Positions 1 to 64,000 of a DNA stretch of 64,000 nt are shown here, piece after piece. The stretch's first letter is position 1. Each line of letters begins with the position of its first letter. The translations under genes and the position numbers were made by a program. The notes beneath the pieces were generated by a model. The model had not been told where the DNA came from. It saw nothing but the letters and a program-made list of their open reading frames with translations, and made no database searches. The DNA comes from an uncultured bacterium. Its GTDB lineage: Bacteria; Babelota; Babeliae; Babelales; Babelaceae. Location: positions 32,001-96,000 of the forward strand of contig CAWKFG010000005.1 of assembly GCA_963848965.1 (NCBI GenBank), given 5' to 3'.

Positions 1-1058
1 CTTGTAACAAGATCGCTTGGTAATTCATGTCGTGCTAAAAACTTTTCTACCTTGTCTTGTGTATGAACAATATCATGATAAAGGTTATTTTTATTGTCTT
101 GAGGAGCTTCTTCTTGTCGTATATAGAGTCTGACACGCCCTAAAGGTACTTCAAATGCTCGTTCAAAAAAGGTTTGGGTAAGTTGTGAAAGCTCTTTGAG
201 CGATGTTACATAGCTCAGCTGTTCTAAAATGTCCTTAAAATCAATGATAAAATTAAACCTCTCTTTTGATTCTACATGGTTTTTCAAGTTTAAGAAACGA
301 AGGCCTATCGTTCTTCTGATAGAGTAATATATTGCAATATTTGTAAGCAATTCTCGTCCTAATGTAATTACTCGCCGATCAAGCAAAAACCACGTGTGAA
401 GATACGAAAGAAAATACGTAAAGTTAGCAATTTCTATAAGAAGAAGAGGTATAAGAAAACACCGTATTACTATCTTTAATTGACTTGAAAGAATAGAAGG
501 AAGTATACCTTGCTTAATCTTATAAAAAATTTGATATACTGCTGAAAGTAAAAGAGGGATAAGATAGAACTTACTCATCTGGATCACAGTGCTTTCAGAA
601 GGAATATCTACCATTTCATATCTAAATGCAGCTGTAAATGCATAATAACCACAAAATAAACTACTTATAACAAAAAATAGATAATCACCCACATCTAAAG
701 TAAAATCTTTTTTCGCTAAATTCTTTATAAAAAGTGTAAGAGCATAATAACGTACTATAAAGAAAAACCAAGCAATACGACCTGCAAAAGCAATAAAATT
801 TACCGAATAGCTAAGGCCAAAGACATATTTAGACAAACGAATGATCCATGATACATCATGTACAAGAAAACCAACAATAATAAGAGCAAATAAAAGTATT
901 AGCTTTTTTGAAATATAGTTTGTATGAAAACTTTTACTTAACAAAAAGGTAAAAAGACCTAGCTTAAAAAGAAAAGAAACGTAGGTCAGGAACAAAAAAA
1001 ATGACGGAGCCGTTACTACATCATAAAAATTATTGATAAATTGAATAATGTACAACAT
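1..1058 (-). CDS. Multi-pass membrane protein, N-terminal part only (runs off the window); probable membrane-anchored sensor/regulator
   Basis: Not in ORF track. ATG at 1058 preceded by AGGAGAG. Hand translation of sampled stretches: MLYIIQFINNFYDVVTAPSFFLFLTYVSFLFKLGLF...GRIAWFFFIVRYYALTLFIK...GLRFLNLKNHVESKERFNFIIDFKDILEQLSYVTSLKELSQLTQTFFERAF. Several hydrophobic helices precede a soluble region. From memory it resembles Dependentiae sigma54-interacting regulators (not verified). Confidence 0.7.
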   Translation of the reverse strand, partial: MLYIIQFINNFYDVVTAPSFFLFLTYVSFLFKLGLFTFLLSKSFHTNYISKKLILLFALIIVGFLVHDVSWIIRLSKYVFGLSYSVNFIAFAGRIAWFFFIVRYYALTLFIKNLAKKDFTLDVGDYLFFVISSLFCGYYAFTAAFRYEMVDIPSESTVIQMSKFYLIPLLLSAVYQIFYKIKQGILPSILSSQLKIVIRCFLIPLLLIEIANFTYFLSYLHTWFLLDRRVITLGRELLTNIAIYYSIRRTIGLRFLNLKNHVESKERFNFIIDFKDILEQLSYVTSLKELSQLTQTFFERAFEVPLGRVRLYIRQEEAPQDNKNNLYHDIVHTQDKVEKFLARHELPSDLVT

Positions 1059-1162
1059 GATTATTGACTTTCTCTCCTAAGTCACATATATTAGTTGTTA
1101 AGTCATCATACCATGAATCTGCATAAGTGTATATCTAATTTTTATACTCGAAGGAGTTCTCT

Positions 1163-1339
1163 ATGCACAGCATCACTTTAAAGCTTAAAGCGGTAGCAGT
1201 GACACTTCTTATTGGTACTTTCTTATCGACATCTTATATGCTTAGTAATACGGCATGTAATAAGATAAAAAAGGAAACACCCTCCACCGAACAGAACAGT
1301 TTTAGAGACGAACCACCTTGGGACGGTTTAGGGTATTAA
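1163..1339 (+). CDS. Small secreted peptide precursor (58 aa)
   Basis: AAGGAG RBS at 1151, ATG 1163, TAA 1337-1339. MHSITLKLKAVAVTLLIGTFLSTSYMLSNTACNKIKKETPSTEQNSFRDEPPWDGLGY. Signal-like N-terminus; own terminator directly downstream. Confidence 0.75.
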   Translation: MHSITLKLKAVAVTLLIGTFLSTSYMLSNTACNKIKKETPSTEQNSFRDEPPWDGLGY

Positions 1340-1347
1340 AAAATGAC

Positions 1348-1381
1348 AAGCTCGTACTCATAAAAAGTACGAGCTTTTTTT
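1348..1381 (+). terminator. Intrinsic terminator
   Basis: AAGCTCGTACT / AGTACGAGCTT stem followed by a T run; lies between the convergent peptide gene and mutY. Confidence 0.8.
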
Positions 1382-1388
1382 ATGTCTA

Positions 1389-2264
1389 TCAAAGTGTGTA
1401 AAGATTCTTTTCTTCCTTTACGAAGCCTTCTTTTATAAGCTCCTGTAAAACTTCATGTATTTCCTGTTCTTCTCGCTTAGTACATTTTACTAATTTCTGA
1501 AACGTTACACATTGAGCTTTTACAAGCTCTTTGATAATCATACCACGAAGCTGACGTCGAGAACCTTCAAACTTTGATTGTATAGTATAATGAGCACTTT
1601 TGCGACTTGGATTCTTAAATTTCTTTTTAAGCATAACACCATAATCCATAAGAGCATAATACCATATACGTGCTTGTTCTCTGTCTACCGTTTGCTCTAT
1701 CAAAGGATATAAAGCTTTATCGCTTACTTCTTGAGCATCTGGAAAGAAGTGATGAATAAATACTGTACGAATATTTGTTTCTATAAATACTGTAGGTTGG
1801 TTAAAAGCAAAAGCACAAATAGATGCTGCTGTAGCAGCGCCAATGCCCTTAAACGTTTGCAATATCTCAGGATCTTGAGGAATAGTACCACTATACTCTG
1901 CAATAATCCTTTGACAAAGTGTATGAAGAGCAAGCGCACGTCGATTGTAACCAAGACCCTGCCAGACTCTCAATACTTCAGCTGCCGAAGCTGCTGCTAA
2001 CTGCTCAATGCTCTTAAATGTAGAAATAAACTGCTCATACTTTTCCTTAACTCGCTCAGTTTGCGTTTGCTGAAGCATAATTTCTGAAACAATAATATGG
2101 TAAGGATTTTGTGTATCACGCCATGCAAATTCTCTTTTATGCTCTCTATAATAAGAATAAATAAGAGTACGAAAATGCTGTATTCCCTCTTGCGCAAGTA
2201 CACCATCTACTAGAAAGTACTGTAAACTGCTAGAAGATAATGAATCTAAAAAACTCATTTGCAT
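1389..2264 (-). CDS. mutY: A/G-specific adenine glycosylase, short MutY-like (HhH-GPD), no Fe-S cluster motif
   Basis: WR-TQNPYHIIVSEIMLQQTQ, WQGLGYNRRA, GIGAATAASICAFAF, ETNIR motifs. Confidence 0.85.
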   Translation of the reverse strand: MQMSFLDSLSSSSLQYFLVDGVLAQEGIQHFRTLIYSYYREHKREFAWRDTQNPYHIIVSEIMLQQTQTERVKEKYEQFISTFKSIEQLAAASAAEVLRVWQGLGYNRRALALHTLCQRIIAEYSGTIPQDPEILQTFKGIGAATAASICAFAFNQPTVFIETNIRTVFIHHFFPDAQEVSDKALYPLIEQTVDREQARIWYYALMDYGVMLKKKFKNPSRKSAHYTIQSKFEGSRRQLRGMIIKELVKAQCVTFQKLVKCTKREEQEIHEVLQELIKEGFVKEEKNLYTL

Positions 2265-2266
2265 GT

Positions 2267-4726
2267 TTACTCACCTGTAGTTTGTCTATTGTTTGCTTGT
2301 TGAGCAGGTTGTCTTGGTGATATTCTAAAGGTATCTCTTTTAAGGTCATCATATGCTATATGAATAACGTCCTCTTCTGGCCTCATCTCAATGCGCCTTA
2401 CTTTTATAGAAGACATATGTTCTGTGCTAGAGACTGCACCAGTATATATATTCCAAAATCTTACTGTTCCATCTTCACTTGCAGAAATGAGAGTTTCATA
2501 TTTGCTATAATACTCTATATGAGTTACCGGTCCTGTATGACCTCCAAATACTCTCAGACATGTGCCATTCTTTCTATCCCAAATGCGGATTGTACCATCA
2601 TCAGAACACGAAGCAAGAGCCCTTATAATCTCAATACCATCATTCAGAGTCAAGAGCTTCATATCATTTACTCTTTTCGTGTGACCTATGAGCGTTTTTC
2701 GTAAAGCACCTTCATCTGTTCCCCACTTATGAATAGTTCCATCTCCTGCCCCTGTAAAAAGAGCAGTAATAGTTTTATCATAGACCATAGACCATACAGG
2801 GTGTGTATGCCCTTTTAAAACAAAACGGCACGCATTTGTCTTCAAATCCCACAGTCGTACAGTACAGTCATCTCCTCCTGATGCTAACATATTATAATCT
2901 TTTAAAAAGCATAACGACCATATATATCCTTTGTGCTCTGCAGGAAGCTTAAACTGCCTTAAACCTCCTTTATTTATCAAAATAAAAGGCCCGTCACCAA
3001 GAAAAATAAGAGCGTCTGATTCAGTAAGTGATTCACATAAAATAGCCGTTACATCTTCTCGTAACGTTAAACTACTGACAGAACTAATATCTGTACCATA
3101 ACGAATAGAAGGACAATGAGACCTTATAAAAGTAGATGGTACTGGCTGTCGTCTAACAGAAGAAGTTTCAGTGGTTGCAGAAATCTGCTCACTCACTGCA
3201 AAACGTTTCCAAACTTGTACTGTATTGTAATCACTGATTACAAAAAGAGTACTTCCATCACTACTTATTTTTATGTGTAACGGTTTGTTTCCTGTAGTTA
3301 CAGGAAACTGCTGTTGTCCTTTTGTAGCAACAACTACAACTTCACCTGAAACATAAGCACACGCTAAGTAGTGTCCGTCATAAGTCCAATCAACACAAGA
3401 AATAATTTCAGATCCATTTTTAACAAGTGGCACAGGCAATGTAGTACATAACTTAAGATTATGAGGGCGGCCTAAAAATACAGAAGCCCCTTGAGGATCT
3501 ATAAAGCTACAAGAAAGAGCATCTTTCTCATGGTTCGAAGCACGCATAATATCAGTACAATCGCCAGATTCTCTATTCCATACTTTTACAGAACCATTTT
3601 TTGTAACACCGTAAATCTTTTTGCTATCAGTACTAAATTGTAGTGCGATAATTGTTCCTATAACAGGTCCTTTCGCTATAGTTTTCATACGGCCTGTTCC
3701 TGTATCCCAACATAATAAGTATTTTGAGCCTTCATGCTCTACGGTAGCTGCAAATAAAGAACAGTCAGCATTAAAGGTACCACACGAAGTATTGGTAACC
3801 CACATTTTTCCTTCTCTCTCCATTTGAAGATGAAAAGGAGCTTCATCAAGCAAGCATACTTTTATAATACCTGTAAGAGTAACTACGAAAAGCTCTTGAT
3901 TTTTTTCATTCCATCCAACTAAAGGGCCATGAGTTCGAGTAAGATAAGGCTTTACTTTATCAGCAAGCTCTTTAATAGCTATACAAGTACCTTGTGCAGT
4001 ATCCCACACATACATATAGTTTGATGAAAGAGAGATAAGACGATTTCCATCAGCAGTACAAAAAACAAACTGTAGTGGTGTCTCGTCTTGATGACCTTCT
4101 AAAGCTGTATGACTCAACGAACTTATACATGACCATTTATAGACCGCAGCATCCACTGATGTTTCTTGTGTTGATACTTCGTTCTTGTCTAGTACAGGCT
4201 CCTTTTTCTTTTTTGGTTTACGCTTTTTTCGAGCACTTTCTTGTGCAAAAACAGCTCCCTTTGCAGATCTTTCTTTTATAAGATTGGTAAGATTACTTGC
4301 AGCACACCCATCTCCCTTGTCTCTTCCCTTATTAAGGTATTCTATTGCTTGCTCTCGTTTACCAAGATGTAAATAAGCTACTGCCAAGTTATTATACAGG
4401 GGAAGGATATCTACCTCACTATAAAAGCGAAGAACCCGTAAAAAATAGCTTTTTGCATCCTTATAACGTTCTTGTTTAAGATACACAAGCCCGAGGGAAT
4501 ATAAAGCATATGCTCGTTTTATACTATCTTTGCTCTCGGTAGCAATTTTATCAAAACATTCTATAGCTTCTTTATACTTTTGTTGTTGAACATACGAGAT
4601 CCCCGCTGTATACAGAGATTCATCTGAAGCTGGCTGTTGCTCTTTTTCCATACCAGTAAGAGCACAAAATCCACCGCTTATTCCTATCAGCAAAAATGTT
4701 TTATAATACAAGCTTTTTATAGTCAT
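2267..4726 (-). CDS. Secreted TPR plus WD40-repeat protein (putative effector)
   Basis: Signal peptide; TPRs (AYALYSLGLVYLKQERYKDA); GH...WD repeats (LASGGDDCTVRLWD, LASCSDDGTIRIWD); basic RKKRKPKKKK segment. Confidence 0.85.
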   Translation of the reverse strand: MTIKSLYYKTFLLIGISGGFCALTGMEKEQQPASDESLYTAGISYVQQQKYKEAIECFDKIATESKDSIKRAYALYSLGLVYLKQERYKDAKSYFLRVLRFYSEVDILPLYNNLAVAYLHLGKREQAIEYLNKGRDKGDGCAASNLTNLIKERSAKGAVFAQESARKKRKPKKKKEPVLDKNEVSTQETSVDAAVYKWSCISSLSHTALEGHQDETPLQFVFCTADGNRLISLSSNYMYVWDTAQGTCIAIKELADKVKPYLTRTHGPLVGWNEKNQELFVVTLTGIIKVCLLDEAPFHLQMEREGKMWVTNTSCGTFNADCSLFAATVEHEGSKYLLCWDTGTGRMKTIAKGPVIGTIIALQFSTDSKKIYGVTKNGSVKVWNRESGDCTDIMRASNHEKDALSCSFIDPQGASVFLGRPHNLKLCTTLPVPLVKNGSEIISCVDWTYDGHYLACAYVSGEVVVVATKGQQQFPVTTGNKPLHIKISSDGSTLFVISDYNTVQVWKRFAVSEQISATTETSSVRRQPVPSTFIRSHCPSIRYGTDISSVSSLTLREDVTAILCESLTESDALIFLGDGPFILINKGGLRQFKLPAEHKGYIWSLCFLKDYNMLASGGDDCTVRLWDLKTNACRFVLKGHTHPVWSMVYDKTITALFTGAGDGTIHKWGTDEGALRKTLIGHTKRVNDMKLLTLNDGIEIIRALASCSDDGTIRIWDRKNGTCLRVFGGHTGPVTHIEYYSKYETLISASEDGTVRFWNIYTGAVSSTEHMSSIKVRRIEMRPEEDVIHIAYDDLKRDTFRISPRQPAQQANNRQTTGE

Positions 4727-4966
4727 AGAGAAAACCTTAACGTAATCATATTTTTTAAAATATAGAATAGCATGGCTACTTATATTGTCAATTTTGAAAT
4801 TGCAACTTGAAGATATGCAAAAAACTAAATTTTAAAATATATAAGAGATTCAATAATACGCATTACTCATATATTCAAGCACAAGCAGAAAGAATTATGT
4901 ACATCTTTCTGTTGCAAACATTTGTAAAGTCTACAAACTCTGCTTATTTATCATAAGAAAGAGACC

Positions 4967-7603
4967 TTAGACACGACCTGCTCGTATTTTTACAAGTTTG
5001 TCAGTAGAAAGGTATTTTTTTACCGTCTCTTGCATCTGATCAATGGTAATGGAAGTAAGCTGTGAAGCACGGGTATCAAAATAATCTTGTGGAAACTGAA
5101 ATTTATCTTTAAATAATGCAGTAACAGCTATTTGGTGATTAGAGCTAAAATTATCTACCAACGAGTTTATAATAGCTTTTTGTGCTTCCTCAAACTCTTG
5201 TGCTGATACTTCATTAATTGCAGTGTTAATAACATGCGCTATAGCAGCTTCTGCTTCTTTAAGACGATCATTTGAGACGATTGTTCTTACTACGACAAGT
5301 CCTTTTTGCGTATCAACACGAGAAATTAAAGAGCCACCAATTGTGTAAAAGAGCCCTGAACGTTCTCGCAAATCAAATAATCGAGAACTCATTGAGCCTA
5401 AAACACCACCAGTAAAAATTTGATCAAAAAGCAGAAGCTTATCATAATCAGGATCTGTTCTTGTTACCGATAAACCTGCATAAGAAAGAACTGTTTGATC
5501 TCGTATAATGTGGTAATTTATCTCTTGAGGTCGTACCGGCTCTAACTGCGGATAATCAAGATCTACCACTTCCGATCCGGTCCAACGAGAAAGCATGTGT
5601 TCTAAGACTTCTTTAGTTTCATAACGCTCTAAGTCTCCTACTATCGCCAACCGTGCTGCTCGTGGACTTAAATAACGTGTATAAAAATCAAGTAGGTGCT
5701 GCTTCGTAATAGCCTTGACCCCTTCAAAGGTTCCCAGAATATTCTTACTATAAGGATGGTTTTTATATACCTCTTGTCGCGCTAATTGACCGACAAATTG
5801 TGAAGGGCTATCCCAAAACTGCTGTAATTCAGCAATCATCTGCGCTCGTACCTTCTCAATAGAATCTTCTTTAAAGGCTGCTTGTGTAAGAATCTCATTA
5901 AGTAGTTCAAGACCTTTAGGAAGATCTGCAGCCAGTAAGCTTAATGTTACTTGTCCTGAACCAGCTTGTAATGACATACCATAGGATTCAAGCACATCAG
6001 CAAATTCAGATGCTGAGTAATTTTTAGTACCTTCTAAAAGAAGTGATGCAGTAAAAGAGCTCAGTCCCTCTAAACCTTGAGGATCATAATAATGTTTTGC
6101 TTTAAAATCTAAAATAATATCTATTTTAGGAAGCAGTTGATTATTGTAATAAAGCACCTTAAGTCCATTACTTAAATGCCATGTCTGTGATCGAGGGAAT
6201 TCAAATGGTTTTGGTGGTCGAACTTCAATTGAATAAACACACTTACCTTCCTCAATTTCAGTATGTCGTACTTTTCCTTTGAGAATTCGCTCATCTTCCT
6301 CATCAGAAATCTGTTGCAAATGAAGCCAATATGTTTTTTCTTTTTCATGTAAAGGTAATACCTGAGCCATATTCATACCAGAAGAGCGTAAATACGTAGA
6401 AACAAAATCTTTTATCTCTTGTTCAAGATGCTCTTTAGGGTAATCAGTAAAGGTATAGAGAAACTGCTCATTACCAGTAGCTAAATAATATTTACCTATG
6501 TTGTATGCCTGCTTTTGGTTATTTTCAAGCAATGCAAGATAAGAAACTTCAGTTTTTTTAATTGCTCTTGTTACTTCAGCTTCTTCCACCCCTTTATGTG
6601 CTATTGCGTCAAGCTCTTCATGAATAATGGAGAAAATACGATCAATATCTTCGCTCTTTTTTGGCTGGAAGTAGACAAAGAAAACACCATAATCAAAAAG
6701 ATCATAGTTAAAAACATCAAGCTCAGTAACAAGCTGTAGACCATCAACAAGCCGCTTATATAACCTTGAGCCCTTACCAGAGCCTATAATCCAAGAGACT
6801 ACATCAATAAGATAATCTTTTCCTTTACGAGCACCTGGTATAATCCACGCTCCTATAACCATAGGCTGCTTGATATCTCGATAGAGAGTAACAGTGTAGT
6901 TTCGCAAATCAGGTGAATGGTAATACTGTACTGGTTGATACTTTTCATCAGCAGGAATATTACCAAACTCTTTATGAATATTTTTCAGCGCCTCATCAGG
7001 ATCAACATCACCTACAATAACGAGGGTTGCATTATTAGGTACATAGTGATGACGATAGAATGCTACAAGAGCTTCACGCTCTAAGCCCCATAGATCTTGC
7101 TTATAGCCAATAATAGGATGATGATAGGGATGATCATAAAAAATAGCTGAAAGTAGATGCTCAATCATGCTTGAAACATAATCATCCTTATACATTTTGA
7201 GCTCTTGAATAACAGCTTTCAGCTCAGAGTTTAGAAAATCTTGTTTAAATGTGCAATTACGCATACAATCAGCCATGATAGGCAGCGCTTCTTGCCAGTG
7301 TTGTGAAGGAAAGTCAAAGAGATATCCTGTATAATCATATGAAGTAAATGCATTACAGTACCCAGAAAGCTTATGAGTAATAAGGTTAATATCGCATTCT
7401 GAAAGTATTCCTGTACCTTTAAAAATCATGTGTTCAATAAGATGCGCTATCCCTTTTTCTCCACTTTTTTCATCTTTTGATCCTACATTGTACCATAGCT
7501 GAGTTGATACTTTAGGAATAGTTCGTCGTGGTACAATGAGTACTGTCATACCATTAGCTAAAATCTGTTTAAGAACGCGGGGCCGTTGCATACCTATCCT
7601 CAT
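4967..7603 (-). CDS. M16 family zinc peptidase (insulinase/PqqL-like, two fused modules)
   Basis: HLIEH (HxxEH) motif, NAFTS, second inactive M16 half starting LSNGLKV. Confidence 0.9.
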   Translation of the reverse strand: MRIGMQRPRVLKQILANGMTVLIVPRRTIPKVSTQLWYNVGSKDEKSGEKGIAHLIEHMIFKGTGILSECDINLITHKLSGYCNAFTSYDYTGYLFDFPSQHWQEALPIMADCMRNCTFKQDFLNSELKAVIQELKMYKDDYVSSMIEHLLSAIFYDHPYHHPIIGYKQDLWGLEREALVAFYRHHYVPNNATLVIVGDVDPDEALKNIHKEFGNIPADEKYQPVQYYHSPDLRNYTVTLYRDIKQPMVIGAWIIPGARKGKDYLIDVVSWIIGSGKGSRLYKRLVDGLQLVTELDVFNYDLFDYGVFFVYFQPKKSEDIDRIFSIIHEELDAIAHKGVEEAEVTRAIKKTEVSYLALLENNQKQAYNIGKYYLATGNEQFLYTFTDYPKEHLEQEIKDFVSTYLRSSGMNMAQVLPLHEKEKTYWLHLQQISDEEDERILKGKVRHTEIEEGKCVYSIEVRPPKPFEFPRSQTWHLSNGLKVLYYNNQLLPKIDIILDFKAKHYYDPQGLEGLSSFTASLLLEGTKNYSASEFADVLESYGMSLQAGSGQVTLSLLAADLPKGLELLNEILTQAAFKEDSIEKVRAQMIAELQQFWDSPSQFVGQLARQEVYKNHPYSKNILGTFEGVKAITKQHLLDFYTRYLSPRAARLAIVGDLERYETKEVLEHMLSRWTGSEVVDLDYPQLEPVRPQEINYHIIRDQTVLSYAGLSVTRTDPDYDKLLLFDQIFTGGVLGSMSSRLFDLRERSGLFYTIGGSLISRVDTQKGLVVVRTIVSNDRLKEAEAAIAHVINTAINEVSAQEFEEAQKAIINSLVDNFSSNHQIAVTALFKDKFQFPQDYFDTRASQLTSITIDQMQETVKKYLSTDKLVKIRAGRV

Positions 7604-7663
7604 GAGTAATTGTGCTCTTGTGCATCTTCATATTAACGCAACTTCCAACCAATCGCAAACAAA

Positions 7664-8554
7664 TTATACAATTCTTTTAAGGCTGCGTGCTATCGCAACT
7701 GCTTTAAGAGCACTGAGCTCTTTATCCTTGATCTCAAGCATAATATCAAAGTCAAGTTCTTTTGTCGCTTCTAAAAAAGCTTTAAAGTGCTCTTCATTAA
7801 TAGTTTGAACATGTTTGCCCACCCTGTTACCAGGAGCTTGGCTACTATAATCGATCATGCCACTACCATCATGCACATTCCATGTCCCCAGCGCCAATTG
7901 TAACGCCTCTACAAGCGGCTCGCCATTATGTAAACACTCATGATGTAGAGTGTCAAAAAGTATAGGTATTCCTGTATGTTCGTGCAAAAAAAGGCAGTCT
8001 TTTAATGAATATGATCGCTCATCATTTTCAAGAACAAGTCTGCGTTTTACTTTATCACTCAAGGTATGATACGTAGAGATAAATCTTTTAAGAGCTTCCT
8101 CTTTATTGCCATAGACACCTCCACCATGAATTTGCATCTTTGCAGAGGTATCTAGTCCTAGGCTATCTAAAACAGTTGCATGATATTCAAGCTCTCGTAT
8201 ACTGTTTTGCACTATTGTAGAATCTGGTGAATTAATAACCACAAACTGATCAGGATGCATAGAAATCCGCAAGTTATGCTTTTTAATATAGTCACCAAGA
8301 GCAGCAAATTTAGGAGCAAAAAATTTTACCCAATCAAAATCAATAACCGAATGAGAAGCAAATGGCACTAAACAAGAACTTATTCTAAAAAAAAGTAATC
8401 CCATCTTTACATTGTATTCTAAAATTTGCTGCAGTGCATCCAGATTAGCATGTACTGTAGACACAAGTCGTGCAGAAGAATAGGAGCTTAACCGAAATGT
8501 TCGATTAGCACAACAGCCAAGTGACGTATTAATGCATGGATATCCAATCTTCAC
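7664..8554 (-). CDS. uvsE: UV DNA damage repair endonuclease UvsE
   Basis: MKIGYPCIN, FFRISS, SMHPDQF, LENDE, FDTLHH, DIMLEIKDKE. Confidence 0.93.
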   Translation of the reverse strand: MKIGYPCINTSLGCCANRTFRLSSYSSARLVSTVHANLDALQQILEYNVKMGLLFFRISSCLVPFASHSVIDFDWVKFFAPKFAALGDYIKKHNLRISMHPDQFVVINSPDSTIVQNSIRELEYHATVLDSLGLDTSAKMQIHGGGVYGNKEEALKRFISTYHTLSDKVKRRLVLENDERSYSLKDCLFLHEHTGIPILFDTLHHECLHNGEPLVEALQLALGTWNVHDGSGMIDYSSQAPGNRVGKHVQTINEEHFKAFLEATKELDFDIMLEIKDKELSALKAVAIARSLKRIV

Positions 8555-9258
8555 TTGTTTCCACTTTGTTTTATTATTCCTTGCAATAAACTTCTTAAAC
8601 CGGCATTTTTAAGTTTTTCAAGCATCTGAGTAAAAGCTGGCATTTGTGAGTATGCAGGCTTGGCTATACTTTTTATAGCAGCTACATGCAAAGCGCTATT
8701 ACCCGTTTTATCTTTAATATTTGGATCTGCTCCTGCAGCTAATAAAAGGTTTACTAAAGCAAACTGGTCAAGCTCTATTGCTCGATATAAGGGAGTTTCT
8801 CCACCTTCATTTTGTGCATTAATATCTGCTTTATTCTGAAGAAGTAACTTTACCATGTCTATATTCCCTGAAACAATAGCTCCATGCAAAGGAGTTTCTC
8901 CGTAGTGAACCTTAACATTACTATTTGCGCCTTTTTCAAGCAGGAACTTTGCCCTCTCAAGAGATCCTATTGTAGCTACCAAAAAGAGCTCTTCTGGATG
9001 AGCTTTAATATAATTTCTTGTAAAAGCCTCAATCGTAGCTGGGCTATCAATAAGAGCCTTAAACTTTTTATTAACTACTCTTAATGCTTTAAGCTTTTTC
9101 AAAGCTGCCTCAAGTGATGGTCCCTCGTATATGAAAGAAATGATAAGTGCTTTTACCTCTTTTGGTAAAGTATCCCAGCTAGGTTGAACTGGCGTCATAC
9201 TATAAGAACTCGTATAGAGAAAAGTAATAATAAGTATAATTATGAATGTGTTTTTCAT
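8551..9258 (-). CDS. Secreted ankyrin-repeat protein with F-box-like N-terminal segment
   Basis: Signal peptide; WDTLPKEVKALIISFI...LRVVNKKFKALI; ankyrin repeats GETPLHGA, GETPLYRA, GNSALHVA. Confidence 0.85.
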   Translation of the reverse strand: MKNTFIIILIITFLYTSSYSMTPVQPSWDTLPKEVKALIISFIYEGPSLEAALKKLKALRVVNKKFKALIDSPATIEAFTRNYIKAHPEELFLVATIGSLERAKFLLEKGANSNVKVHYGETPLHGAIVSGNIDMVKLLLQNKADINAQNEGGETPLYRAIELDQFALVNLLLAAGADPNIKDKTGNSALHVAAIKSIAKPAYSQMPAFTQMLEKLKNAGLRSLLQGIIKQSGNK

Positions 9259-9596
9259 ACTAAACCTTTTTCATTATCGCTATTTTTATTAAAATTATAA
9301 CAAAGTGATACTTAAAAAAACAATAAACAGGCATTTTGGGCATTAAAGGCATTTACTATAGGACCAGAAATCATCTCTTTTTATAGAAACTCTCTATAAG
9401 TGTGCTGTATTTGCCGCAATCCTTTATCACTTGAAAGTCCATAAAAAAGGTCCTATAATCAAAATACTTATAAAAATAGTAAATCATGGAAAAGAAATAT
9501 AATTTTTTTATATATTATTTTCTCAATAAATCCTTGAAACGTATAACGTCGCTACACATAAAAGTTCTACTACCGTAAATATAAAAGAGGTACTCT

Positions 9597-10178
9597 ATGA
9601 TAAAGATTATAACTTATTTATGTATTTGCTCTAGCACTCTTTGTCTAGCTATGCAAACCAATAAAGACCCTCTCAAGGTATTAAAGGATGAGGTATCTTC
9701 TGATGCACATACTATAGAGGAAAAGTTGAGACAGCTACATCCTCAAATTACTCCTGAAGTAGAGCAAAAAGATGAAGCAAGTGCAATGCCCCCTGGTACT
9801 ACAGTAATACGAGAAGATGTACAATCTACAGGAGAGACGTTTAAGAATGCAAAACCTGTCTTTACTCCAGGAAAGAAAAGAAAGCGAACAGTTTTTAGCA
9901 TCTATAATATACCGCAAGAACAACCTGCTCAACAATCAGAAGAACAACCTACAGCATCTAGCGGTAATCAAGCCAAAAATGAAAAAGAGACCACTACTCA
10001 AGTGCCACCACAAGAAACATCCTCTCTACCAAAAGAAACACTACATAAACAGAAAAAACAATTACAGTGGCTTTCTAAAAGGTGGGTTCACGTAGGAGTT
10101 GGTATTGGAGTACTTACCCTTATAGGATACTTGTACTACAAAAAATCTGCTTCACATACTCCAAGTGTTCAAAAGTGA
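9597..10178 (+). CDS. Hypothetical exported protein with C-terminal membrane anchor
   Basis: GAGG RBS, signal peptide, Q/E/T/P-rich linker, C-terminal TM WVHVGVGIGVLTLIGYLYYKK. Confidence 0.75.
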   Translation: MIKIITYLCICSSTLCLAMQTNKDPLKVLKDEVSSDAHTIEEKLRQLHPQITPEVEQKDEASAMPPGTTVIREDVQSTGETFKNAKPVFTPGKKRKRTVFSIYNIPQEQPAQQSEEQPTASSGNQAKNEKETTTQVPPQETSSLPKETLHKQKKQLQWLSKRWVHVGVGIGVLTLIGYLYYKKSASHTPSVQK

Positions 10179-10314
10179 TTTTCTTCTACATTACATCTTC
10201 AGCAACAAAAACTCAGTTTTTGAGTACGAAGAATCTCTTTGTGCTATAAACAAATAAGAGGGAAGTTTTTCCCTCTTATTATAACTATCTTTCTTCTTCA
10301 TATGATGCTTGAGA

Positions 10315-10710
10315 TTACTCGAGCTCAGAATTTTCAAAAGAAGGTTCTGGACTAGCTACTGTTAATCCACCAGATTTTAGCTTAAAGTTCATCATATCAG
10401 AGAACTTGCTAAACTGTAGAACTGGTAATGCAGCATCCTTTGCAGCACACTCTTCTTCAATTATCAGATAGCGTAAATCAAACTCTCCAGAATCTTTGCT
10501 CTTTTCAATATATACTTCTAATCGTGCTGCAACTGCGCCTTCAAGATTCTTTGTTGTTCCCGCTTTTATTAATGTTCCAGCTTTCTTATCATAGTTAGAG
10601 ATAAAAACGTCAGTTGGACCATCATTAATAAAAGTAAAAGGACATGCTATCAGAGAACCTAAGCTTAGAAACAGCACCATTCCTGCTAATTTTAAAATAG
10701 TAAAATCCAT
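10315..10710 (-). CDS. Hypothetical secreted protein
   Basis: AAGGA RBS, hydrophobic N-terminal signal; hairpin AATAAGAGGGAA/TTCCCTCTTATT downstream near 10253-10280. Confidence 0.7.
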   Translation of the reverse strand: MDFTILKLAGMVLFLSLGSLIACPFTFINDGPTDVFISNYDKKAGTLIKAGTTKNLEGAVAARLEVYIEKSKDSGEFDLRYLIIEEECAAKDAALPVLQFSKFSDMMNFKLKSGGLTVASPEPSFENSELE

Positions 10711-10906
10711 AATAATCCTTTATTTTTAATAAAAAGCTATATGTAAGTTGTATATTCTAAATAGTAAATATTTACATTAAAAAGTCAAACGTAGTGGAAC
10801 ATTCTATAAAACTGTACCTAATTGACAAAATAAGTCTTTTTAAAGTTAAACTGGTGGTGTTTTTATATTTCCTAAAATTTTTCTATCTGCTTTACTAGGG
10901 GGTCTT

Positions 10907-11515
10907 ATGCATAGAAAAAAACTTTTTTCAACAGCCTTCATTGCTGTCTGCTTACTCCTTTCTGGATGTGCTCGTTATAGAGCTCAGCCTCTTCCTCACC
11001 TTGTTAACTCATGTACAGCTCATCCTATTAATAAAGAGGACATTAAATTTGGTTATAAGGTTTTTAGTCCTGTTGACTGTAAGATGTTTTTAGATAGGGA
11101 TGTTTTAAGACAAGGGTATCAACCTATACAAATTACCATAACAAATAATTCTCATCGGTATCTTAAATTTTCTGCGCGTGGTATTAGCTTACCATGTGTA
11201 CCTCCTTATGAAGTAGCACAAAGAGTACATACTTCTACCGTAAGTAGAGTAGTTGGTTGGGGAGTCCCTGGTCTCTTTATTTGGCCATTCTTAATCCCTG
11301 CAGTAGTAGATGGAGTAGGCTCTGAAAAAGCAAATAAGCAACTTGATATTGATTATGCTACAAAGTTTGCTAGAGCTCAGGTAATTGAGCCATATACTAC
11401 ACTCAATGGTCTTATTTTTGTACCATTGCACTCATTTAATCCTCACTTTACGGTCACTTTAGTAGACCAAGATACACGTGAAAAAATAACATTCTCTTCA
11501 ATTGCTCCATTATAA
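10907..11515 (+). CDS. Hypothetical lipoprotein
   Basis: Lipobox LLSGC; AGGGGG RBS. Confidence 0.8.
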   Translation: MHRKKLFSTAFIAVCLLLSGCARYRAQPLPHLVNSCTAHPINKEDIKFGYKVFSPVDCKMFLDRDVLRQGYQPIQITITNNSHRYLKFSARGISLPCVPPYEVAQRVHTSTVSRVVGWGVPGLFIWPFLIPAVVDGVGSEKANKQLDIDYATKFARAQVIEPYTTLNGLIFVPLHSFNPHFTVTLVDQDTREKITFSSIAPL

Positions 11516-11574
11516 GGACTCTTGCATAAGGTGCTCTTTCTTAAGTATACTCAAAGAAAAGAAAGGGCACCTGT

Positions 11575-12126
11575 ATGGATTACCTAGCAAAACTATTTCT
11601 CAGCACAGTTTTTGTAATAAGTGGCATCTTGTTGTTTCTTCATTTTTTCAAACCACGCAAAAAATATCCTGCTCTTAAAAAAGGGGACGTAGCTCCAGAT
11701 TTTACCCTTGTAGACGAAGAAGGTAATGAGCGCAGCCTTCACCGATTGAAAGGACATAGAGTTGTTATCTATTTCTTTCCAAAAGCAGATACACCAGGAT
11801 GCACACAACAAGCATGCGGTATTCGAGATGCCTATGATATCTATAAAGAAAAAGATATTAAAGTATTTGGCATAAGTTATGATAGCCCTGAAACATTAAA
11901 AAAGTTTAAAGAAAAATATCATCTTCCCTTTACTCTCTTAAGCGACAGCTCTAAAGAAGTAGCACAACGCTATGGTGCCTATAAAAGCGCTATAAATGCC
12001 CTGTTTCCAGCCCGTATTACCTTTTTAGTTAATGAGGAAGGTAAGATTGTCAAAATTATTGAAAATGTAGATGTTTCTACCCATGCACAAGACATTATTT
12101 CCGCGTTTGGTCTAGGACCTCAATAA
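11575..12126 (+). CDS. bcp: Peroxiredoxin Q / BCP with N-terminal membrane anchor
   Basis: APDFTL, YFFPKADTPGCTQQAC, GISYD, ARITFLV. Confidence 0.92.
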   Translation: MDYLAKLFLSTVFVISGILLFLHFFKPRKKYPALKKGDVAPDFTLVDEEGNERSLHRLKGHRVVIYFFPKADTPGCTQQACGIRDAYDIYKEKDIKVFGISYDSPETLKKFKEKYHLPFTLLSDSSKEVAQRYGAYKSAINALFPARITFLVNEEGKIVKIIENVDVSTHAQDIISAFGLGPQ

Positions 12127-12325
12127 TTCAGTATTTATGGCATTTAATGGAAAGAATGATTTCTTGAAAAAGAACTCTTTACTGAAAAATGAGCAGATGA
12201 ATTGAATTTCTCTTTTACTTAATGTGCTCTTGGAACTATAACATAGACTACTAGAAATCCATGCCTTTGACAAATCATAAAATAAAGCATATCTTGAAAT
12301 TAAATACCTCTACATAGGTACAAGA

Positions 12326-13477
12326 ATGCTGAAAGTACTTAAAAAGCACTTTGTTTATTTCTCTTTACCGCCTCTCTTTTGGATTACGCTCGCTTGTATT
12401 GGTGGTATTATAGGCAAAGCATATAGCCCTTCTGTTTTTCTTCACTTTCTTTTCGCTTTACTCATCGCAGCTACTTTTTGTCTGTATCTCTTTTGCAAAT
12501 GCTCTTTACAAACAGTGGTTACAAGTTGCTTAGTATATACAGTATTTTTGTTTGCAGGATGGCACTATGAGCGTATAATTGCACAGCACACTACTTTCTA
12601 TACAACTTTTGTTAATAAGCCTGTTTCCTGTACAGCATATGTCTGTTCTTGTGAAACTACTGCAAACAGATTTAAACATGCAGTTACTATTACTACGCAA
12701 ACAATCAAGTATGATAATAAAACAGTACCTGCACGATATACTATTAAGATGCATCTACTGTATAAACCACAGTTTTATGTTGGTGATACCATACACGTTA
12801 AGAATCTCGTTATTAAACCAGTTACCAATCACTCATTTGAAAATTATCTTATAAAAGAAGGCGTTATAGCTACGCTTTTTTTACCCAAAATAGACTATAC
12901 ACTTATTAAACATCCAGGGTATAGCTTTAATAGATTTCTCGCACATACAAGGCAACGAGTTACTGAAAATATTCTGAAAAAAATGAGTAAACAAACGGGA
13001 GCATTATTCTCCTCTATTTTTCTTGGCACAAAGCCTGCAGATACTCATATGCTTGAACGTATAAAAGAGCAATTTACTCAATGGGGAATAGTACATTACT
13101 TAGCACGATCAGGATTACATGTAATACTTATTGTATTGTTATGGGCTATGTTACTGCGCCTTATACCATTACCATTCTTTGTAAAACAGTGTATTATGCT
13201 TTTTTTGATTGTACTCTATCATATACTTACTTGGCCCAGCATATCATTTATGAGAGCTCTCATAACCTTTGTACTCTATAGGCTGTGCGCTTTAAGAACA
13301 TTACCAGCTCATCCGCTTGCTCTTCTAAGCATAACAACCCTTGCAGTACTTCTTTATAATCCTCTTGAATTGTTCTTTTTAGATTTTCAGTTAAGTTTTG
13401 GCCTTACAGCAGCGCTTGCTTGGTTTAGTGAACTTTCTGCTCAACACAAACTTTATGCAGAAACTGTACTATCATAA
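12326..13477 (+). CDS. comEC: ComEC/Rec2 competence family membrane protein (no beta-lactamase-like domain)
   Basis: GIVHYLARSGLHV, SFMRA, NPLELFFLDFQLSF. Confidence 0.85.
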   Translation: MLKVLKKHFVYFSLPPLFWITLACIGGIIGKAYSPSVFLHFLFALLIAATFCLYLFCKCSLQTVVTSCLVYTVFLFAGWHYERIIAQHTTFYTTFVNKPVSCTAYVCSCETTANRFKHAVTITTQTIKYDNKTVPARYTIKMHLLYKPQFYVGDTIHVKNLVIKPVTNHSFENYLIKEGVIATLFLPKIDYTLIKHPGYSFNRFLAHTRQRVTENILKKMSKQTGALFSSIFLGTKPADTHMLERIKEQFTQWGIVHYLARSGLHVILIVLLWAMLLRLIPLPFFVKQCIMLFLIVLYHILTWPSISFMRALITFVLYRLCALRTLPAHPLALLSITTLAVLLYNPLELFFLDFQLSFGLTAALAWFSELSAQHKLYAETVLS

Positions 13478-15790
13478 GGTGTTTTTACCAGTAAGGCATT
13501 TCTGAAAAGACGTTATTCCCAATGCTTTAATAGCATCTAACGAGGAATAAAATTGCGGTCGCGACCATATATGAACGGTTTTATCTTCACATGCTGTTAC
13601 CAAAGTATATGTATCTAAGATACATAAAGAGCATAGAGGACTTTGATGCCCCAATACTTGAATGCATCCAAGAGCTTTCAAATCCCATATTTTTACGTTT
13701 TTATCACGCGAGCAGGTAACAAAATGAGTCTCGTCTAATGAACAGATACGTATGACAGAAGCATCATGATTTTCCAAGCGCTTTATACTAAAGTATGGCG
13801 CCTCTTTTAGTAAGTCTATGCAGTACAGATTTCCATTTTCTAAACCTACAATTACCCTATTTTCGCTTATCTTCAGTAAAGACGTTATACCTATAGCGTC
13901 TTCAAGCATTATCGTTTTTAAACATTCTTTAGTCTCGGTACTCCATATGCGCATAGTTCCGTCAAGAGATGTCGAGACAAGTGTTCGTGAATTAAGAGCT
14001 TCAATGGCAGAAATTTCTTTTGTATGGCCGCTAAGAACAAGAAGACATTTTCCATCTTTACAATTCCATGCGCGGATAGTAGTATCGCGAGAACCAGATA
14101 AGAGTATAAGCGAAGGTTCAAATTGCTCCCATGGATACAACCATACTAATGGAAAAACAAAATCCTCTACACTAAAAGACATCTGAGAGGCTTCTATTAT
14201 TGTTCCTACCCTGTCTGTATGTCCAACCAGAGCCCTTTCTTCTGTTAGCACCCCTCTTTTCCATAATCGTATTGTTCCATCTACTGATGATGAGCAAAAA
14301 CTAAAGAGCGGGGAATCTGATTGAGTTAAAGCACATAGTGCTTTGTCATGAAGTTTTTTAGATTGTTTTAAGATATACTCATCTTTCCTACTTTGACTCC
14401 AAATCTGTATAGTTCCATCTGAAAAACCTACTAAAATCGGTTTTCTAAAGTTCAACTCATCCTGCGCACTTATCATCTCTTTTGCCTGACACCAGCAGGT
14501 AATATCTTTCTCTACACTAAATTCCTGTTGATGAGCAAAGGTATAATGATAAGTCTTCATTAATTTTTGATTGACTGTATGTTCAACATGTCGTCTATTA
14601 GGCTCCTGTGCAAAAAACTTGCAAAACTCACTATTTTTCGACAGCTCTACTATATTATGCACAAGATAGGACGTATATTTCTCTTCAATAGTCGATAGAG
14701 CGATACTAAACTTAGGATTACGGTTCATAGCATTAATCCATTTAAGAGCTCTGGCTGCATTATCATGGGAAAGAGCTAGCGGAAATAAACTTTCTGCTAA
14801 AGGTAGAGCAAATACAGATAGTAAATGTTCTCTATCATCTTGACCGAGAGCATAGCGTAACAATGCTATTTTTAATGGTTCTAAATCTGAGTTACAAGCA
14901 AGTTCTAAAATACCCTCAAAGTGCTTATTATGATCATACGTATTAAAGAGCGTCACCAGTGCTTTATATAATAAGAGAACCAATTCCTTACTATCATTAC
15001 TTAAACAGGTTTGTTTAAAATCAAGACTGTGCTTGTGAGCAAAAAGATACCATTCGCGTAGTATATGCTCTACTAGAAAGCCAAGAGCTGTTATATTTAC
15101 TTCATGCTGTAGCGTAAATCGTCGATTTTCTTCAAAGAGAAATGCTGTTTTAAGGAAAGGAAAAAAATCTGCTATCTTATGAAAAACATATACTTTACTT
15201 GTCAAGCTATTCAGCCCTTGCTCAACATTAATAGTGAAAAAATACCTTTCTCTTAAGCATTTCCTTATAACATGAGCAAGATCACGTTCTCTAACATCAG
15301 AGTGCTCTTCATGGTATAAATATTTTATAAAAAGTAAGATGTAATCTCCAGAACCCGATTTTTCCTTGCTTTCCTGTATGTCTATAGCTGCATTCAGCTT
15401 ACTTATAAGCTCTTCCCTTTCAACTTTGCCTTTATAGTTCCTCCATAAGAGTAGTAATTCTTGAAAGCACTGATATGTAGAGAGTGGATAAGAAAATGTA
15501 ATATTCTTAGAGGAAACAGGAAAAATACGTGTAAGCACTGCACTTGTTACAGTATCGAGTACTATCGGCAGCTGGTTATTAATTATAAGAGTATAAGCTT
15601 CTTCAGGTATTTTCTGCTCAGTATCTTTTTCCATACTTAAAAGATACTTTTCTGGTAAAAAGAATCCTATACACCCTAATTTAAAACAAAAAGAAACAAG
15701 AAGAGCAAGTACTTTCTTATTAAAGAGCGTATGCAACAAGTAAGCTCTTTTACAAAGTTTTACAAAGTTGCCCATAACTAGCTTTTGCAT
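13472..15790 (-). CDS. Secreted WD40-repeat protein (putative effector)
   Basis: C-terminal WD40 repeats (GHTDRV, LSGSRDTTIRAWN, GHTKEI, VTCSRDKNVKIWD); true start may be downstream of 15790. Confidence 0.82.
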   Translation of the reverse strand: MQKLVMGNFVKLCKRAYLLHTLFNKKVLALLVSFCFKLGCIGFFLPEKYLLSMEKDTEQKIPEEAYTLIINNQLPIVLDTVTSAVLTRIFPVSSKNITFSYPLSTYQCFQELLLLWRNYKGKVEREELISKLNAAIDIQESKEKSGSGDYILLFIKYLYHEEHSDVRERDLAHVIRKCLRERYFFTINVEQGLNSLTSKVYVFHKIADFFPFLKTAFLFEENRRFTLQHEVNITALGFLVEHILREWYLFAHKHSLDFKQTCLSNDSKELVLLLYKALVTLFNTYDHNKHFEGILELACNSDLEPLKIALLRYALGQDDREHLLSVFALPLAESLFPLALSHDNAARALKWINAMNRNPKFSIALSTIEEKYTSYLVHNIVELSKNSEFCKFFAQEPNRRHVEHTVNQKLMKTYHYTFAHQQEFSVEKDITCWCQAKEMISAQDELNFRKPILVGFSDGTIQIWSQSRKDEYILKQSKKLHDKALCALTQSDSPLFSFCSSSVDGTIRLWKRGVLTEERALVGHTDRVGTIIEASQMSFSVEDFVFPLVWLYPWEQFEPSLILLSGSRDTTIRAWNCKDGKCLLVLSGHTKEISAIEALNSRTLVSTSLDGTMRIWSTETKECLKTIMLEDAIGITSLLKISENRVIVGLENGNLYCIDLLKEAPYFSIKRLENHDASVIRICSLDETHFVTCSRDKNVKIWDLKALGCIQVLGHQSPLCSLCILDTYTLVTACEDKTVHIWSRPQFYSSLDAIKALGITSFQKCLTGKNTL

Positions 15791-16008
15791 ATTACAGCCT
15801 TTTATAACAAGTATCTCTTAAGTTTCACTGAAAACTAAATCAAAGCACCTTCTTTGTCAAGACAATAACTGATGTAAGTAACTGCGTTAAGTTTTTGCTA
15901 GCAAGTTCGTTTGCTCTCAATAATTTCAGTAAGCAAAACGACAAACCATTGCCCTCAAAAGAAAGGATAGATTAGACTAATCATAGCACATACAAAAGGG
16001 GGGAGAGT

Positions 16009-17373
16009 ATGAAGCATCTTGTATTAGCTGTATCTTTTTTTATAACGTGTCTATTCTTTTCATGTATATCATACGCAACCACAAAAGTTGATGTCGCTGC
16101 CATTGTACCCGTTGATAAATTACCAAGTTACACGGTCGTTGTATATATGGCTGCTCGTAATGACCTCTTTCCTTTTGCAGGACGTAATATCAAACAGATG
16201 CAACAAATTGGCTCCAATGAGCGACTTAAGCTTTTCATTCAATTTGATATGCATAAACCTGCACAAAGCCGCTTAACAAAACGATTCTTTATTGACGAAA
16301 AGCATAAAATAGGTCAAGTTGGCCCCGATCTTTGTATGGATAGCGGAGACATTAACTCATTAATAGATTGCGTAAGGTGCGCTCATGAAATGTTTCCTTC
16401 AGATGAACTAGTAATAATCCTATGGAATCATGGAACTGGTGAAATAGAGCCTTCTTTACAGCGCGCTATAAACCCTTCAGAACTTTTTTCGTATAATCCT
16501 AAAAATAAGCTTATTGAACTTAACAGAAGCGTAAGCTTTCTAGATCATATTACAGGCGGCAAAATAGAGTTTGAAGATGATTGTAAAGGTATTTTGATTG
16601 ATGATTCATCGGGAAGATATTTAACCAATCAGCAACTACGTGAAGGCCTTGAAATTATCTCAAAAGATATCATAAAAAAGAAAGTAGCAATTCTTGCGTG
16701 TGATGCATGCCATATGTCAGGTATTGGTATTATGAGCCCCTTAAAGGATTATGTAGAATACTTTATCGGCTCTCAAGAAGTTGAGCTTGGAACAGGATAC
16801 AATTATACAGCACTTTTTGAACCGTTTATGTTCTCCTCGTTAGATAAAGAATCATTTGCTCATCACTTTGTTTCATGCTTTAAAGATACCTATAGCAGAA
16901 TCACACAAGATTATACTCATTCAGCAATCAATTTATCAAAGATAGATCTTCTTGAGCACAATATAGACCAGATAGCAAACCACCTTATATATGGCTTACA
17001 AAATCAGAAAAATAGATCTGTAAAAGAGGCAATCAGGCTTAGCAGACGTACGAGTACTAATTTTACTGAAACTACGTACATAGATATTAGTCACTTTTTA
17101 ACCAATATGCTGTCTCATATAGATAAATGTGAATTAATCGATGCTCAAGAAACAGTAACATTTAAAAAGAGCCTTTCAGAGCTTTTAGCTGCAGGCAACT
17201 CGCTTATTGGTGATATTGTTATTGCAAATACTGTAGGCAGAAACCTCCAATCTGCAAAGGGGATCTCAATTTATTTTCCTGAAACAAGAATACACAAATC
17301 ATACCCACAAACTGAGTTTGCACTAAGAACAAGTTGGCTTAACTTCCTCAGAGCATATGTGATGCTGAGATAG
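16009..17373 (+). CDS. Clostripain-family (C11) cysteine peptidase, secreted
   Basis: YTVVVYMAARNDL, ILWNHGTG (His), DACHM (Cys), SQEVE, GISIYFP. Confidence 0.88.
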   Translation: MKHLVLAVSFFITCLFFSCISYATTKVDVAAIVPVDKLPSYTVVVYMAARNDLFPFAGRNIKQMQQIGSNERLKLFIQFDMHKPAQSRLTKRFFIDEKHKIGQVGPDLCMDSGDINSLIDCVRCAHEMFPSDELVIILWNHGTGEIEPSLQRAINPSELFSYNPKNKLIELNRSVSFLDHITGGKIEFEDDCKGILIDDSSGRYLTNQQLREGLEIISKDIIKKKVAILACDACHMSGIGIMSPLKDYVEYFIGSQEVELGTGYNYTALFEPFMFSSLDKESFAHHFVSCFKDTYSRITQDYTHSAINLSKIDLLEHNIDQIANHLIYGLQNQKNRSVKEAIRLSRRTSTNFTETTYIDISHFLTNMLSHIDKCELIDAQETVTFKKSLSELLAAGNSLIGDIVIANTVGRNLQSAKGISIYFPETRIHKSYPQTEFALRTSWLNFLRAYVMLR

Positions 17374-17381
17374 GATGCTCT

Positions 17382-18713
17382 ATGATACGCTCTCTTAAAC
17401 AATTTTTATTGTATTCCTATGTCCTCTGCTTTACAGCATATGTTGAAGCTACGCTTACTTCTAATATGCCTACGTATACAGTTGTTGTATATATGGCAGC
17501 ACGTAATGATCTCTTTCCTTTTGCAGGGCGTAATATTAAGCAAATGCAACAAATTGGTTCTAATGAGAGGCTTAAAATATTTGTCCATTTTGATATGCAC
17601 AAATTTGGTGGCCAAAAAGTAACAAAACGATTTTTTGTAGAAAAGAATAAAACAGTTCCCATTGGACCAGAACTTTCAATGGATAGTGGAGATATTGACT
17701 CTTTAATAGATTGTGTAAAATGCGCTCACGAAAAATATCCGTCAGACGAACTTATACTTATATTGTGGAACCATGGTACAGGTCCTTTAGAACCAGAAAT
17801 ACAAAAGTCTATTAACCCTTCTGATCTCTTTCGCTACAACACTAAGACGCGGCTTATCGAGCTTGATCGTAGCATAAGCTTCATTGAGTACATGAGTAAA
17901 CCAAAAAAAAGAGGTATATGCTTTGATGATATCTCAGGTAAATATTTAACCAATCAGCAACTCAAAGAAGGACTACACTATATTAGTACACACATTCTTA
18001 AGAAAAAAATTGCAATTTTAAGCTGTGATGCTTGTTCTATGGCAGGTGCAGATGTTTTTATACCCTTTAAAGATGATGTAGAATATTTTATAGCATCACA
18101 AGAAGTTGAGCTAGGAACAGGATATAATTATGCAACTATTTTTGAACCATTTCTTTTTAAATCATTAAGTAAAGAAGCATTTGCACGCCATTTTGTCAAT
18201 TCTTATAAAGATACTTATAGCAAAATAACACACGACTATACTCACTCAGCAGTTGATCTTTCTCAAGCTTACCGCCTTGAACAAACTATAGATATGCTTT
18301 CTAAACTTCTCATACAAGGTCTTGATAAACAGAAAGAACGATCAGTGTACGAAGCAATTAAAAAAGCCAAACATAAAGATTTTTGCACACGATTTAATGA
18401 GCCAACATTCCTTGATCTCAGCCATCTGTTAAGCAACTTATTATATACCGTAAATAAATGCGAGCTACAGACTCCTGATGAGACAAAGGCATGGAAAACA
18501 GAGATTAATGAACTTATTAATCAAGGAATTAACACTATTAATAATGTTGTAATAGCAAACGCTGTAGGAAAAAATCTTCAATATGCAAAAGGGGTCTCTA
18601 TTTACTTTCCTGAGATTATTATGCACAAATCCTATCTTATTAACGATTTTGCAGTCAAAACCAATTGGCTTAAATTCCTTAAACGGTATCTGGAGCTTGA
18701 AGTTCCATCATAA
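17382..18713 (+). CDS. Clostripain-family (C11) cysteine peptidase, tandem paralog
   Basis: Same motifs: ILWNHGTG, DACSM, GVSIYFP. Confidence 0.88.
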   Translation: MIRSLKQFLLYSYVLCFTAYVEATLTSNMPTYTVVVYMAARNDLFPFAGRNIKQMQQIGSNERLKIFVHFDMHKFGGQKVTKRFFVEKNKTVPIGPELSMDSGDIDSLIDCVKCAHEKYPSDELILILWNHGTGPLEPEIQKSINPSDLFRYNTKTRLIELDRSISFIEYMSKPKKRGICFDDISGKYLTNQQLKEGLHYISTHILKKKIAILSCDACSMAGADVFIPFKDDVEYFIASQEVELGTGYNYATIFEPFLFKSLSKEAFARHFVNSYKDTYSKITHDYTHSAVDLSQAYRLEQTIDMLSKLLIQGLDKQKERSVYEAIKKAKHKDFCTRFNEPTFLDLSHLLSNLLYTVNKCELQTPDETKAWKTEINELINQGINTINNVVIANAVGKNLQYAKGVSIYFPEIIMHKSYLINDFAVKTNWLKFLKRYLELEVPS

Positions 18714-19550
18714 CTCTATTCTTTTCATATGTCCTTGGGGAATATTAAAGTAGAATGCCAAAAGAAGTTGTACTAGTTCTGGAGCAAAGAGCTGTTTCAA
18801 ATGTTCATAAAGCGGCATGTAGAGCATCATATAGTGTTCATATAACATGTTGGCTATATTTCTATATAGTAGTCCGTTTGTTGAGTCATGGTGTAAAAAC
18901 GCAGCATGATAAAACCTAATAGCACAATCATATGCATAGAGACCTTTATTATTTTTTATAGAAATATCTGCCCCATTTTCTAGCAACAACTTAATCATAG
19001 GTATCTGACGGAACTCAATAGCATACATTAAAGGAGTATCTCCTTCTAAATCTTGGGCGTTAATATCAGCTTTATGTGCAAGTAACATTTTTGCTATCTC
19101 TGTACACCCATACTGAGCACTGCGCATAAGCGGAGTCCTTCCTGCAACATCACGTATATCAACCTGTTTTGCGTATCCTAAAAGCAGGTTTAATAGTTCA
19201 AAATTTACTACTTGTTTTGAAGCTGCAAAATGTAATGGCGCTGCTCCATCTCTATTTTGCTTATCTGCGTTAGCTCCTGCTTCAAGTAATAAACGTATAA
19301 CTTCTGTTCTACAAGCTCCATCGGATTTTGATACTTCCATCGTTAAAGGAGTACCTACATGGCCACAATAATTGAGATCAGAACCTTTGTCTATCCAAGC
19401 TCTAATTTCTTCAACAGTTCTACCAAATCTAATAGCCTCATAAAGCTCATACTTAAGATCTTCTTTGTTCATACAATATAAAACTTCTGAAACAGAAATA
19501 ATTGTTAGCAAAATCAGCATACATTTTTTAATCATATTATATTCTTTCAA
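18708..19550 (-). CDS. Secreted ankyrin-repeat protein
   Basis: Signal peptide; GAAPLHFA, GRTPLMRS, GDTPLMYA repeats. Confidence 0.88.
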   Translation of the reverse strand: MKEYNMIKKCMLILLTIISVSEVLYCMNKEDLKYELYEAIRFGRTVEEIRAWIDKGSDLNYCGHVGTPLTMEVSKSDGACRTEVIRLLLEAGANADKQNRDGAAPLHFAASKQVVNFELLNLLLGYAKQVDIRDVAGRTPLMRSAQYGCTEIAKMLLAHKADINAQDLEGDTPLMYAIEFRQIPMIKLLLENGADISIKNNKGLYAYDCAIRFYHAAFLHHDSTNGLLYRNIANMLYEHYMMLYMPLYEHLKQLFAPELVQLLLAFYFNIPQGHMKRIEL

Positions 19551-19688
19551 TAAAATTATTTAATACTTTTATATGCTTGTATATCCACTATTATTTAAAT
19601 TCATAGCAAGATAGAAAAGTTATTAAATATATACTTTATATGATTTTTAAAGTTTGTAAATGGTAAAAACTGCACTTTAGTATGGTTT

Positions 19689-20159
19689 CTATTTAACTTT
19701 TTTTTGATGTTTGTCTTTTAAAGCTTGGTACTCAAGATCATTCATAACTTGTTTATATTTTTCGTAAAAGATACGTGCTGACTCCGCCTTTAGAGGATCA
19801 CTATCAATTGGTAATACTTGGGTATGATCTTTATTCCATTTTCTACCTGATTTATGATTTGCATAGCGACGTGCCCGAGTAAATCCCATTTGAAGAAACT
19901 TGCGCGCCATATCCATTCCTACAAAGTCCTTTTGCTTTTTATACTCAAGAAAGAGCTCATAAATCTTATCTGCTGATTGTTTCGCAATGTCTGGTGTCCT
20001 AAAACGCCAATAAGGCAAGATTTCCGATTTATAGGGCTCAACAAGTAAGACCCCTTGTTCCCCTTTACCTATTTGGTAAAGTTCTGGATGCTTTCGAAAA
20101 TCTATTGTTCTATAATCGAGGTTATAATTAAACTTTGCCTTCATTAAGATGTTCTCCAC
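19689..20159 (-). CDS. DUF4385 family protein
   Basis: GKGEQGVLLVEPYKSEILPYWRF, DFVGMDMARKFLQMGFTRARRYANH. Confidence 0.85.
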   Translation of the reverse strand: MENILMKAKFNYNLDYRTIDFRKHPELYQIGKGEQGVLLVEPYKSEILPYWRFRTPDIAKQSADKIYELFLEYKKQKDFVGMDMARKFLQMGFTRARRYANHKSGRKWNKDHTQVLPIDSDPLKAESARIFYEKYKQVMNDLEYQALKDKHQKKVK

Positions 20160-20264
20160 TACTGTATAATTTTAATAAAGCTATTATAAAACTCTCTCTA
20201 GCTATAACACTTTACTAGAAAATCTACCGAATCTTCACAAACGGTTAAAACTATAACCTGCTAC

Positions 20265-20422
20265 TATAAACCCAAAAATTTTGTAAAATTGATGGTAGAA
20301 ACATCAAATTTATGTGAAAAATGATGATTTAACTAACAAAAATTCAAAGTTTATTGCTATAAAATCAAAAATTCTGTAAAATTGATGATGTAAAGATCAA
20401 ATTTTCATGAAAAATGATGGTA
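20265..20422 (+). repeat. Phased imperfect direct repeats upstream of the DUF4143 ATPase gene (putative operator)
   Basis: AAAA(T/A)TGATG at 20285, 20317, 20378 and 20410; two ~65-bp imperfect copies offset by about 93 bp. Confidence 0.7.
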
Positions 20423-21564
20423 TGTATAACAGAATTTTAAAATTACCCCTTGAAGAATCAAATAGTATCTTCTTATTTGGTCCTCGAGGCACAGGAAAAA
20501 CCTCCTGGATTAAAGCACATTTACCAACCGCTTTATATCTCGATCTGCTTGATTTTTCAACATATAGCTCACTTTCTGCTCATCCTAACAGATTGGAGAA
20601 TCTTATTCCTCCACATTATAGAGATTGGATTGTAATCGATGAAGTACAGCGTGTACCAGAATTACTTAACGAAGTACATAGACTCATTGAAAATCGCCAA
20701 CTACGATTTTTGCTCACAGGCTCTAGTGCTAGAAGCTTAAGAAGAAAGGGTGTAAATCTTCTTGCAGGAAGAGCACTTAGATATTACATGCATCCACTTG
20801 TAATTCAAGAAATAGGTGCTGATTTTAACCTTCAACATGCTCTTACCTTTGGATTACTACCTGCAGCAGTAAGCCACTCTGATCCTAAAAGATATCTAGA
20901 AAGCTATGTTCAAACATATTTGCGAGAAGAGATTTTACAAGAAGGGCTTACAAGAAACATTGGAGCATTTACTCGCTTTTTAGAAATTGCTAGCTTTTCT
21001 CAAGGACATGTCTTGAACTTTTCAGAAATAGCACGCGAACTTTCGCTAAACCGACTTATGGTAGCAAGTTACTTTGCAATCCTTGAGGATCTCCTTTTAG
21101 CAGTAAGGCTCCCTACTTTTACTCTACGCGCAAAAAGAAAAATGATCGCTCATGAAAAGTTCTATTTTTTTGATACTGGAGTATACAGAATTTTAAGACC
21201 AATGGGTGCCTTAGATACACAAGAAGAGATAGATGGAGCTACCTTAGAAACTCTTTTTTTACAGTCGCTTAGCGCTATAAATGATTATTTTAACCTCGAC
21301 TATAAAATATATTTTTGGAGAACTTCTACAGGAACTGAAGTAGACTTTGTCATTTATGGACCACATGGTCTCCATGCCTTTGAAATTAAGCGCTCATCAC
21401 AAATTACCAGTAAAAACCTTAAAGGGCTCAAAGAGTTTGGTCAAGACTACCCTGAAGCAAAACTTCATATGCTCTTTCTTGGCAAGCATAAAGAATATCA
21501 TGGATCTATCACCGTTCTACCATTTGAGGAAGCATTAAAGGAATTACCCTCTCTCATACGATAA
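20407..21564 (+). CDS. AAA_14 ATPase with DUF4143 and C-terminal PD-(D/E)XK-like domain
   Basis: GPRGTGKT, IDEVQ, LTGSS, KFYFFDTG, YFWRT..G.EVDFV, FEIK. Confidence 0.9.
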   Translation: MKNDGMYNRILKLPLEESNSIFLFGPRGTGKTSWIKAHLPTALYLDLLDFSTYSSLSAHPNRLENLIPPHYRDWIVIDEVQRVPELLNEVHRLIENRQLRFLLTGSSARSLRRKGVNLLAGRALRYYMHPLVIQEIGADFNLQHALTFGLLPAAVSHSDPKRYLESYVQTYLREEILQEGLTRNIGAFTRFLEIASFSQGHVLNFSEIARELSLNRLMVASYFAILEDLLLAVRLPTFTLRAKRKMIAHEKFYFFDTGVYRILRPMGALDTQEEIDGATLETLFLQSLSAINDYFNLDYKIYFWRTSTGTEVDFVIYGPHGLHAFEIKRSSQITSKNLKGLKEFGQDYPEAKLHMLFLGKHKEYHGSITVLPFEEALKELPSLIR

Positions 21565-21697
21565 AAATTCATAAAAAGTAAACTATAACCACTCGTAAAA
21601 GCGCTACCAAAAAGCAGCAAACGAACCCTTTTGTGAGCCACTTTTTTGTTTGGTACAATAAAGTGCGTAAAACTTACTCTTTATTCTAGGTTATTGT

Positions 21698-22609
21698 ATG
21701 ATTCATAAAACAAAGAAATGTATGCTTGTGTTAGCTCTTTTGTTTATAAGTAGCACTACACTACTCATATGCCAATCACTGCCTGATAAACAAAGCACTT
21801 TAAAAGAAGAAAAACCACTTATCGTATTTATTCACGGCACCCTCTTTAGTGCATATCGCTGGCTTGTTCATTGGCTCGATTGCCCTTTAGGATTTGCTCC
21901 TGCAACAAAACAAGGCAACAAATATTTTCTTGGACGTATTCCCTATATTTTACACGAAGCAGCACCTGACGCATTTCCTCTTGATTCTTTTTATCTCTAT
22001 GGGTGGAGTGGAAGCCTTAACTTTGATGCACGTAAAAAAGCTGCACACAAACTGTATCATGAGTTAAAAAAACATAAAAGACCGCTTATTGTCATTGCTC
22101 AGAGCCATGGCTGCAATGTAGCTCTCAATCTTGCTCAAATAGCACAAGAGCATAAAGATAGCGAATTTGTTGTAGATAAGTTGGTACTCCTTGCATGTCC
22201 TGTGCAAGAGCATAACGCTCATTGTGTAAAATCACCAGTATTTAAACAGGTATTTTCATTGTATTCTACCAGTGATATTATGCAATGCTTAGATCCCCAA
22301 GGGATGTATAAGAAAACCAAAGAGCTCCTTAAATCGAGCACCAAAAAAGTACCGTTTTTTTCTCAACGGACATTCGAACCAGCACTCAACTTAACACAAG
22401 CACGTATTATACTTAATGGTTCTGGCCCCGCTCATGTTGATTTTATTCTAAAAAAGTTTCTTATTCATCTTCCAAATATTCTTAAAGAGCTCGAAACAGC
22501 TACTTCTACATCACGCATCAAAGAAGAAGAACCTCATTATACTGTTACTATCAAGAAGGATACTGGTACGTATACTATAGAAAATAACCAAGCGACAAAG
22601 AGCAAGTAA
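21698..22609 (+). CDS. Secreted alpha/beta-hydrolase-fold protein
   Basis: Signal peptide; FIHGT oxyanion-like motif; AQSHG nucleophile elbow; LVLLACP. Confidence 0.65.
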   Translation: MIHKTKKCMLVLALLFISSTTLLICQSLPDKQSTLKEEKPLIVFIHGTLFSAYRWLVHWLDCPLGFAPATKQGNKYFLGRIPYILHEAAPDAFPLDSFYLYGWSGSLNFDARKKAAHKLYHELKKHKRPLIVIAQSHGCNVALNLAQIAQEHKDSEFVVDKLVLLACPVQEHNAHCVKSPVFKQVFSLYSTSDIMQCLDPQGMYKKTKELLKSSTKKVPFFSQRTFEPALNLTQARIILNGSGPAHVDFILKKFLIHLPNILKELETATSTSRIKEEEPHYTVTIKKDTGTYTIENNQATKSK

Positions 22610-22676
22610 TTTTCTCTGGTAGAACTTAGGCACTATCTTGAAAGCGCTGAATACTTGCTCTAACTTGTCTAGGTTC

Positions 22677-23744
22677 TTATGCACCACTGCTTACAAGATC
22701 TGTAAGTATAGCACGGCCTGTCCCAACAGTTGGTACACCAGCTTTATTTACCAGTAATACAACTCCCATAGTTTTTCCTGGAACCATAGCTATGTAACTT
22801 GTAAAGCCTGCAGTACCGCCATCTTTATTGATGAATTCTATACCACCTATAATAGGGCGCTGCCAACCAAGCCCTATAGTTAATCCACTATCGACCGGAA
22901 AGAATGGTTGTTGAGCATACTGCATAGCAGATTTAAGCTGGAAAGATCCTATAAGATTTAAGTTAGCTTTAAGAAACTCTTTCATGTCTTTAATAGTTGA
23001 ACGTAATGCCCCGCTTGTGCCAACTCCTGTTGTAGTAAAGCGAGAAGCACTACTACCGTCTTGTTGATACCCTTGGGCATATAACGAAACAAGAGAATTT
23101 GGCACTTGAATAAAAGTGCTTGTCATTTTAAGAGGGGTTAAAATAATAGTTCTTACTGCATCATAAAACTTTTTATGAGTGCGATCCTGTAAAGCATACC
23201 CTAAAAAGACATATCCTACATTAGAATAAAGAAATCTTGTTCCTATAGGATAAGGGGGAGACCATTGAGCAAAAGCATTAACAAGGTCTCTCTCGGAATC
23301 AGCAGATCCTGGAACTATAGTTTCACGTGGTAAACTTGAAGTATGTGTCGCTAGTTGTTGCAAGGTAATAGGATTAAGTTGATTTGGATGAGTTCTAAGA
23401 TAGTCTAAACATTGACGTAATTGACATCCCAAGCGAGCAGTTCCTTGTTGTGCTTCATAAGCTAACCATGTTGAAGTAAATACTTTTGTAAGAGAGCCTA
23501 TTTCAAAAATAGTGTTTGTTGCTATTGGAGTTTGATTGCGTACATGAGCAACTCCAAACGTACGTACATATTCCTTACCTTGGTAATAAAGAGCGACAGC
23601 TACCCCAGGAACTTGATATTGTGCCATAAAAGATTGTACACGTGATGAAATAACATCATTTGGATCTACTGCTGCTTGAACAGTATAAAAAGTAGAATAC
23701 AAATAAAGTATACTGCTTATAAGAAAAATATATTTTTGCTTCAT
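22677..23744 (-). CDS. Serine hydrolase, class C beta-lactamase/AmpC-like
   Basis: FEIGSLTK (SxxK), LATHTSSLP, YSN, KDGGTAGF; signal peptide. Confidence 0.88.
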   Translation of the reverse strand: MKQKYIFLISSILYLYSTFYTVQAAVDPNDVISSRVQSFMAQYQVPGVAVALYYQGKEYVRTFGVAHVRNQTPIATNTIFEIGSLTKVFTSTWLAYEAQQGTARLGCQLRQCLDYLRTHPNQLNPITLQQLATHTSSLPRETIVPGSADSERDLVNAFAQWSPPYPIGTRFLYSNVGYVFLGYALQDRTHKKFYDAVRTIILTPLKMTSTFIQVPNSLVSLYAQGYQQDGSSASRFTTTGVGTSGALRSTIKDMKEFLKANLNLIGSFQLKSAMQYAQQPFFPVDSGLTIGLGWQRPIIGGIEFINKDGGTAGFTSYIAMVPGKTMGVVLLVNKAGVPTVGTGRAILTDLVSSGA

Positions 23745-23855
23745 GAGGCCCTCTTTAAAAAATTAAGTTGGCGTTTAGTCTAAGCCTACTTAATTTGATT
23801 TGTCAAGCTGTCTCTATAAACTGCTTACATAAAGAATGCTACTAAAATCTAATCT

Positions 23856-24485
23856 ATGGTATACTTACTAGAAAGACTATACCTCTTAACAAAGACTAGT
23901 ATGGATCCAAAAGCATTTAAACAACAACTTTTAGACAAGTTATATGCGCCCTATAGAAATTGTGTCCAGTGCCCATTAGGATTTCTTGGCCGGAAAAATG
24001 TCGTTTTTGGCGAAGGCAATCCTGATGCAGATCTCCTTTTTGTAGGTGAAGCTCCAGGACGAGATGAGGATCTTCAAGGAAGACCATTTGTTGGAAAATC
24101 AGGCCAGCTACTCAATAGAGTACTTGCTAAAGTTGATATTGCACGCGAAGATGTGTTTATCACAAATATAGTTAAATGCCGCCCTCCTGAAAATAGAGCG
24201 CCAGCCCCTATAGAGATATCAACATGCACAAAACTATTTCTATTTAATCAAATTAAAATAATACGGCCTAAAGTTATTTGCACCCTCGGCTCCATTGCCC
24301 TTAATGCTCTTGCAGAAACACCTCTTCAAATAACAAAAGTACGTGGAAAAATTATTGAACGTGACGGTATGATCATTATTCCTACTTATCACCCCGCTTA
24401 TATATTGAGAAATCAAACACAAGCTCTTGTATGGCTCCAGGACTTCCAGTTCATCAAAGAGCAACTACAGATACGTACCAAGTAA
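23856..24485 (+). CDS. udg: Uracil-DNA glycosylase family 4 (likely start at ATG 23901)
   Basis: CxxC, VGEAPG, GRPFVG, NIVKCRPPENR, YHPAY. Confidence 0.92.
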   Translation: MVYLLERLYLLTKTSMDPKAFKQQLLDKLYAPYRNCVQCPLGFLGRKNVVFGEGNPDADLLFVGEAPGRDEDLQGRPFVGKSGQLLNRVLAKVDIAREDVFITNIVKCRPPENRAPAPIEISTCTKLFLFNQIKIIRPKVICTLGSIALNALAETPLQITKVRGKIIERDGMIIIPTYHPAYILRNQTQALVWLQDFQFIKEQLQIRTK

Positions 24486-24597
24486 GCGCAAGTACCGCGG
24501 GCTAAAAAATATATATTAGAATTATAAAACAGCCCTCTTTTCTCTTTGGCAACTGAAAAATGGATTTTTCTGATTGAAACAAAAATAAAAATCAAAA

Positions 24598-24910
24598 TGT
24601 GGATAACTTGTGGATAACTTGTGGATAAGTACCCAAAAAAATGTGGATAACTCTTCCATACCATCCCAATACTTTGATTTTATCAAACTATACAGAATGC
24701 CTATCTGTATAGCCTCTTATAATCAGTTTTTTGAATAGAGCAAAAAAGTTATCCACAAGTTATCCACAGGTTATCCACAAGTTATCCACATTGGTATGAA
24801 GCTAGCAAAAGCTTGATTAGATCAAGCTATCCGGTGAGCAAAAAGTGAGTTATCCACATTTTTTTGCTCACCCATTATTATTATATATAATATATATAAT
24901 ATATATAATA
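24598..24910. promoter_or_regulatory. oriC: Candidate chromosomal replication origin (oriC)
   Basis: TGTGGATAA at 24598, 24609, 24620, 24642; TTATCCACA at 24749, 24760, 24771, 24782, 24850; pure A/T tract ~24874-24910. Confidence 0.88.
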
Positions 24911-25034
24911 GTGGGTGGTTACACTATTTGTAACGAACAAAAGATAAGGTCTGAGAAAGCGCCTTCTCTTTTTCAAAAAGGTGTGTTATACTACTTTTGA
25001 GCACTTCACAAATATTAATCTGCTAAGGAACACC

Positions 25035-26099
25035 GTGAAACTTTCACAAGTGATAGATGAACTCGTTGAGGAAAAAGGTTTAGATCGATCTGTATTAAGC
25101 GCTATTATTGCAGAAGGGATGCTTGCTGCTTATAAGAAAAAGTATCCTGATTTACCTCTTAAAGTGACCTATAATCGTAAGATTGATGAGATTGAAGTCT
25201 TTATAGAAAAAGTTGTAGTTAATACGGTACAAGATGACGATACTCAAATAAGCTTGCGTAAAGCACGTTCAATCAAAGAGGATGCTCAGGTAGGAGATAC
25301 ACTTGATCTTCCTTTTGAAGGAACAATAGGTCGTATCGAGATCCTTAAAGCAAAACAAGTTATTGCTCAAAAAATTCGTGCTATAGAGTCATCTGCTGTT
25401 TATCAAGAGTTTAAACCAAAAGAAAATACTATTGTTCATGGTATCATTCACAAGTGTGAGCGTAATGGTATTACAGTAAAATTGCAAGATACTTTTGCCT
25501 TTTTGCCAAAATCGCTTACGATACCTGGAGACAAATGTATTGTAGGATATCCTCTACGTGCTTTGCTTAAAGAAGTTTTACCAGAACCTCGTCATGAAAA
25601 TCAGCTTATTTTAGATAGAACTTCGCCTGAATTTTTAAGAAGGCTTTTTGAACTTGAAGTTCCTGAAATTTTTGAGAAGTTAGTTGAAATTAAAAAAATC
25701 GTTCGTGCTCCTGGCTATAAATCAAAGGTTCTTGTAGTGTCACATGATAAAAATATTGATCCTGTAGGAACTTGTGTAGGTGTTGGCGGAGCTCGTATAA
25801 AGCCTATTTTACGAGAATTAGGTACTGAAAAAATAGATATAATAGCGTTTAACCGCTCTCTTGAAGATTTAATTAGAGATGCTTTAAAACCTGCAGAAGT
25901 CAACCGAGTTGAGCTTGTTGATACAAAAAATGCTCACGTTTGGGTGGATGAAGATCAGCGCTCCATTGCTATTGGTAAAATGGGACAAAATATAGCTTTG
26001 GCTTCAGAGCTTACAGGAATGAATATTCATCTTGTTAAAAACGATACAGAAAAAGCTCAAAATGAACCATTTGAAGAAGAAGTTCAAGTAAATGAATAA
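25035..26099 (+). CDS. nusA: Transcription termination/antitermination factor NusA (GTG start at 25035 after AAGGA; ORF track extends to 24981)
   Basis: AKQVIAQKIR, LFELEVPEI, RAPGYKSK, DPVGTCVGVGGARI, AIGKMGQN. Confidence 0.95.
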   Translation: MKLSQVIDELVEEKGLDRSVLSAIIAEGMLAAYKKKYPDLPLKVTYNRKIDEIEVFIEKVVVNTVQDDDTQISLRKARSIKEDAQVGDTLDLPFEGTIGRIEILKAKQVIAQKIRAIESSAVYQEFKPKENTIVHGIIHKCERNGITVKLQDTFAFLPKSLTIPGDKCIVGYPLRALLKEVLPEPRHENQLILDRTSPEFLRRLFELEVPEIFEKLVEIKKIVRAPGYKSKVLVVSHDKNIDPVGTCVGVGGARIKPILRELGTEKIDIIAFNRSLEDLIRDALKPAEVNRVELVDTKNAHVWVDEDQRSIAIGKMGQNIALASELTGMNIHLVKNDTEKAQNEPFEEEVQVNE

Positions 26100-26121
26100 T
26101 AATCAAAATAACGGGAAATAA

Positions 26122-28095
26122 ATGGCAATACGAGTTTATGAACTTTCTAAAGAATTAGGCATCTCAAATAAAGAGCTCTTAAAGCTTTTAAAAGACCAAG
26201 GATTTGAGCTTGCAAGTCATATAGCAATTGTACCTGCAGAGGCTATTGAAAAGGTAAAAAATGTCCTTACAAAGCCGGCAGCAAAACAAGAAGAGCCTTT
26301 AGCACAAGCAGCACAACCAGAAGTAGCTCCTCAGAGTAAACCATCTTTGGTGAATAAGCCTGCAAAAGAAAAAGAGAAAGAGCCAGAGGATTCGATTGTA
26401 CTTTCTTCTATGAGTGTAGCCGAAATTGCTCAAAAAGCTCATAAACAAGTAAGCGAAGTAATAATAACCCTTTTAAAACAAGGGATTGTTGTTACAAAAA
26501 ACCAATTACTTCCTGAAAAAATTGTTGCCCAACTAGCACATATCTATGGGCTGAAAGTTGTGGAAAAACCTTCGCAAGCACCAAAAGAAACATCTAGAGG
26601 ACCTCTTGCACCAGCAGTCCAAGAAGGACGTTGGCAAGAAAGACTTCCTATTGTGGTTGTTATTGGGCATGTTGATCATGGTAAGACTACGCTCCTTGAT
26701 TTTATTCGAAAGACTCGTGTTGCTGCAAAAGAAAAGGGTGGAATCACCCAACATTTAGGAGCATATGAGGTACGTACTGAGCAAGGCGGAGTTGTTTTTC
26801 TCGATACACCTGGTCATGAAGCATTCTCTTTGATGCGAGCACGAGGAATTAAAGTTGCAGATATTGCTATCTTAATTGTTGCTGCAGATGATGGTGTAAT
26901 GCCACAAACGCTTGATGCTATTAGGCTTGCTCAAGCAGTAGAATTACCTATCATTGTTGCTATTAACAAGGTAGATAAGGCAACACCTGCTCAGATAGAA
27001 ACAGTCAAAAGACAGCTTGCACAAGTTGATCTTGTTCCTGAAGAATGGGGAGGCACTACTGTCTGTATGCCTATCTCTGCAAAAGTGGGTACAGGAGTTT
27101 CGGAACTTCTTGAAGTTATTGTATTGCAAGCACAGCTTATGGATCTTAAAGCGAATATGTCTATTCCTGCTCGAGGCTATGTGTTAGAATCGAAGCTAGA
27201 AAAAGGGCGTGGTCCGGTAGCTACTGTTATTTGTCATCATGGTATTCTTAAAATAGGGGACTATTTTGTTTCTGGTACCAGACAAGGAAAAGTAAGTTCC
27301 TTAGTAGATAGCTATGGTAAGCGGGTAACTGAGGTTGGACCTTCTACCCCTGTACAAGTAGCAGGCTTTTCAGAACTTCCTCATGCTGGTGATCCTTTTG
27401 AAGTGGTAGCACAAGAATCATTAAAGCGAAGAACAGCTACTCAAACAGTAGAATCTCGTGCTGAAACACTTCTTAAAAAGACATTTGATGGTGAAGCTAT
27501 TCGTCTTATTATTAAATCAGATAATGCTTCTTCTAAAGAAGCTCTTATAAACGCTATTGAAAAACTTTCTGCTAAAGCGCCTAAAAAGTTTGTTGTTGTT
27601 CATGCTGCAGTAGGAGATATCACCGAGAGTGATGTTCTTTTTGCTTCGGATACCCAATCTTCGATTTATGGTTTCCATGTAAAAACTCAGCCAAGTGCGA
27701 CTGCTGCTTTACAGCGACATCCTGTTGCCATAAAACATTTTGATATTATCTATAAGCTTCTTGAAGAGCTTGAGGCCATCGCTGAAGCTGGTAGACCAGT
27801 AGTGACAGTAACGAAAAAAGTTGGTGAAGCTACTGTTATCAAAGTATTTGATATTAAAAATATAGGCAAAATTGCAGGAGCTCAAGTTAAATCAGGCAGA
27901 TTTGTCAAAGATGGTAAGGTTATTGTCTGGCGTGGTAAACAAAAAATTGGTGAAGGCCCTATCAAAGGGCTCCAGCGCGAGCGTAAACCGGTTAAAGAAG
28001 TTCATACAGGCTTTGAGTTTGCCTTTTCTGCAGAAGGATTTGATGCTTGGGAAGTTGATGACCGAGTTGAATGCTTTCAAGAGGTTCCAGCCTAA
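26122..28095 (+). CDS. infB: Translation initiation factor IF-2
   Basis: IRVYEL N-terminus, GHVDHGKTTLLD, GGITQH, DTPGHEAF, NKVD. Confidence 0.97.
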   Translation: MAIRVYELSKELGISNKELLKLLKDQGFELASHIAIVPAEAIEKVKNVLTKPAAKQEEPLAQAAQPEVAPQSKPSLVNKPAKEKEKEPEDSIVLSSMSVAEIAQKAHKQVSEVIITLLKQGIVVTKNQLLPEKIVAQLAHIYGLKVVEKPSQAPKETSRGPLAPAVQEGRWQERLPIVVVIGHVDHGKTTLLDFIRKTRVAAKEKGGITQHLGAYEVRTEQGGVVFLDTPGHEAFSLMRARGIKVADIAILIVAADDGVMPQTLDAIRLAQAVELPIIVAINKVDKATPAQIETVKRQLAQVDLVPEEWGGTTVCMPISAKVGTGVSELLEVIVLQAQLMDLKANMSIPARGYVLESKLEKGRGPVATVICHHGILKIGDYFVSGTRQGKVSSLVDSYGKRVTEVGPSTPVQVAGFSELPHAGDPFEVVAQESLKRRTATQTVESRAETLLKKTFDGEAIRLIIKSDNASSKEALINAIEKLSAKAPKKFVVVHAAVGDITESDVLFASDTQSSIYGFHVKTQPSATAALQRHPVAIKHFDIIYKLLEELEAIAEAGRPVVTVTKKVGEATVIKVFDIKNIGKIAGAQVKSGRFVKDGKVIVWRGKQKIGEGPIKGLQRERKPVKEVHTGFEFAFSAEGFDAWEVDDRVECFQEVPA

Positions 28096-28340
28096 AATTT
28101 TCTTTACATTTTCTTTCTTACTTCATTACCTTCATTTTCCCCTTTTTTAATTTTTGTTGAAAACTCGGGCTTTTTTTTTACACCTCTTCCGCACAGCAAG
28201 ATGTTGCTTTTTTGTTGTTTTTTACACAAAACAACGCGCTTTTAGAAAAAATGCTGGAAAGCAGCCGTTTTTTTGTTGTTGCAATAAAGAAAATTAAAAA
28301 GTGTGTTGTTTTTTTTATTATTTAGGCCAAACTTAAAAAT

Positions 28341-28496
28341 GCTTCATGGTTAGTTAGGTACTTACTTATAACTACTTTCTCTCCCTTCATAGTTATAAGT
28401 AGTATTGGTTACGAAGCACTGCTTGTAAGAGTACATAGTTAAGGACTCAAAACGTTACTACAATTCCTTCTTAGCTAGTTGCGAGTCTTTAACTAT
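28341..28496 (+). ncRNA. Candidate small RNA with two long stem-loops and pyrimidine-rich loops
   Basis: Hairpin 1 (28341-28417): TACTTATAACTA/TAGTTATAAGTA core with a G-U-rich outer stem. Hairpin 2 (28435-28496): ATAGTTAAGGACTC/GAGTCTTTAACTAT. G-U pairs work only on the + strand. Confidence 0.55.
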
Positions 28497-28502
28497 CTGC
28501 TC

Positions 28503-29363
28503 TTATTTTTTTACCAAAAGACTGTTTAGTACCTGGAGGTTGTGGGCAAAGCCTTCAAGCGTATCGTTGGGTGTTTCTAAGAGTTTAGGAATAAAAAGAA
28601 GACGAGGATCGTTCATAAGCAATGTAAACGCCTTTAAAGGAATTGTACCCTTGCCGATGTCTGCATGCCTATCTACGCAAGAATTTTTCGGTTTTAGGGA
28701 ATCATTTATATGAAGAGCCTTAAGATGCTGAAATCCAATAATGTCATCAAAGTCTTTCCATAGGTTGTTATAAGCTTTCTCTGTTGAAAAGTCGTAGCCA
28801 GCGGCCCATATATGGCAAGTATCAAGACATATCCCTACGCGCTCTTTTTCTTCAACTAAAGAACGAATAAATGCAAGCTGCTCAAAGGTACTGCCTACGC
28901 ACGAGCCTTGACCAGCCATGGTTTCTAAAAGTACCATTACAGAATTTTTGTGTGTCTGAAAAAGAATATTAAGTGATTCAGCTATTTGTTGAAGTCCTCG
29001 CTGTTCATCTTTTACTCCTGCTCCTGGGTGTAGTACAAGGTAGGGTAATGAAAGTTGCTCACAGTGTATAAGCTCTTTGCCGAGTGTTTCTTGTGACTTT
29101 TTAAGCGTATCTGCTGAAGCAGTGCCAAGGTTGATAAGATAGCTTGCATGAGCTACTGAGGTTGTAATACCGGTTTCTTTTTGAGCTCTTTTAGTGCTTT
29201 CTATAACCTCTTGAGAGAGCTCTTTACAGTGCCATTGGCGGTTACTATGAGTAAAGATTTGAATAGTAGTGCACCCTATTGAATGCCCTCTCCAGAAGGC
29301 TTGATCTATACCTCCAGAGATTGACATATGTGCTCCTAGAAGGCCTTTATACTTTTTTGACAT
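28503..29363 (-). CDS. nfo: Endonuclease IV
   Basis: GAHMSISGG, HASYLINL, LHPG, LLETMAGQG, CLDTCH, HINDS, DRHADIG, LETP. Confidence 0.95.
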   Translation of the reverse strand: MSKKYKGLLGAHMSISGGIDQAFWRGHSIGCTTIQIFTHSNRQWHCKELSQEVIESTKRAQKETGITTSVAHASYLINLGTASADTLKKSQETLGKELIHCEQLSLPYLVLHPGAGVKDEQRGLQQIAESLNILFQTHKNSVMVLLETMAGQGSCVGSTFEQLAFIRSLVEEKERVGICLDTCHIWAAGYDFSTEKAYNNLWKDFDDIIGFQHLKALHINDSLKPKNSCVDRHADIGKGTIPLKAFTLLMNDPRLLFIPKLLETPNDTLEGFAHNLQVLNSLLVKK

Positions 29364-29550
29364 GATGAGCCTTTACCTTTTGTGATACTTTTTACCCTCC
29401 TTTTTCAATAATACGTATAAAAAATTAATTTGACAAATTAGCGAAAATCATTAACTTGAGGATGTCTCAGGGGGCACTGGATTCTTAAAAAAGGTAGTAG
29501 CATAGTAAGCAACAGATTTTACTTCAGTTTTAGGAAAATAAGGAGAATTT

Positions 29551-31680
29551 ATGAGCAAGCAGCTACGCTTGTACTATCCTCTTCAAAGGGCTTTACTTTA
29601 TGGAATACTACTCATAGCAGTAGGTGTTGTAGCACAGCCTGCAGCCCAAAGACCTGCAGATACCGTAAAAGAGGCGGTAGCCAAAGAGGAAGTGGCTAAA
29701 AAAGATGTAGGGGAAAAAGTTATTAAAGAAGAGAAGGTTGTTAAAGAAAAGGTTGCTCAAGAAGAGAGTGAAAAAAAGAAAGAAGAAAAAAAAGAGAAAC
29801 CTAAGAAAGCATTATTAACCTATGTAAATGGAGATAGTGAATTTAGGTTTTGGACAAAATTGAAAATGCCTGACTTTACCTATGGTAGAAATCTCCGATT
29901 ACTTAATGATGATAATCCAACAGACCGAGTTATATTTTTTCGTCATACCTTAGACTTTAATTTTGAATATCGCTATGGCAAAGCAAGCCGTGAATATGAC
30001 GTAGTATTTGCTCGTATGGATATACGTAATAAAGGTATCTGGGGAGATCCAGAATCTATTGCATTTACTACCCTTTCTACTATTAAAGAAACAGATGCAG
30101 TCTTTGGTGAACATAAACATGCTATTCCTCGTCATATTTTATGGATTCGTGAATTGTGGATTCAACTTTCTCTTACCGACTTACTTTGTTTACCATTCTG
30201 TAATGCGCATACAATTACGTTCGGTGCATTCCCTTTTGAACTCGGTCGTGGTATTGCCTTGGGATCTGCTTTTGCAACTGATCCAAGCGATTTAGGATTT
30301 ATCTCTGAAAGTGCTATTGACCAATATGCATTTGGTGCTAAGCTTTCAGGCGATGTTATCAAAGATGTGCTTACCTATGATTTGTATGCCTCTATTCTTG
30401 ATAATAAGTCTGATACCTTTGATAACGTGAATCTTAAAATTCGAGGTCAAGAATTTGGACATCGTAATGATCAAGCACGAGGATTTGGTATTATTAACTA
30501 TGTAGTAGCAGGACGTGTCAGGTGGACCCCACAGCTTGATCCATGGGCTAAAGTACGAATAGAGCCATATATTCTTTATAATCATAATCCAGAGCAACGT
30601 ATAGAATTTCTTGCTGATGCTACGAGCGATTTAGGAACTGCAGGTGTTGCTGGAGAATTTGAAGTAGGTAACTTTGAATTTGGGTTTGATACTGCCTTTA
30701 ACTTTGGCCGTCAAAATGTAAAAGGATGGGATAGAAACGTTATTGAGCGACAAAATCGAGATGGTACTGTCGTTATTGTAAACTCTCGAGTAAAACAAGC
30801 CCCTCCTGGACAGAAGCCAACACAAAGTTCTCCTACTGCACTAAAAGTACGTGAAAATCAAACTATAATTGATACTTCAAATCGTTCTGCAAGTGAGAAT
30901 GACAAAGAGATAGGAACAAATAGTCTAGGTACCCTTATTAATGATATTGATCGCTTTACAGATCCTTATTTTAATGAGTATAAAGGATATATGTTTGTCT
31001 ATGATATGAGCTATTATATTTGCAAGCCAGATTTACGAGTAAGTGCAGCGTTTGGCTATGCAAGTGGTGATGCTAATCCTAATCGAGACGAAGAGTTTCG
31101 AGGAGATAGCGAAGTTGATGGCGAATATGAAGGATTTATTAGCTTAGAAGAAGCATATTCAGGAACTCGTGTACGTAGTGCCTTCTTGCTCAGTGGTGCT
31201 GCAAAAATTCCACGACCACTGTCTTTTCCTGACCCAGAAGTATTTGAACCATTTCCAACAAATATCTCGCGTTTTACAAACCTTATTTTTGTAGGAGCAG
31301 GAGTAACATGGCAACCTTCTTGGAGCTGTCGTAAGTGGAGTGTGAACCCTAATATATTAGCATATTGGCAAGATTTTCCACCGCGGTTCTTTAATGCTCG
31401 GCTTGGTGAAAATGGGCTGAGATTTGCTCGGCCATTCTTAGGAACAGAGCTCAACGTTTTTGTCGAAGCTCAATTGCTTGATGACTTAAAGTTCTTCTTA
31501 GTATCGTCTCTGTTCTTTCCTGGTGACTTATACAAAGATATTAAAGGACGTCCTTTAAATAGAGCGCAACAAGCATTTTTAGATAACCAAGATAAAACTG
31601 GTATTATTAACGACCGTGTACCATTTTTGGGTGACGATAAATCATTCTATGTCAATACTGGTTTAGAATATAAATTCTAA
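29551..31680 (+). CDS. Probable outer membrane beta-barrel protein (paralog of 43080-44924)
   Basis: Signal peptide, K/E-rich linker, many amphipathic aromatic strands, C-terminal NTGLEYKF resembling a BamA beta-signal. Confidence 0.65.
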   Translation: MSKQLRLYYPLQRALLYGILLIAVGVVAQPAAQRPADTVKEAVAKEEVAKKDVGEKVIKEEKVVKEKVAQEESEKKKEEKKEKPKKALLTYVNGDSEFRFWTKLKMPDFTYGRNLRLLNDDNPTDRVIFFRHTLDFNFEYRYGKASREYDVVFARMDIRNKGIWGDPESIAFTTLSTIKETDAVFGEHKHAIPRHILWIRELWIQLSLTDLLCLPFCNAHTITFGAFPFELGRGIALGSAFATDPSDLGFISESAIDQYAFGAKLSGDVIKDVLTYDLYASILDNKSDTFDNVNLKIRGQEFGHRNDQARGFGIINYVVAGRVRWTPQLDPWAKVRIEPYILYNHNPEQRIEFLADATSDLGTAGVAGEFEVGNFEFGFDTAFNFGRQNVKGWDRNVIERQNRDGTVVIVNSRVKQAPPGQKPTQSSPTALKVRENQTIIDTSNRSASENDKEIGTNSLGTLINDIDRFTDPYFNEYKGYMFVYDMSYYICKPDLRVSAAFGYASGDANPNRDEEFRGDSEVDGEYEGFISLEEAYSGTRVRSAFLLSGAAKIPRPLSFPDPEVFEPFPTNISRFTNLIFVGAGVTWQPSWSCRKWSVNPNILAYWQDFPPRFFNARLGENGLRFARPFLGTELNVFVEAQLLDDLKFFLVSSLFFPGDLYKDIKGRPLNRAQQAFLDNQDKTGIINDRVPFLGDDKSFYVNTGLEYKF

Positions 31681-31789
31681 GTACTTACAGGCTTGAGAGA
31701 ACATCTCAAGCCTGATTTCTTTATTTACCCCTCCCTTTTGTGATAAAACATATAAAGTACAGCATATACTCATTTTTTTCTAAGCTGTT

Positions 31790-33781
31790 GTGAAAAAAGT
31801 AAAATACCCTATAGTGAGAGGGATTAAGATCTGTACAACAAAAGGATTTTTTATGAAATTCATCACGTATTGCTTGCATATTTTTACACTACTTGGACTC
31901 TCTTTAGTAGCATATGGTATGGAACCAGATCCTCATGCTGCTTTAGGAAGAAATGTGGCTGCAGGGGTTATACGACCTGTGGTTCCCCCTGTTGTAAAAA
32001 TGCAACCCCAAGTACCACCTGCAGTACTTCCCGTTGAGCAACCACCAGTAGCTCCTCGTCAGAATGAAGAAGAGCGGAGGCAAGAAGAAGAAAAAGGCTT
32101 TGAACTGAATGAACTTGTTAAAGATATTGGCCGTGGCCTTTCATGGCTAGCTTCTCGCCCTTTTGTGGGTATTGGTAGTCAAATAGGAGCAGAGTTTTCA
32201 GCAGAAAGATTTCTTGATAATTTAGCGCAACAATTTGACCCTGCAGCCAGAGCAGGCCAAGGCGGCGCAGGAAATAGAGCTGTATCAAATTTTTGGCGTA
32301 CCTTTGCTCAGCAGTTTGGTCCTCGCGGTGCAGGTAGAGAAACACTTGATAATATAACACGTGGAGCAATACAAACATTTTTTGAAACCTTAGCGCAACA
32401 TATGGAAGCACCTTTAGAGGGGGAAAGGGCTGATGGAAATAGAGAGGGCAGAGCAATTAGCCATGCGCTGCAAGCAATGTTGCAAATGCTTGAAAGAGAG
32501 CTTAATAATGGAGGCTTTGAACGGCTATCAGCAAGCTTTTTAGATATGTGGAACCGACATATTAGAGAGGGTGGCCCTATTGCTCGTTTATTACAAACAA
32601 TTGAAGCGCAAATAGAACGATTAAAGAATCAATTAGAAAAGGGAGTAGAAGATATTGGAAAACAAGCTAACGTTCAAGCAGAAAAATTGGGTAAAAAAGT
32701 CGAAAATGTAGTTAAAAATGTAAAAGACAATTATAAGGAAGTTGCAGTAGATGCAGAAGAACGTTACAAACGAATAGAGGCAAGCTTGAAGTGGGCAGCT
32801 CTTATAACTGCTACAGTGACAGCAAGTGCCTGGTTTGGCTCACGCTTTTTCTGGAATAGTGTTGAGCGCTATTTTACACAGCCAGAGTTGGTTACAGAGT
32901 CATCTTATAAAAATGTGTGGGAACAAGTAACAAATTATTTTTGGCCACAACCGTTAGTATTTAGAGAAATGATTTTCTCTAAAGAGGTTAAGCGAGAATT
33001 AGATAATGTTGTTGCAATTACAAAGCATGTTGCACAAGAAAATCAAAAGAACAATCATGCGCAGGTGCGCTATCTTAATGTTCTTTTGTGGGGTCCTCCT
33101 GGAACTGGTAAGACCATGTTTGCAAAAGAACTTGCTAAAAAATCAGGACTTGATTATGCAATTACCAGTGGTGCATCATTTTCAAAATTTGATATTGCAG
33201 GAGGAATTGCTGCTATCGATAGGCTCTTTAATTGGGCAGAAAAAAGTAAGAAAGGGCTTATCATCTTTATTGATGAAGCAGAAGCCTTTTTAGCAGAACG
33301 GGATAGAACGAAGGTTAAAGAAGAAAATCAGCTTGTTACTCATTTTTTAAGCCGTACTGGTGAAGGGAGCAGTAAATTTATGCTTATTTTTGCTACGAAT
33401 AAGCCTGAAGTGCTTGATGAAGCAATACGCCGTCGTACACAACGGTCAATAGAGCTGGGTTTACCTGCAAAACCAGAAGCTGCTAAAATATTGCGTTTGT
33501 ATCGAGATAAAATATTACTTGATAAAGAGCATAATATTCCTGAGCTTATAGACTCAGTAAAAGTAAACTTGAGCGATGAAGCAATTGAACAGTTAGCAGA
33601 AAAACTGAAAGGACTTGCTGCAAGTGAGCTTGAAGATTTTATTAATGACGTAAAAGTTAATGCCGATATCACTGATAATCGCACAGTAACCAAAGATGTT
33701 ATTGATTATGTTATAGACTTATCGCGCAGAAAACATGACGAATTTGTAAGTCATTTCCATCATGCTGCTCCAGCAGCATAA
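31790..33781 (+). CDS. Membrane-anchored AAA+ ATPase, ATAD3-like (likely start at ATG 31853)
   Basis: Signal peptide, coiled coil, TM (WAALITATVTASAWFGSRF), QPELVTESS, NVLLWGPPGTGKT, SGLDYAI, LFNWA, IFIDEAEAFL, FLSRTG, KFMLIFATNKPE. Confidence 0.88.
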   Translation: MKKVKYPIVRGIKICTTKGFFMKFITYCLHIFTLLGLSLVAYGMEPDPHAALGRNVAAGVIRPVVPPVVKMQPQVPPAVLPVEQPPVAPRQNEEERRQEEEKGFELNELVKDIGRGLSWLASRPFVGIGSQIGAEFSAERFLDNLAQQFDPAARAGQGGAGNRAVSNFWRTFAQQFGPRGAGRETLDNITRGAIQTFFETLAQHMEAPLEGERADGNREGRAISHALQAMLQMLERELNNGGFERLSASFLDMWNRHIREGGPIARLLQTIEAQIERLKNQLEKGVEDIGKQANVQAEKLGKKVENVVKNVKDNYKEVAVDAEERYKRIEASLKWAALITATVTASAWFGSRFFWNSVERYFTQPELVTESSYKNVWEQVTNYFWPQPLVFREMIFSKEVKRELDNVVAITKHVAQENQKNNHAQVRYLNVLLWGPPGTGKTMFAKELAKKSGLDYAITSGASFSKFDIAGGIAAIDRLFNWAEKSKKGLIIFIDEAEAFLAERDRTKVKEENQLVTHFLSRTGEGSSKFMLIFATNKPEVLDEAIRRRTQRSIELGLPAKPEAAKILRLYRDKILLDKEHNIPELIDSVKVNLSDEAIEQLAEKLKGLAASELEDFINDVKVNADITDNRTVTKDVIDYVIDLSRRKHDEFVSHFHHAAPAA

Positions 33782-33788
33782 AGAATTG

Positions 33789-33815
33789 GGCCCTGGAAAT
33801 ACCAGGGCCTTTTTT
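33789..33815 (+). terminator. Intrinsic terminator
   Basis: GGCCCTGG/CCAGGGCC stem plus T6. Confidence 0.8.
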
Positions 33816-33881
33816 AATGCTTGTCTAAACTATTGATTCTCTTTCATTATCCTTACTATATTTTTCATATAAGGGGGCTTT

Positions 33882-34487
33882 ATGAAAAGAATACGGATAC
33901 ACAGTTTTATGTGTATATTTTTGGTACATACATTGAGAGCTGAAATAGTTGTACGACCTGCTGCAATGGCAGATGTTCCAGAAGTATTAGAACTTGATAG
34001 GCACGTTACCTATGAGTATTTTAAGCCTTTATATGTAAAAGCATATCCACATTTACCATTAGGACAAGATCCAGACCGCTTTCTTGAACCCGAGTTACAG
34101 CAAGATGAGAAAACGTTCTATGACTGTGTAAAAAATCCTGGTAATACACGCTTACATATAGCGTATGATAGTAACAGTAAACGTATAGGAGGATTGATTG
34201 TTTTTCATAAAGAACATGAAGATACAATAGAATTGGATCTTTTGCTTGTTGACAAAGACTATCGTAAAATGGGAATAGGCAGAAAGCTTGTATATAATGC
34301 TGTTGCTACGTTTAAATACATAAAAACATGTATTGTATATCCTGTACGACATAAAAATGATGCTACACTCAAATTTTACCAGTCACTTGGATTTAAGAAT
34401 CTCGGTGTATGTCCTTTAGATAAAATGAATCCCTATGGTATAAAGTACTCTGATATGTATTTTTATTTTAGGCTTGACGTTATATAG
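33882..34487 (+). CDS. GNAT family acetyltransferase with signal-like N-terminus
   Basis: LLVDKDYRKMGIGRKL (motif A), KFYQSLGF. Confidence 0.85.
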   Translation: MKRIRIHSFMCIFLVHTLRAEIVVRPAAMADVPEVLELDRHVTYEYFKPLYVKAYPHLPLGQDPDRFLEPELQQDEKTFYDCVKNPGNTRLHIAYDSNSKRIGGLIVFHKEHEDTIELDLLLVDKDYRKMGIGRKLVYNAVATFKYIKTCIVYPVRHKNDATLKFYQSLGFKNLGVCPLDKMNPYGIKYSDMYFYFRLDVI

Positions 34488-34719
34488 GAAAATGAAGCAG
34501 AAGGCATTGCTACCGCTCTCTATTTGTAGCCAGTTAGCTCTTAAAGTATGTACAGGCATATCTTTTATTGATTGCTTTTCTTTAGTTACTTGTCATAATA
34601 GTAAAGATACTTTCAACAAAAATTTACATATTGACACAAATACAAAAGCTGCTATCTTGAATTAGAATATATTGTAAAATAATCTTTAGTGCTATTTCAC
34701 TTAAGTAAGCAGGAAGTCT

Positions 34720-37128
34720 ATGCATACAATCTTCACTATTCTTTTAAAAAGCTTAACTTTCTCTCTACTCGGTATTTCATGTGCTCTTAGTATGGAGAAA
34801 GAAGGCTCCATTCATCAAAAATTACTTACTGCTTGTGAAAACGGTAAGCAAGAAGAAGTCCTTGGGTTATTAGAACAAGGAGCTGATATTAATACTCTTG
34901 ATAGCGATGCCCCCTTAACATTCGCCCTATACCATAAACATTCTTCACTTGCTCACATGCTTATTGAAAAAGGAGCAGACATCAACCTTCCAACTTCCGG
35001 GCATGCTTTTAGCCCTCTTATGGTAGCAGCAATAGCAGGCATGCAAGATATAGTACGTTTACTTATTGAGTTACGAGCACAAATAAATGTACAAAGCTCA
35101 GAAGGTACAACTGCATTAATGTATGCCCTGATGTATGGCAATCTAGAAATAGCTCAAATGTTGTTAGACGCGGGCGCAGACATACATCTTAAAAATAAGA
35201 AAGGGAATAATGCCCTTACTCATGCAGTTGATTACGCATTTATGTTACTTAATCAATTAACTCTTAAAGAACGTAACGCATTAGTAGAAAAGCACAATTC
35301 ACTCAAACAACGGCTTTATATTCTCAAAGCTCAAGATGCTTCGCCCGAACTCTATAAAGCCTACATCTCCTTTATAGATACTTTACTTTCTTTGAAGATA
35401 GAAATGCAATCTCGAGAGGTACAAAAGCTCTTTTGCATAGCGCTAGCAGGAAACAATCTTCCTATTATTAAAACAATAATTGAAACTCCAAAGCTTTTTT
35501 CCCAACTAGGAGATCTGTCTTATCTTTACTTCATTCCGGTAATAAAAAATCGATATACAGATATAGTAGACTATCTTATTGGATACAAAGCATGTATGCC
35601 AACTTTACTGTTCGCAGCTGTCCATGAAAGAGATGAAAACCTAGTAATAAGGCTCTTACAAGCAAAAGTAGACATTAATGATACTTTATTACTAGCTATA
35701 GATCGAAATGACAAGAAACTTGTAACGTTACTTCTTGAAAACAATGCTAACTTGAGTGCATCAAATAATCCAGATGAGCCCCCACCCCTTATACATGCTA
35801 CATTTAAAGGTTATAAAGAAATTACAGAAATTCTCTTAGCACATAGAGCATCTTTAGAAACACAGTGGACGAAATCAGGTCGTACCGCTCTTATTTATGC
35901 TGTTAGAGAAGGACATGTCGCTCTTGTGCAACTGCTTTTAGATGCGGGTGCTAATCCTAATGTTCAAGATAACTCTGGATTTTGGCCTCTTACATATGCA
36001 GCAAAGCATGGAAATGATAGTATTGTACAAGCTCTGCTTAACGCCGGAGCATCCGTTGACGCACAATCTGGTAATGATAAAAGAACTCCTTTATTGTGGT
36101 GTAATCATCATACAACGGCTCGATTACTTCTTAAAGCCGGAGCCAATGTTAATGCTCTAAATGCATATAAAGAATCACCACTAATAGAAGCCATACGTTA
36201 TGTAAATCCTTCATTAGAGCTCATAAATCTTTTAATCGAATATGGCGTAGATATACATCATGGAGGAGAAGCACCCTTACGGTGGGCCCTTATGCTGGAT
36301 GAGATCGAAATAGCTAAGTTGCTTCTGGAAAAAAAGGCCAATCTTGACAGCGCATTTTTTTATGCCGCTAAGCTTCAAGGCCTTATTCTTATGGCAAAAT
36401 TAGTAAGTCTTGGAGCAGATATATCTACCTATGGTGAGCAAATATTTGAATCAGCACAAGAGAATAATCAGTTTGAAGCTTTGCGCTTTCTTGAAATTCT
36501 TGAGCAACCAGAGTTGTATACGTACCTTAAAGATACCTCTAGGGGTATACCCTATTTAAGAACTTGTAATGGACATGCAGAAGGCTGGCTCAAGTCAGTA
36601 ACTTCTATGTTCACACCTTCAAGCACTGCAGCAAGCACATGCTTTCATCAAACAAAACTGATGTGGGCTGTTATGTTTGGCCATACTGAAGTTGTTAAAT
36701 CTATACTTAAACGGCAGCAATCTTACCAAAACAAAGAAGATCAGCATAAATTCCGTTGTTATTTAAATGCTCAAGATAAATACGGTCGCACTGCGCTTAT
36801 GTACGCTATCATATTTGATGAATCAAAAATATATCCTTTACCATATCAAGCAGAAATACTATCTTTGCTTCTAGAAGCTTATAAAAACCTTCCAAACTCA
36901 GAGCGTAATGCTATTAATATATCTGATATGCAAGGCAACTCTGCTCTTGCATATGCAGTTAAGCAAAAAAATCTCCCTCTTATTACGCACTTGTTAGAAA
37001 TAGGAGCACGACCTACTATAAAATTACTCAAAGATGCAGCAAAGCAAGGACAACATACTATTCTTGCAAAACTACTTTTCTTTGTACTTAGGGATTCTCA
37101 AGGGTTAAGATATCCTGCTATTTTGTAA
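34720..37128 (+). CDS. Large secreted ankyrin-repeat protein
   Basis: Signal peptide and more than ten ankyrin repeats (GTTALMYA, GRTALIYA, GNSALAYA). Confidence 0.9.
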   Translation: MHTIFTILLKSLTFSLLGISCALSMEKEGSIHQKLLTACENGKQEEVLGLLEQGADINTLDSDAPLTFALYHKHSSLAHMLIEKGADINLPTSGHAFSPLMVAAIAGMQDIVRLLIELRAQINVQSSEGTTALMYALMYGNLEIAQMLLDAGADIHLKNKKGNNALTHAVDYAFMLLNQLTLKERNALVEKHNSLKQRLYILKAQDASPELYKAYISFIDTLLSLKIEMQSREVQKLFCIALAGNNLPIIKTIIETPKLFSQLGDLSYLYFIPVIKNRYTDIVDYLIGYKACMPTLLFAAVHERDENLVIRLLQAKVDINDTLLLAIDRNDKKLVTLLLENNANLSASNNPDEPPPLIHATFKGYKEITEILLAHRASLETQWTKSGRTALIYAVREGHVALVQLLLDAGANPNVQDNSGFWPLTYAAKHGNDSIVQALLNAGASVDAQSGNDKRTPLLWCNHHTTARLLLKAGANVNALNAYKESPLIEAIRYVNPSLELINLLIEYGVDIHHGGEAPLRWALMLDEIEIAKLLLEKKANLDSAFFYAAKLQGLILMAKLVSLGADISTYGEQIFESAQENNQFEALRFLEILEQPELYTYLKDTSRGIPYLRTCNGHAEGWLKSVTSMFTPSSTAASTCFHQTKLMWAVMFGHTEVVKSILKRQQSYQNKEDQHKFRCYLNAQDKYGRTALMYAIIFDESKIYPLPYQAEILSLLLEAYKNLPNSERNAINISDMQGNSALAYAVKQKNLPLITHLLEIGARPTIKLLKDAAKQGQHTILAKLLFFVLRDSQGLRYPAIL

Positions 37129-37142
37129 TACGATAAGCAGTA

Positions 37143-38828
37143 TTACTCTTTTATATTAGATAACATCTTAAGGTATATTCTTTTGCCCTCAACAGCAATA
37201 CCATAAGCAAAGATTTGATTAAGACCTCGAGCATGAAGTTCTTGCATATACTGTTTCTCAAGAATTTGATCAATGGCTTTTTGCGCAGCAATTTCAAGAG
37301 TTTCACTAGCAAGAGTCTTCTTAAACTCAATAACTATAGCTGGTTTATTATGCTGCTTTGGTATAAGCATTATATCATAACGACCAAATCCGCTTTTTTT
37401 ATTTGATTTAACTTCATACTGATCATGAAGCATAACAAGAAGTCCCAAAACAAAAAGATGATAGCTTTTCTCAGGCTCATTGCTCGATACATCAAAGAAA
37501 CTCATACTGTTTAGTATAAAACCTTGCAATAATTCAGCAAAGGATTCAGCCTCCCCTTGGGTAAGAGTTTCAAGCAGATCTTTTACCTGACCACCAACAA
37601 CCGATTCTTGGAAAATATTTCTAATAAGCTCTGAGTAAAGATGCTTTATTTCTTGATTTGGGATCGTAAGAGAGCATATTTTTGTTCCCTCTTTAAGTTC
37701 CCAGTGAGTATATGTCAAATAACCGGTAAATAATAAAAGACTCCACAAAAGCTCGGTGCGGTGATCTAAATCTGGAAATATAATCGATTCTTGAATTGCT
37801 TGATCTACAGATTTATCTTCAAGCAAAAGTTCAAGATCTGATTTCACAGACTTAGGTGCTCGGGCTATAAGCTTTTTTACAAGCGCGTTATCGCTAGTGT
37901 TTGCCCAATACTTTTCCAATAAACCTCTATTTTGAACACATTTTAGCACCGACCAAGGGTTAAAAATACCTTTAACTTCACCAAAGGTATACCCATCATA
38001 CCACTCTTGAATTTTTTTAGCATCATCTTGAATACCATAATACTGTAACAGCGTATGAACCTCTTCATACGTAAAACCAAATTTATCTGCCATAACAAAA
38101 CGCGTAAGACTAAATACATCAAGGTTATTAAGCCCTGTAAATATCCCCGCTTTTGCAAGAGTTAAAATACCAGTAATAACCCCTTTTTCAAGAATATCAC
38201 TATCTTTAAACACCGCAGTCAAGAGTCCTCTTGCAAACTCAATAGCTTGATCATAAAATCCATTAATATAAGCCGATTGTATAGGGGTATCATATTCATC
38301 AATAAGGATAATAACCTTCTTATTGTATCTTCTATAAAGAAGCTGTGCTAAAAAATGAAGACTATCTTCAAGCTCTGCTTTGGAAGCAGTTCCTTCAAGA
38401 ATTCGTTTATACCTATCTTTTTCGTGGTTTTTTAAAGAATCGTGAAAAAGTATTTCCTGATGTCGTGCATATTCTTCATAAATAACCAAAGCAAATTTAT
38501 CATATGTTACATCCCAGGTTGCTTCTTTAATATTCTTAAATGTAACAAATATGACAGGAAATTGTCCTTGAAGAACACGTTGTTCAGGATAGCTCCAAAT
38601 AGCTTTATCTTGAAAAAGATGAGCATTGCTTTCTTCGCTTGCTTCAAAAAAGTATTTAAGCATAGATAAGTTGAGCGTTTTACCAAAGCGTCGAGGACGA
38701 GGAGCAAGTATAATCTGACCATGTTCTAAGATATCTTTTATTAAAAGAGTCTTATCAACATAGTAATAGTTATTCTCAATAAGAGTTTTAAAGTTACTGA
38801 TACCGATAGGTAATAATTTCTGTGTCAT
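37143..38828 (-). CDS. AAA-ATPase-like plus PD-(D/E)XK nuclease protein (PF09820/PF08011 type); likely start MTQKLLPIG at 38828
   Basis: LPIGIS, YYVDKT, RPRRFGKTLNLSML, LIDEYDTP, GLNNL, YWANTS, EKSYH, GRYD, IEFK. Confidence 0.9.
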   Translation of the reverse strand: MTQKLLPIGISNFKTLIENNYYYVDKTLLIKDILEHGQIILAPRPRRFGKTLNLSMLKYFFEASEESNAHLFQDKAIWSYPEQRVLQGQFPVIFVTFKNIKEATWDVTYDKFALVIYEEYARHQEILFHDSLKNHEKDRYKRILEGTASKAELEDSLHFLAQLLYRRYNKKVIILIDEYDTPIQSAYINGFYDQAIEFARGLLTAVFKDSDILEKGVITGILTLAKAGIFTGLNNLDVFSLTRFVMADKFGFTYEEVHTLLQYYGIQDDAKKIQEWYDGYTFGEVKGIFNPWSVLKCVQNRGLLEKYWANTSDNALVKKLIARAPKSVKSDLELLLEDKSVDQAIQESIIFPDLDHRTELLWSLLLFTGYLTYTHWELKEGTKICSLTIPNQEIKHLYSELIRNIFQESVVGGQVKDLLETLTQGEAESFAELLQGFILNSMSFFDVSSNEPEKSYHLFVLGLLVMLHDQYEVKSNKKSGFGRYDIMLIPKQHNKPAIVIEFKKTLASETLEIAAQKAIDQILEKQYMQELHARGLNQIFAYGIAVEGKRIYLKMLSNIKE

Positions 38829-39056
38829 CAATTGCCTCAAAGCATGAGGGAAAGCGTTAATCACAGTATAGTACCCCTTATGCAAAATTGCAATGCCCCT
38901 TGCTTTTACCAAAATAAGCTTACACATGAAAGTTAGCTGGAATATAGTATCAATATTTGATGCCAATGTTAGGAAGAAGAGACTTTTGTGTTATTGAAAC
39001 TCTTTGCATTTTCTTTAAACATTTGAAATTTAGCTTTTCTTAGATTCTGCTCTTAC

Positions 39057-40610
39057 ATGAGCATTTTATGCCGAACACTTAGGCATTTTTCATATAAAAG
39101 TTTACCAGGTATACTAGGTAAGAATAGCAGAATGCTATTGTTATTGAGGAGAATTTTTATGAGTTTAAGAATATTATTTTTGTGCGCACTAACCCTTTCT
39201 GTAGGTTCGTATACCTACAGTATGCAATGGGCTAAAGACAAGCTTGGCAAAGCGATAGGTGAGGTAGGTGCAGGAGCAACGAAAGCATATCTTGAGGATA
39301 ACAAAACTCATGAGGCTTTTCATACGCATATTGTACAACCTGCTGTTGATAAGATGAATGAAGTGAAAGACCATGCAAAAAAAGCTGCAGAAGAGATGGT
39401 AGAAAATGCCAAGAAGGCAAGCGAAAAAATGAAACAAGAGCTTGAAGAACAAGCAAAAAAAGCAAATGAGGAATTTAAGAAAAATACACACGAAGCTACA
39501 GATAAGTTTAAAGAGAGCATATTAAAACCAACAGTTGATGAAGCTCATAAGTTTAAAGATGCAACTGTTAAAGAGGCTGATAGACTCTTTGATAGGCTTT
39601 CTGAAACTATAAAGACAGGAGCATTATGGACAGTTGGCGGTGCTGCTGCTATATTTTCGATATGGTATGCTTATAAATTTTTATGGAACCATGTTGAAAA
39701 AGCATTGCACAAACCAGCCATTCCTTTACGCTCGGCACATCCGGGTTTTTTTGGTCGTATTAAGAACTTCTTTAGCAGTTCAGAAAGCTTTACACCTCGT
39801 CCACTATTTTTTGCTCCTGAGCTTAAAGACAGGTTACAAGGTATTTTAGATATAGCACTTGATACTGCACGTCGAATTCAAGCAGGAGATAAAACTGCAA
39901 CTTATAGTAATCTTTTACTATGGGGCCCTTCAGGTACTGGAAAGCGATCATACGCACAGCAGCTTACTCGTGAGTTAGCACAAGCTGCAAATATGGACTA
40001 TGTTTTCCTTGATGGTGCTTTCTTTGCTCCTGTAAAGAATGGTACACCGCTTGAAAGAATAGATACGCTTTTTGAGAAAGTACAAAATAACTCGCGAAAT
40101 ACTATCATATTTATTGATCAGGCGAAGTTCTTGCTTTCAAAACATCATACTACTGATGTTATTATGGAACGATTCTTAAAATATGCAAAAGAACATAGTA
40201 ATAAGTATATGATCATCTTCACGACAGCTCCTATACACATTGCAGAAGAAGTAAAAGGAATAATAGGAGATTCAGTAGAAATTGGATTACCTGAATTACC
40301 TCAAATAATTGATATACTCAAACATTATCGAGATACATTATTAATTAATAATACAGCTAATCCAAGCTCTTTAGTAGAGTCTGCACAAAAAACGCTTGTC
40401 GATGAATCAATAGAGAGTTTAGCACAAGAGCTCAAAGGATTCTCTTGTAGAGACCTTGAAAATATTATTAAGGCAATTCAAGATAAAGCTCGTCGCCAAG
40501 ATTGTATAATATCTACTGCTGTTGTTAAAGCTGCAGTTGCAGAAGCTACTAAGAAATATCAAGACTTTAAGACGAATCTTCCCCATCAGTATGCAGCACA
40601 AACTGCATAA
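39057..40610 (+). CDS. ATAD3-like AAA protein with degenerate Walker motifs (likely start at ATG 39159)
   Basis: Signal peptide, coiled coil, TM, NLLLWGPSGTGKR, IFIDQA; paralogous to 31790-33781. Confidence 0.8.
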   Translation: MSILCRTLRHFSYKSLPGILGKNSRMLLLLRRIFMSLRILFLCALTLSVGSYTYSMQWAKDKLGKAIGEVGAGATKAYLEDNKTHEAFHTHIVQPAVDKMNEVKDHAKKAAEEMVENAKKASEKMKQELEEQAKKANEEFKKNTHEATDKFKESILKPTVDEAHKFKDATVKEADRLFDRLSETIKTGALWTVGGAAAIFSIWYAYKFLWNHVEKALHKPAIPLRSAHPGFFGRIKNFFSSSESFTPRPLFFAPELKDRLQGILDIALDTARRIQAGDKTATYSNLLLWGPSGTGKRSYAQQLTRELAQAANMDYVFLDGAFFAPVKNGTPLERIDTLFEKVQNNSRNTIIFIDQAKFLLSKHHTTDVIMERFLKYAKEHSNKYMIIFTTAPIHIAEEVKGIIGDSVEIGLPELPQIIDILKHYRDTLLINNTANPSSLVESAQKTLVDESIESLAQELKGFSCRDLENIIKAIQDKARRQDCIISTAVVKAAVAEATKKYQDFKTNLPHQYAAQTA

Positions 40611-40619
40611 AGAACTCAT

Positions 40620-40647
40620 AAGCCTCCGGTAAAATGGAGGCTTTTTT
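40620..40647 (+). terminator. Intrinsic terminator
   Basis: AAGCCTCC/GGAGGCTT stem plus T run. Confidence 0.75.
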
Positions 40648-40710
40648 CATACAGAGCTTTTACTTTTGCTCTCTTATTACGGTATGCTATAAAAAAGGGG
40701 GGGAGAGAGC

Positions 40711-41427
40711 ATGCTTGTCGTATTACTAAGCTTTTTTTATGAGTTTGTGCGCTTGTGTTTAACTAGTAAAGTGTTTGCTCTTATAGTTCTAGGAGCAGTA
40801 TGTCTACAGTTTTTTACTAATACTTTTGAAAAAGTATATAATAAGCCAGTTCCTCCTGCAGCAATGCTATTACACGCTCCAGCTGTTTCTCACTCTATAG
40901 CTCCTTTGGCATCTCCTGTTTTACAATCGCAGTCTATTCCATTTATAGGTGCTCTCTATGCTTTTGTAAGACAAGGAATGAATTTTCATGCGCCTGCTTC
41001 ATCTACAGATGGTGTTCCGCCTTCAGGAGCTATCCCAACTTCTTCTGATAGCGATAAAAAAGATCCTCGTTGGATTTTAGAGAGTAAAAATACTGTTTTT
41101 TTGGGAACAAGCATTACAGCAGGACTTATTGCTTTGTGGGCTGCAGGTAACTACTTACTTCCTGAGTCTCAACACGAAAAGCAACCAGTAAGAACACAAG
41201 ATATGAAGCAAGCTATGCTAGAAAAGCTCCAACATACTGTTACTGTTTTTAACCCAGAAGTAAAGATTTCTGACAGAGAGCTTGAGCAGCTTTCTACGTT
41301 CCTTTTGCATATGCAGCAACAGACCAAGAAACAAAGTATCTCTATCCGTTGTAAAAATTTTATTCAAGCATGGACTAAATACTTTATTGCTCGCTATACC
41401 CAACACAAAACTTTGCTTTCTTTATAG
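40711..41427 (+). CDS. Hypothetical membrane protein, possibly an AAA-less relative of the ATAD3-like family
   Basis: AAGGGGGGG RBS; TM VFLGTSITAGLIALWAAGNYLL resembles IFWGTTLLVGAMGAWFLLKHLL of the next gene. Confidence 0.6.
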   Translation: MLVVLLSFFYEFVRLCLTSKVFALIVLGAVCLQFFTNTFEKVYNKPVPPAAMLLHAPAVSHSIAPLASPVLQSQSIPFIGALYAFVRQGMNFHAPASSTDGVPPSGAIPTSSDSDKKDPRWILESKNTVFLGTSITAGLIALWAAGNYLLPESQHEKQPVRTQDMKQAMLEKLQHTVTVFNPEVKISDRELEQLSTFLLHMQQQTKKQSISIRCKNFIQAWTKYFIARYTQHKTLLSL

Positions 41428-41504
41428 ATATTTTCTATCCTCTGTGGTAAAGAAGAATATATACTTTAAAAAACGTATATCATCTATAGAGAAGAGAGAA
41501 AACT

Positions 41505-43016
41505 ATGCAGGTTGAGATGTTAATGTTAGCAGGGTCTATAACCTTTATAGCGTGGGCTTTACTGTATCATTTTAATGAGATACTATTCTGGAGTGCGCTT
41601 GGTCTTTTTGGTGCTGCAGGAACAGTCAGGGTTCATAATTACTTGAATCAGACTGTAAAAGTAGAACAAGGTGCTGCTCCTACCTCTAGACAGCGTGTTG
41701 CTTTACTTGTTAAACATTATGTAAATTCTGTTGTAACTGTTGTAGGTCCTCCTGTAGAGCGTGTTGCTAATTCTGTAGTGGCTACTCAAACAGGGCAAGT
41801 GTGCTTGCGTATGTGGCAACGTATAAAAAGTTATATACCCTTAAGATTTCTAGCAGCATCAGTATTAGGCGCAGCTCCGAGAGTCAATGCTGCAGTACCC
41901 GGTAATAGAGAGGGAGTGGCAGTTAACATAGCAGAAGAAAGTGGTAGATTTGGTGCCCAAGCTGCTGATAGCTTTATACATAATGTTATGCAAGCACCAC
42001 ATGTACGTGAAGTTATAGATAGCTTACGACAAGCTGTTGGTGATGGCAGACCACTTGGAGAAGCTGTAAAGAAAATGGCAGAGCCTATTGCTGAAGAGAT
42101 AGGCAAAGGTCTGGAAGAAGCTGAAACAAAGATGGAACAAAAGGCTGCAGCTGTAAAAGGAGAATTTAAAGGTGCAATTTTTTGGGGCACTACTCTTTTA
42201 GTAGGGGCAATGGGTGCCTGGTTTTTATTAAAACATCTTCTTGCAAAGCCAAATCAGGATCAAAACAAATCACGCATCCGAGTTCCAGAATTTGAAAAAA
42301 GGCCTATAGAACGACTACGTTCATTATATACAAGAAGCTCTCATACTTCACCAGAATTGTTCTTTGAGTCTTCATTACAAGAACATCTAAATGCTGTTAA
42401 AGAACTTATTATTTCGGTAAGGAAGAAAAAATACGAAGAAACTGTAGACTGTTCTTATCCTCGAGTGCTGTTGTATGGGCCGCAAGGAACTGGTAAGCGG
42501 TCATTTGCTCAAAGTGTTGCACAAGCTGCTGGTATGAGCTTTATACCTGTTACAGGATCAGCATTCTTTGCTTTTAAAGGAACAGATGCATTTAAAGCTG
42601 TAGATACCTTATTTGATGAAATTAAACAAAATACAAAGGGTGCAGTACTGTTTATAGAACAAGCAGAACTGTTGCTATCTCAACCTAAGGATGAGCAACC
42701 TACTGATGATCGTGCAGTTTTTATAGCATATTTTGCAGAGCAGATAAAAGATATAAGTAAACTATGCCCTATAGTGTTTGCTCTAGAGGAGCTTCCTCAT
42801 CCTTTGCATAAAATATCTAAGGGCTGCATTACTCATCAAATATCATTTACTTTACCAACTGTTAAAGAGCGACTGAGAGTACTTAAACTTTTTAACACTA
42901 GGCTGCAAGAATCACAAAAGAATGTGCTGAATGATCAAGAGATTGAAGCTCTTGCTCATGATCTTGAAGGAGCTACGTATGTAGATCTTCAAAAAGCACT
43001 TGTAGGCGTTTACTAG
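41505..43016 (+). CDS. ATAD3-like AAA protein with degenerate Walker motifs
   Basis: N-terminal TMs, central TM, VLLYGPQGTGKR, LFIEQAE, FTLPTVKER; paralogous to 31790 and 39057. Confidence 0.8.
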   Translation: MQVEMLMLAGSITFIAWALLYHFNEILFWSALGLFGAAGTVRVHNYLNQTVKVEQGAAPTSRQRVALLVKHYVNSVVTVVGPPVERVANSVVATQTGQVCLRMWQRIKSYIPLRFLAASVLGAAPRVNAAVPGNREGVAVNIAEESGRFGAQAADSFIHNVMQAPHVREVIDSLRQAVGDGRPLGEAVKKMAEPIAEEIGKGLEEAETKMEQKAAAVKGEFKGAIFWGTTLLVGAMGAWFLLKHLLAKPNQDQNKSRIRVPEFEKRPIERLRSLYTRSSHTSPELFFESSLQEHLNAVKELIISVRKKKYEETVDCSYPRVLLYGPQGTGKRSFAQSVAQAAGMSFIPVTGSAFFAFKGTDAFKAVDTLFDEIKQNTKGAVLFIEQAELLLSQPKDEQPTDDRAVFIAYFAEQIKDISKLCPIVFALEELPHPLHKISKGCITHQISFTLPTVKERLRVLKLFNTRLQESQKNVLNDQEIEALAHDLEGATYVDLQKALVGVY

Positions 43017-43079
43017 ATTAACTGTCTTAAAAAAATGTAGTAAACTCTGCACTATACGATTATTCAAAGAGGTGCAGAG

Positions 43080-44924
43080 TTGTGGATCATAGTTCTTTTT
43101 TTTACCATTACTTTCTTTGCTGAATCTGCTGTACAGTGGACTCAGGATGCGAGTACTTATGAGTTTTCTGTCTATTTTCAACCAGAAGCAGTGTATGCAA
43201 AGAATATCTATTGGTTGAATAATGAAGCATGTGACGAAGTATTATATGCACGCCATTACCTTGACCTTCAATCACTATATACGTATCGCGAAGATGTAAT
43301 GAAAGCTAAGGCTGTCGTACGTTCTCGCACGATCTGGGGTCATACACCAGAAGCACTATGCACAAGTAGGGTCCCTGTTAAAGAGTTTGGCATAACTTTT
43401 GGAGGACATAAGCATGGGCTCTGGTTGAGTGAAGTATGGATACGCGAGCTATGGCTTGAAGGTAGTCTAAACGATTTTTTAGGATTGCCTTTTTGCAATC
43501 GACATATACTTACTATTGGTGCTTTTTCTTTTGAATTAGGCAGAGGTATCTCATTAGGCTCTGCATATCCGAATTTCCCTCTTTTAGTAGGTGTGGATAT
43601 TGATAGTGCAATTGATCAATATGCATTTGGAGCAAAACTGTCAGGAGAACTCTCTAAAAATCATCTTTGGTATGATATTTATGGAGCTATTTTTAGAGAA
43701 CGAGCACTTGATATAACTGATGATGATCTTTTTGAGCGAGCTTGTGATCGCGGTACCTATGGTTATAAAGCCCATCCGTTTGAAAGAACTTTGCACTGTG
43801 GACTTCGTGATTTTGCTGTTGCAGCACGACTGAGGTGGGAACCGCTTGATAAAGATGAGAAAAAAAAGGTATATTTTGAACCTTATGTGCTCGCGTATCA
43901 TGCTCCTGACCTAAAAATAGAATTTTCTCATGAAGGGAAAAGTACTTTAGTAACACTGGGGCTTGCTGGAGAGTATACGTTTAAAAATGTTGAATGTGGT
44001 TTTGAGTGGGCTTTTAATAGAGGAGGTCAAGAGGTATTTGGTCTTGATAGAAATAAGCTTATTATGCATGACGATAACGGCGTTCTTCAAGTAGTTAATG
44101 ACCAAGTAGTTGTCAGCAGTATAGATCATGATGCTTTAGCGACTCCAAAAAATGAGAAACTTATTCGTTTGTCACCTGCTTGTCAAAGTAAGAACGGGAA
44201 ACCACTTTCATCTACTTTAAAGAATAAGCCTTTTAGATTCCAAGATCCTTATTGTGTTCAGTATAGAGGCTTTTTTTTCGTTGCAGATCTGAGTTTTATT
44301 CTTTTAAAAGATACGTGTAAAGTGAGTTGTACCTGGGGCTATGCATCTGGTGATAATGATGTGCATAAAAGGATACTAAAGGAACATATATTAGAAGACT
44401 GTAAAAAAGTTGTAGATTTTACAGGGTTTGTAAGCGTTAACGAAACCTATGTTGGCAAGCGGGTGCTGAGTGCACTTTTTCTTAATGGTGTTGGTGTTTT
44501 TCCTCGTCCTATCACCTTTGGCTCTGTTATAGATTCTTCTGCTTCTTTAGTAGGAGGTTTTACCAACTTAGTGCTTGCCGGTTTTTCTACCGATTTATGG
44601 TATAAATTAGAGCCACATCGATGGCATATTAACCCTAATGTACTCTTTTTTTGGCAAGACCATTCTCCTTGCTGGAAAGACAAAAAAGTTCCTTCTTACT
44701 TAGGAGTGGAGCTCAATTGTATAACTGAGATGCAGCTTTTTAAGGATTTTTCTTTCTATGCTATAGGGTCTGTATTTGTGCCAGGCTCTTGTTATAAGTT
44801 TCTTACAGGAGTGCCTCTTAGCAGTGAACAGGTAGAGAGTTTTGAAGAGCATAAGGTATCTCATGGCTTTCTTGGGCATGATCCTGCATACCTTATTAAC
44901 TTTGGATTGAAATATACGTTTTAA
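43080..44924 (+). CDS. Probable outer membrane beta-barrel protein (paralog of 29551-31680)
   Basis: Shares WIRELW, LPFCN, FELGRGI, SAIDQYAFGAKLSG, GYASGD, FTNL and WQD with 29551; ends NFGLKYTF. Confidence 0.65.
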   Translation: MWIIVLFFTITFFAESAVQWTQDASTYEFSVYFQPEAVYAKNIYWLNNEACDEVLYARHYLDLQSLYTYREDVMKAKAVVRSRTIWGHTPEALCTSRVPVKEFGITFGGHKHGLWLSEVWIRELWLEGSLNDFLGLPFCNRHILTIGAFSFELGRGISLGSAYPNFPLLVGVDIDSAIDQYAFGAKLSGELSKNHLWYDIYGAIFRERALDITDDDLFERACDRGTYGYKAHPFERTLHCGLRDFAVAARLRWEPLDKDEKKKVYFEPYVLAYHAPDLKIEFSHEGKSTLVTLGLAGEYTFKNVECGFEWAFNRGGQEVFGLDRNKLIMHDDNGVLQVVNDQVVVSSIDHDALATPKNEKLIRLSPACQSKNGKPLSSTLKNKPFRFQDPYCVQYRGFFFVADLSFILLKDTCKVSCTWGYASGDNDVHKRILKEHILEDCKKVVDFTGFVSVNETYVGKRVLSALFLNGVGVFPRPITFGSVIDSSASLVGGFTNLVLAGFSTDLWYKLEPHRWHINPNVLFFWQDHSPCWKDKKVPSYLGVELNCITEMQLFKDFSFYAIGSVFVPGSCYKFLTGVPLSSEQVESFEEHKVSHGFLGHDPAYLINFGLKYTF

Positions 44925-44953
44925 GGGACAAGAAGTGCTTGCCCCTTATAGTA

Positions 44954-45166
44954 TTATTTTTGTACGTCTGCAAGTTTTTTTTCAGTTGTTTTTAGTTGCT
45001 CAACCGCTTTTTCAGCTTCCTTTACTTCTCTTTCAGCCGTTTTAGTATCTTTTTCAACTTCTTTTTTCAGCTCTGCAGTGCGTGTTTCTTTTGATTTAAA
45101 CCAATTAGTCGCTTCTAAAGAAAATAAGGTACCAGTGATTAAAAGCGCGAGGACAAAACGTTTCAT
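44954..45166 (-). CDS. Small secreted coiled-coil protein (70 aa)
   Basis: AAGGAGAG RBS, signal peptide, K/E-rich helix. Confidence 0.75.
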   Translation of the reverse strand: MKRFVLALLITGTLFSLEATNWFKSKETRTAELKKEVEKDTKTAEREVKEAEKAVEQLKTTEKKLADVQK

Positions 45167-45560
45167 ACTCTCTCCTTAGTATTTATATAGTGTATAGCCT
45201 TTTTGGCTTTGCTCTCTAACAGTAAGTATAGAGTATGCAAAGATCTAAAAGCAATAATTTATATGCAATTATAAATAATTATAACTAACTATTTATACTT
45301 TTTCATCCGGTTATTAGAGTAAAAAGTTCAAGGGTAAAAACAATTATATATAACAACAATTCTAGCTGTCTGAAAATAAAGGTCTTTCTTAAGAGAGTGA
45401 AAGAGTGCTACTTGAAAAACATACAGTATATGATACAGTAAAAAGGCATTATAGTGAGCTATTATAGCTAGATTCAGAATTATTTAATATCAAAAATTTG
45501 TAGCGCATATGCCCTGATAGCTTACTCTCTACTATTTTAACTATATAACTAGGAGAACCG

Positions 45561-46247
45561 ATGATTGTATTTTTTTGTTTAATGATAGTTATAGAACTGG
45601 GTCTTGCTAGTAATGTAGTTGCAATGGAACAAGATGTGCAAAACGTTGATACACAACCTTTTCAAACAGCCTTGGCTCAAAAAGATTTTACTAGACTGTA
45701 TGCTACTCTTGACGCATATCCTCAACTACGGCAAGAATATTGGAGAAATTTAATGCAGAGACAAGTTGACACCCCTGTTAACAAAGAGGATGTAGATGCT
45801 CTAAACGTAGAACAGCTTGAAAGATTAGATCGTGAATTGAAGCCGCTGTTAAATCTTATAGCAAGACTCTATGCTTTTGTTGATGAAGACCAAAAAAGAA
45901 TTGAGGCAGCAACTTGGACCGGCAAGGATAAGATCTTACTACAAGGAGGTTCAAAAATTGTACCTCTTATTGTAATGTACTCTGCTTATGTAGCTTATAA
46001 TTATAGTAATATGAATATAGTATTTTTAGGGTGCATGTTAAGTGTAGAAGCTCTTCTTTTATGTGTTCTTTATGGTGTTATATGTGACACGTATGTCCCT
46101 CGATTACCGCACGATTTTGAATATTCTAAATTGAAAGATATGCTTAAGAGTGCGCAAACTAAAGTAGGGACATTAAATGGATGGGTTAGCACTGCGCTTG
46201 TACAAAAAAAATATGTTAATGGATTCATAAATTTACCAACTGCCTGA
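45561..46247 (+). CDS. Hypothetical exported protein with two TM segments
   Basis: AGGAG RBS, signal peptide ending VVA-MEQ, hydrophobic hairpin flanked by helical regions. Confidence 0.7.
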   Translation: MIVFFCLMIVIELGLASNVVAMEQDVQNVDTQPFQTALAQKDFTRLYATLDAYPQLRQEYWRNLMQRQVDTPVNKEDVDALNVEQLERLDRELKPLLNLIARLYAFVDEDQKRIEAATWTGKDKILLQGGSKIVPLIVMYSAYVAYNYSNMNIVFLGCMLSVEALLLCVLYGVICDTYVPRLPHDFEYSKLKDMLKSAQTKVGTLNGWVSTALVQKKYVNGFINLPTA

Positions 46248-46311
46248 ATGTTTATTCTATTTTTTGAATAACAGTAGTAACTACTAGTCGAGTAAGCTCT
46301 TTTGAGGAACC

Positions 46312-48075
46312 ATGGAACATTTTGAACGAACGATTGGCTGTGGTGAGATTACACAGCATTTTTTAGGTAAAGTAGTAACGCTTAATGGATGGGTACATCG
46401 CAGACGTGATCATGGAGGGCTTATCTTTGTTGATCTTCGTGATCGTAGCGGGATAATGCAGGTGGTATTCAGTAAAGATATTTCTGTTCAATCACAAGAG
46501 CTTGCTCAGCAACTTCGATCAGAATTTGTTGTATCAGTACGCGGAAAGGTAGTTGAGCGTGCTTCAGGAACAATAAATACCGAAATTCCCACGGGCCGTT
46601 ATGAGCTTCAAGCTCAAGAGCTTTCTATATTAAATAAGGCAAAGGCTCTTCCTTTTTCGCTTGAACATGCTGATGAGGTTGATGAAGAGATGCGGCTTAA
46701 GTATCGTTACTTAGACTTAAGACGACCTGTTATGCAAGAGCGTATAAAAATGCGCCACAACATTATTTTTGCTATGCGTGAGTTTTTGGTGCGTGAAGGA
46801 TTTTATGAAATTGAGACGCCGATACTCACTAAAAATACTGCTGAAGGAGCGCGTGAATTTTTAGTACCATCACGATTACATAAAGGTTCATTTTATGCCC
46901 TTCCTCAATCGCCACAGCTTTATAAGCAGATTCTTATGTGTGCTGGCATGGAAAGGTATTTTCAGGTGGCACGCTGCTTTAGAGATGAAGATCTTCGTGC
47001 AGACAGGCAGCCTGAGTTTACACAGCTTGATATGGAGATGTCTTTTAGTACGGAGAAGGATATTCAAGGAGTTACTGAGCGGCTGCTTGCTCATATCTTT
47101 AAAAGTATTTTTAATAAAGAAATACAGTTACCTTTACGCCGTATGACGTATGATGAAGCATTCAGCACATATGGTTCAGATAAACCAGATTTACGATTTG
47201 CTCTTGCCATACACGATGTAAGTGCTCTATTTGAAGATACGCAACTTTCCTTTTTACGTGCAGCTCTCGATAAGGGAGGAAAGATAGGAGCTTTAATAGT
47301 CAAAGAGCATGCTTTTACGCGCTCTGAGCTAGAGCATTGGGTAGATCAAGCGCTTAAAAATGGTGCTAAAGGGCTTGTGTGGATAAAGTTTAAAGAAAAT
47401 GGTGAGTTTGAAGCTCCTATTGCACGTTTCTTGCCACAAGATTTTTATGCACGTATGCGTGCTCTTGTACCAGATCTGGCTCCAGGAGATACGGCATTTC
47501 TTGTTGCAGGTCCTTATAAAGAAAGTTGGGCACAACTTGGTAAGTTGCGTTTGCAGCTTGGAGCTGCTTTACATCTTATACCTCAAGATGCTCTTGAATT
47601 GCTTTGGGTAACGGATTTTCCTTTGCTTGAATATGATGAAGGACGATGGACTTCAGTACATCATCCCTTTACTTCTCCACAACCAGGGTGGGAACAGCAG
47701 GATCCTGCTCAGATAAAAGCTCGAGCATACGATATTGTATTTAATGGTGTTGAGCTTGGAGGAGGTTCTATTCGTATTCATAATCCTGAAATACAACGTA
47801 AGATTTTTGACTTTTTAGGATTAAAGAGAGAAGAAATGGAAGCTCATTTTGGCTTTTTACTTGAAGCGCAAGAATTAGGTTTTCCTCCTCATGGAGGTAT
47901 AGCGCTTGGTATAGATCGTTTTGTCATGCTGCTTCTTCATTGTGCTTCTATTCGCGATGTTATAGCATTTCCAAAAACACAAAGTGGTGCAGATCCTATG
48001 ATGCAAGCACCAACACCAGTAGATGAAAAAAAATTGGCAGAGTATGGTATTAAAGTTGTTGTAGAAAAGGCATAA
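46312..48075 (+). CDS. aspS: Aspartate-tRNA ligase, probably non-discriminating Asp/Asn
   Basis: RRRDHGG, RLKYRYLDLRR, ALPQSPQ, FRDEDLRADRQPEFTQLD, PPHGGIALGIDR. Confidence 0.97.
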   Translation: MEHFERTIGCGEITQHFLGKVVTLNGWVHRRRDHGGLIFVDLRDRSGIMQVVFSKDISVQSQELAQQLRSEFVVSVRGKVVERASGTINTEIPTGRYELQAQELSILNKAKALPFSLEHADEVDEEMRLKYRYLDLRRPVMQERIKMRHNIIFAMREFLVREGFYEIETPILTKNTAEGAREFLVPSRLHKGSFYALPQSPQLYKQILMCAGMERYFQVARCFRDEDLRADRQPEFTQLDMEMSFSTEKDIQGVTERLLAHIFKSIFNKEIQLPLRRMTYDEAFSTYGSDKPDLRFALAIHDVSALFEDTQLSFLRAALDKGGKIGALIVKEHAFTRSELEHWVDQALKNGAKGLVWIKFKENGEFEAPIARFLPQDFYARMRALVPDLAPGDTAFLVAGPYKESWAQLGKLRLQLGAALHLIPQDALELLWVTDFPLLEYDEGRWTSVHHPFTSPQPGWEQQDPAQIKARAYDIVFNGVELGGGSIRIHNPEIQRKIFDFLGLKREEMEAHFGFLLEAQELGFPPHGGIALGIDRFVMLLLHCASIRDVIAFPKTQSGADPMMQAPTPVDEKKLAEYGIKVVVEKA

Positions 48076-48099
48076 GAGGTATGAGAACCATACCTCTTA
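48073..48099. terminator. Hairpin between convergent genes (probable bidirectional terminator)
   Basis: TAAGAGGTATG/CATACCTCTTA. Confidence 0.65.
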
Positions 48100-48143
48100 C
48101 TTAGAACATACTTATATTTATGACTCTGTAGGCGATAGTGATA

Positions 48144-48398
48144 TTAATCAGCAACATCTTGTGTATCTACTGGCGTTTTTGCACCAGTAGGTTCACAGAC
48201 GGTTCCTATACCTGTGCAGTATCTTCTGCATTCACTTTCTGACTCATAAACGTCAGTAAATACACTGTCTGCCATATTATCTCGCGAGCAAATATATTTA
48301 ATATCAGGTGCTTTTGCTGGAGAAGTTCCTAGATCTCCTCGTTGAGCTATAAGAGAACCTGCTATAAGAGTGAGAAACAGTACTACTAGTTTTTTCAT
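48144..48398 (-). CDS. Small secreted protein with four Cys
   Basis: AGGAAGG RBS, MKKLVVLFLTLIAGSLIA signal, YIC...ECRRYC...VC. Confidence 0.72.
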   Translation of the reverse strand: MKKLVVLFLTLIAGSLIAQRGDLGTSPAKAPDIKYICSRDNMADSVFTDVYESESECRRYCTGIGTVCEPTGAKTPVDTQDVAD

Positions 48399-48810
48399 AG
48401 ACTTCCTTCCTTTGTTTATATTCTTTGTATTTAGTATAAAAAATAAAAAATAAAGTTATCAACAATAATGTATATTTTAATAAAAAATTGATAATTGTAA
48501 GTTTTAGGCTAGGCGCTTCAGATAGAGGATCTGAATGCGTTGCCTGAAAAGCAGAACTGCAGCATTTGAAGAGAAGGATTTACCTTGATACTTCACATGA
48601 TTGGTTTGAAAAAAAAATCAAGTTTCATGTCTGGAATGACTGTGTCTTAGGCATACCGACTCTCAAACACTCAAATTCACTTAAGCATTTTGCTAGGTCT
48701 TAGTCCTTACTTTAAACGATCTAGAGAAACCAACACTTTCTAGAACTTTTTAGTTTGTATATACTATACTCTAGCAGTACAAGATAAAAATACCTTGGCA
48801 TTAGAGTCTC

Positions 48811-50484
48811 ATGAAAAAGCTACCCATAGGAATTAGTGATTATAAGAAGGTTATAGAAGATAGTTATTACTACGTAGATAAAACTCTTCTTATAAGAGAA
48901 GTGCTAGATATCAACGGCGAAGTAGTTTTACTGCCACGCCCACGTCGGTTTGGCAAAACCTTAAATCTTTCAATGCTTCAATACTTTTTTGAGCATACTA
49001 TCACTAAGCATGATTATCTCTTTTATGATACTGCTATTTGGCAAGATGAGTCAAAAAAAAAGCTTCAGGGTTCTTATCCTGTTATCTTCTTGACCCTTAA
49101 GGATGTTAAAGAAAGCAACTGGGAATATGCTTATGCTCGTATGGCATCAGTAATTACTGATGAGTTTAGGCGCCATGCACCCGTGCTGCTGCCCACACTT
49201 TCTTCTTACTATCTAAAGGATTATACTGCTATTCTTGAAAGAACAGCGGGCTATGTTGATTACGGCCAAAGTCTGTTGCTTTTATCAAATCTTTTAAGCG
49301 ACCATTATCAAGAAAGAGTTATGGTGCTTATTGATGAATATGATACTCCTATTCATGCAGCTTATGTACATGGTTATTATGATAAAATTATCGATTTCAT
49401 GCGCTCATTGCTTACTGCTGTTTTGAAAGACAATAAATCACTAAAAAAGGGAATTTTAACAGGAATCTTACGTACAGCGAAGGAAGGCATATTTTCCGGG
49501 CTTAATAATCTGGATGTGTTTACGCTTACCAAATCTACATTTTCAGATAAATTTGGCTTTACTCAAGAAGAAGTGGATCAGTTGTTAGCTTACTACAACT
49601 TATTAGAGACAAAAGACGCCGTCACTCAATGGTACAACGGTTATAAATTTGGCAATACGGTCATTTACAACCCTTGGTCCCTTATAAAGTGTGCCTCTGA
49701 AAACGGTAGATTACAGCCTTATTGGGTTAATACTAGCGATAACCAGCTTATTAAAAAGCTTATTGCATTATCAGATACTGATACCAAGTTAGAATTGGAA
49801 AAACTTCTTACCAAGCAGCCTATTACTCAAGAAATAGATGAGGCATTTATTTTCCCGGGTATTGAGGACAACCCTCGAGCACTATGGAGTCTTTTGCTTT
49901 TTACTGGCTATGTAACCTATACTCACTGTGATCTTGTAGAAGGAAAGGAATTCTGCAATCTAACTATTCCCAATAAAGAAATTAACTTACTTTATCAAGA
50001 TCTCATCAAGGCTATATTTGAGCAAGCTCTAGCCCTACCAAAGATACGGCAGCTTATACAAGCCCTTACCCATGGTGACAGCGAAACGCTTACAGTACTT
50101 CTTCAAGAATTTATACTCAACAGCGCAAGTGTATATGATTTCTCTGACAGAGATCTTGAGAAAAGCTATCATCTTTTTGTCTTAGGTCTTTTGGTTCTTT
50201 TAAGCGACCATTATGAGATAAAATCAAATCGAGAAGCTGGGTATGGTCGCTTTGATATTATACTTATTCCTTACGAAGAACATAAAGCTGGTATTATTAT
50301 CGAGCTCAAGAAAGTATTAACCGCAAAAAATGAAACGTTTGAGTCAGCAGCAACAAGAGCACTCGAGCAAATAGAAAGTATGCATTATGCTCAAGAACTA
50401 CGAGGACGCCATCTAACCTCTATTATAGCTTTTGGTATTGTCTTTGAAGGCAAAAAAGTGCTTGTACAATCACGAAGGCTTTAG
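48811..50484 (+). CDS. AAA-ATPase-like plus PD-(D/E)XK nuclease protein (paralog of 37143)
   Basis: MKKLPIGIS, RPRRFGKT, IDEYD, SNREAGYGRFD, IELK. Confidence 0.9.
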   Translation: MKKLPIGISDYKKVIEDSYYYVDKTLLIREVLDINGEVVLLPRPRRFGKTLNLSMLQYFFEHTITKHDYLFYDTAIWQDESKKKLQGSYPVIFLTLKDVKESNWEYAYARMASVITDEFRRHAPVLLPTLSSYYLKDYTAILERTAGYVDYGQSLLLLSNLLSDHYQERVMVLIDEYDTPIHAAYVHGYYDKIIDFMRSLLTAVLKDNKSLKKGILTGILRTAKEGIFSGLNNLDVFTLTKSTFSDKFGFTQEEVDQLLAYYNLLETKDAVTQWYNGYKFGNTVIYNPWSLIKCASENGRLQPYWVNTSDNQLIKKLIALSDTDTKLELEKLLTKQPITQEIDEAFIFPGIEDNPRALWSLLLFTGYVTYTHCDLVEGKEFCNLTIPNKEINLLYQDLIKAIFEQALALPKIRQLIQALTHGDSETLTVLLQEFILNSASVYDFSDRDLEKSYHLFVLGLLVLLSDHYEIKSNREAGYGRFDIILIPYEEHKAGIIIELKKVLTAKNETFESAATRALEQIESMHYAQELRGRHLTSIIAFGIVFEGKKVLVQSRRL

Positions 50485-50706
50485 TAACTAATCATTCCAA
50501 TATAAGCTAATTCTTTCAGAGCAATAATATTTTCATTGGCTGCTTTATATTTTGCCATGTCTGGAATGACAATTCCTTCAAACTCTTATAATTGTTCTTA
50601 CATTACAGTAAGCTCACTTTCTGTTTTCATTAAATTCGACTATAATCATTATAAAAATTAGACTGTTCTTTGAGTTTTTGCTTGCGCTGTTTAAATCAAA
50701 CTCACG

Positions 50707-50814
50707 TTAACTAAGATATTTTCTAAGGAGCTCATTAATCAGTTGAGGATTTCCTTTGCCTTTAGTCTTTTGCATAGCTTGACCTACAAAGAATCCAAAG
50801 AGCTTTTCTTGGCC
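50707..50814 (-). repeat. Displaced duplicate of the gatB 3' end (att-like direct repeat with 53669-53776)
   Basis: Encodes [35 protein letters not shown]; 47 bp identical (50768-50814 = 53730-53776), the remainder differs mostly at synonymous sites. Confidence 0.92.
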
Positions 50815-50932
50815 CTTTTTATGCTATGTAATCTAAAAAAACAAAAAGAAAAAAGATGCTCTCTCTATTCAAATTGTGATCACTTTGTTTTTGTGATTTC
50901 AAAGGCTCCAATTAAGAGTTCTCTTATAGATG

Positions 50933-51220
50933 TCAAATAATTGCGATCACTGTTATAACACCTTTGCCGGGTCCATAGTGCCAAAGTATTCTATAGGCAT
51001 TTGGGGTATTATTTTGTACATAGGCCCCAAAAACTTTTTCTCCATTTTTTCCAGAGAAACCTTCATACTCATGGGTATTAAGTGAAGGATGGCGTAAATT
51101 TGTTTCCATGAGATCTAGTGTTTTATCTATCAGTTTTAGAAGATTAACTTTTGATTTATCATCTTGGATTGCATCATAATCTTCTTCAGCTATTTCGCCA
51201 AATTCAATCCTGAACTTCAT
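50933..51220 (-). CDS. RelE/ParE-like type II toxin (possibly decaying)
   Basis: 95 aa; LRHPSLNTHEY, AYVQNNTPNAYRILWHYGP; overlaps the upstream small acidic gene. Confidence 0.65.
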   Translation of the reverse strand: MKFRIEFGEIAEEDYDAIQDDKSKVNLLKLIDKTLDLMETNLRHPSLNTHEYEGFSGKNGEKVFGAYVQNNTPNAYRILWHYGPGKGVITVIAII

Positions 51221-51476
51221 ATTTGCGCTTTATTTCATCCCAACTTTTTGTTTTACCTTGTCCTACTTGTTGCAAAGATGCTTTAATTCTATCAACAAGT
51301 TCTTTATTTTTGGGATCATAAATCCAAAGTTCTTCTTCAGGAATTTCCTTTATAGTCATATTCTCTATAATAATTTGGGATAATGATTTGCCTTGTATAG
51401 TGGAGTATATCTTCAGTGTCTTATGCATTCCTGGTGTAACATCTAAAGATATACGAATTGTTTTTTCATCTTCCAT
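51204..51476 (-). CDS. Putative antitoxin (RHH-like N-terminus)
   Basis: GAGGAGG RBS; IRISLDVTPGMHKTLK...SLSQII; IPEEELWIY; GKTKSWDEIK; overlaps the toxin start. Confidence 0.65.
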   Translation of the reverse strand: MEDEKTIRISLDVTPGMHKTLKIYSTIQGKSLSQIIIENMTIKEIPEEELWIYDPKNKELVDRIKASLQQVGQGKTKSWDEIKRKYEVQD

Positions 51477-51603
51477 GTTTTCGTCCTCCTCTAATCTAGA
51501 GCGTACCCTATTTACTTAAAAAAGTAAATAGTTCCTGCCATGTCTGGAATGAATTGTTATATTTTTGTATATTTTAATATACATTAATAGGCTCTTATTT
51601 TAT

Positions 51604-51827
51604 TTATCTACAGAGTAAAGATTTGGCTAGAAGAGACGCTATATTTTGGCATATTTGAGCAACTGCTGTTCTCTCTTTTATGGCTTTTAATGCCACTTTG
51701 CTTTTGAATGAACTGCCGTAGCTTTATATATTCTTGCCATAGATTTCCTCTCTCAATGACACTGGCTTTAATATCATTATACTTCTTTTCTCCAATTTCA
51801 CGTATCTAGTTTCTAGGGGTCATTATA
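51604..51827 (-). pseudogene. IS3-family remnant: left end plus frameshifted orfA
   Basis: Minus strand TATAATGACCCCTAGAAACTAGATAC resembles an IS3 IRL; GAGG RBS with ATG at 51740; after a frameshift reads YGSSFKSKVALKAIKERTAVAQICQ (HTH_Tnp_1-like). Confidence 0.7.
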
Positions 51828-52070
51828 AACTAGCAAAACTTGTCTATGCAACAACACAAGTTAGAAAAAAGCTGATTCAGAGACTGTTAGCGAATCAGCT
51901 TTCCATGATCTTTAAGGCATCTTTATGAGGAGCTCCCATCTATGTGCTTTAAATAAGAAGAAAATGAAATTAACATTATTTATGAGTATTCTGAAGGGAA
52001 TTGACTTAAAGAATAGTTAATTTATTATAGATAGCTGTATGATTAGCTTAAATTTTTAAGGAAGATTCAA

Positions 52071-53315
52071 ATGAAAATTTTTAAATACATGCTTTTACTA
52101 AGTGCCATTGTACTACCATCTCTCGTCTTTTCTATGGAGCATGATATGATTTTAAAGCCTGTATTGAAAGAAACCTATGAAAGGCTTCAGCAAATTGCAA
52201 AACGTGCTCGTTGGGTTGCTCTTGGAGATATGGAAAGTGAAATAGGAATAAAAAATGCTTTTATAGAAGCAACACAGCTCCTTTTGCATCCAGATGTTCA
52301 AGCACATAAACAGGTAGTGCAAACGTTAAGAGAAGTACGAAAAGAACTATTTAGAGAATTAAAGGAAATATACGGTAATCCACAAGCAGTACTGAAAGAC
52401 CTTGGTAGCAATGCTTATGACTTAGGTGACACTCAATTAGAAAAAATTCAAGATCTTCCATCACATTTAATAGAACCTCCTCTAAAGCATGAGGATACCA
52501 TTCTTAGATCAGAGAATCTAAGCAAGGAAACTGGAGATGTAGGATTCAAAATATTGGATGAGCGGACTCAAAAAATATTGGCTTTCTTAAAGGAATATGA
52601 TGGATTAAATAGGAAGCTTAGTCAAGATACACAAGAACTTAAAAGAGAGCTTGTTGAACTCAGAGCAGATATAGGACGACTTACCTTTTTACTTGCTACC
52701 AAAGAAAACCAATTACAAGAAAAGCATCAAGAGTGGTTAAAGATACAGCAGCAATGGCAGGTACGAGAACAATACTTGCAAGAAAGCTCTACAACAGCCA
52801 TTTCAAACCTTCAAAAAATGCAAATACAAGTCTATGAAAAAGCAGTACTAAAAAACCAATTACAAAGTTATTGTTCAGAAGTGTTTCCTCAGCTGAATGA
52901 CCTTAAAGCACAGCTGGATTGCTGTAAAGTCCTTTGGACGATAAACGGTTATATGTCAGCCGGTAGGATTGAAACATGGATGGCTACAAAAGAAAAAATT
53001 TCTAAATTGATTCCTATAGTAGAGCAATTCCAGAAAGCTCTTATAAAACAAAAAGAACTTGTGAAACCACTACTTCACGAAGGACAAATATGGGTAGTTG
53101 ATGCAATAATAGTCCGTTTTCAAAAGCTAAACGAAGCTCTAACAAAGATAGATAGTATGATATTTTATGATACAAAATCAAAAGATGTTCATTGTGATCC
53201 GCATGGGTTCGACTTTGATGTGAAAAAACTACAGTTGTTCGAGCAAATAACAGACTGGCCAAAAAAGTTCTCATTTAAAGCACATAGATGGGAGTTCCTC
53301 ATAAAGACGTCTTAA
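52071..53315 (+). CDS. Hypothetical secreted coiled-coil protein
   Basis: AAGGAAG RBS, signal peptide ending VFS-MEH, long heptad-rich region; last ~15 codons lie inside the right inverted repeat. Confidence 0.75.
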   Translation: MKIFKYMLLLSAIVLPSLVFSMEHDMILKPVLKETYERLQQIAKRARWVALGDMESEIGIKNAFIEATQLLLHPDVQAHKQVVQTLREVRKELFRELKEIYGNPQAVLKDLGSNAYDLGDTQLEKIQDLPSHLIEPPLKHEDTILRSENLSKETGDVGFKILDERTQKILAFLKEYDGLNRKLSQDTQELKRELVELRADIGRLTFLLATKENQLQEKHQEWLKIQQQWQVREQYLQESSTTAISNLQKMQIQVYEKAVLKNQLQSYCSEVFPQLNDLKAQLDCCKVLWTINGYMSAGRIETWMATKEKISKLIPIVEQFQKALIKQKELVKPLLHEGQIWVVDAIIVRFQKLNEALTKIDSMIFYDTKSKDVHCDPHGFDFDVKKLQLFEQITDWPKKFSFKAHRWEFLIKTS

Positions 53316-53324
53316 AGATCATGG

Positions 53325-53362
53325 AAAGCTGATTCGCGAACGGTCTCTGAATCAGCTTTTTT
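53325..53362 (+). terminator. Intrinsic terminator inside the inverted repeat (mirror copy near 51875-51902)
   Basis: AAAGCTGATTC/GAATCAGCTTT stem plus T run. Confidence 0.75.
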
Positions 53363-53445
53363 CTAACTTGTGTTGCATAGATAAGTTTTGCTAGAGTTTT
53401 GATTGTAAGATTTGACTTGTTGGACTAGAATTTTTACTGAAAAAC

Positions 53446-53587
53446 CAAGAAAGCCCCAAACTAAAGTATTGTGGATGAATTGATAAAAAACAGTGTTCAA
53501 GGGACGCACTGAACTCTCTACAGAGCTGCCCTACAATGCTGCCAACGCTCGAACCGCAGGGCTTCAGCCCAGCGTTATTCAGTTAAG
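53446..53587. mobile_element. Possible non-autonomous IS200/IS605-family remnant
   Basis: CAAGAAAGCCCCAAACTAAAGTATTGTGGATGAATTG and GAACCGCAGGGCTTCAGCCCAGCGTTATTCAGTTAAG resemble IS200/IS605 subterminal hairpin ends as recalled; GC-richer than the flanks. Confidence 0.45.
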
Positions 53588-53668
53588 AAGGTTCTTCTTA
53601 TTGATACCGATGCACAAGGCCATAGCTAGAGAGTTTAGGTATTGTATCCTCTCTGATACGTAAAAGAG

Positions 53669-55171
53669 TTACGATAAATACTTTTTAAGAAGCTCGTTAA
53701 TAAGTTGAGGATTGCCTTTACCCTTAGTTTTTTGCATAGCTTGACCTACAAAGAATCCAAAGAGCTTTTCTTGGCCTGCTTTATATGCAGCTACTTGTTG
53801 TGGGTTCTCTGCTACTATGTGCTGTATAAGAGCCTCCAACTCTTGTATGTTACCCATCTGTTCAAGTCCTCTTTCTTTTACAATACCATGAGGTTCTTGA
53901 CCTGTTTGAGCCATAAGAGCAAATACTTCTTGGGCAGCTCTGTTGTTAATAGTTCCTTTGTCAAGTAAGTCAACAAGCTGAGCAAGGTGTTTTGGCGAAA
54001 TCTTTGATTCATGAACTGCTATCTTCTCATCTTTGAGAAGCTTCATAAAGTCCCGCAAAATCCAATTAATAAGCTGCTTGCTTTGAGTAAGCTGTGCAGC
54101 CTGCTCATAAAAATCTCCAACTTCTCGTTCATTTATAAGAATATCAGCTTCATAAGAAGAGAGTCCCTTTTGTATAAAACGTTCAAATCGTTCATGAGGA
54201 AGTTCAGGAAGATTATTTTTAACATTTTGAAACATTTCTGAAGTTATTTCTATAAGAGGAAGATCGGGATCAGTAAAATAACGATAATCGGCAGCTTCTT
54301 CTTTAGAACGCATGACTTCTGTTTTTCCTTCTTTAACATTCCAGAGGCGAGTTTCTTGTTTTACCGTTCCTCCGGCTTGTAAGGTAGTAATTTGTCGTTC
54401 TATCTCGTATTCTATAGCATCAGAAATGAATTTAAATGAATTGATGTTTTTAAGTTCGCATTTAGTTCCGAGCTTTGTTTCACCCTTTTTGCGTACTGAG
54501 ATATTTGTATCTGCTCTAAATGCACCCTCTTCCATATTTCCTGAACAAATACCAAGATACTGTACTATTAAGCGAAGTGTTTTAAGGTATTCACGTGCTT
54601 CATAAGCATTTGCTATATCAGGCAAACTGACTATTTCTAACAGGGGAGTTCCTGCTCTGTTAAGGTCTACATAGCTTTCATTGCTATAATTTGAATGGAT
54701 ATTTTTTCCTGCATCTTCTTCCATATGAATACGAATAAGGTTTATTTTTTTGGTACTGCCATCTTCTAAACGAATAGGCACAAAACCGTTGCTACAAATA
54801 GGATTATCACTTTGAGTAATTTGGTAGTTTTTAGGAAGATCTGGATAAAAATAATGTTTTCGAGCAAATGTGCTGATTGGTGTTATAGTTGAGTGGGTTG
54901 CAAGTCCTGCTTTAATAGCACATGTAATTACTTCTTTATTAAGTACCGGTAATACTCCAGGATGTCCTGTACAAATAGGACAAATATTGACATTAGGAGT
55001 ATGTTCTATACTATTGGCACATGTACAGAAGATTTTGCTTTTCGTGGTTAACTGTACATGGACCTCAATGCCAATAGTGGCTTCATATTCTGGGTAGCGA
55101 GAAAGAACGGATACTTCACTTTTCACGAGCGTTTCCTTCTTAATAATTTGATTTCTTTTATACAATACCAT
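53669..55171 (-). CDS. gatB: Asp-tRNA(Asn)/Glu-tRNA(Gln) amidotransferase subunit B (true start probably a few codons downstream)
   Basis: IGIEVHVQL, FARKHYFYPDLPKNYQITQ, HMEEDAGK, DLNRAGTPLLEIVS, MRSKEEAADYRYF. Confidence 0.97.
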   Translation of the reverse strand: MVLYKRNQIIKKETLVKSEVSVLSRYPEYEATIGIEVHVQLTTKSKIFCTCANSIEHTPNVNICPICTGHPGVLPVLNKEVITCAIKAGLATHSTITPISTFARKHYFYPDLPKNYQITQSDNPICSNGFVPIRLEDGSTKKINLIRIHMEEDAGKNIHSNYSNESYVDLNRAGTPLLEIVSLPDIANAYEAREYLKTLRLIVQYLGICSGNMEEGAFRADTNISVRKKGETKLGTKCELKNINSFKFISDAIEYEIERQITTLQAGGTVKQETRLWNVKEGKTEVMRSKEEAADYRYFTDPDLPLIEITSEMFQNVKNNLPELPHERFERFIQKGLSSYEADILINEREVGDFYEQAAQLTQSKQLINWILRDFMKLLKDEKIAVHESKISPKHLAQLVDLLDKGTINNRAAQEVFALMAQTGQEPHGIVKERGLEQMGNIQELEALIQHIVAENPQQVAAYKAGQEKLFGFFVGQAMQKTKGKGNPQLINELLKKYLS

Positions 55172-55283
55172 AAAAATCGTAAAACGTATACGGACAGACT
55201 CTTGAAATTTAAAGCACCAGTATTCTATTCTAGTACATATATATTTAAAAATTAGGAAAATAGTATTTAATAAGGAGCATCCT

Positions 55284-55523
55284 ATGAAAAGAGAAAGAAA
55301 TTTAAGCCCAGTGCAATTTTTTTTGGGCTTGGGTATGTTAACCTTTCTATCGTTCCCTTTTTTACAGGCAGCCTGTTGTGGTGATCAACAGCGAAAAGAT
55401 AGTGGTTGCCCTCATATCAACTGTAATTGGGAGCGTACTGATCGTAAATGTAATAATGATAGTGACTGTTGTCCTGGTAAAGAGTGTAGCGCATTTGGTT
55501 TCTGCGAATTGTGTAGAAGATAA
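55284..55523 (+). CDS. Small secreted cysteine-rich protein (10 Cys)
   Basis: AAGGAG RBS; signal peptide; CC...C...C...CNNDSDCCPGKECSAFGFCELC. Confidence 0.8.
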   Translation: MKRERNLSPVQFFLGLGMLTFLSFPFLQAACCGDQQRKDSGCPHINCNWERTDRKCNNDSDCCPGKECSAFGFCELCRR

Positions 55524-55708
55524 ATTTTAAGACATACATTTTAAATGCCTTTAAGTCTTGCTTAAGGGCTCTTTTTTTATTTAATTTTTGCTTTTCTGTT
55601 GAAGGTTTTCTACGTACTTTACATTATTTTTAATTCGTGATAGATAAAGAGGGTAATTTACTACAGTTCTTGATATTCATTATTAACCTTTCTTAAGAAG
55701 GAGCCTTT

Positions 55709-56395
55709 ATGAAAACTACTTTTAAGCATATGTTTTTGTCTTTGTTTTTGCTTATGCCATGGATGATGTGTGCTGAAACAGAAGTACGAGGAGATCAAGT
55801 TACCGCTGTTGAAGAATCTGACATAGTTGATTTCTTAAGTGCGGATGAACTTGATATAGTTCTTAGAAACCACAAAACTACTTATGCATATATGCCAGAA
55901 GAAGTAGTAACAAGCCTCCGTTCAGTCTCTAAAGATTCTCAATTATTGCAAGCATTATCAGAGTTATTAGAGCATATATCAACCCCTACTTCTCATATTG
56001 CTCCGTATGATGTAGCAACAGAAGCTCTTGATGCAGCAGTTAAGCTTGAGTTACCAGCAGATGTAAAATCAGTTTTAGAGGGGTATAAGGCTTCTTTAGA
56101 TTCGGGTGATGCAGCTATTTTGCTTGCACAAGATCGTAGCAGAAGACAAAAAATTGTATGCAGTCTTATTGTAAAGCAGTGCTTTAAAGCTAGTAGCATT
56201 TCAGTTTCTGGTAATGCTGCATTTGGGGCAAATGTTTCTATTAACGGAGAGCTTGATGCAGGTGTAATAAGATCAACAGGAACTGCAACAGTAAATGGAG
56301 ACTTAACAGTTACTGGTGTTATACGCGGAGAACTAGCGCCTGAAGTACTGCAACAAATCATTAAAGCTTTAAACAATAATGTTACAATTAACTAA
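55709..56395 (+). CDS. Secreted protein sharing its N-terminal domain with the fibre protein at 61217-63982
   Basis: AAGGAG RBS; LSADELDIVL / YKASLDSGDA / VCSLIVKQC match LSSEELSAII / YKKQLTSQEA / ACNLLVKNC; short V.G.L repeat stalk. Confidence 0.75.
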   Translation: MKTTFKHMFLSLFLLMPWMMCAETEVRGDQVTAVEESDIVDFLSADELDIVLRNHKTTYAYMPEEVVTSLRSVSKDSQLLQALSELLEHISTPTSHIAPYDVATEALDAAVKLELPADVKSVLEGYKASLDSGDAAILLAQDRSRRQKIVCSLIVKQCFKASSISVSGNAAFGANVSINGELDAGVIRSTGTATVNGDLTVTGVIRGELAPEVLQQIIKALNNNVTIN

Positions 56396-56450
56396 TAGTA
56401 CGTCTACACCCGTTGAGTAAAACAGGTGTATGATACCTATAAAGTTCTTT

Positions 56451-56482
56451 AGAAAAGGCTCCTATTGATAGGAGCTTTTTCT
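56451..56482 (+). terminator. Intrinsic terminator
   Basis: AGAAAAGGCTCCTAT/ATAGGAGCTTTTTCT. Confidence 0.75.
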
Positions 56483-57656
56483 ACTTTTTAGGCCTTTAAC
56501 GGTATTTCAATTAATACCACTTATGGGGTCAATAGTTCTGTTTGTTACATGAGCATAATAACTGCTTAAGACATAGTATCTGCTTTTTTACAATATGAGC
56601 ATAAAAGCTCTCTATACTGGTAATGATTCTCTAGAGGTATAGGGCGTTTATGTAGGTAATAGCATATGTTGAGGATATTATCATAAGAGTAGGAAATGTT
56701 GTTTATTACCACGTTTACTCTGATGGCATACAAGATGTTTATGTCGTTTATAGGTAAAAATGATGTTATAGAGGTTATGTGCATAAAGTATGTATATACC
56801 TGTTTCTCTCGTTTTTTACTCCGATTAAAGGTTTTATGGTTATACTGTTAATAGATATAAATAGGGCTTGTTTAAGAGATTATCTGAATTGCTGTTTATC
56901 CTGTTTACCTCTGTATTTTTGCTCTTACGAGTATTTGTGATTATGCTGTTTAGAGCAGAATTAGTGTTCTTTTATGCTGTTATCATAAAAACTGCTTACC
57001 GCTCTTTTGCTTCCTTTTACCTCTGATTATTACATAACATACGTTTATGAATAGGTAAAAAATAAAGAGTATAAACAGCATTTATGTCATAGATGATTAT
57101 AAGGTAAACGACTTCTTTTACTATGTTAACTTCCTTTACAGTAAAAGCAGATAGGTACTCAACAGTCTTTATTACAGACGTTGTAATAAAAGAGATAAAT
57201 GTTTGTAACCCGTGAGATACCCTTCTTTTATGCTGTTAACACTCTCGTGGTAAATACTGTTTATCAGAGAGATTAAGGAGGTTAACAACGTTTATGTTTA
57301 TACCTTTAATAGGTATATACCCCTTACAAGCGGGTATAGCGTCCTTTGTCATAAAATGCTCTATCATTGCTTTTGAGGCTCTAACAGTATAGGTATACCT
57401 ATGCACATAAGGCCTTTATAATGCTTATTTATGCTGTTTGTGCATATGACGTTAAGTATTCATTTAAAGACTTTTTAAGGTATTTAAGTAAATACTAAAA
57501 ACGTATACGTTTTGTGGTATTGGCGTTATATATGATAAAAGCTTCATTGGGTATATACCTCCTTATTAAAGATATTTCATAAAATATTGTTTATGCCAGT
57601 TTGGGTGTGATATGTTCTCATGCAAGTAATGTATGTATTGAAGAAAAAGGAGTTAT

Positions 57657-58460
57657 ATGAGAAAGATTGCTATTATTAATCAAAAAGGTGGTAGTGGAAA
57701 AACGACTACGACAGTTAACTTAGCTTCTGCGTTAGCAGAGAAAAATAAAAAAGTACTTATTATAGACATAGATCCTCAGGCATCTACATCAATGTGGTTT
57801 GGTTGTACAACGCTCGAAAAAGGACTTATGCGAGTGTTTGTAGATGGTATAGCGCTTCCTTCTGTAGTAATGTCAACACAGGTTGAAAAAATAAGTATTA
57901 TTCCCTCTTCATCATGGTTAATCGGACTTGAAAAAGCACTTGCTAATGAAGTAGGAGCAGAAACAATCTTAAAACAACGCATGCAGGCGTTATCTCAAGA
58001 CTCCTATGACTATGTTCTTATTGATTGTCCTCCTACATTAGGAATATTAACTATTAATGCTTTGACTGCATGCAGTGAAGTAATAGTTCCTGTTGAAGCG
58101 CGTATTATGGCAGTTAATGGCTTGGTACAGCTTTTACAAACAATAGATATTGTAAAAAATCGACTTAATAGTGCACTGAAGATTGCAGGTATACTCTTAT
58201 GCCGAGTGGACATTCGTACACGACATTCAAAAGAGGTTATGGATGAGCTGCGTAATAAATTCAGTTCACTTGTCTATGCAGCACATATTCGTGAAAATAT
58301 ACGTCTATCTGAAGCACCATCATTTGCGCAACCAATACTTCAATATGATCCTGAAAGTAATGGGGCAAAAGACTATAGAGCACTGGCTCAAGAAGTAATA
58401 GAGCAAGAGCGGCTCTCTTCATTTACCAGTACACAAAAAAGTGCGCAACTCTCCCTTTAA
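57657..58460 (+). CDS. parA: ParA/Soj family ATPase
   Basis: NQKGGSGKTTT, IDIDPQAS, LIDCPPTLG, IRENIRLSEAPS. Confidence 0.92.
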   Translation: MRKIAIINQKGGSGKTTTTVNLASALAEKNKKVLIIDIDPQASTSMWFGCTTLEKGLMRVFVDGIALPSVVMSTQVEKISIIPSSSWLIGLEKALANEVGAETILKQRMQALSQDSYDYVLIDCPPTLGILTINALTACSEVIVPVEARIMAVNGLVQLLQTIDIVKNRLNSALKIAGILLCRVDIRTRHSKEVMDELRNKFSSLVYAAHIRENIRLSEAPSFAQPILQYDPESNGAKDYRALAQEVIEQERLSSFTSTQKSAQLSL

Positions 58461-58476
58461 TAATTAAGGATATACT

Positions 58477-58800
58477 ATGAAAGCAACAATAAAGCAAAAG
58501 ACTATTGGATTTAATCCTTTAGAAGATTATCTTTCTTTAGGTAAAGAAACTCAAGAACCAGTATATGTGCCAGAGCAGGAGATACAGCAGACTGTAAAAA
58601 AGCAACGAGTTACTATCCACATACCAGAAGATCTTATAGATAGAGTGAAAAATGCTGTCTATTGGGAGCCAGGACTAACATTAGCAGGATTTGCAGAGAT
58701 GGCACTTGCAAAAGCTCTGGAAGATTTAGAGCTTGAGCGTGGTGCTCCCTTTCCAAATAGGAGAGATCGGCAGCTCAGAGGTGGCAGACCTATAAAATAG
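58477..58800 (+). CDS. Small ParA partner, ribbon-helix-helix-like DNA-binding protein
   Basis: Directly downstream of parA; KQRVTIHIPEDLIDRVKNAVYW has a strand-helix-helix pattern. Confidence 0.65.
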   Translation: MKATIKQKTIGFNPLEDYLSLGKETQEPVYVPEQEIQQTVKKQRVTIHIPEDLIDRVKNAVYWEPGLTLAGFAEMALAKALEDLELERGAPFPNRRDRQLRGGRPIK

Positions 58801-58821
58801 AAGGTGAGGTTGCCCTCACCC

Positions 58822-64000: not shown

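Follow-up and report, generated by a model that had tools for sequence, protein, structure and literature searches.

The phylum Babelota carries a real, phylum-scale peptide-receptor cassette, in which the gene of a small putative pro-peptide lies divergent to the gene of a predicted seven-helix (7TM) membrane receptor fused to a probable transcriptional regulator. It came to light in a window of 64,000 nucleotides (G000:C5:32001-96000) of its source genome, G000, which is 88.7% complete. The original prediction took the pair for a pro-peptide pheromone and its cognate membrane receptor. This reading is supported by the pairing of the ORFs, the output module of the receptor, the co-loss, co-relocation and co-duplication of the two genes, and the repeated peptide cores; within it, binding and diffusible signalling are inferred.

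The peptide gene and its regulatory signals

The predicted 58-aa ORF was borne out, and so were its AAGGAG ribosome binding site, 6 nt before the ATG, and the 104-bp intergenic region that reaches the divergent receptor ATG at position 1058 (Table 1). The gene had been called unannotated; its product indeed has no name or family, and searches of Pfam and NCBIfam with the 58-aa peptide gave no match, but the exact protein was gene-called in one ENA assembly, where it is unnamed and forms a cluster of 1. The C-terminus DEPPWDGLGY, described as distinctive, does end the ORF, but only its Pro-Pro core, and not the whole decapeptide, is kept across the family. When the 330-nt gap was resampled 2000 times by a Markov model, a comparable ORF (40-100 aa, SD of at least 6, a hydrophobic stretch and Pro-Pro) never arose. 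No paralogue of the peptide was found by tblastn of G000. A scan of the whole genome reported six other small hydrophobic ORFs containing Pro-Pro, none of them beside a receptor. Two neighbouring small secreted Pro-rich ORFs on the minus strand (G000:C1:343951 and C1:342787) have strong Shine-Dalgarno (SD) sequences and leaders that are alike, and no receptor adjoins them.

Table 1. Features of the cassette and nearby genes, in window positions.
Feature	Position	Strand	Basis or remark
58-aa pro-peptide gene	1163..1339	+	Basic N-terminus, hydrophobic leader, charged spacer, C-terminal Pro-Pro core; family-wide counterparts
Hydrophobic leader, about residues 7-27, putative Sec signal	1181..1243	+	Sequence; hydropathy peak 2.5
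Predicted mature core DEPPWDGLGY, residues 49-58	1307..1336	+	Pro-Pro is the family-conserved element
Shine-Dalgarno AAGGAG of peptide gene	1151..1156	+	Sequence
Sigma70-type promoter of peptide gene, TTGACT-17-TATATT	1064..1092	+	5 nt from receptor start codon; geometry family-conserved
Candidate promoter of receptor gene, 9/12 match, extended -10	1105..1133	-	Consensus match only
Bidirectional intrinsic terminator	1348..1376	.	Common to peptide gene and convergent MutY-like gene
5′ part (residues 1-352) of 917-aa receptor-regulator	1..1058	-	Gene end at G000:C5:30305, outside the window
Seven-helix membrane sensor domain, residues 18-256	291..1007	-	Predicted fold GPCR/rhodopsin-like
Start of GAF-like cytoplasmic domain	1..248	-	GAF clusters, Atlas score 0.95; a lead without alignment
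Convergent HhH-GPD/MutY-like glycosylase gene	1389-2264	-	Shares terminator with peptide gene
TPR+WD40 secreted protein, presumed	2267-4726	-	Named from motifs
M16-type zinc protease, presumed	4967-7603	-	Named from motifs (HLIEH)
UV-damage-endonuclease-like gene, presumed	7664-8554	-	Named from motifs

A sigma70 promoter precedes the peptide gene in 126 of 133 loci, compared with 320 of 840 control genes. In 67 of these 126 loci its -35 box lies 5-7 nt from the receptor ATG, so that the promoters of peptide and receptor must overlap; in the window the overlapping stretch (1058-1133) is possibly a bidirectional promoter or a point of mutual exclusion. The terminator that had been assigned to the peptide gene as its own is real (two terminators were predicted, versus a mean of 0.1 in shuffles), but it works in both directions, serving the convergent HhH-GPD/MutY-like gene as well, so it is not strictly the peptide's. 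Nor are terminators a feature of the family, as just 25 of 133 peptide genes are followed by a detected one. We found no regulon and no convincing palindrome that could mark an operator in the cassette promoters or in the intergenic DNA of G000, the top dyads being rare GC-rich hairpins, and recognised no dedicated protease or exporter among the adjacent genes of receptor and peptide loci. At several loci of genus g19 (L004, L005, L008-L010, L012, L014 and L041) the peptide genes are further from the receptor, and a GTAGTGG-like element recurs at these loci some 25-35 nt ahead of the SD, preceded by TGTCAA-like words; the element is a candidate operator or alternative promoter.

The receptor and its output module

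The divergent membrane protein continues beyond the window and comprises 917 aa (G000:C5:33058-30305). It is single-copy in G000, and its domains follow the order 7TM, GAF-like, coiled coil, PAS-like, AAA+ of the bacterial enhancer-binding protein (bEBP) type, and helix-turn-helix (HTH). The GAF-like domain was assigned from secondary structure and an Atlas lead, and the PAS-like domain from secondary structure and one weak PAS_8 hit. Searches of the receptor returned no hit to the TPR family and no histidine kinase domain.

AlphaFold2, run with a 148-sequence alignment, predicted seven membrane helices with a pLDDT of 91. The best structural matches of this model in the PDB were GPCRs (Z 16.3 for 8xyd, 235 residues aligned, rmsd 4.5), and rhodopsins reached Z 14.7, at 5-13% identity in the structural alignments. 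Foldseek returned nothing at E<=0.001, GPCR and rhodopsin classes appearing at E 2.7e-3 or weaker. As this E-value is the best obtained and helical bundles can reach Z of about 13-14 by common arrangement without kinship, we say of the modelled domain that it resembles GPCRs and rhodopsins in its seven-helix arrangement, and claim no shared ancestry. GPCR families were absent from the Pfam hits of the 148 members. A microbial rhodopsin was rejected, since none of the near-invariant helix 7 columns in alignment A1 is a lysine. HisKA_7TM (PF16927) matched 0 of 148 members; its clusters were the nearest named look-alikes, with an Atlas feature score of 0.88 that falls below the lead threshold of 0.9.

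The original prediction turned on whether the membrane protein has a signalling output domain, possibly a sigma54-type AAA/HTH end. Extension of the contig revealed both an AAA+ domain (PF00158, E 9e-13) and an HTH, the latter seen in the predicted model and as weak Pfam hits in homologs, but not a working sigma54 activator. The AAA+ domain matches the structures of NtrX and NtrC1 (E 1e-10; NtrX is the best Foldseek hit), the receptor matches a model of TyrR (E 1e-13), and the homologs bear the database name sigma54-interacting regulator. Across 173 full-length receptors, however, each catalytic motif is replaced: Walker A GESGTGK aligns to MPEeDL, GAFTGA to GINPLFG, Walker B FLDE to FIxN, and the arginine finger YYRL to FnEL. 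Sigma54 was not found in G000, and none of 261 genomes of the phylum exceeded the PF04552 cut-off, with two weak hits below it. Because all these motifs are replaced and no sigma54 was found, the output is a sigma54-independent regulator with an ATPase that, as judged from sequence, is presumably dead. The HTH recognition segment NRSSVNRR is almost invariant across the receptors. G000, at its 88.7% completeness, gave no match to the response regulator family PF00072, and its two HATPase_c proteins (817 and 641 aa) are, by their size, presumably GyrB and MutL/HtpG. As G000 shows no two-component system, the receptor may be its main device for passing signals from membrane to transcription.

Distribution of the cassette across Babelota

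Of 261 Babelota genomes, 185 carry the receptor (the TM profile finds it in 184), and the cultured Ca. Babela massiliensis has one (P0212). Record titles of its homologs name Ca. Dependentiae/Babelota, and its profile recovered 408 clusters among 1.84 billion proteins, for which taxonomy was not given. The receptor is missing from several families (f17, 0/35; f5, 0/7; f14, 0/6; f3, 0/3), with one weak hit among 12 genomes in f18, and it is expanded in others, up to nine matches in G014.

For the analysis of gene pairing we took the best-scoring of 311 matches and a hand-picked set from weaker families. These 210 receptor hits comprised 196 distinct ones, of which seven were dropped for too little upstream DNA, leaving 189 that include the window's own locus and one frameshifted gene counted twice. 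A strict rule demanded a divergent ORF, 18-95 aa long and starting with ATG, at a distance of 20-450 nt, in which PP or PxP comes after a hydrophobic stretch. Such ORFs lie beside 138 of the 189 receptors, 127 of them also with an SD. Among other large G000 genes the rule returned 20 of 838 (12 of 474 with free upstream space); six had an SD, one of these being the window's own finding. The 51 receptors that failed the rule include 21 downstream tandem copies, and several failures were near-misses, with a GTG start or with PG for PP. As the rule had been set after inspecting loci L001-L077, it was tested again on held-out metagenome loci (76 hits, minus 14 short ones and 6 duplicates), where 40 of 56 were positive, as were 33 of 39 lead or solo receptors, some of these loci being close kin of earlier ones. 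Thus small ORFs beside homologous receptors, on which the pairing had been staked, do recur.

Anatomy of the peptide family

A relaxed rule called peptides at 146 of 173 loci. Their median length is 34 aa, the stretch between first Pro and C-terminus has a median of 4 residues, and 133 of the 146 contain Pro-Pro. The residues flanking it vary widely; the Pro-Pro core is conserved, and the sequence of the hydrophobic helix is not. Two or more Pro-Pro units occur in 15 of the 146 precursors, several as exact repeats of two to five copies (DDFPPMG three times, LQCPP three times, CPTPP five times), and several loci (L009, L010, L012, L016) have two peptide genes. No more than 8 residues separate the core from the helix in 98 of 133 peptides, which could therefore stay anchored in the membrane. 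The other 35, the window's peptide among them, have longer spacers, and, by an uncontrolled count, 30 of the 35 show a loose signal-peptidase-like site.

Comparison of 21 pairs of peptide genes, some of them poorly aligned, gave a pN/pS of 0.58, with differences commonest at codon position 3, a pattern by which the genes appear to show purifying coding selection. Loci L153-L156 and L159 of family f4 encode basic precursors that are rich in Pro and of greater length (81-104 aa), several of them with WPD, WPG or WPA at the C-terminus; by sequence they form a divergent peptide class.

Joint loss, relocation and duplication of the two genes

Beyond the peptide gene lies nth in 100 of 189 loci, and xerC follows the receptor in 50 of 118. 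In genomes that lack the receptor (40 searched, 32 with nth, yielding 30 loci of which 26 could be scored), an ORF with leader and Pro-Pro upstream of nth was found in 0 of 26, and at these loci (L248-L277) nth mostly faces away from xerC directly. The same holds on contig C1 of G000, where nth and xerC stand back to back, adjacent and without an intervening peptide (G000:C1:311436-313121). Peptide and receptor lie together on C5, away from both, and have thus moved together in this genome; the nth-xerC interval, which houses the cassette in many genomes that have the receptor, looks like its ancestral site. Of the 44 downstream receptors in tandem arrays, 23 have a peptide of their own beside them, and duplicated receptors tend to carry a differing peptide each.

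These neighbourhoods also bear on whether the ORF could be a ribosome-stalling leader (a RAPP-like arrest peptide or a Pro-sensing attenuator) that regulates the gene downstream of it, in most cases nth. Its hydrophobic N-terminus and Pro-Pro near the stop do resemble monitoring substrates, and at 100 of 138 loci the gene that follows shares its strand. However, that gene is convergent in the window and in 30 of the 138, and nth has no such ORF where the receptor is absent or lies elsewhere. Monitoring substrates such as SecM, MifM and ApdA/ApdP have a spacer of more than 30 aa and a RAPP-like motif, and lie upstream of secA, secDF or yidC, according to the available part of PMC10987492. Here the spacer is mostly 8 residues or fewer, RAPP and RGPP are absent from the 146 cores, and the neighbour is nth or a convergent gene. 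We therefore rejected a monitoring-substrate arrest peptide, and regard the arrest-leader reading as largely refuted and extremely improbable.

Covariation of peptide and receptor

By identity to the query receptor, the sensor domain is variable and the output conserved: the mean was 24% for the TM domain, 53% for AAA+ and 68% for the HTH, the cytoplasmic parts spanning 44-68%. With the rest of the receptor controlled for, the similarity of peptide cores correlated with that of the TM domain at a partial r of 0.109 for its outer half and 0.099 for its inner half, against 0.012 for the cytoplasmic part and a permutation maximum of 0.069, all these statistics including a kinship signal. Size-matched sets of cytoplasmic columns reached 0.085 versus the 0.109 of the outer half, and 16 of the top 30 coupled receptor columns are cytoplasmic. 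The covariation proposed as a check on the pair was found in part: the cores follow the TM domain, weakly and with kinship included, without preference for its outer face over its inner one. An early charge-class test, confounded by clade, had pointed to outer-face columns (48 acidic versus 13 basic); this coupling was rejected when the outer face did not stand out in a corrected scan. Covariation thus lends weak support to peptide-receptor specificity.

The peptide could also be a secreted effector or antagonist directed against the host or competitors and controlled by the regulator, with the 7TM domain sensing another, host-derived cue. Regulators are often divergent from their target genes, and the strong sigma70 promoter overlaps the 5′ end of the receptor gene, which fits such control. 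Babelota also secrete many unknown proteins, as the available part of PMC6561590 describes. A fixed host cue, however, would not demand so fast a diversification of the sensor domain, the cores track the TM domain more closely than the output domain, though the signal is weak, and the duplicated receptors tend to have different peptides of their own. We consider an effector quite improbable.

Another reading keeps the small protein in the membrane as a tethered, unreleased partner of the receptor, a ligand or modulator in cis that reports the secretion or envelope state of its own cell and not population density. Small membrane modulators are known, for example MgrB of PhoQ. Tethering would suit the many peptides whose Pro-Pro directly follows the helix and the inner-half covariation, as strong as that of the outer half; co-loss and co-duplication fit it equally well. 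It agrees less with the long-spacer peptides, the window's included, and their loose, uncontrolled cleavage-like sites, or with the conservation of the core and not of the helix, and the tandem core repeats make most sense if the copies are cut out. Taken together, this makes tethering rather unlikely.

Proposed mechanism

Whether diffusible or tethered, the peptide is very probably the ligand or partner of the receptor. We favour a released peptide acting on the 7TM domain, because the anatomy of the precursors matches that of the pro-pheromones of RRNPP systems in the available part of PMC9765709. That binding of a secreted, diffusible peptide to the 7TM domain switches a sigma70-type regulator, in a quorum-sensing-like manner, seems to us reasonably probable, and in this we infer the binding, the processing and the target genes.

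The pro-peptide would be exported by Sec. Long precursors such as the window's would be cut by signal peptidase I and then trimmed; in short ones, signal peptidase or an RseP/Eep-type protease would cleave where the hydrophobic helix ends. Both signal peptidase I and M50 proteases are encoded in G000; they are housekeeping enzymes that may have a role in processing the peptide. A peptide of about 5-10 residues (xxPPxx) would accumulate in the periplasm or the host compartment; given the diderm-like cells described in the available part of PMC6561590, it may not leave the periplasm. Binding to an outer pocket of the 7TM domain would move its helices, and the GAF/coiled-coil/PAS linker would relay this to the AAA+ core, whose ATPase-dead fold would serve as an oligomer scaffold only. 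The HTH would bind one operator common to the phylum and regulate sigma70 promoters, making the whole a one-component peptide system in which the sensor is fused to the DNA-binding regulator. We speculate that the output counts parasites per host cell to time division and lysis.

Comparison with known systems

To our knowledge, nearly all known peptide quorum sensing is that of Gram-positive bacteria and works through kinases or TPR proteins. Searches of the full-text literature outside subscription journals, some of them on the phylum or Babela, returned no description of a peptide-7TM-regulator system. The terms quorum, sigma, regulator and pheromone are absent from the available part of PMC4776705, quorum and peptide are not mentioned in that of PMC12172432, on four isolates, and the portion available of PMC13466386, on GPCR origins, shows no such receptors. 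The one pertinent statement found for the phylum concerns Chromulinavorax destructans, in which quorum-sensing mechanisms are stated to be absent; two membranes are also described (PMC6561590, available part). If true, our reading would place peptide quorum sensing in a diderm-like, obligate intracellular phylum of protist parasites and provide a bacterial GPCR-fold domain with a peptide ligand. Specificity can be tested directly with synthetic 5-10-mers, as over 170 receptor-peptide pairs occur in nature.

One close likeness is to RRNPP systems (Rap/Phr, NprR/NprX, PlcR/PapR, AimR/AimP, Rgg/SHP, ComR/ComS), which also have adjacent propeptide genes, C-terminal and repeated cores, extra propeptide genes and peptide-less receptors (available part of PMC9765709). 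In both, a small propeptide gene adjoins a receptor-regulator, a signal sequence precedes a C-terminal mature peptide, precursors come in long and short hydrophobic types, and the logic is one-component. RRNPP receptors, however, are cytoplasmic TPR proteins of Firmicutes that need re-import of the peptide, whereas the Babelota receptor joins a 7TM membrane sensor to GAF, PAS, AAA+ and HTH domains in diderm-like intracellular parasites.

In AgrC/AIP, ComD/CSP and ComP/ComX, a peptide is sensed outside the cell by a variable polytopic membrane domain, and receptor and peptide diversify together. The Babelota receptor has a similar variable membrane sensor, but it lacks the histidine kinase domain, G000 has no response regulator match, and the output is fused directly; no AgrB, ComQ or ABC exporter was recognised beside the pair. 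As in the atypical enhancer-binding proteins TyrR, NtrX and VpsR, a bEBP-type AAA+ fold and an HTH are used without sigma54. Those proteins are soluble and respond to small molecules or phosphorylation; here Walker A, Walker B and the arginine finger are lost as well, and the input is a 7TM domain. With GPCRs and microbial rhodopsins the sensor shares the seven-helix arrangement (Z 14-16), but at 5-13% identity and with no G protein or conserved helix 7 lysine.

The cassette thus appears to work like peptide quorum sensing and to fall outside RRNPP, Agr/Com and the sigma54 activators, with a receptor architecture that is probably new. We see about an even chance that its receptor represents a third bacterial class beside histidine kinases and RRNPP proteins, one in which a GPCR-fold 7TM domain binds a gene-encoded Pro-Pro peptide hormone and is coupled straight to a transcription factor; this diderm phylum of obligate intracellular parasites would then have lineage-specific peptide dialects for counting kin inside a host cell and timing a developmental switch.

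Follow-up and report, generated by a model that had tools for sequence, protein, structure and literature searches.

The stretch of DNA analysed here, a window of 64,000 nt to whose positions all coordinates refer (contig CAWKFG010000005.1 of assembly GCA_963848965.1; Babelaceae, Dependentiae), carries three paralogous AAA+ ATPase genes, AAA-1 to AAA-3, bracketed by the genes for two outer-membrane barrels, A and B. All five open reading frames lie on the plus strand and exactly where a preliminary description of this DNA had placed them. Barrel A (29551..31680, 709 aa), an orthologue of a phylum-wide outer-membrane protein that resides at an nfo–barrel–aspS site, is followed, 8 nt past its stop codon, by a terminator-like hairpin with an 11-bp stem (31688..31714, plus strand), predicted from a consensus scan only. 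AAA-1 (31790..33781) comprises 663 aa when read from a GTG codon, but translation likely begins 21 codons downstream, at the ATG at 31853, which yields the 642-aa form present in the database (P0001). A second terminator-like hairpin (33788..33810, plus strand; 9 bp, 7 of them GC, with a T-run) stands after AAA-1, and a third (40620..40643, plus strand) after AAA-2 (39057..40610, 517 aa). No hairpin was found in the 64-nt gap between AAA-3 (41505..43016, 503 aa), which lies upstream, and barrel B (43080..44924, 614 aa), which starts with TTG and whose full length is backed by P0121 (79% identical over 100%).

Between AAA-1 and AAA-2 there is a three-gene insert, which consists of genes for a GNAT acetyltransferase with a signal-like N-terminus (33882..34487, plus strand; Pfam PF00583, E = 9e-12), an ankyrin-repeat protein of 802 aa whose N-terminus is hydrophobic (34720..37128, plus strand; Pfam Ank_2, E = 6.3e-72) and, on the minus strand, an AAA-ATPase_like protein that also carries a PD-(D/E)XK domain (PDDEXK_9) and is unrelated to the ATAD3-like family (37143..38966; Pfam PF09820, E = 2.1e-44, and PF08011, E = 4.9e-18). 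The related cassettes are without this insert, and the two ATPase genes are adjacent there. A further plus-strand reading frame of 238 aa with hydrophobic segments (40711..41427) matched no family in Pfam or NCBIfam and has no homologue in the loci fetched.

Layout and motif states of the ATPases

As had been proposed, the three ATPases share a common layout, apparent in their sequences and in an AF2 model of AAA-1: an N-terminal hydrophobic, signal-like segment is followed by a helical region and by a second hydrophobic helix that immediately precedes the AAA module. In AAA-1, the signal-like segment (residues 22–43) leads into a Pro-rich stretch and the helical region, and the transmembrane (TM) helix (approximately residues 336–357) is followed by a linker of the ATAD3 type, QPELVTESS (residues 364–372), and by an AAA+ module that includes a lid and C-terminal helices (residues 395–655). 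Pfam detects the AAA domain (PF00004) in all three proteins, with E-values of 4.8e-25 for AAA-1, 7.8e-9 for AAA-2 and 1.6e-11 for AAA-3. AAA-2 and AAA-3, which are 28% and 25% identical to AAA-1, respectively, are sisters in a quick tree (support 99). Of the catalytic motifs that characterize ATAD3, i.e. Walker A, Walker B (DEAE in AAA-1), the sensor-1 Asn and the Arg-finger region, a complete and intact set is kept by AAA-1 alone. AAA-2 has GPSGTGKR as Walker A, a Gln in place of the Glu in Walker B (IDQA) and neither the sensor-1 Asn nor the Arg finger; AAA-3 reads GPQGTGKR and IEQA, has lost sensor-1 and Arg finger as well, and lacks approximately 45 C-terminal residues that AAA-1 and AAA-2 have. 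These active and degenerate motif states are conserved across orthologues.

In their N-terminal regions, the three paralogues show no similarity to one another, and just one weak match to an orthologue (E = 6.5e-6) was obtained; AF2 predicts helices for this part of AAA-1 with pLDDT mostly below 50. Because these regions have so little in common and are modelled with low confidence, we infer, rather than observe, the periplasmic coiled coil that had been pictured here.

Relationship to eukaryotic ATAD3

The preliminary description had likened motifs of AAA-1 to those of mitochondrial ATAD3, and direct alignment confirms this: BLASTP matches AAA-1 to ATAD3 of Bos mutus with 31% identity over 300 residues (E = 1e-43), beginning right after the TM helix with QPELVTESS in the former and KPSLVRETS in the latter. 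A specific grouping of the AAA modules with ATAD3 is likewise borne out by search ranking, profile match, HMM scores and trees. With residues 340–663 of AAA-1 as the phmmer query, unnamed or Dependentiae proteins came first among the 120 matches listed (E = 1e-182 to 1e-42), eukaryotic ATAD3 (PF12037 + PF00004) came second, with up to 157 bits and 90–94% query coverage, and CDC48- and FtsH-type proteins followed later, with a coverage of 48–68%. Comparing the Dependentiae family with 23 eukaryotic ATAD3 sequences, hhalign gave a probability of 100 and E = 6.5e-81 over 306 columns, which begin within the TM helix and extend to the C-terminal helices, the N-terminal parts being unaligned. Core-domain HMM scores are 188–378 bits for the family, 204–234 for ATAD3 and at most 120 for FtsH, CDC48 and multi-AAA modules, and the family together with ATAD3 is separated from 11–16 outgroup modules of the FtsH and CDC48 types, with a support of 100 in the quick tree (102 rows) and 100/99 in a careful tree (78 rows). 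None of the resemblances among the window paralogues or to ATAD3 is at chance level. Overall, the ATAD3 family, so far treated as eukaryote-only, has a bacterial branch to which the window ATPases belong.

FtsH, CDC48/p97, Rix7/Afg2 and NSF, which have the classical-clade AAA fold and its motifs in common with the window family, provide the best sequence matches of solved structure: against all PDB chains, the same query reached 117.7 bits at best, summed over two modules, among 60 rows listed. In all but two of these rows only the AAA core aligns, with the best stretch beginning at query residue 91, and therefore almost no listed PDB row covers the TM–linker part. These proteins score lower and fall outside the clade of the family and ATAD3, and the window family has neither a protease nor an N-domain. 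Msp1/ATAD1 and Bcs1 are set apart by their absence from the 120 phmmer matches and 60 PDB rows listed and by nothing else, the trees having been built without them.

The likeness to eukaryotic ATAD3 (ATAD3A/B/C), which resides in the mitochondrial inner membrane, thus spans a TM helix, a linker of the form (G)KP-x-L-V-x-E-[ST]-S, the AAA+ module and C-terminal helices. P365 of the AAA-1 linker is invariant in the family; the linker is less well preserved in AAA-2 (KPAIPLRSA) and hardly recognizable in AAA-3. In contrast to ATAD3, the window proteins are encoded by bacterial genes, start with a Sec-type signal-like segment, have an N-terminal region that cannot be aligned, are catalytically degenerate in two of three copies and belong to a multi-copy family with four members in this genome. 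PF12037 (ATAD3_N) does not match any of the three (Pfam, E ≤ 0.01) and does not appear in the list of the 25 families most often matched by the 36 family members; it is present in three listed relatives from clade B. In the careful tree, the window proteins fall into Dependentiae clade A (100/100), outside the eukaryotic ATAD3 clade. Clade B, to which the fourth copy in the genome (on contig C4) as well as P0034, P0037 and P0051 belong, comes from the same phylum, has the same layout and is assigned to the same family by both profile and tree, but is nearer to ATAD3, with GKPTLVRETSR linkers and ATAD3-profile scores of about 250–320 as against 79–218 for the window proteins; no barrel lies beside any of the clade B loci examined. 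That this family is truly bacterial is evident from its four copies in the window's own genome and from its presence in 116 of 261 Dependentiae genomes, complete chromosomes included, and in 65 of 145 genera.

The barrels and their adjacency to the ATPases

The two barrels are indeed paralogues (37% identity over 614 aligned columns, E = 2e-124), and both end in the beta-signal-like motif noticed before, GLEYKF in barrel A and GLKYTF in barrel B; among 55 homologues, the terminal Phe shows a conservation of at least 90%. Barrel A, which is 56–64% identical to many Dependentiae homologues, consists of a signal-like N-terminus, a Lys/Glu-rich low-complexity region (approximately residues 35–90) and an AlgE-like beta-barrel; barrel B, with a signal-like N-terminus and an AlgE-like beta-barrel, is a divergent second copy found only in some genomes of the window's taxonomic family. 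This fold is predicted with good confidence: the AF2 model of barrel B has a pLDDT of 81.4 and a pTM of 0.82, and AlgE is its top Foldseek match (E = 1.1e-16, TM-score 0.67 normalized to AlgE), with AlgE entries leading the list at E = 1e-16 to 1e-13 and TM-scores of 0.62–0.70 on AlgE. Among 18-strand porins, barrel B is thus closer to AlgE of the alginate-export family (PF13372) than to C. jejuni MOMP, OprP or OprD/Occ, its assignment to an 18-strand fold coming from the AlgE match and not from a count of strands in the model. AlgE also shares the C-terminal aromatic beta-signal. In contrast, sequence identity to AlgE is only about 10%, the window barrels are approximately 150–250 residues longer, with large loops, and their neighbours are nusA, infB, nfo and aspS, with no alginate or polysaccharide export genes nearby. 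Neither barrel matches any Pfam family, PF13372 included, nor does barrel A match NCBIfam, and a precomputed PF13372 match exists in one of 102 homologues. The family is confined to Dependentiae, where it occurs in 255 of 261 genomes and in 188 of the 189 high-quality ones, and is a near-universal AlgE-like outer-membrane protein of the phylum at a fixed nfo–barrel–aspS site.

An important question is whether the barrels and the ATPases do not just lie side by side but act together, with an ATAD3-like inner-membrane ring touching the adjacent AlgE-like barrel via its periplasmic helices as a cytoplasm-powered device for secretion or membrane contact. AlgE-type barrels are exporters, and ATAD3 is characterized as a trans-envelope coupler in those parts of the literature drawn on here. 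The same-strand order barrel–ATPase–(ATPase)–(barrel) recurs in five genus-level groups (g1, which is the window's own, g3, g12, g15 and g19) of the window's taxonomic family, f1, and a second barrel copy is present only where ATPases occur (in the window and at L001, L002, L004, L005 and L006); this repeated order could reflect a functional link and would then speak against an incidental one. However, adjacency is not conserved in relatives beyond f1: of 40 ATPase loci, 10 have a barrel at a distance of up to 7 kb, and these belong to f1 without exception, but there is none at the 26 loci from families f2, f4, f11, f17, f18 and f21 and none at four further f1 paralogue loci. Seen from the barrel side, a family ATPase is nearby in 10 of 78 loci and absent from the other 68, and the order nfo(-)–barrel–...–aspS is identical with and without ATPases. 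The barrel is also more widespread, with 255 of 261 genomes as against 116 of 261 for the ATPase family, and barrel A, AAA-1 and AAA-2 are set apart by the terminator-like hairpins. Of the earlier interpretation, the grouping with ATAD3 and the AlgE-like fold thus stand, whereas the conserved pairing does not. The two barrels and the ATPases look like a local gene arrangement, with a trans-envelope machine unproven and, in our estimate, unlikely.

Proposed role, origin and implications

The reading that we consider likely is that the window encodes three bacterial ATPases of the ATAD3 branch, bitopic in the inner membrane, with AAA-1 active and AAA-2 and AAA-3 degenerate, next to copies of a phylum-wide outer-membrane protein with which coupling is incidental. 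Because of its signal-like N-terminus and single TM helix, each ATPase is most likely a bitopic inner-membrane protein, whose N-terminal signal or anchor would place the fast-evolving helical region in the periplasm, with one TM helix following and the ATAD3-type linker and AAA+ module in the cytoplasm. This would be equivalent to the ‘N-out, motor-in’ topology of ATAD3, with the intermembrane space corresponding to the periplasm. AAA-1 would be the working motor, and AAA-2 and AAA-3, to judge from their motifs, would probably bind ATP without hydrolysing it; as conserved degenerate paralogues, they may co-assemble with the active subunit or regulate it. By analogy to ATAD3, a ring would act from the cytoplasmic side and spend ATP on organizing or remodelling components of the membrane or envelope, and its periplasmic helices would reach toward the outer membrane. 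Insertion of the ATPase genes beside the barrel and duplication of the latter would have occurred only in the window's own taxonomic family.

These proteins could also be exported effectors that mimic host ATAD3, i.e. leave the bacterium, insert into host mitochondrial membranes and remodel the organelle. Dependentiae are intracellular parasites of protists, the ATPase family has multiple copies whose N-terminal regions evolve very fast, and the cluster includes an ankyrin-repeat protein. According to the portion of the source used here, the Dependentiae isolate Chromulinavorax destructans is wrapped by an expanded host mitochondrion and has signal peptides on 44% of its CDS (PMC6561590). Yet eukaryotic ATAD3 (20 sequences) is monophyletic (100/99) with no bacterial sequence nested inside, so that there was no recent capture from a host; moreover, the family goes deep within the phylum and is widely distributed there, its conserved dead paralogues and signal-plus-TM layout suit an inner-membrane resident, and our analysis identified no export route for a TM protein. 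Therefore, we regard such mimicry as quite improbable. Generic membrane AAA+ proteins, e.g. FtsH derivatives without protease, with a convergent or compositional likeness to ATAD3, would fit the exclusively sub-threshold, generic NCBIfam matches (CDC48, PAN, FtsH) and the missing PF12037, but are hardly credible given the specific ranking, the hhalign match through TM helix and linker, the gap in domain scores (at least 188 versus at most 120 bits) and the clade with its support of 100/99.

With regard to origin, we tentatively consider, with more doubt than confidence, that ATAD3 has a deep and diverse sister family found only in Dependentiae and that the gene passed between a parasite ancestor and the eukaryote stem, possibly from bacterium to eukaryote; an AU test (p = 0.54) favours neither direction of transfer. 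If it did pass in this direction, ATAD3 would have begun as a bacterial envelope protein, and in the window's lineage the ATAD3-like protein may additionally be wired to a duplicated outer-membrane barrel.

Animals, plants and Plasmodium cannot do without ATAD3, and in humans its mutations cause neurological disease. It is treated as eukaryotic in the parts of the literature drawn on here (PMC13249166), and literature searches that combined ATAD3 with TM6 or Dependentiae, with eukaryotic lineages or with horizontal gene transfer found no description of bacterial relatives. A bacterial sister family with the same TM–linker–motor core provides an outgroup for dating and rooting ATAD3, as well as simpler proteins for structural and biochemical studies of the ATAD3-specific linker and motor, and raises the concrete question of whether early eukaryotes exchanged genes with parasites resembling Dependentiae. 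For the biology of Dependentiae themselves, our data flag a putative envelope ATPase that is widespread, has multiple copies and is accompanied by conserved dead paralogues, and identify a near-universal AlgE-like outer-membrane protein of the phylum.

Relationship of the three ATPases to ATAD3

The three ATPases, all encoded on the forward strand at 31790–33781 (AAA-1, 663 aa; its database form P0001 has 642 aa and starts at 31853), 39057–40610 (AAA-2, 517 aa) and 41505–43016 (AAA-3, 503 aa), match the Pfam AAA family with E-values of 4.8e-25, 7.8e-9 and 1.6e-11, respectively, with AAA-2 and AAA-3 being 28% and 25% identical to AAA-1. The two β-barrel proteins on the same strand, barrel A (29551–31680, 709 aa) and barrel B (43080–44924, 614 aa), are 37% identical to each other (E 2e-124). 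All parts of the initial observation, i.e. the open reading frames (ORFs), three paralogous AAA proteins and two paralogous barrels, are confirmed.

When AAA-1 from its transmembrane (TM) helix to the C-terminus (residues 340–663) served as search query, about 35 proteins that either belong to Dependentiae or carry no source name ranked first (E 1e-182 to 1e-42). Eukaryotic ATAD3 (PF12037 plus PF00004) came second, with up to 157 bits and 30–39% identity over mostly 90–94% of the query, and CDC48- and FtsH-type proteins, at 48–68% query coverage, ranked below ATAD3. Against all PDB chains, the same query reached a maximum of 117.7 bits (Rix7, two modules summed). Almost no solved family covers the TM–linker part, because the best stretch starts at query residue 91 in 58 of the 60 PDB matches listed; Msp1, Bcs1 and full-length FtsH are absent among these 60, the weakest of which (74 bits) is an i-AAA protease ATPase domain on its own. 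BLASTP aligned AAA-1 with ATAD3 of Bos mutus from QPELVTESS/KPSLVRETS onwards (31% identity over 300 residues, E 1e-43), and a profile–profile comparison of 36 family members with 23 eukaryotic ATAD3 sequences gave a probability of 100 and an E-value of 6.5e-81 over 306 columns, extending from inside the TM helix through the C-terminal helices. A core-domain HMM built from Dependentiae family sequences scored the family itself at 188–378 bits, eukaryotic ATAD3 at 204–234 and FtsH, CDC48 and multi-module AAA proteins at no more than 120.

The N-terminal parts of the Dependentiae family and of eukaryotic ATAD3 did not align in the profile–profile comparison, and BLAST of the N-terminal regions of the window's ATPases against all fetched loci returned self matches plus a single weak match of AAA-2 to one locus (L117). 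AF2 modelled AAA-1 with confidence over residues ~380–655 (pLDDT >90); the part before ~380 consists of low-confidence helices, including one long helix (263–362) that passes through the TM segment. The likening to ATAD3 made in the preliminary description stands for the TM–linker–motor core but not for the N-terminal ATAD3_N domain, and AAA-1, AAA-2 and AAA-3 are very probably members of the ATAD3 branch.

Distribution and phylogeny of the bacterial family

The window's genome (Dependentiae, 1.73 Mb, five contigs, with the window at 32001–96000 of contig C5) carries four family copies, three in the window and one on contig C4, with its next-best AAA protein being 50 orders of magnitude weaker. 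The fourth copy (C4, 258254–259684, reverse strand, L082; a 522-aa frame with DEAE intact) sits on a long branch in clade B, the second Dependentiae group besides clade A. With a cutoff of E<=1e-45, family members turn up in 116 of 261 Dependentiae genomes, among them 84 of the 189 of high quality, and in 65 of 145 genera; the family is near-universal in the Dependentiae families f17 (34/35) and f18 (11/12) and present in 15 of 40 genomes of f1, the window's own. Run exhaustively against 1.84 billion representatives, phmmer retrieved 396 proteins at E<=1e-30, with single-module family members making up about 110 of the best 150. Five very large proteins (P0226, P0233, P0240, P0275 and P0278; 1800–2100 aa), in which classical AAA modules are repeated five or six times in tandem, also rank high by summed score in the representative search.

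Clade B, which includes the C4 copy and the f17 and f18 genes, is nearer to ATAD3 in its GKPTLVRETSR linkers and higher ATAD3-profile scores. Source names on its members are Candidatus Dependentiae, Babeliales, ‘bacterium’ and, for one protein, an ‘Epsilonproteobacteria’ MAG; some are already labelled ‘ATAD3A/B’ by JGI automatic annotation. On viral contigs, a clade-B profile gave 151 relatives, of which 80 were kept; they matched no more than the generic AAA core (best E 6e-15, query residues 295–438), and no ATAD3-like gene of a giant virus or phage was among them.

A quick tree of 102 rows contained 35 of the 103 clade-A-like representatives (every third by score), all 26 proteins with a high ATAD3-profile score, 3 intermediates, 18 ATAD3, the three window proteins, the fourth copy of the same genome and 16 outgroup modules. 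It separated the family plus ATAD3 from the outgroups with support 100, placed the window proteins inside clade A (96) with AAA-2 and AAA-3 as sisters (99), and gave the backbone (A,(B+ATAD3)) with support 81. Among its outgroup modules, two near-identical AAA proteins of the window's genome (C4, 141306–141875, and C5, 27334–27909, the latter just upstream of the window; L093 and L094), whose open frames exceed 1000 aa with one AAA module mid-protein, cluster with a 756-aa AAA protein (L091; 95).

A more careful tree of 78 rows, from which AAA-3 was omitted (end branch 2.6), included 20 eukaryotic sequences; a stramenopile and a green alga, along with land plants and animals, are among the source-named ones. 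Here the ingroup (100/99), eukaryotic ATAD3 as a monophyletic group (100/99) and clade A (100/100) were recovered, and the backbone read ((own C4 copy, P0324),(ATAD3,(clade B, clade A))), the support values being 91/85 and 92/87. CDC48-like and FtsH-like proteins (assigned by precomputed Pfam lists) and two AAA proteins of the window's genome (by PF00004 only) served as outgroups. A single Dependentiae clade was not rejected in an AU test (p 0.54), the constrained tree being 1.18 lnL better. Taken together, the trees and the AU test leave membership of the Dependentiae family in the ATAD3 branch well supported and rule out a recent capture from any of the host lineages sampled, whereas an ancient transfer may have run in either direction.

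Gene arrangement and the β-barrel proteins

The ATPase and barrel region is bounded by nusA–infB–nfo (nfo on the reverse strand) on one side and aspS on the other. The ATPase cluster is interrupted between AAA-1 and AAA-2 by a three-gene insert (33882–38966), made up of genes for a GNAT with a signal and for an 802-aa ankyrin protein on the forward strand, followed by an AAA-ATPase_like/PDDEXK_9 gene on the reverse strand, a gene type that may mark a mobile insertion. In related cassettes, unlike in the window, the ATPases are adjacent to each other. Two orphan ORFs, at 40711–41427 (forward strand, 238 aa, between AAA-2 and AAA-3) and 45561–46247 (228 aa), both encode hydrophobic segments; neither has a family, nor a homologue in any fetched locus (BLAST gave self matches only). 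In L007/L121, a 227-aa ORF occupies the equivalent position between the two ATPases, but shows no similarity by BLAST.

Neither barrel belongs to a family in Pfam or NCBIfam. The AF2 model of barrel B (55 homologues; pLDDT 81.4, pTM 0.82) is nearly all β, and its top Foldseek match is AlgE (E 1.1e-16; TM-score 0.67 on AlgE), followed by C. jejuni MOMP, OprP and OprD/Occ porins, which supports the barrel fold originally proposed. The barrel family is limited to Dependentiae (102 clusters; 124 relatives among species genomes), where 255 of 261 genomes carry it (188 of 189 among those of high quality), mostly as one or two copies. The window's genome has three, the third (C1, 340305–342173) being matched in two pieces that share a 645-aa open frame. 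Of the two in the window, barrel A is the conserved orthologue, with 56–64% identity to a large number of homologues, and barrel B is a divergent extra copy. A Lys/Glu-rich low-complexity N-terminal extension (aa 35–90, 29650–29820), which barrel B lacks, could be a periplasmic tether of barrel A, many orthologues of which likewise have 700–790 aa. As called in the database, barrel B (P0122) has 403 aa versus 614 aa for the ORF with a TTG start at 43080; this call is probably truncated, because a 79%-identical full-length orthologue and the alignment to barrel A support the longer form.

Do ATPases and flanking barrels form a trans-envelope machine, as had been suggested? The comparative evidence does not support this. 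Seen from the barrels, a family ATPase (>130 bits within 7 kb) is found in 10 of 78 loci, directly adjacent in nine and 5 kb off on the opposite strand in one. Seen from the ATPases (40 loci fetched), a barrel adjoins in 9 and lies 5 kb away in 1; these ten loci all belong to f1, with several genomes shared between the two sets, and no barrel was near the ATPase in the 4 other f1 paralogue loci or in 26 loci of f2, f4, f11, f17, f18 and f21. The order nfo (reverse)–barrel–x–aspS is also kept in genomes without the ATPase insert (L041, L043 and L074). Terminator-like hairpins, of which the region has 20 (11.6 expected), directly follow barrel A, AAA-1 and AAA-2; promoter-like sites (54 found, 57.4 expected) are no commoner than in shuffled sequence, so operon structure is read from the hairpins alone. 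Because adjacency is confined to f1, the nfo–barrel–aspS order persists without ATPases and hairpins separate the genes, we read the arrangement as the outcome of ATPase genes having inserted, in this lineage, next to an outer-membrane gene with a housekeeping role, plus local barrel duplication. The gap between AAA-3 and barrel B is the only one without a terminator-like hairpin. A functional link between ATPases and barrels in the window's lineage is possible but improbable.

Possible division of labour and significance

AAA-1 and its orthologues retain [8 protein letters not shown], DEAE, the sensor-1 Asn and an Arg in the finger region. A degenerate set (GK followed by R/Q; Walker B as D-N/Q-A or E-Q-A; neither sensor-1 Asn nor Arg finger) recurs in AAA-2, AAA-3 and the second ATPase of five cassettes (L116, L118, L120, L121 and L123), and also in L001, L003 and L006, where the ATPase is the only one. 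Judged from these motifs, degeneracy is a conserved state rather than decay, which suggests that such copies may be ATP-binding, non-hydrolysing partner subunits. That AAA-1 alone would hydrolyse ATP, with AAA-2 and AAA-3 working together with it, we regard as an evenly balanced proposition.

All three ATPases probably reside in the inner membrane, with the motor in the cytoplasm and the helical part in the periplasm, since they combine a signal-like N-terminus and a single TM helix with a motor that requires ATP. We consider it unlikely that the putative ATPase ring contacts the outer membrane or a barrel; a complex prediction for barrel A (96–709) with the N-terminal part of AAA-1 (44–336), in which the partner fold is uncertain and the score 0.00, carries no weight for or against this view. 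Export to host mitochondria, akin to the earlier alternative of effectors mimicking host ATAD3, is more doubtful still, an excerpt of PMC6561590 describing Chromulinavorax as enveloped by a host mitochondrion being context rather than evidence.

Full-text literature searches on ATAD3 with Dependentiae, TM6, eukaryotic lineages or horizontal gene transfer yielded no description of bacterial relatives, and none of the listed matches pairing ATAD3 with TM6 concerned the bacterial phylum. An excerpt of a 2026 Plasmodium paper (PMC13249166) takes ATAD3 as eukaryotic and missing from fungi. The genes described here are a Dependentiae-wide bacterial branch of what has been regarded as a eukaryotic family, which gives them real interest for understanding the origin and mechanism of ATAD3.
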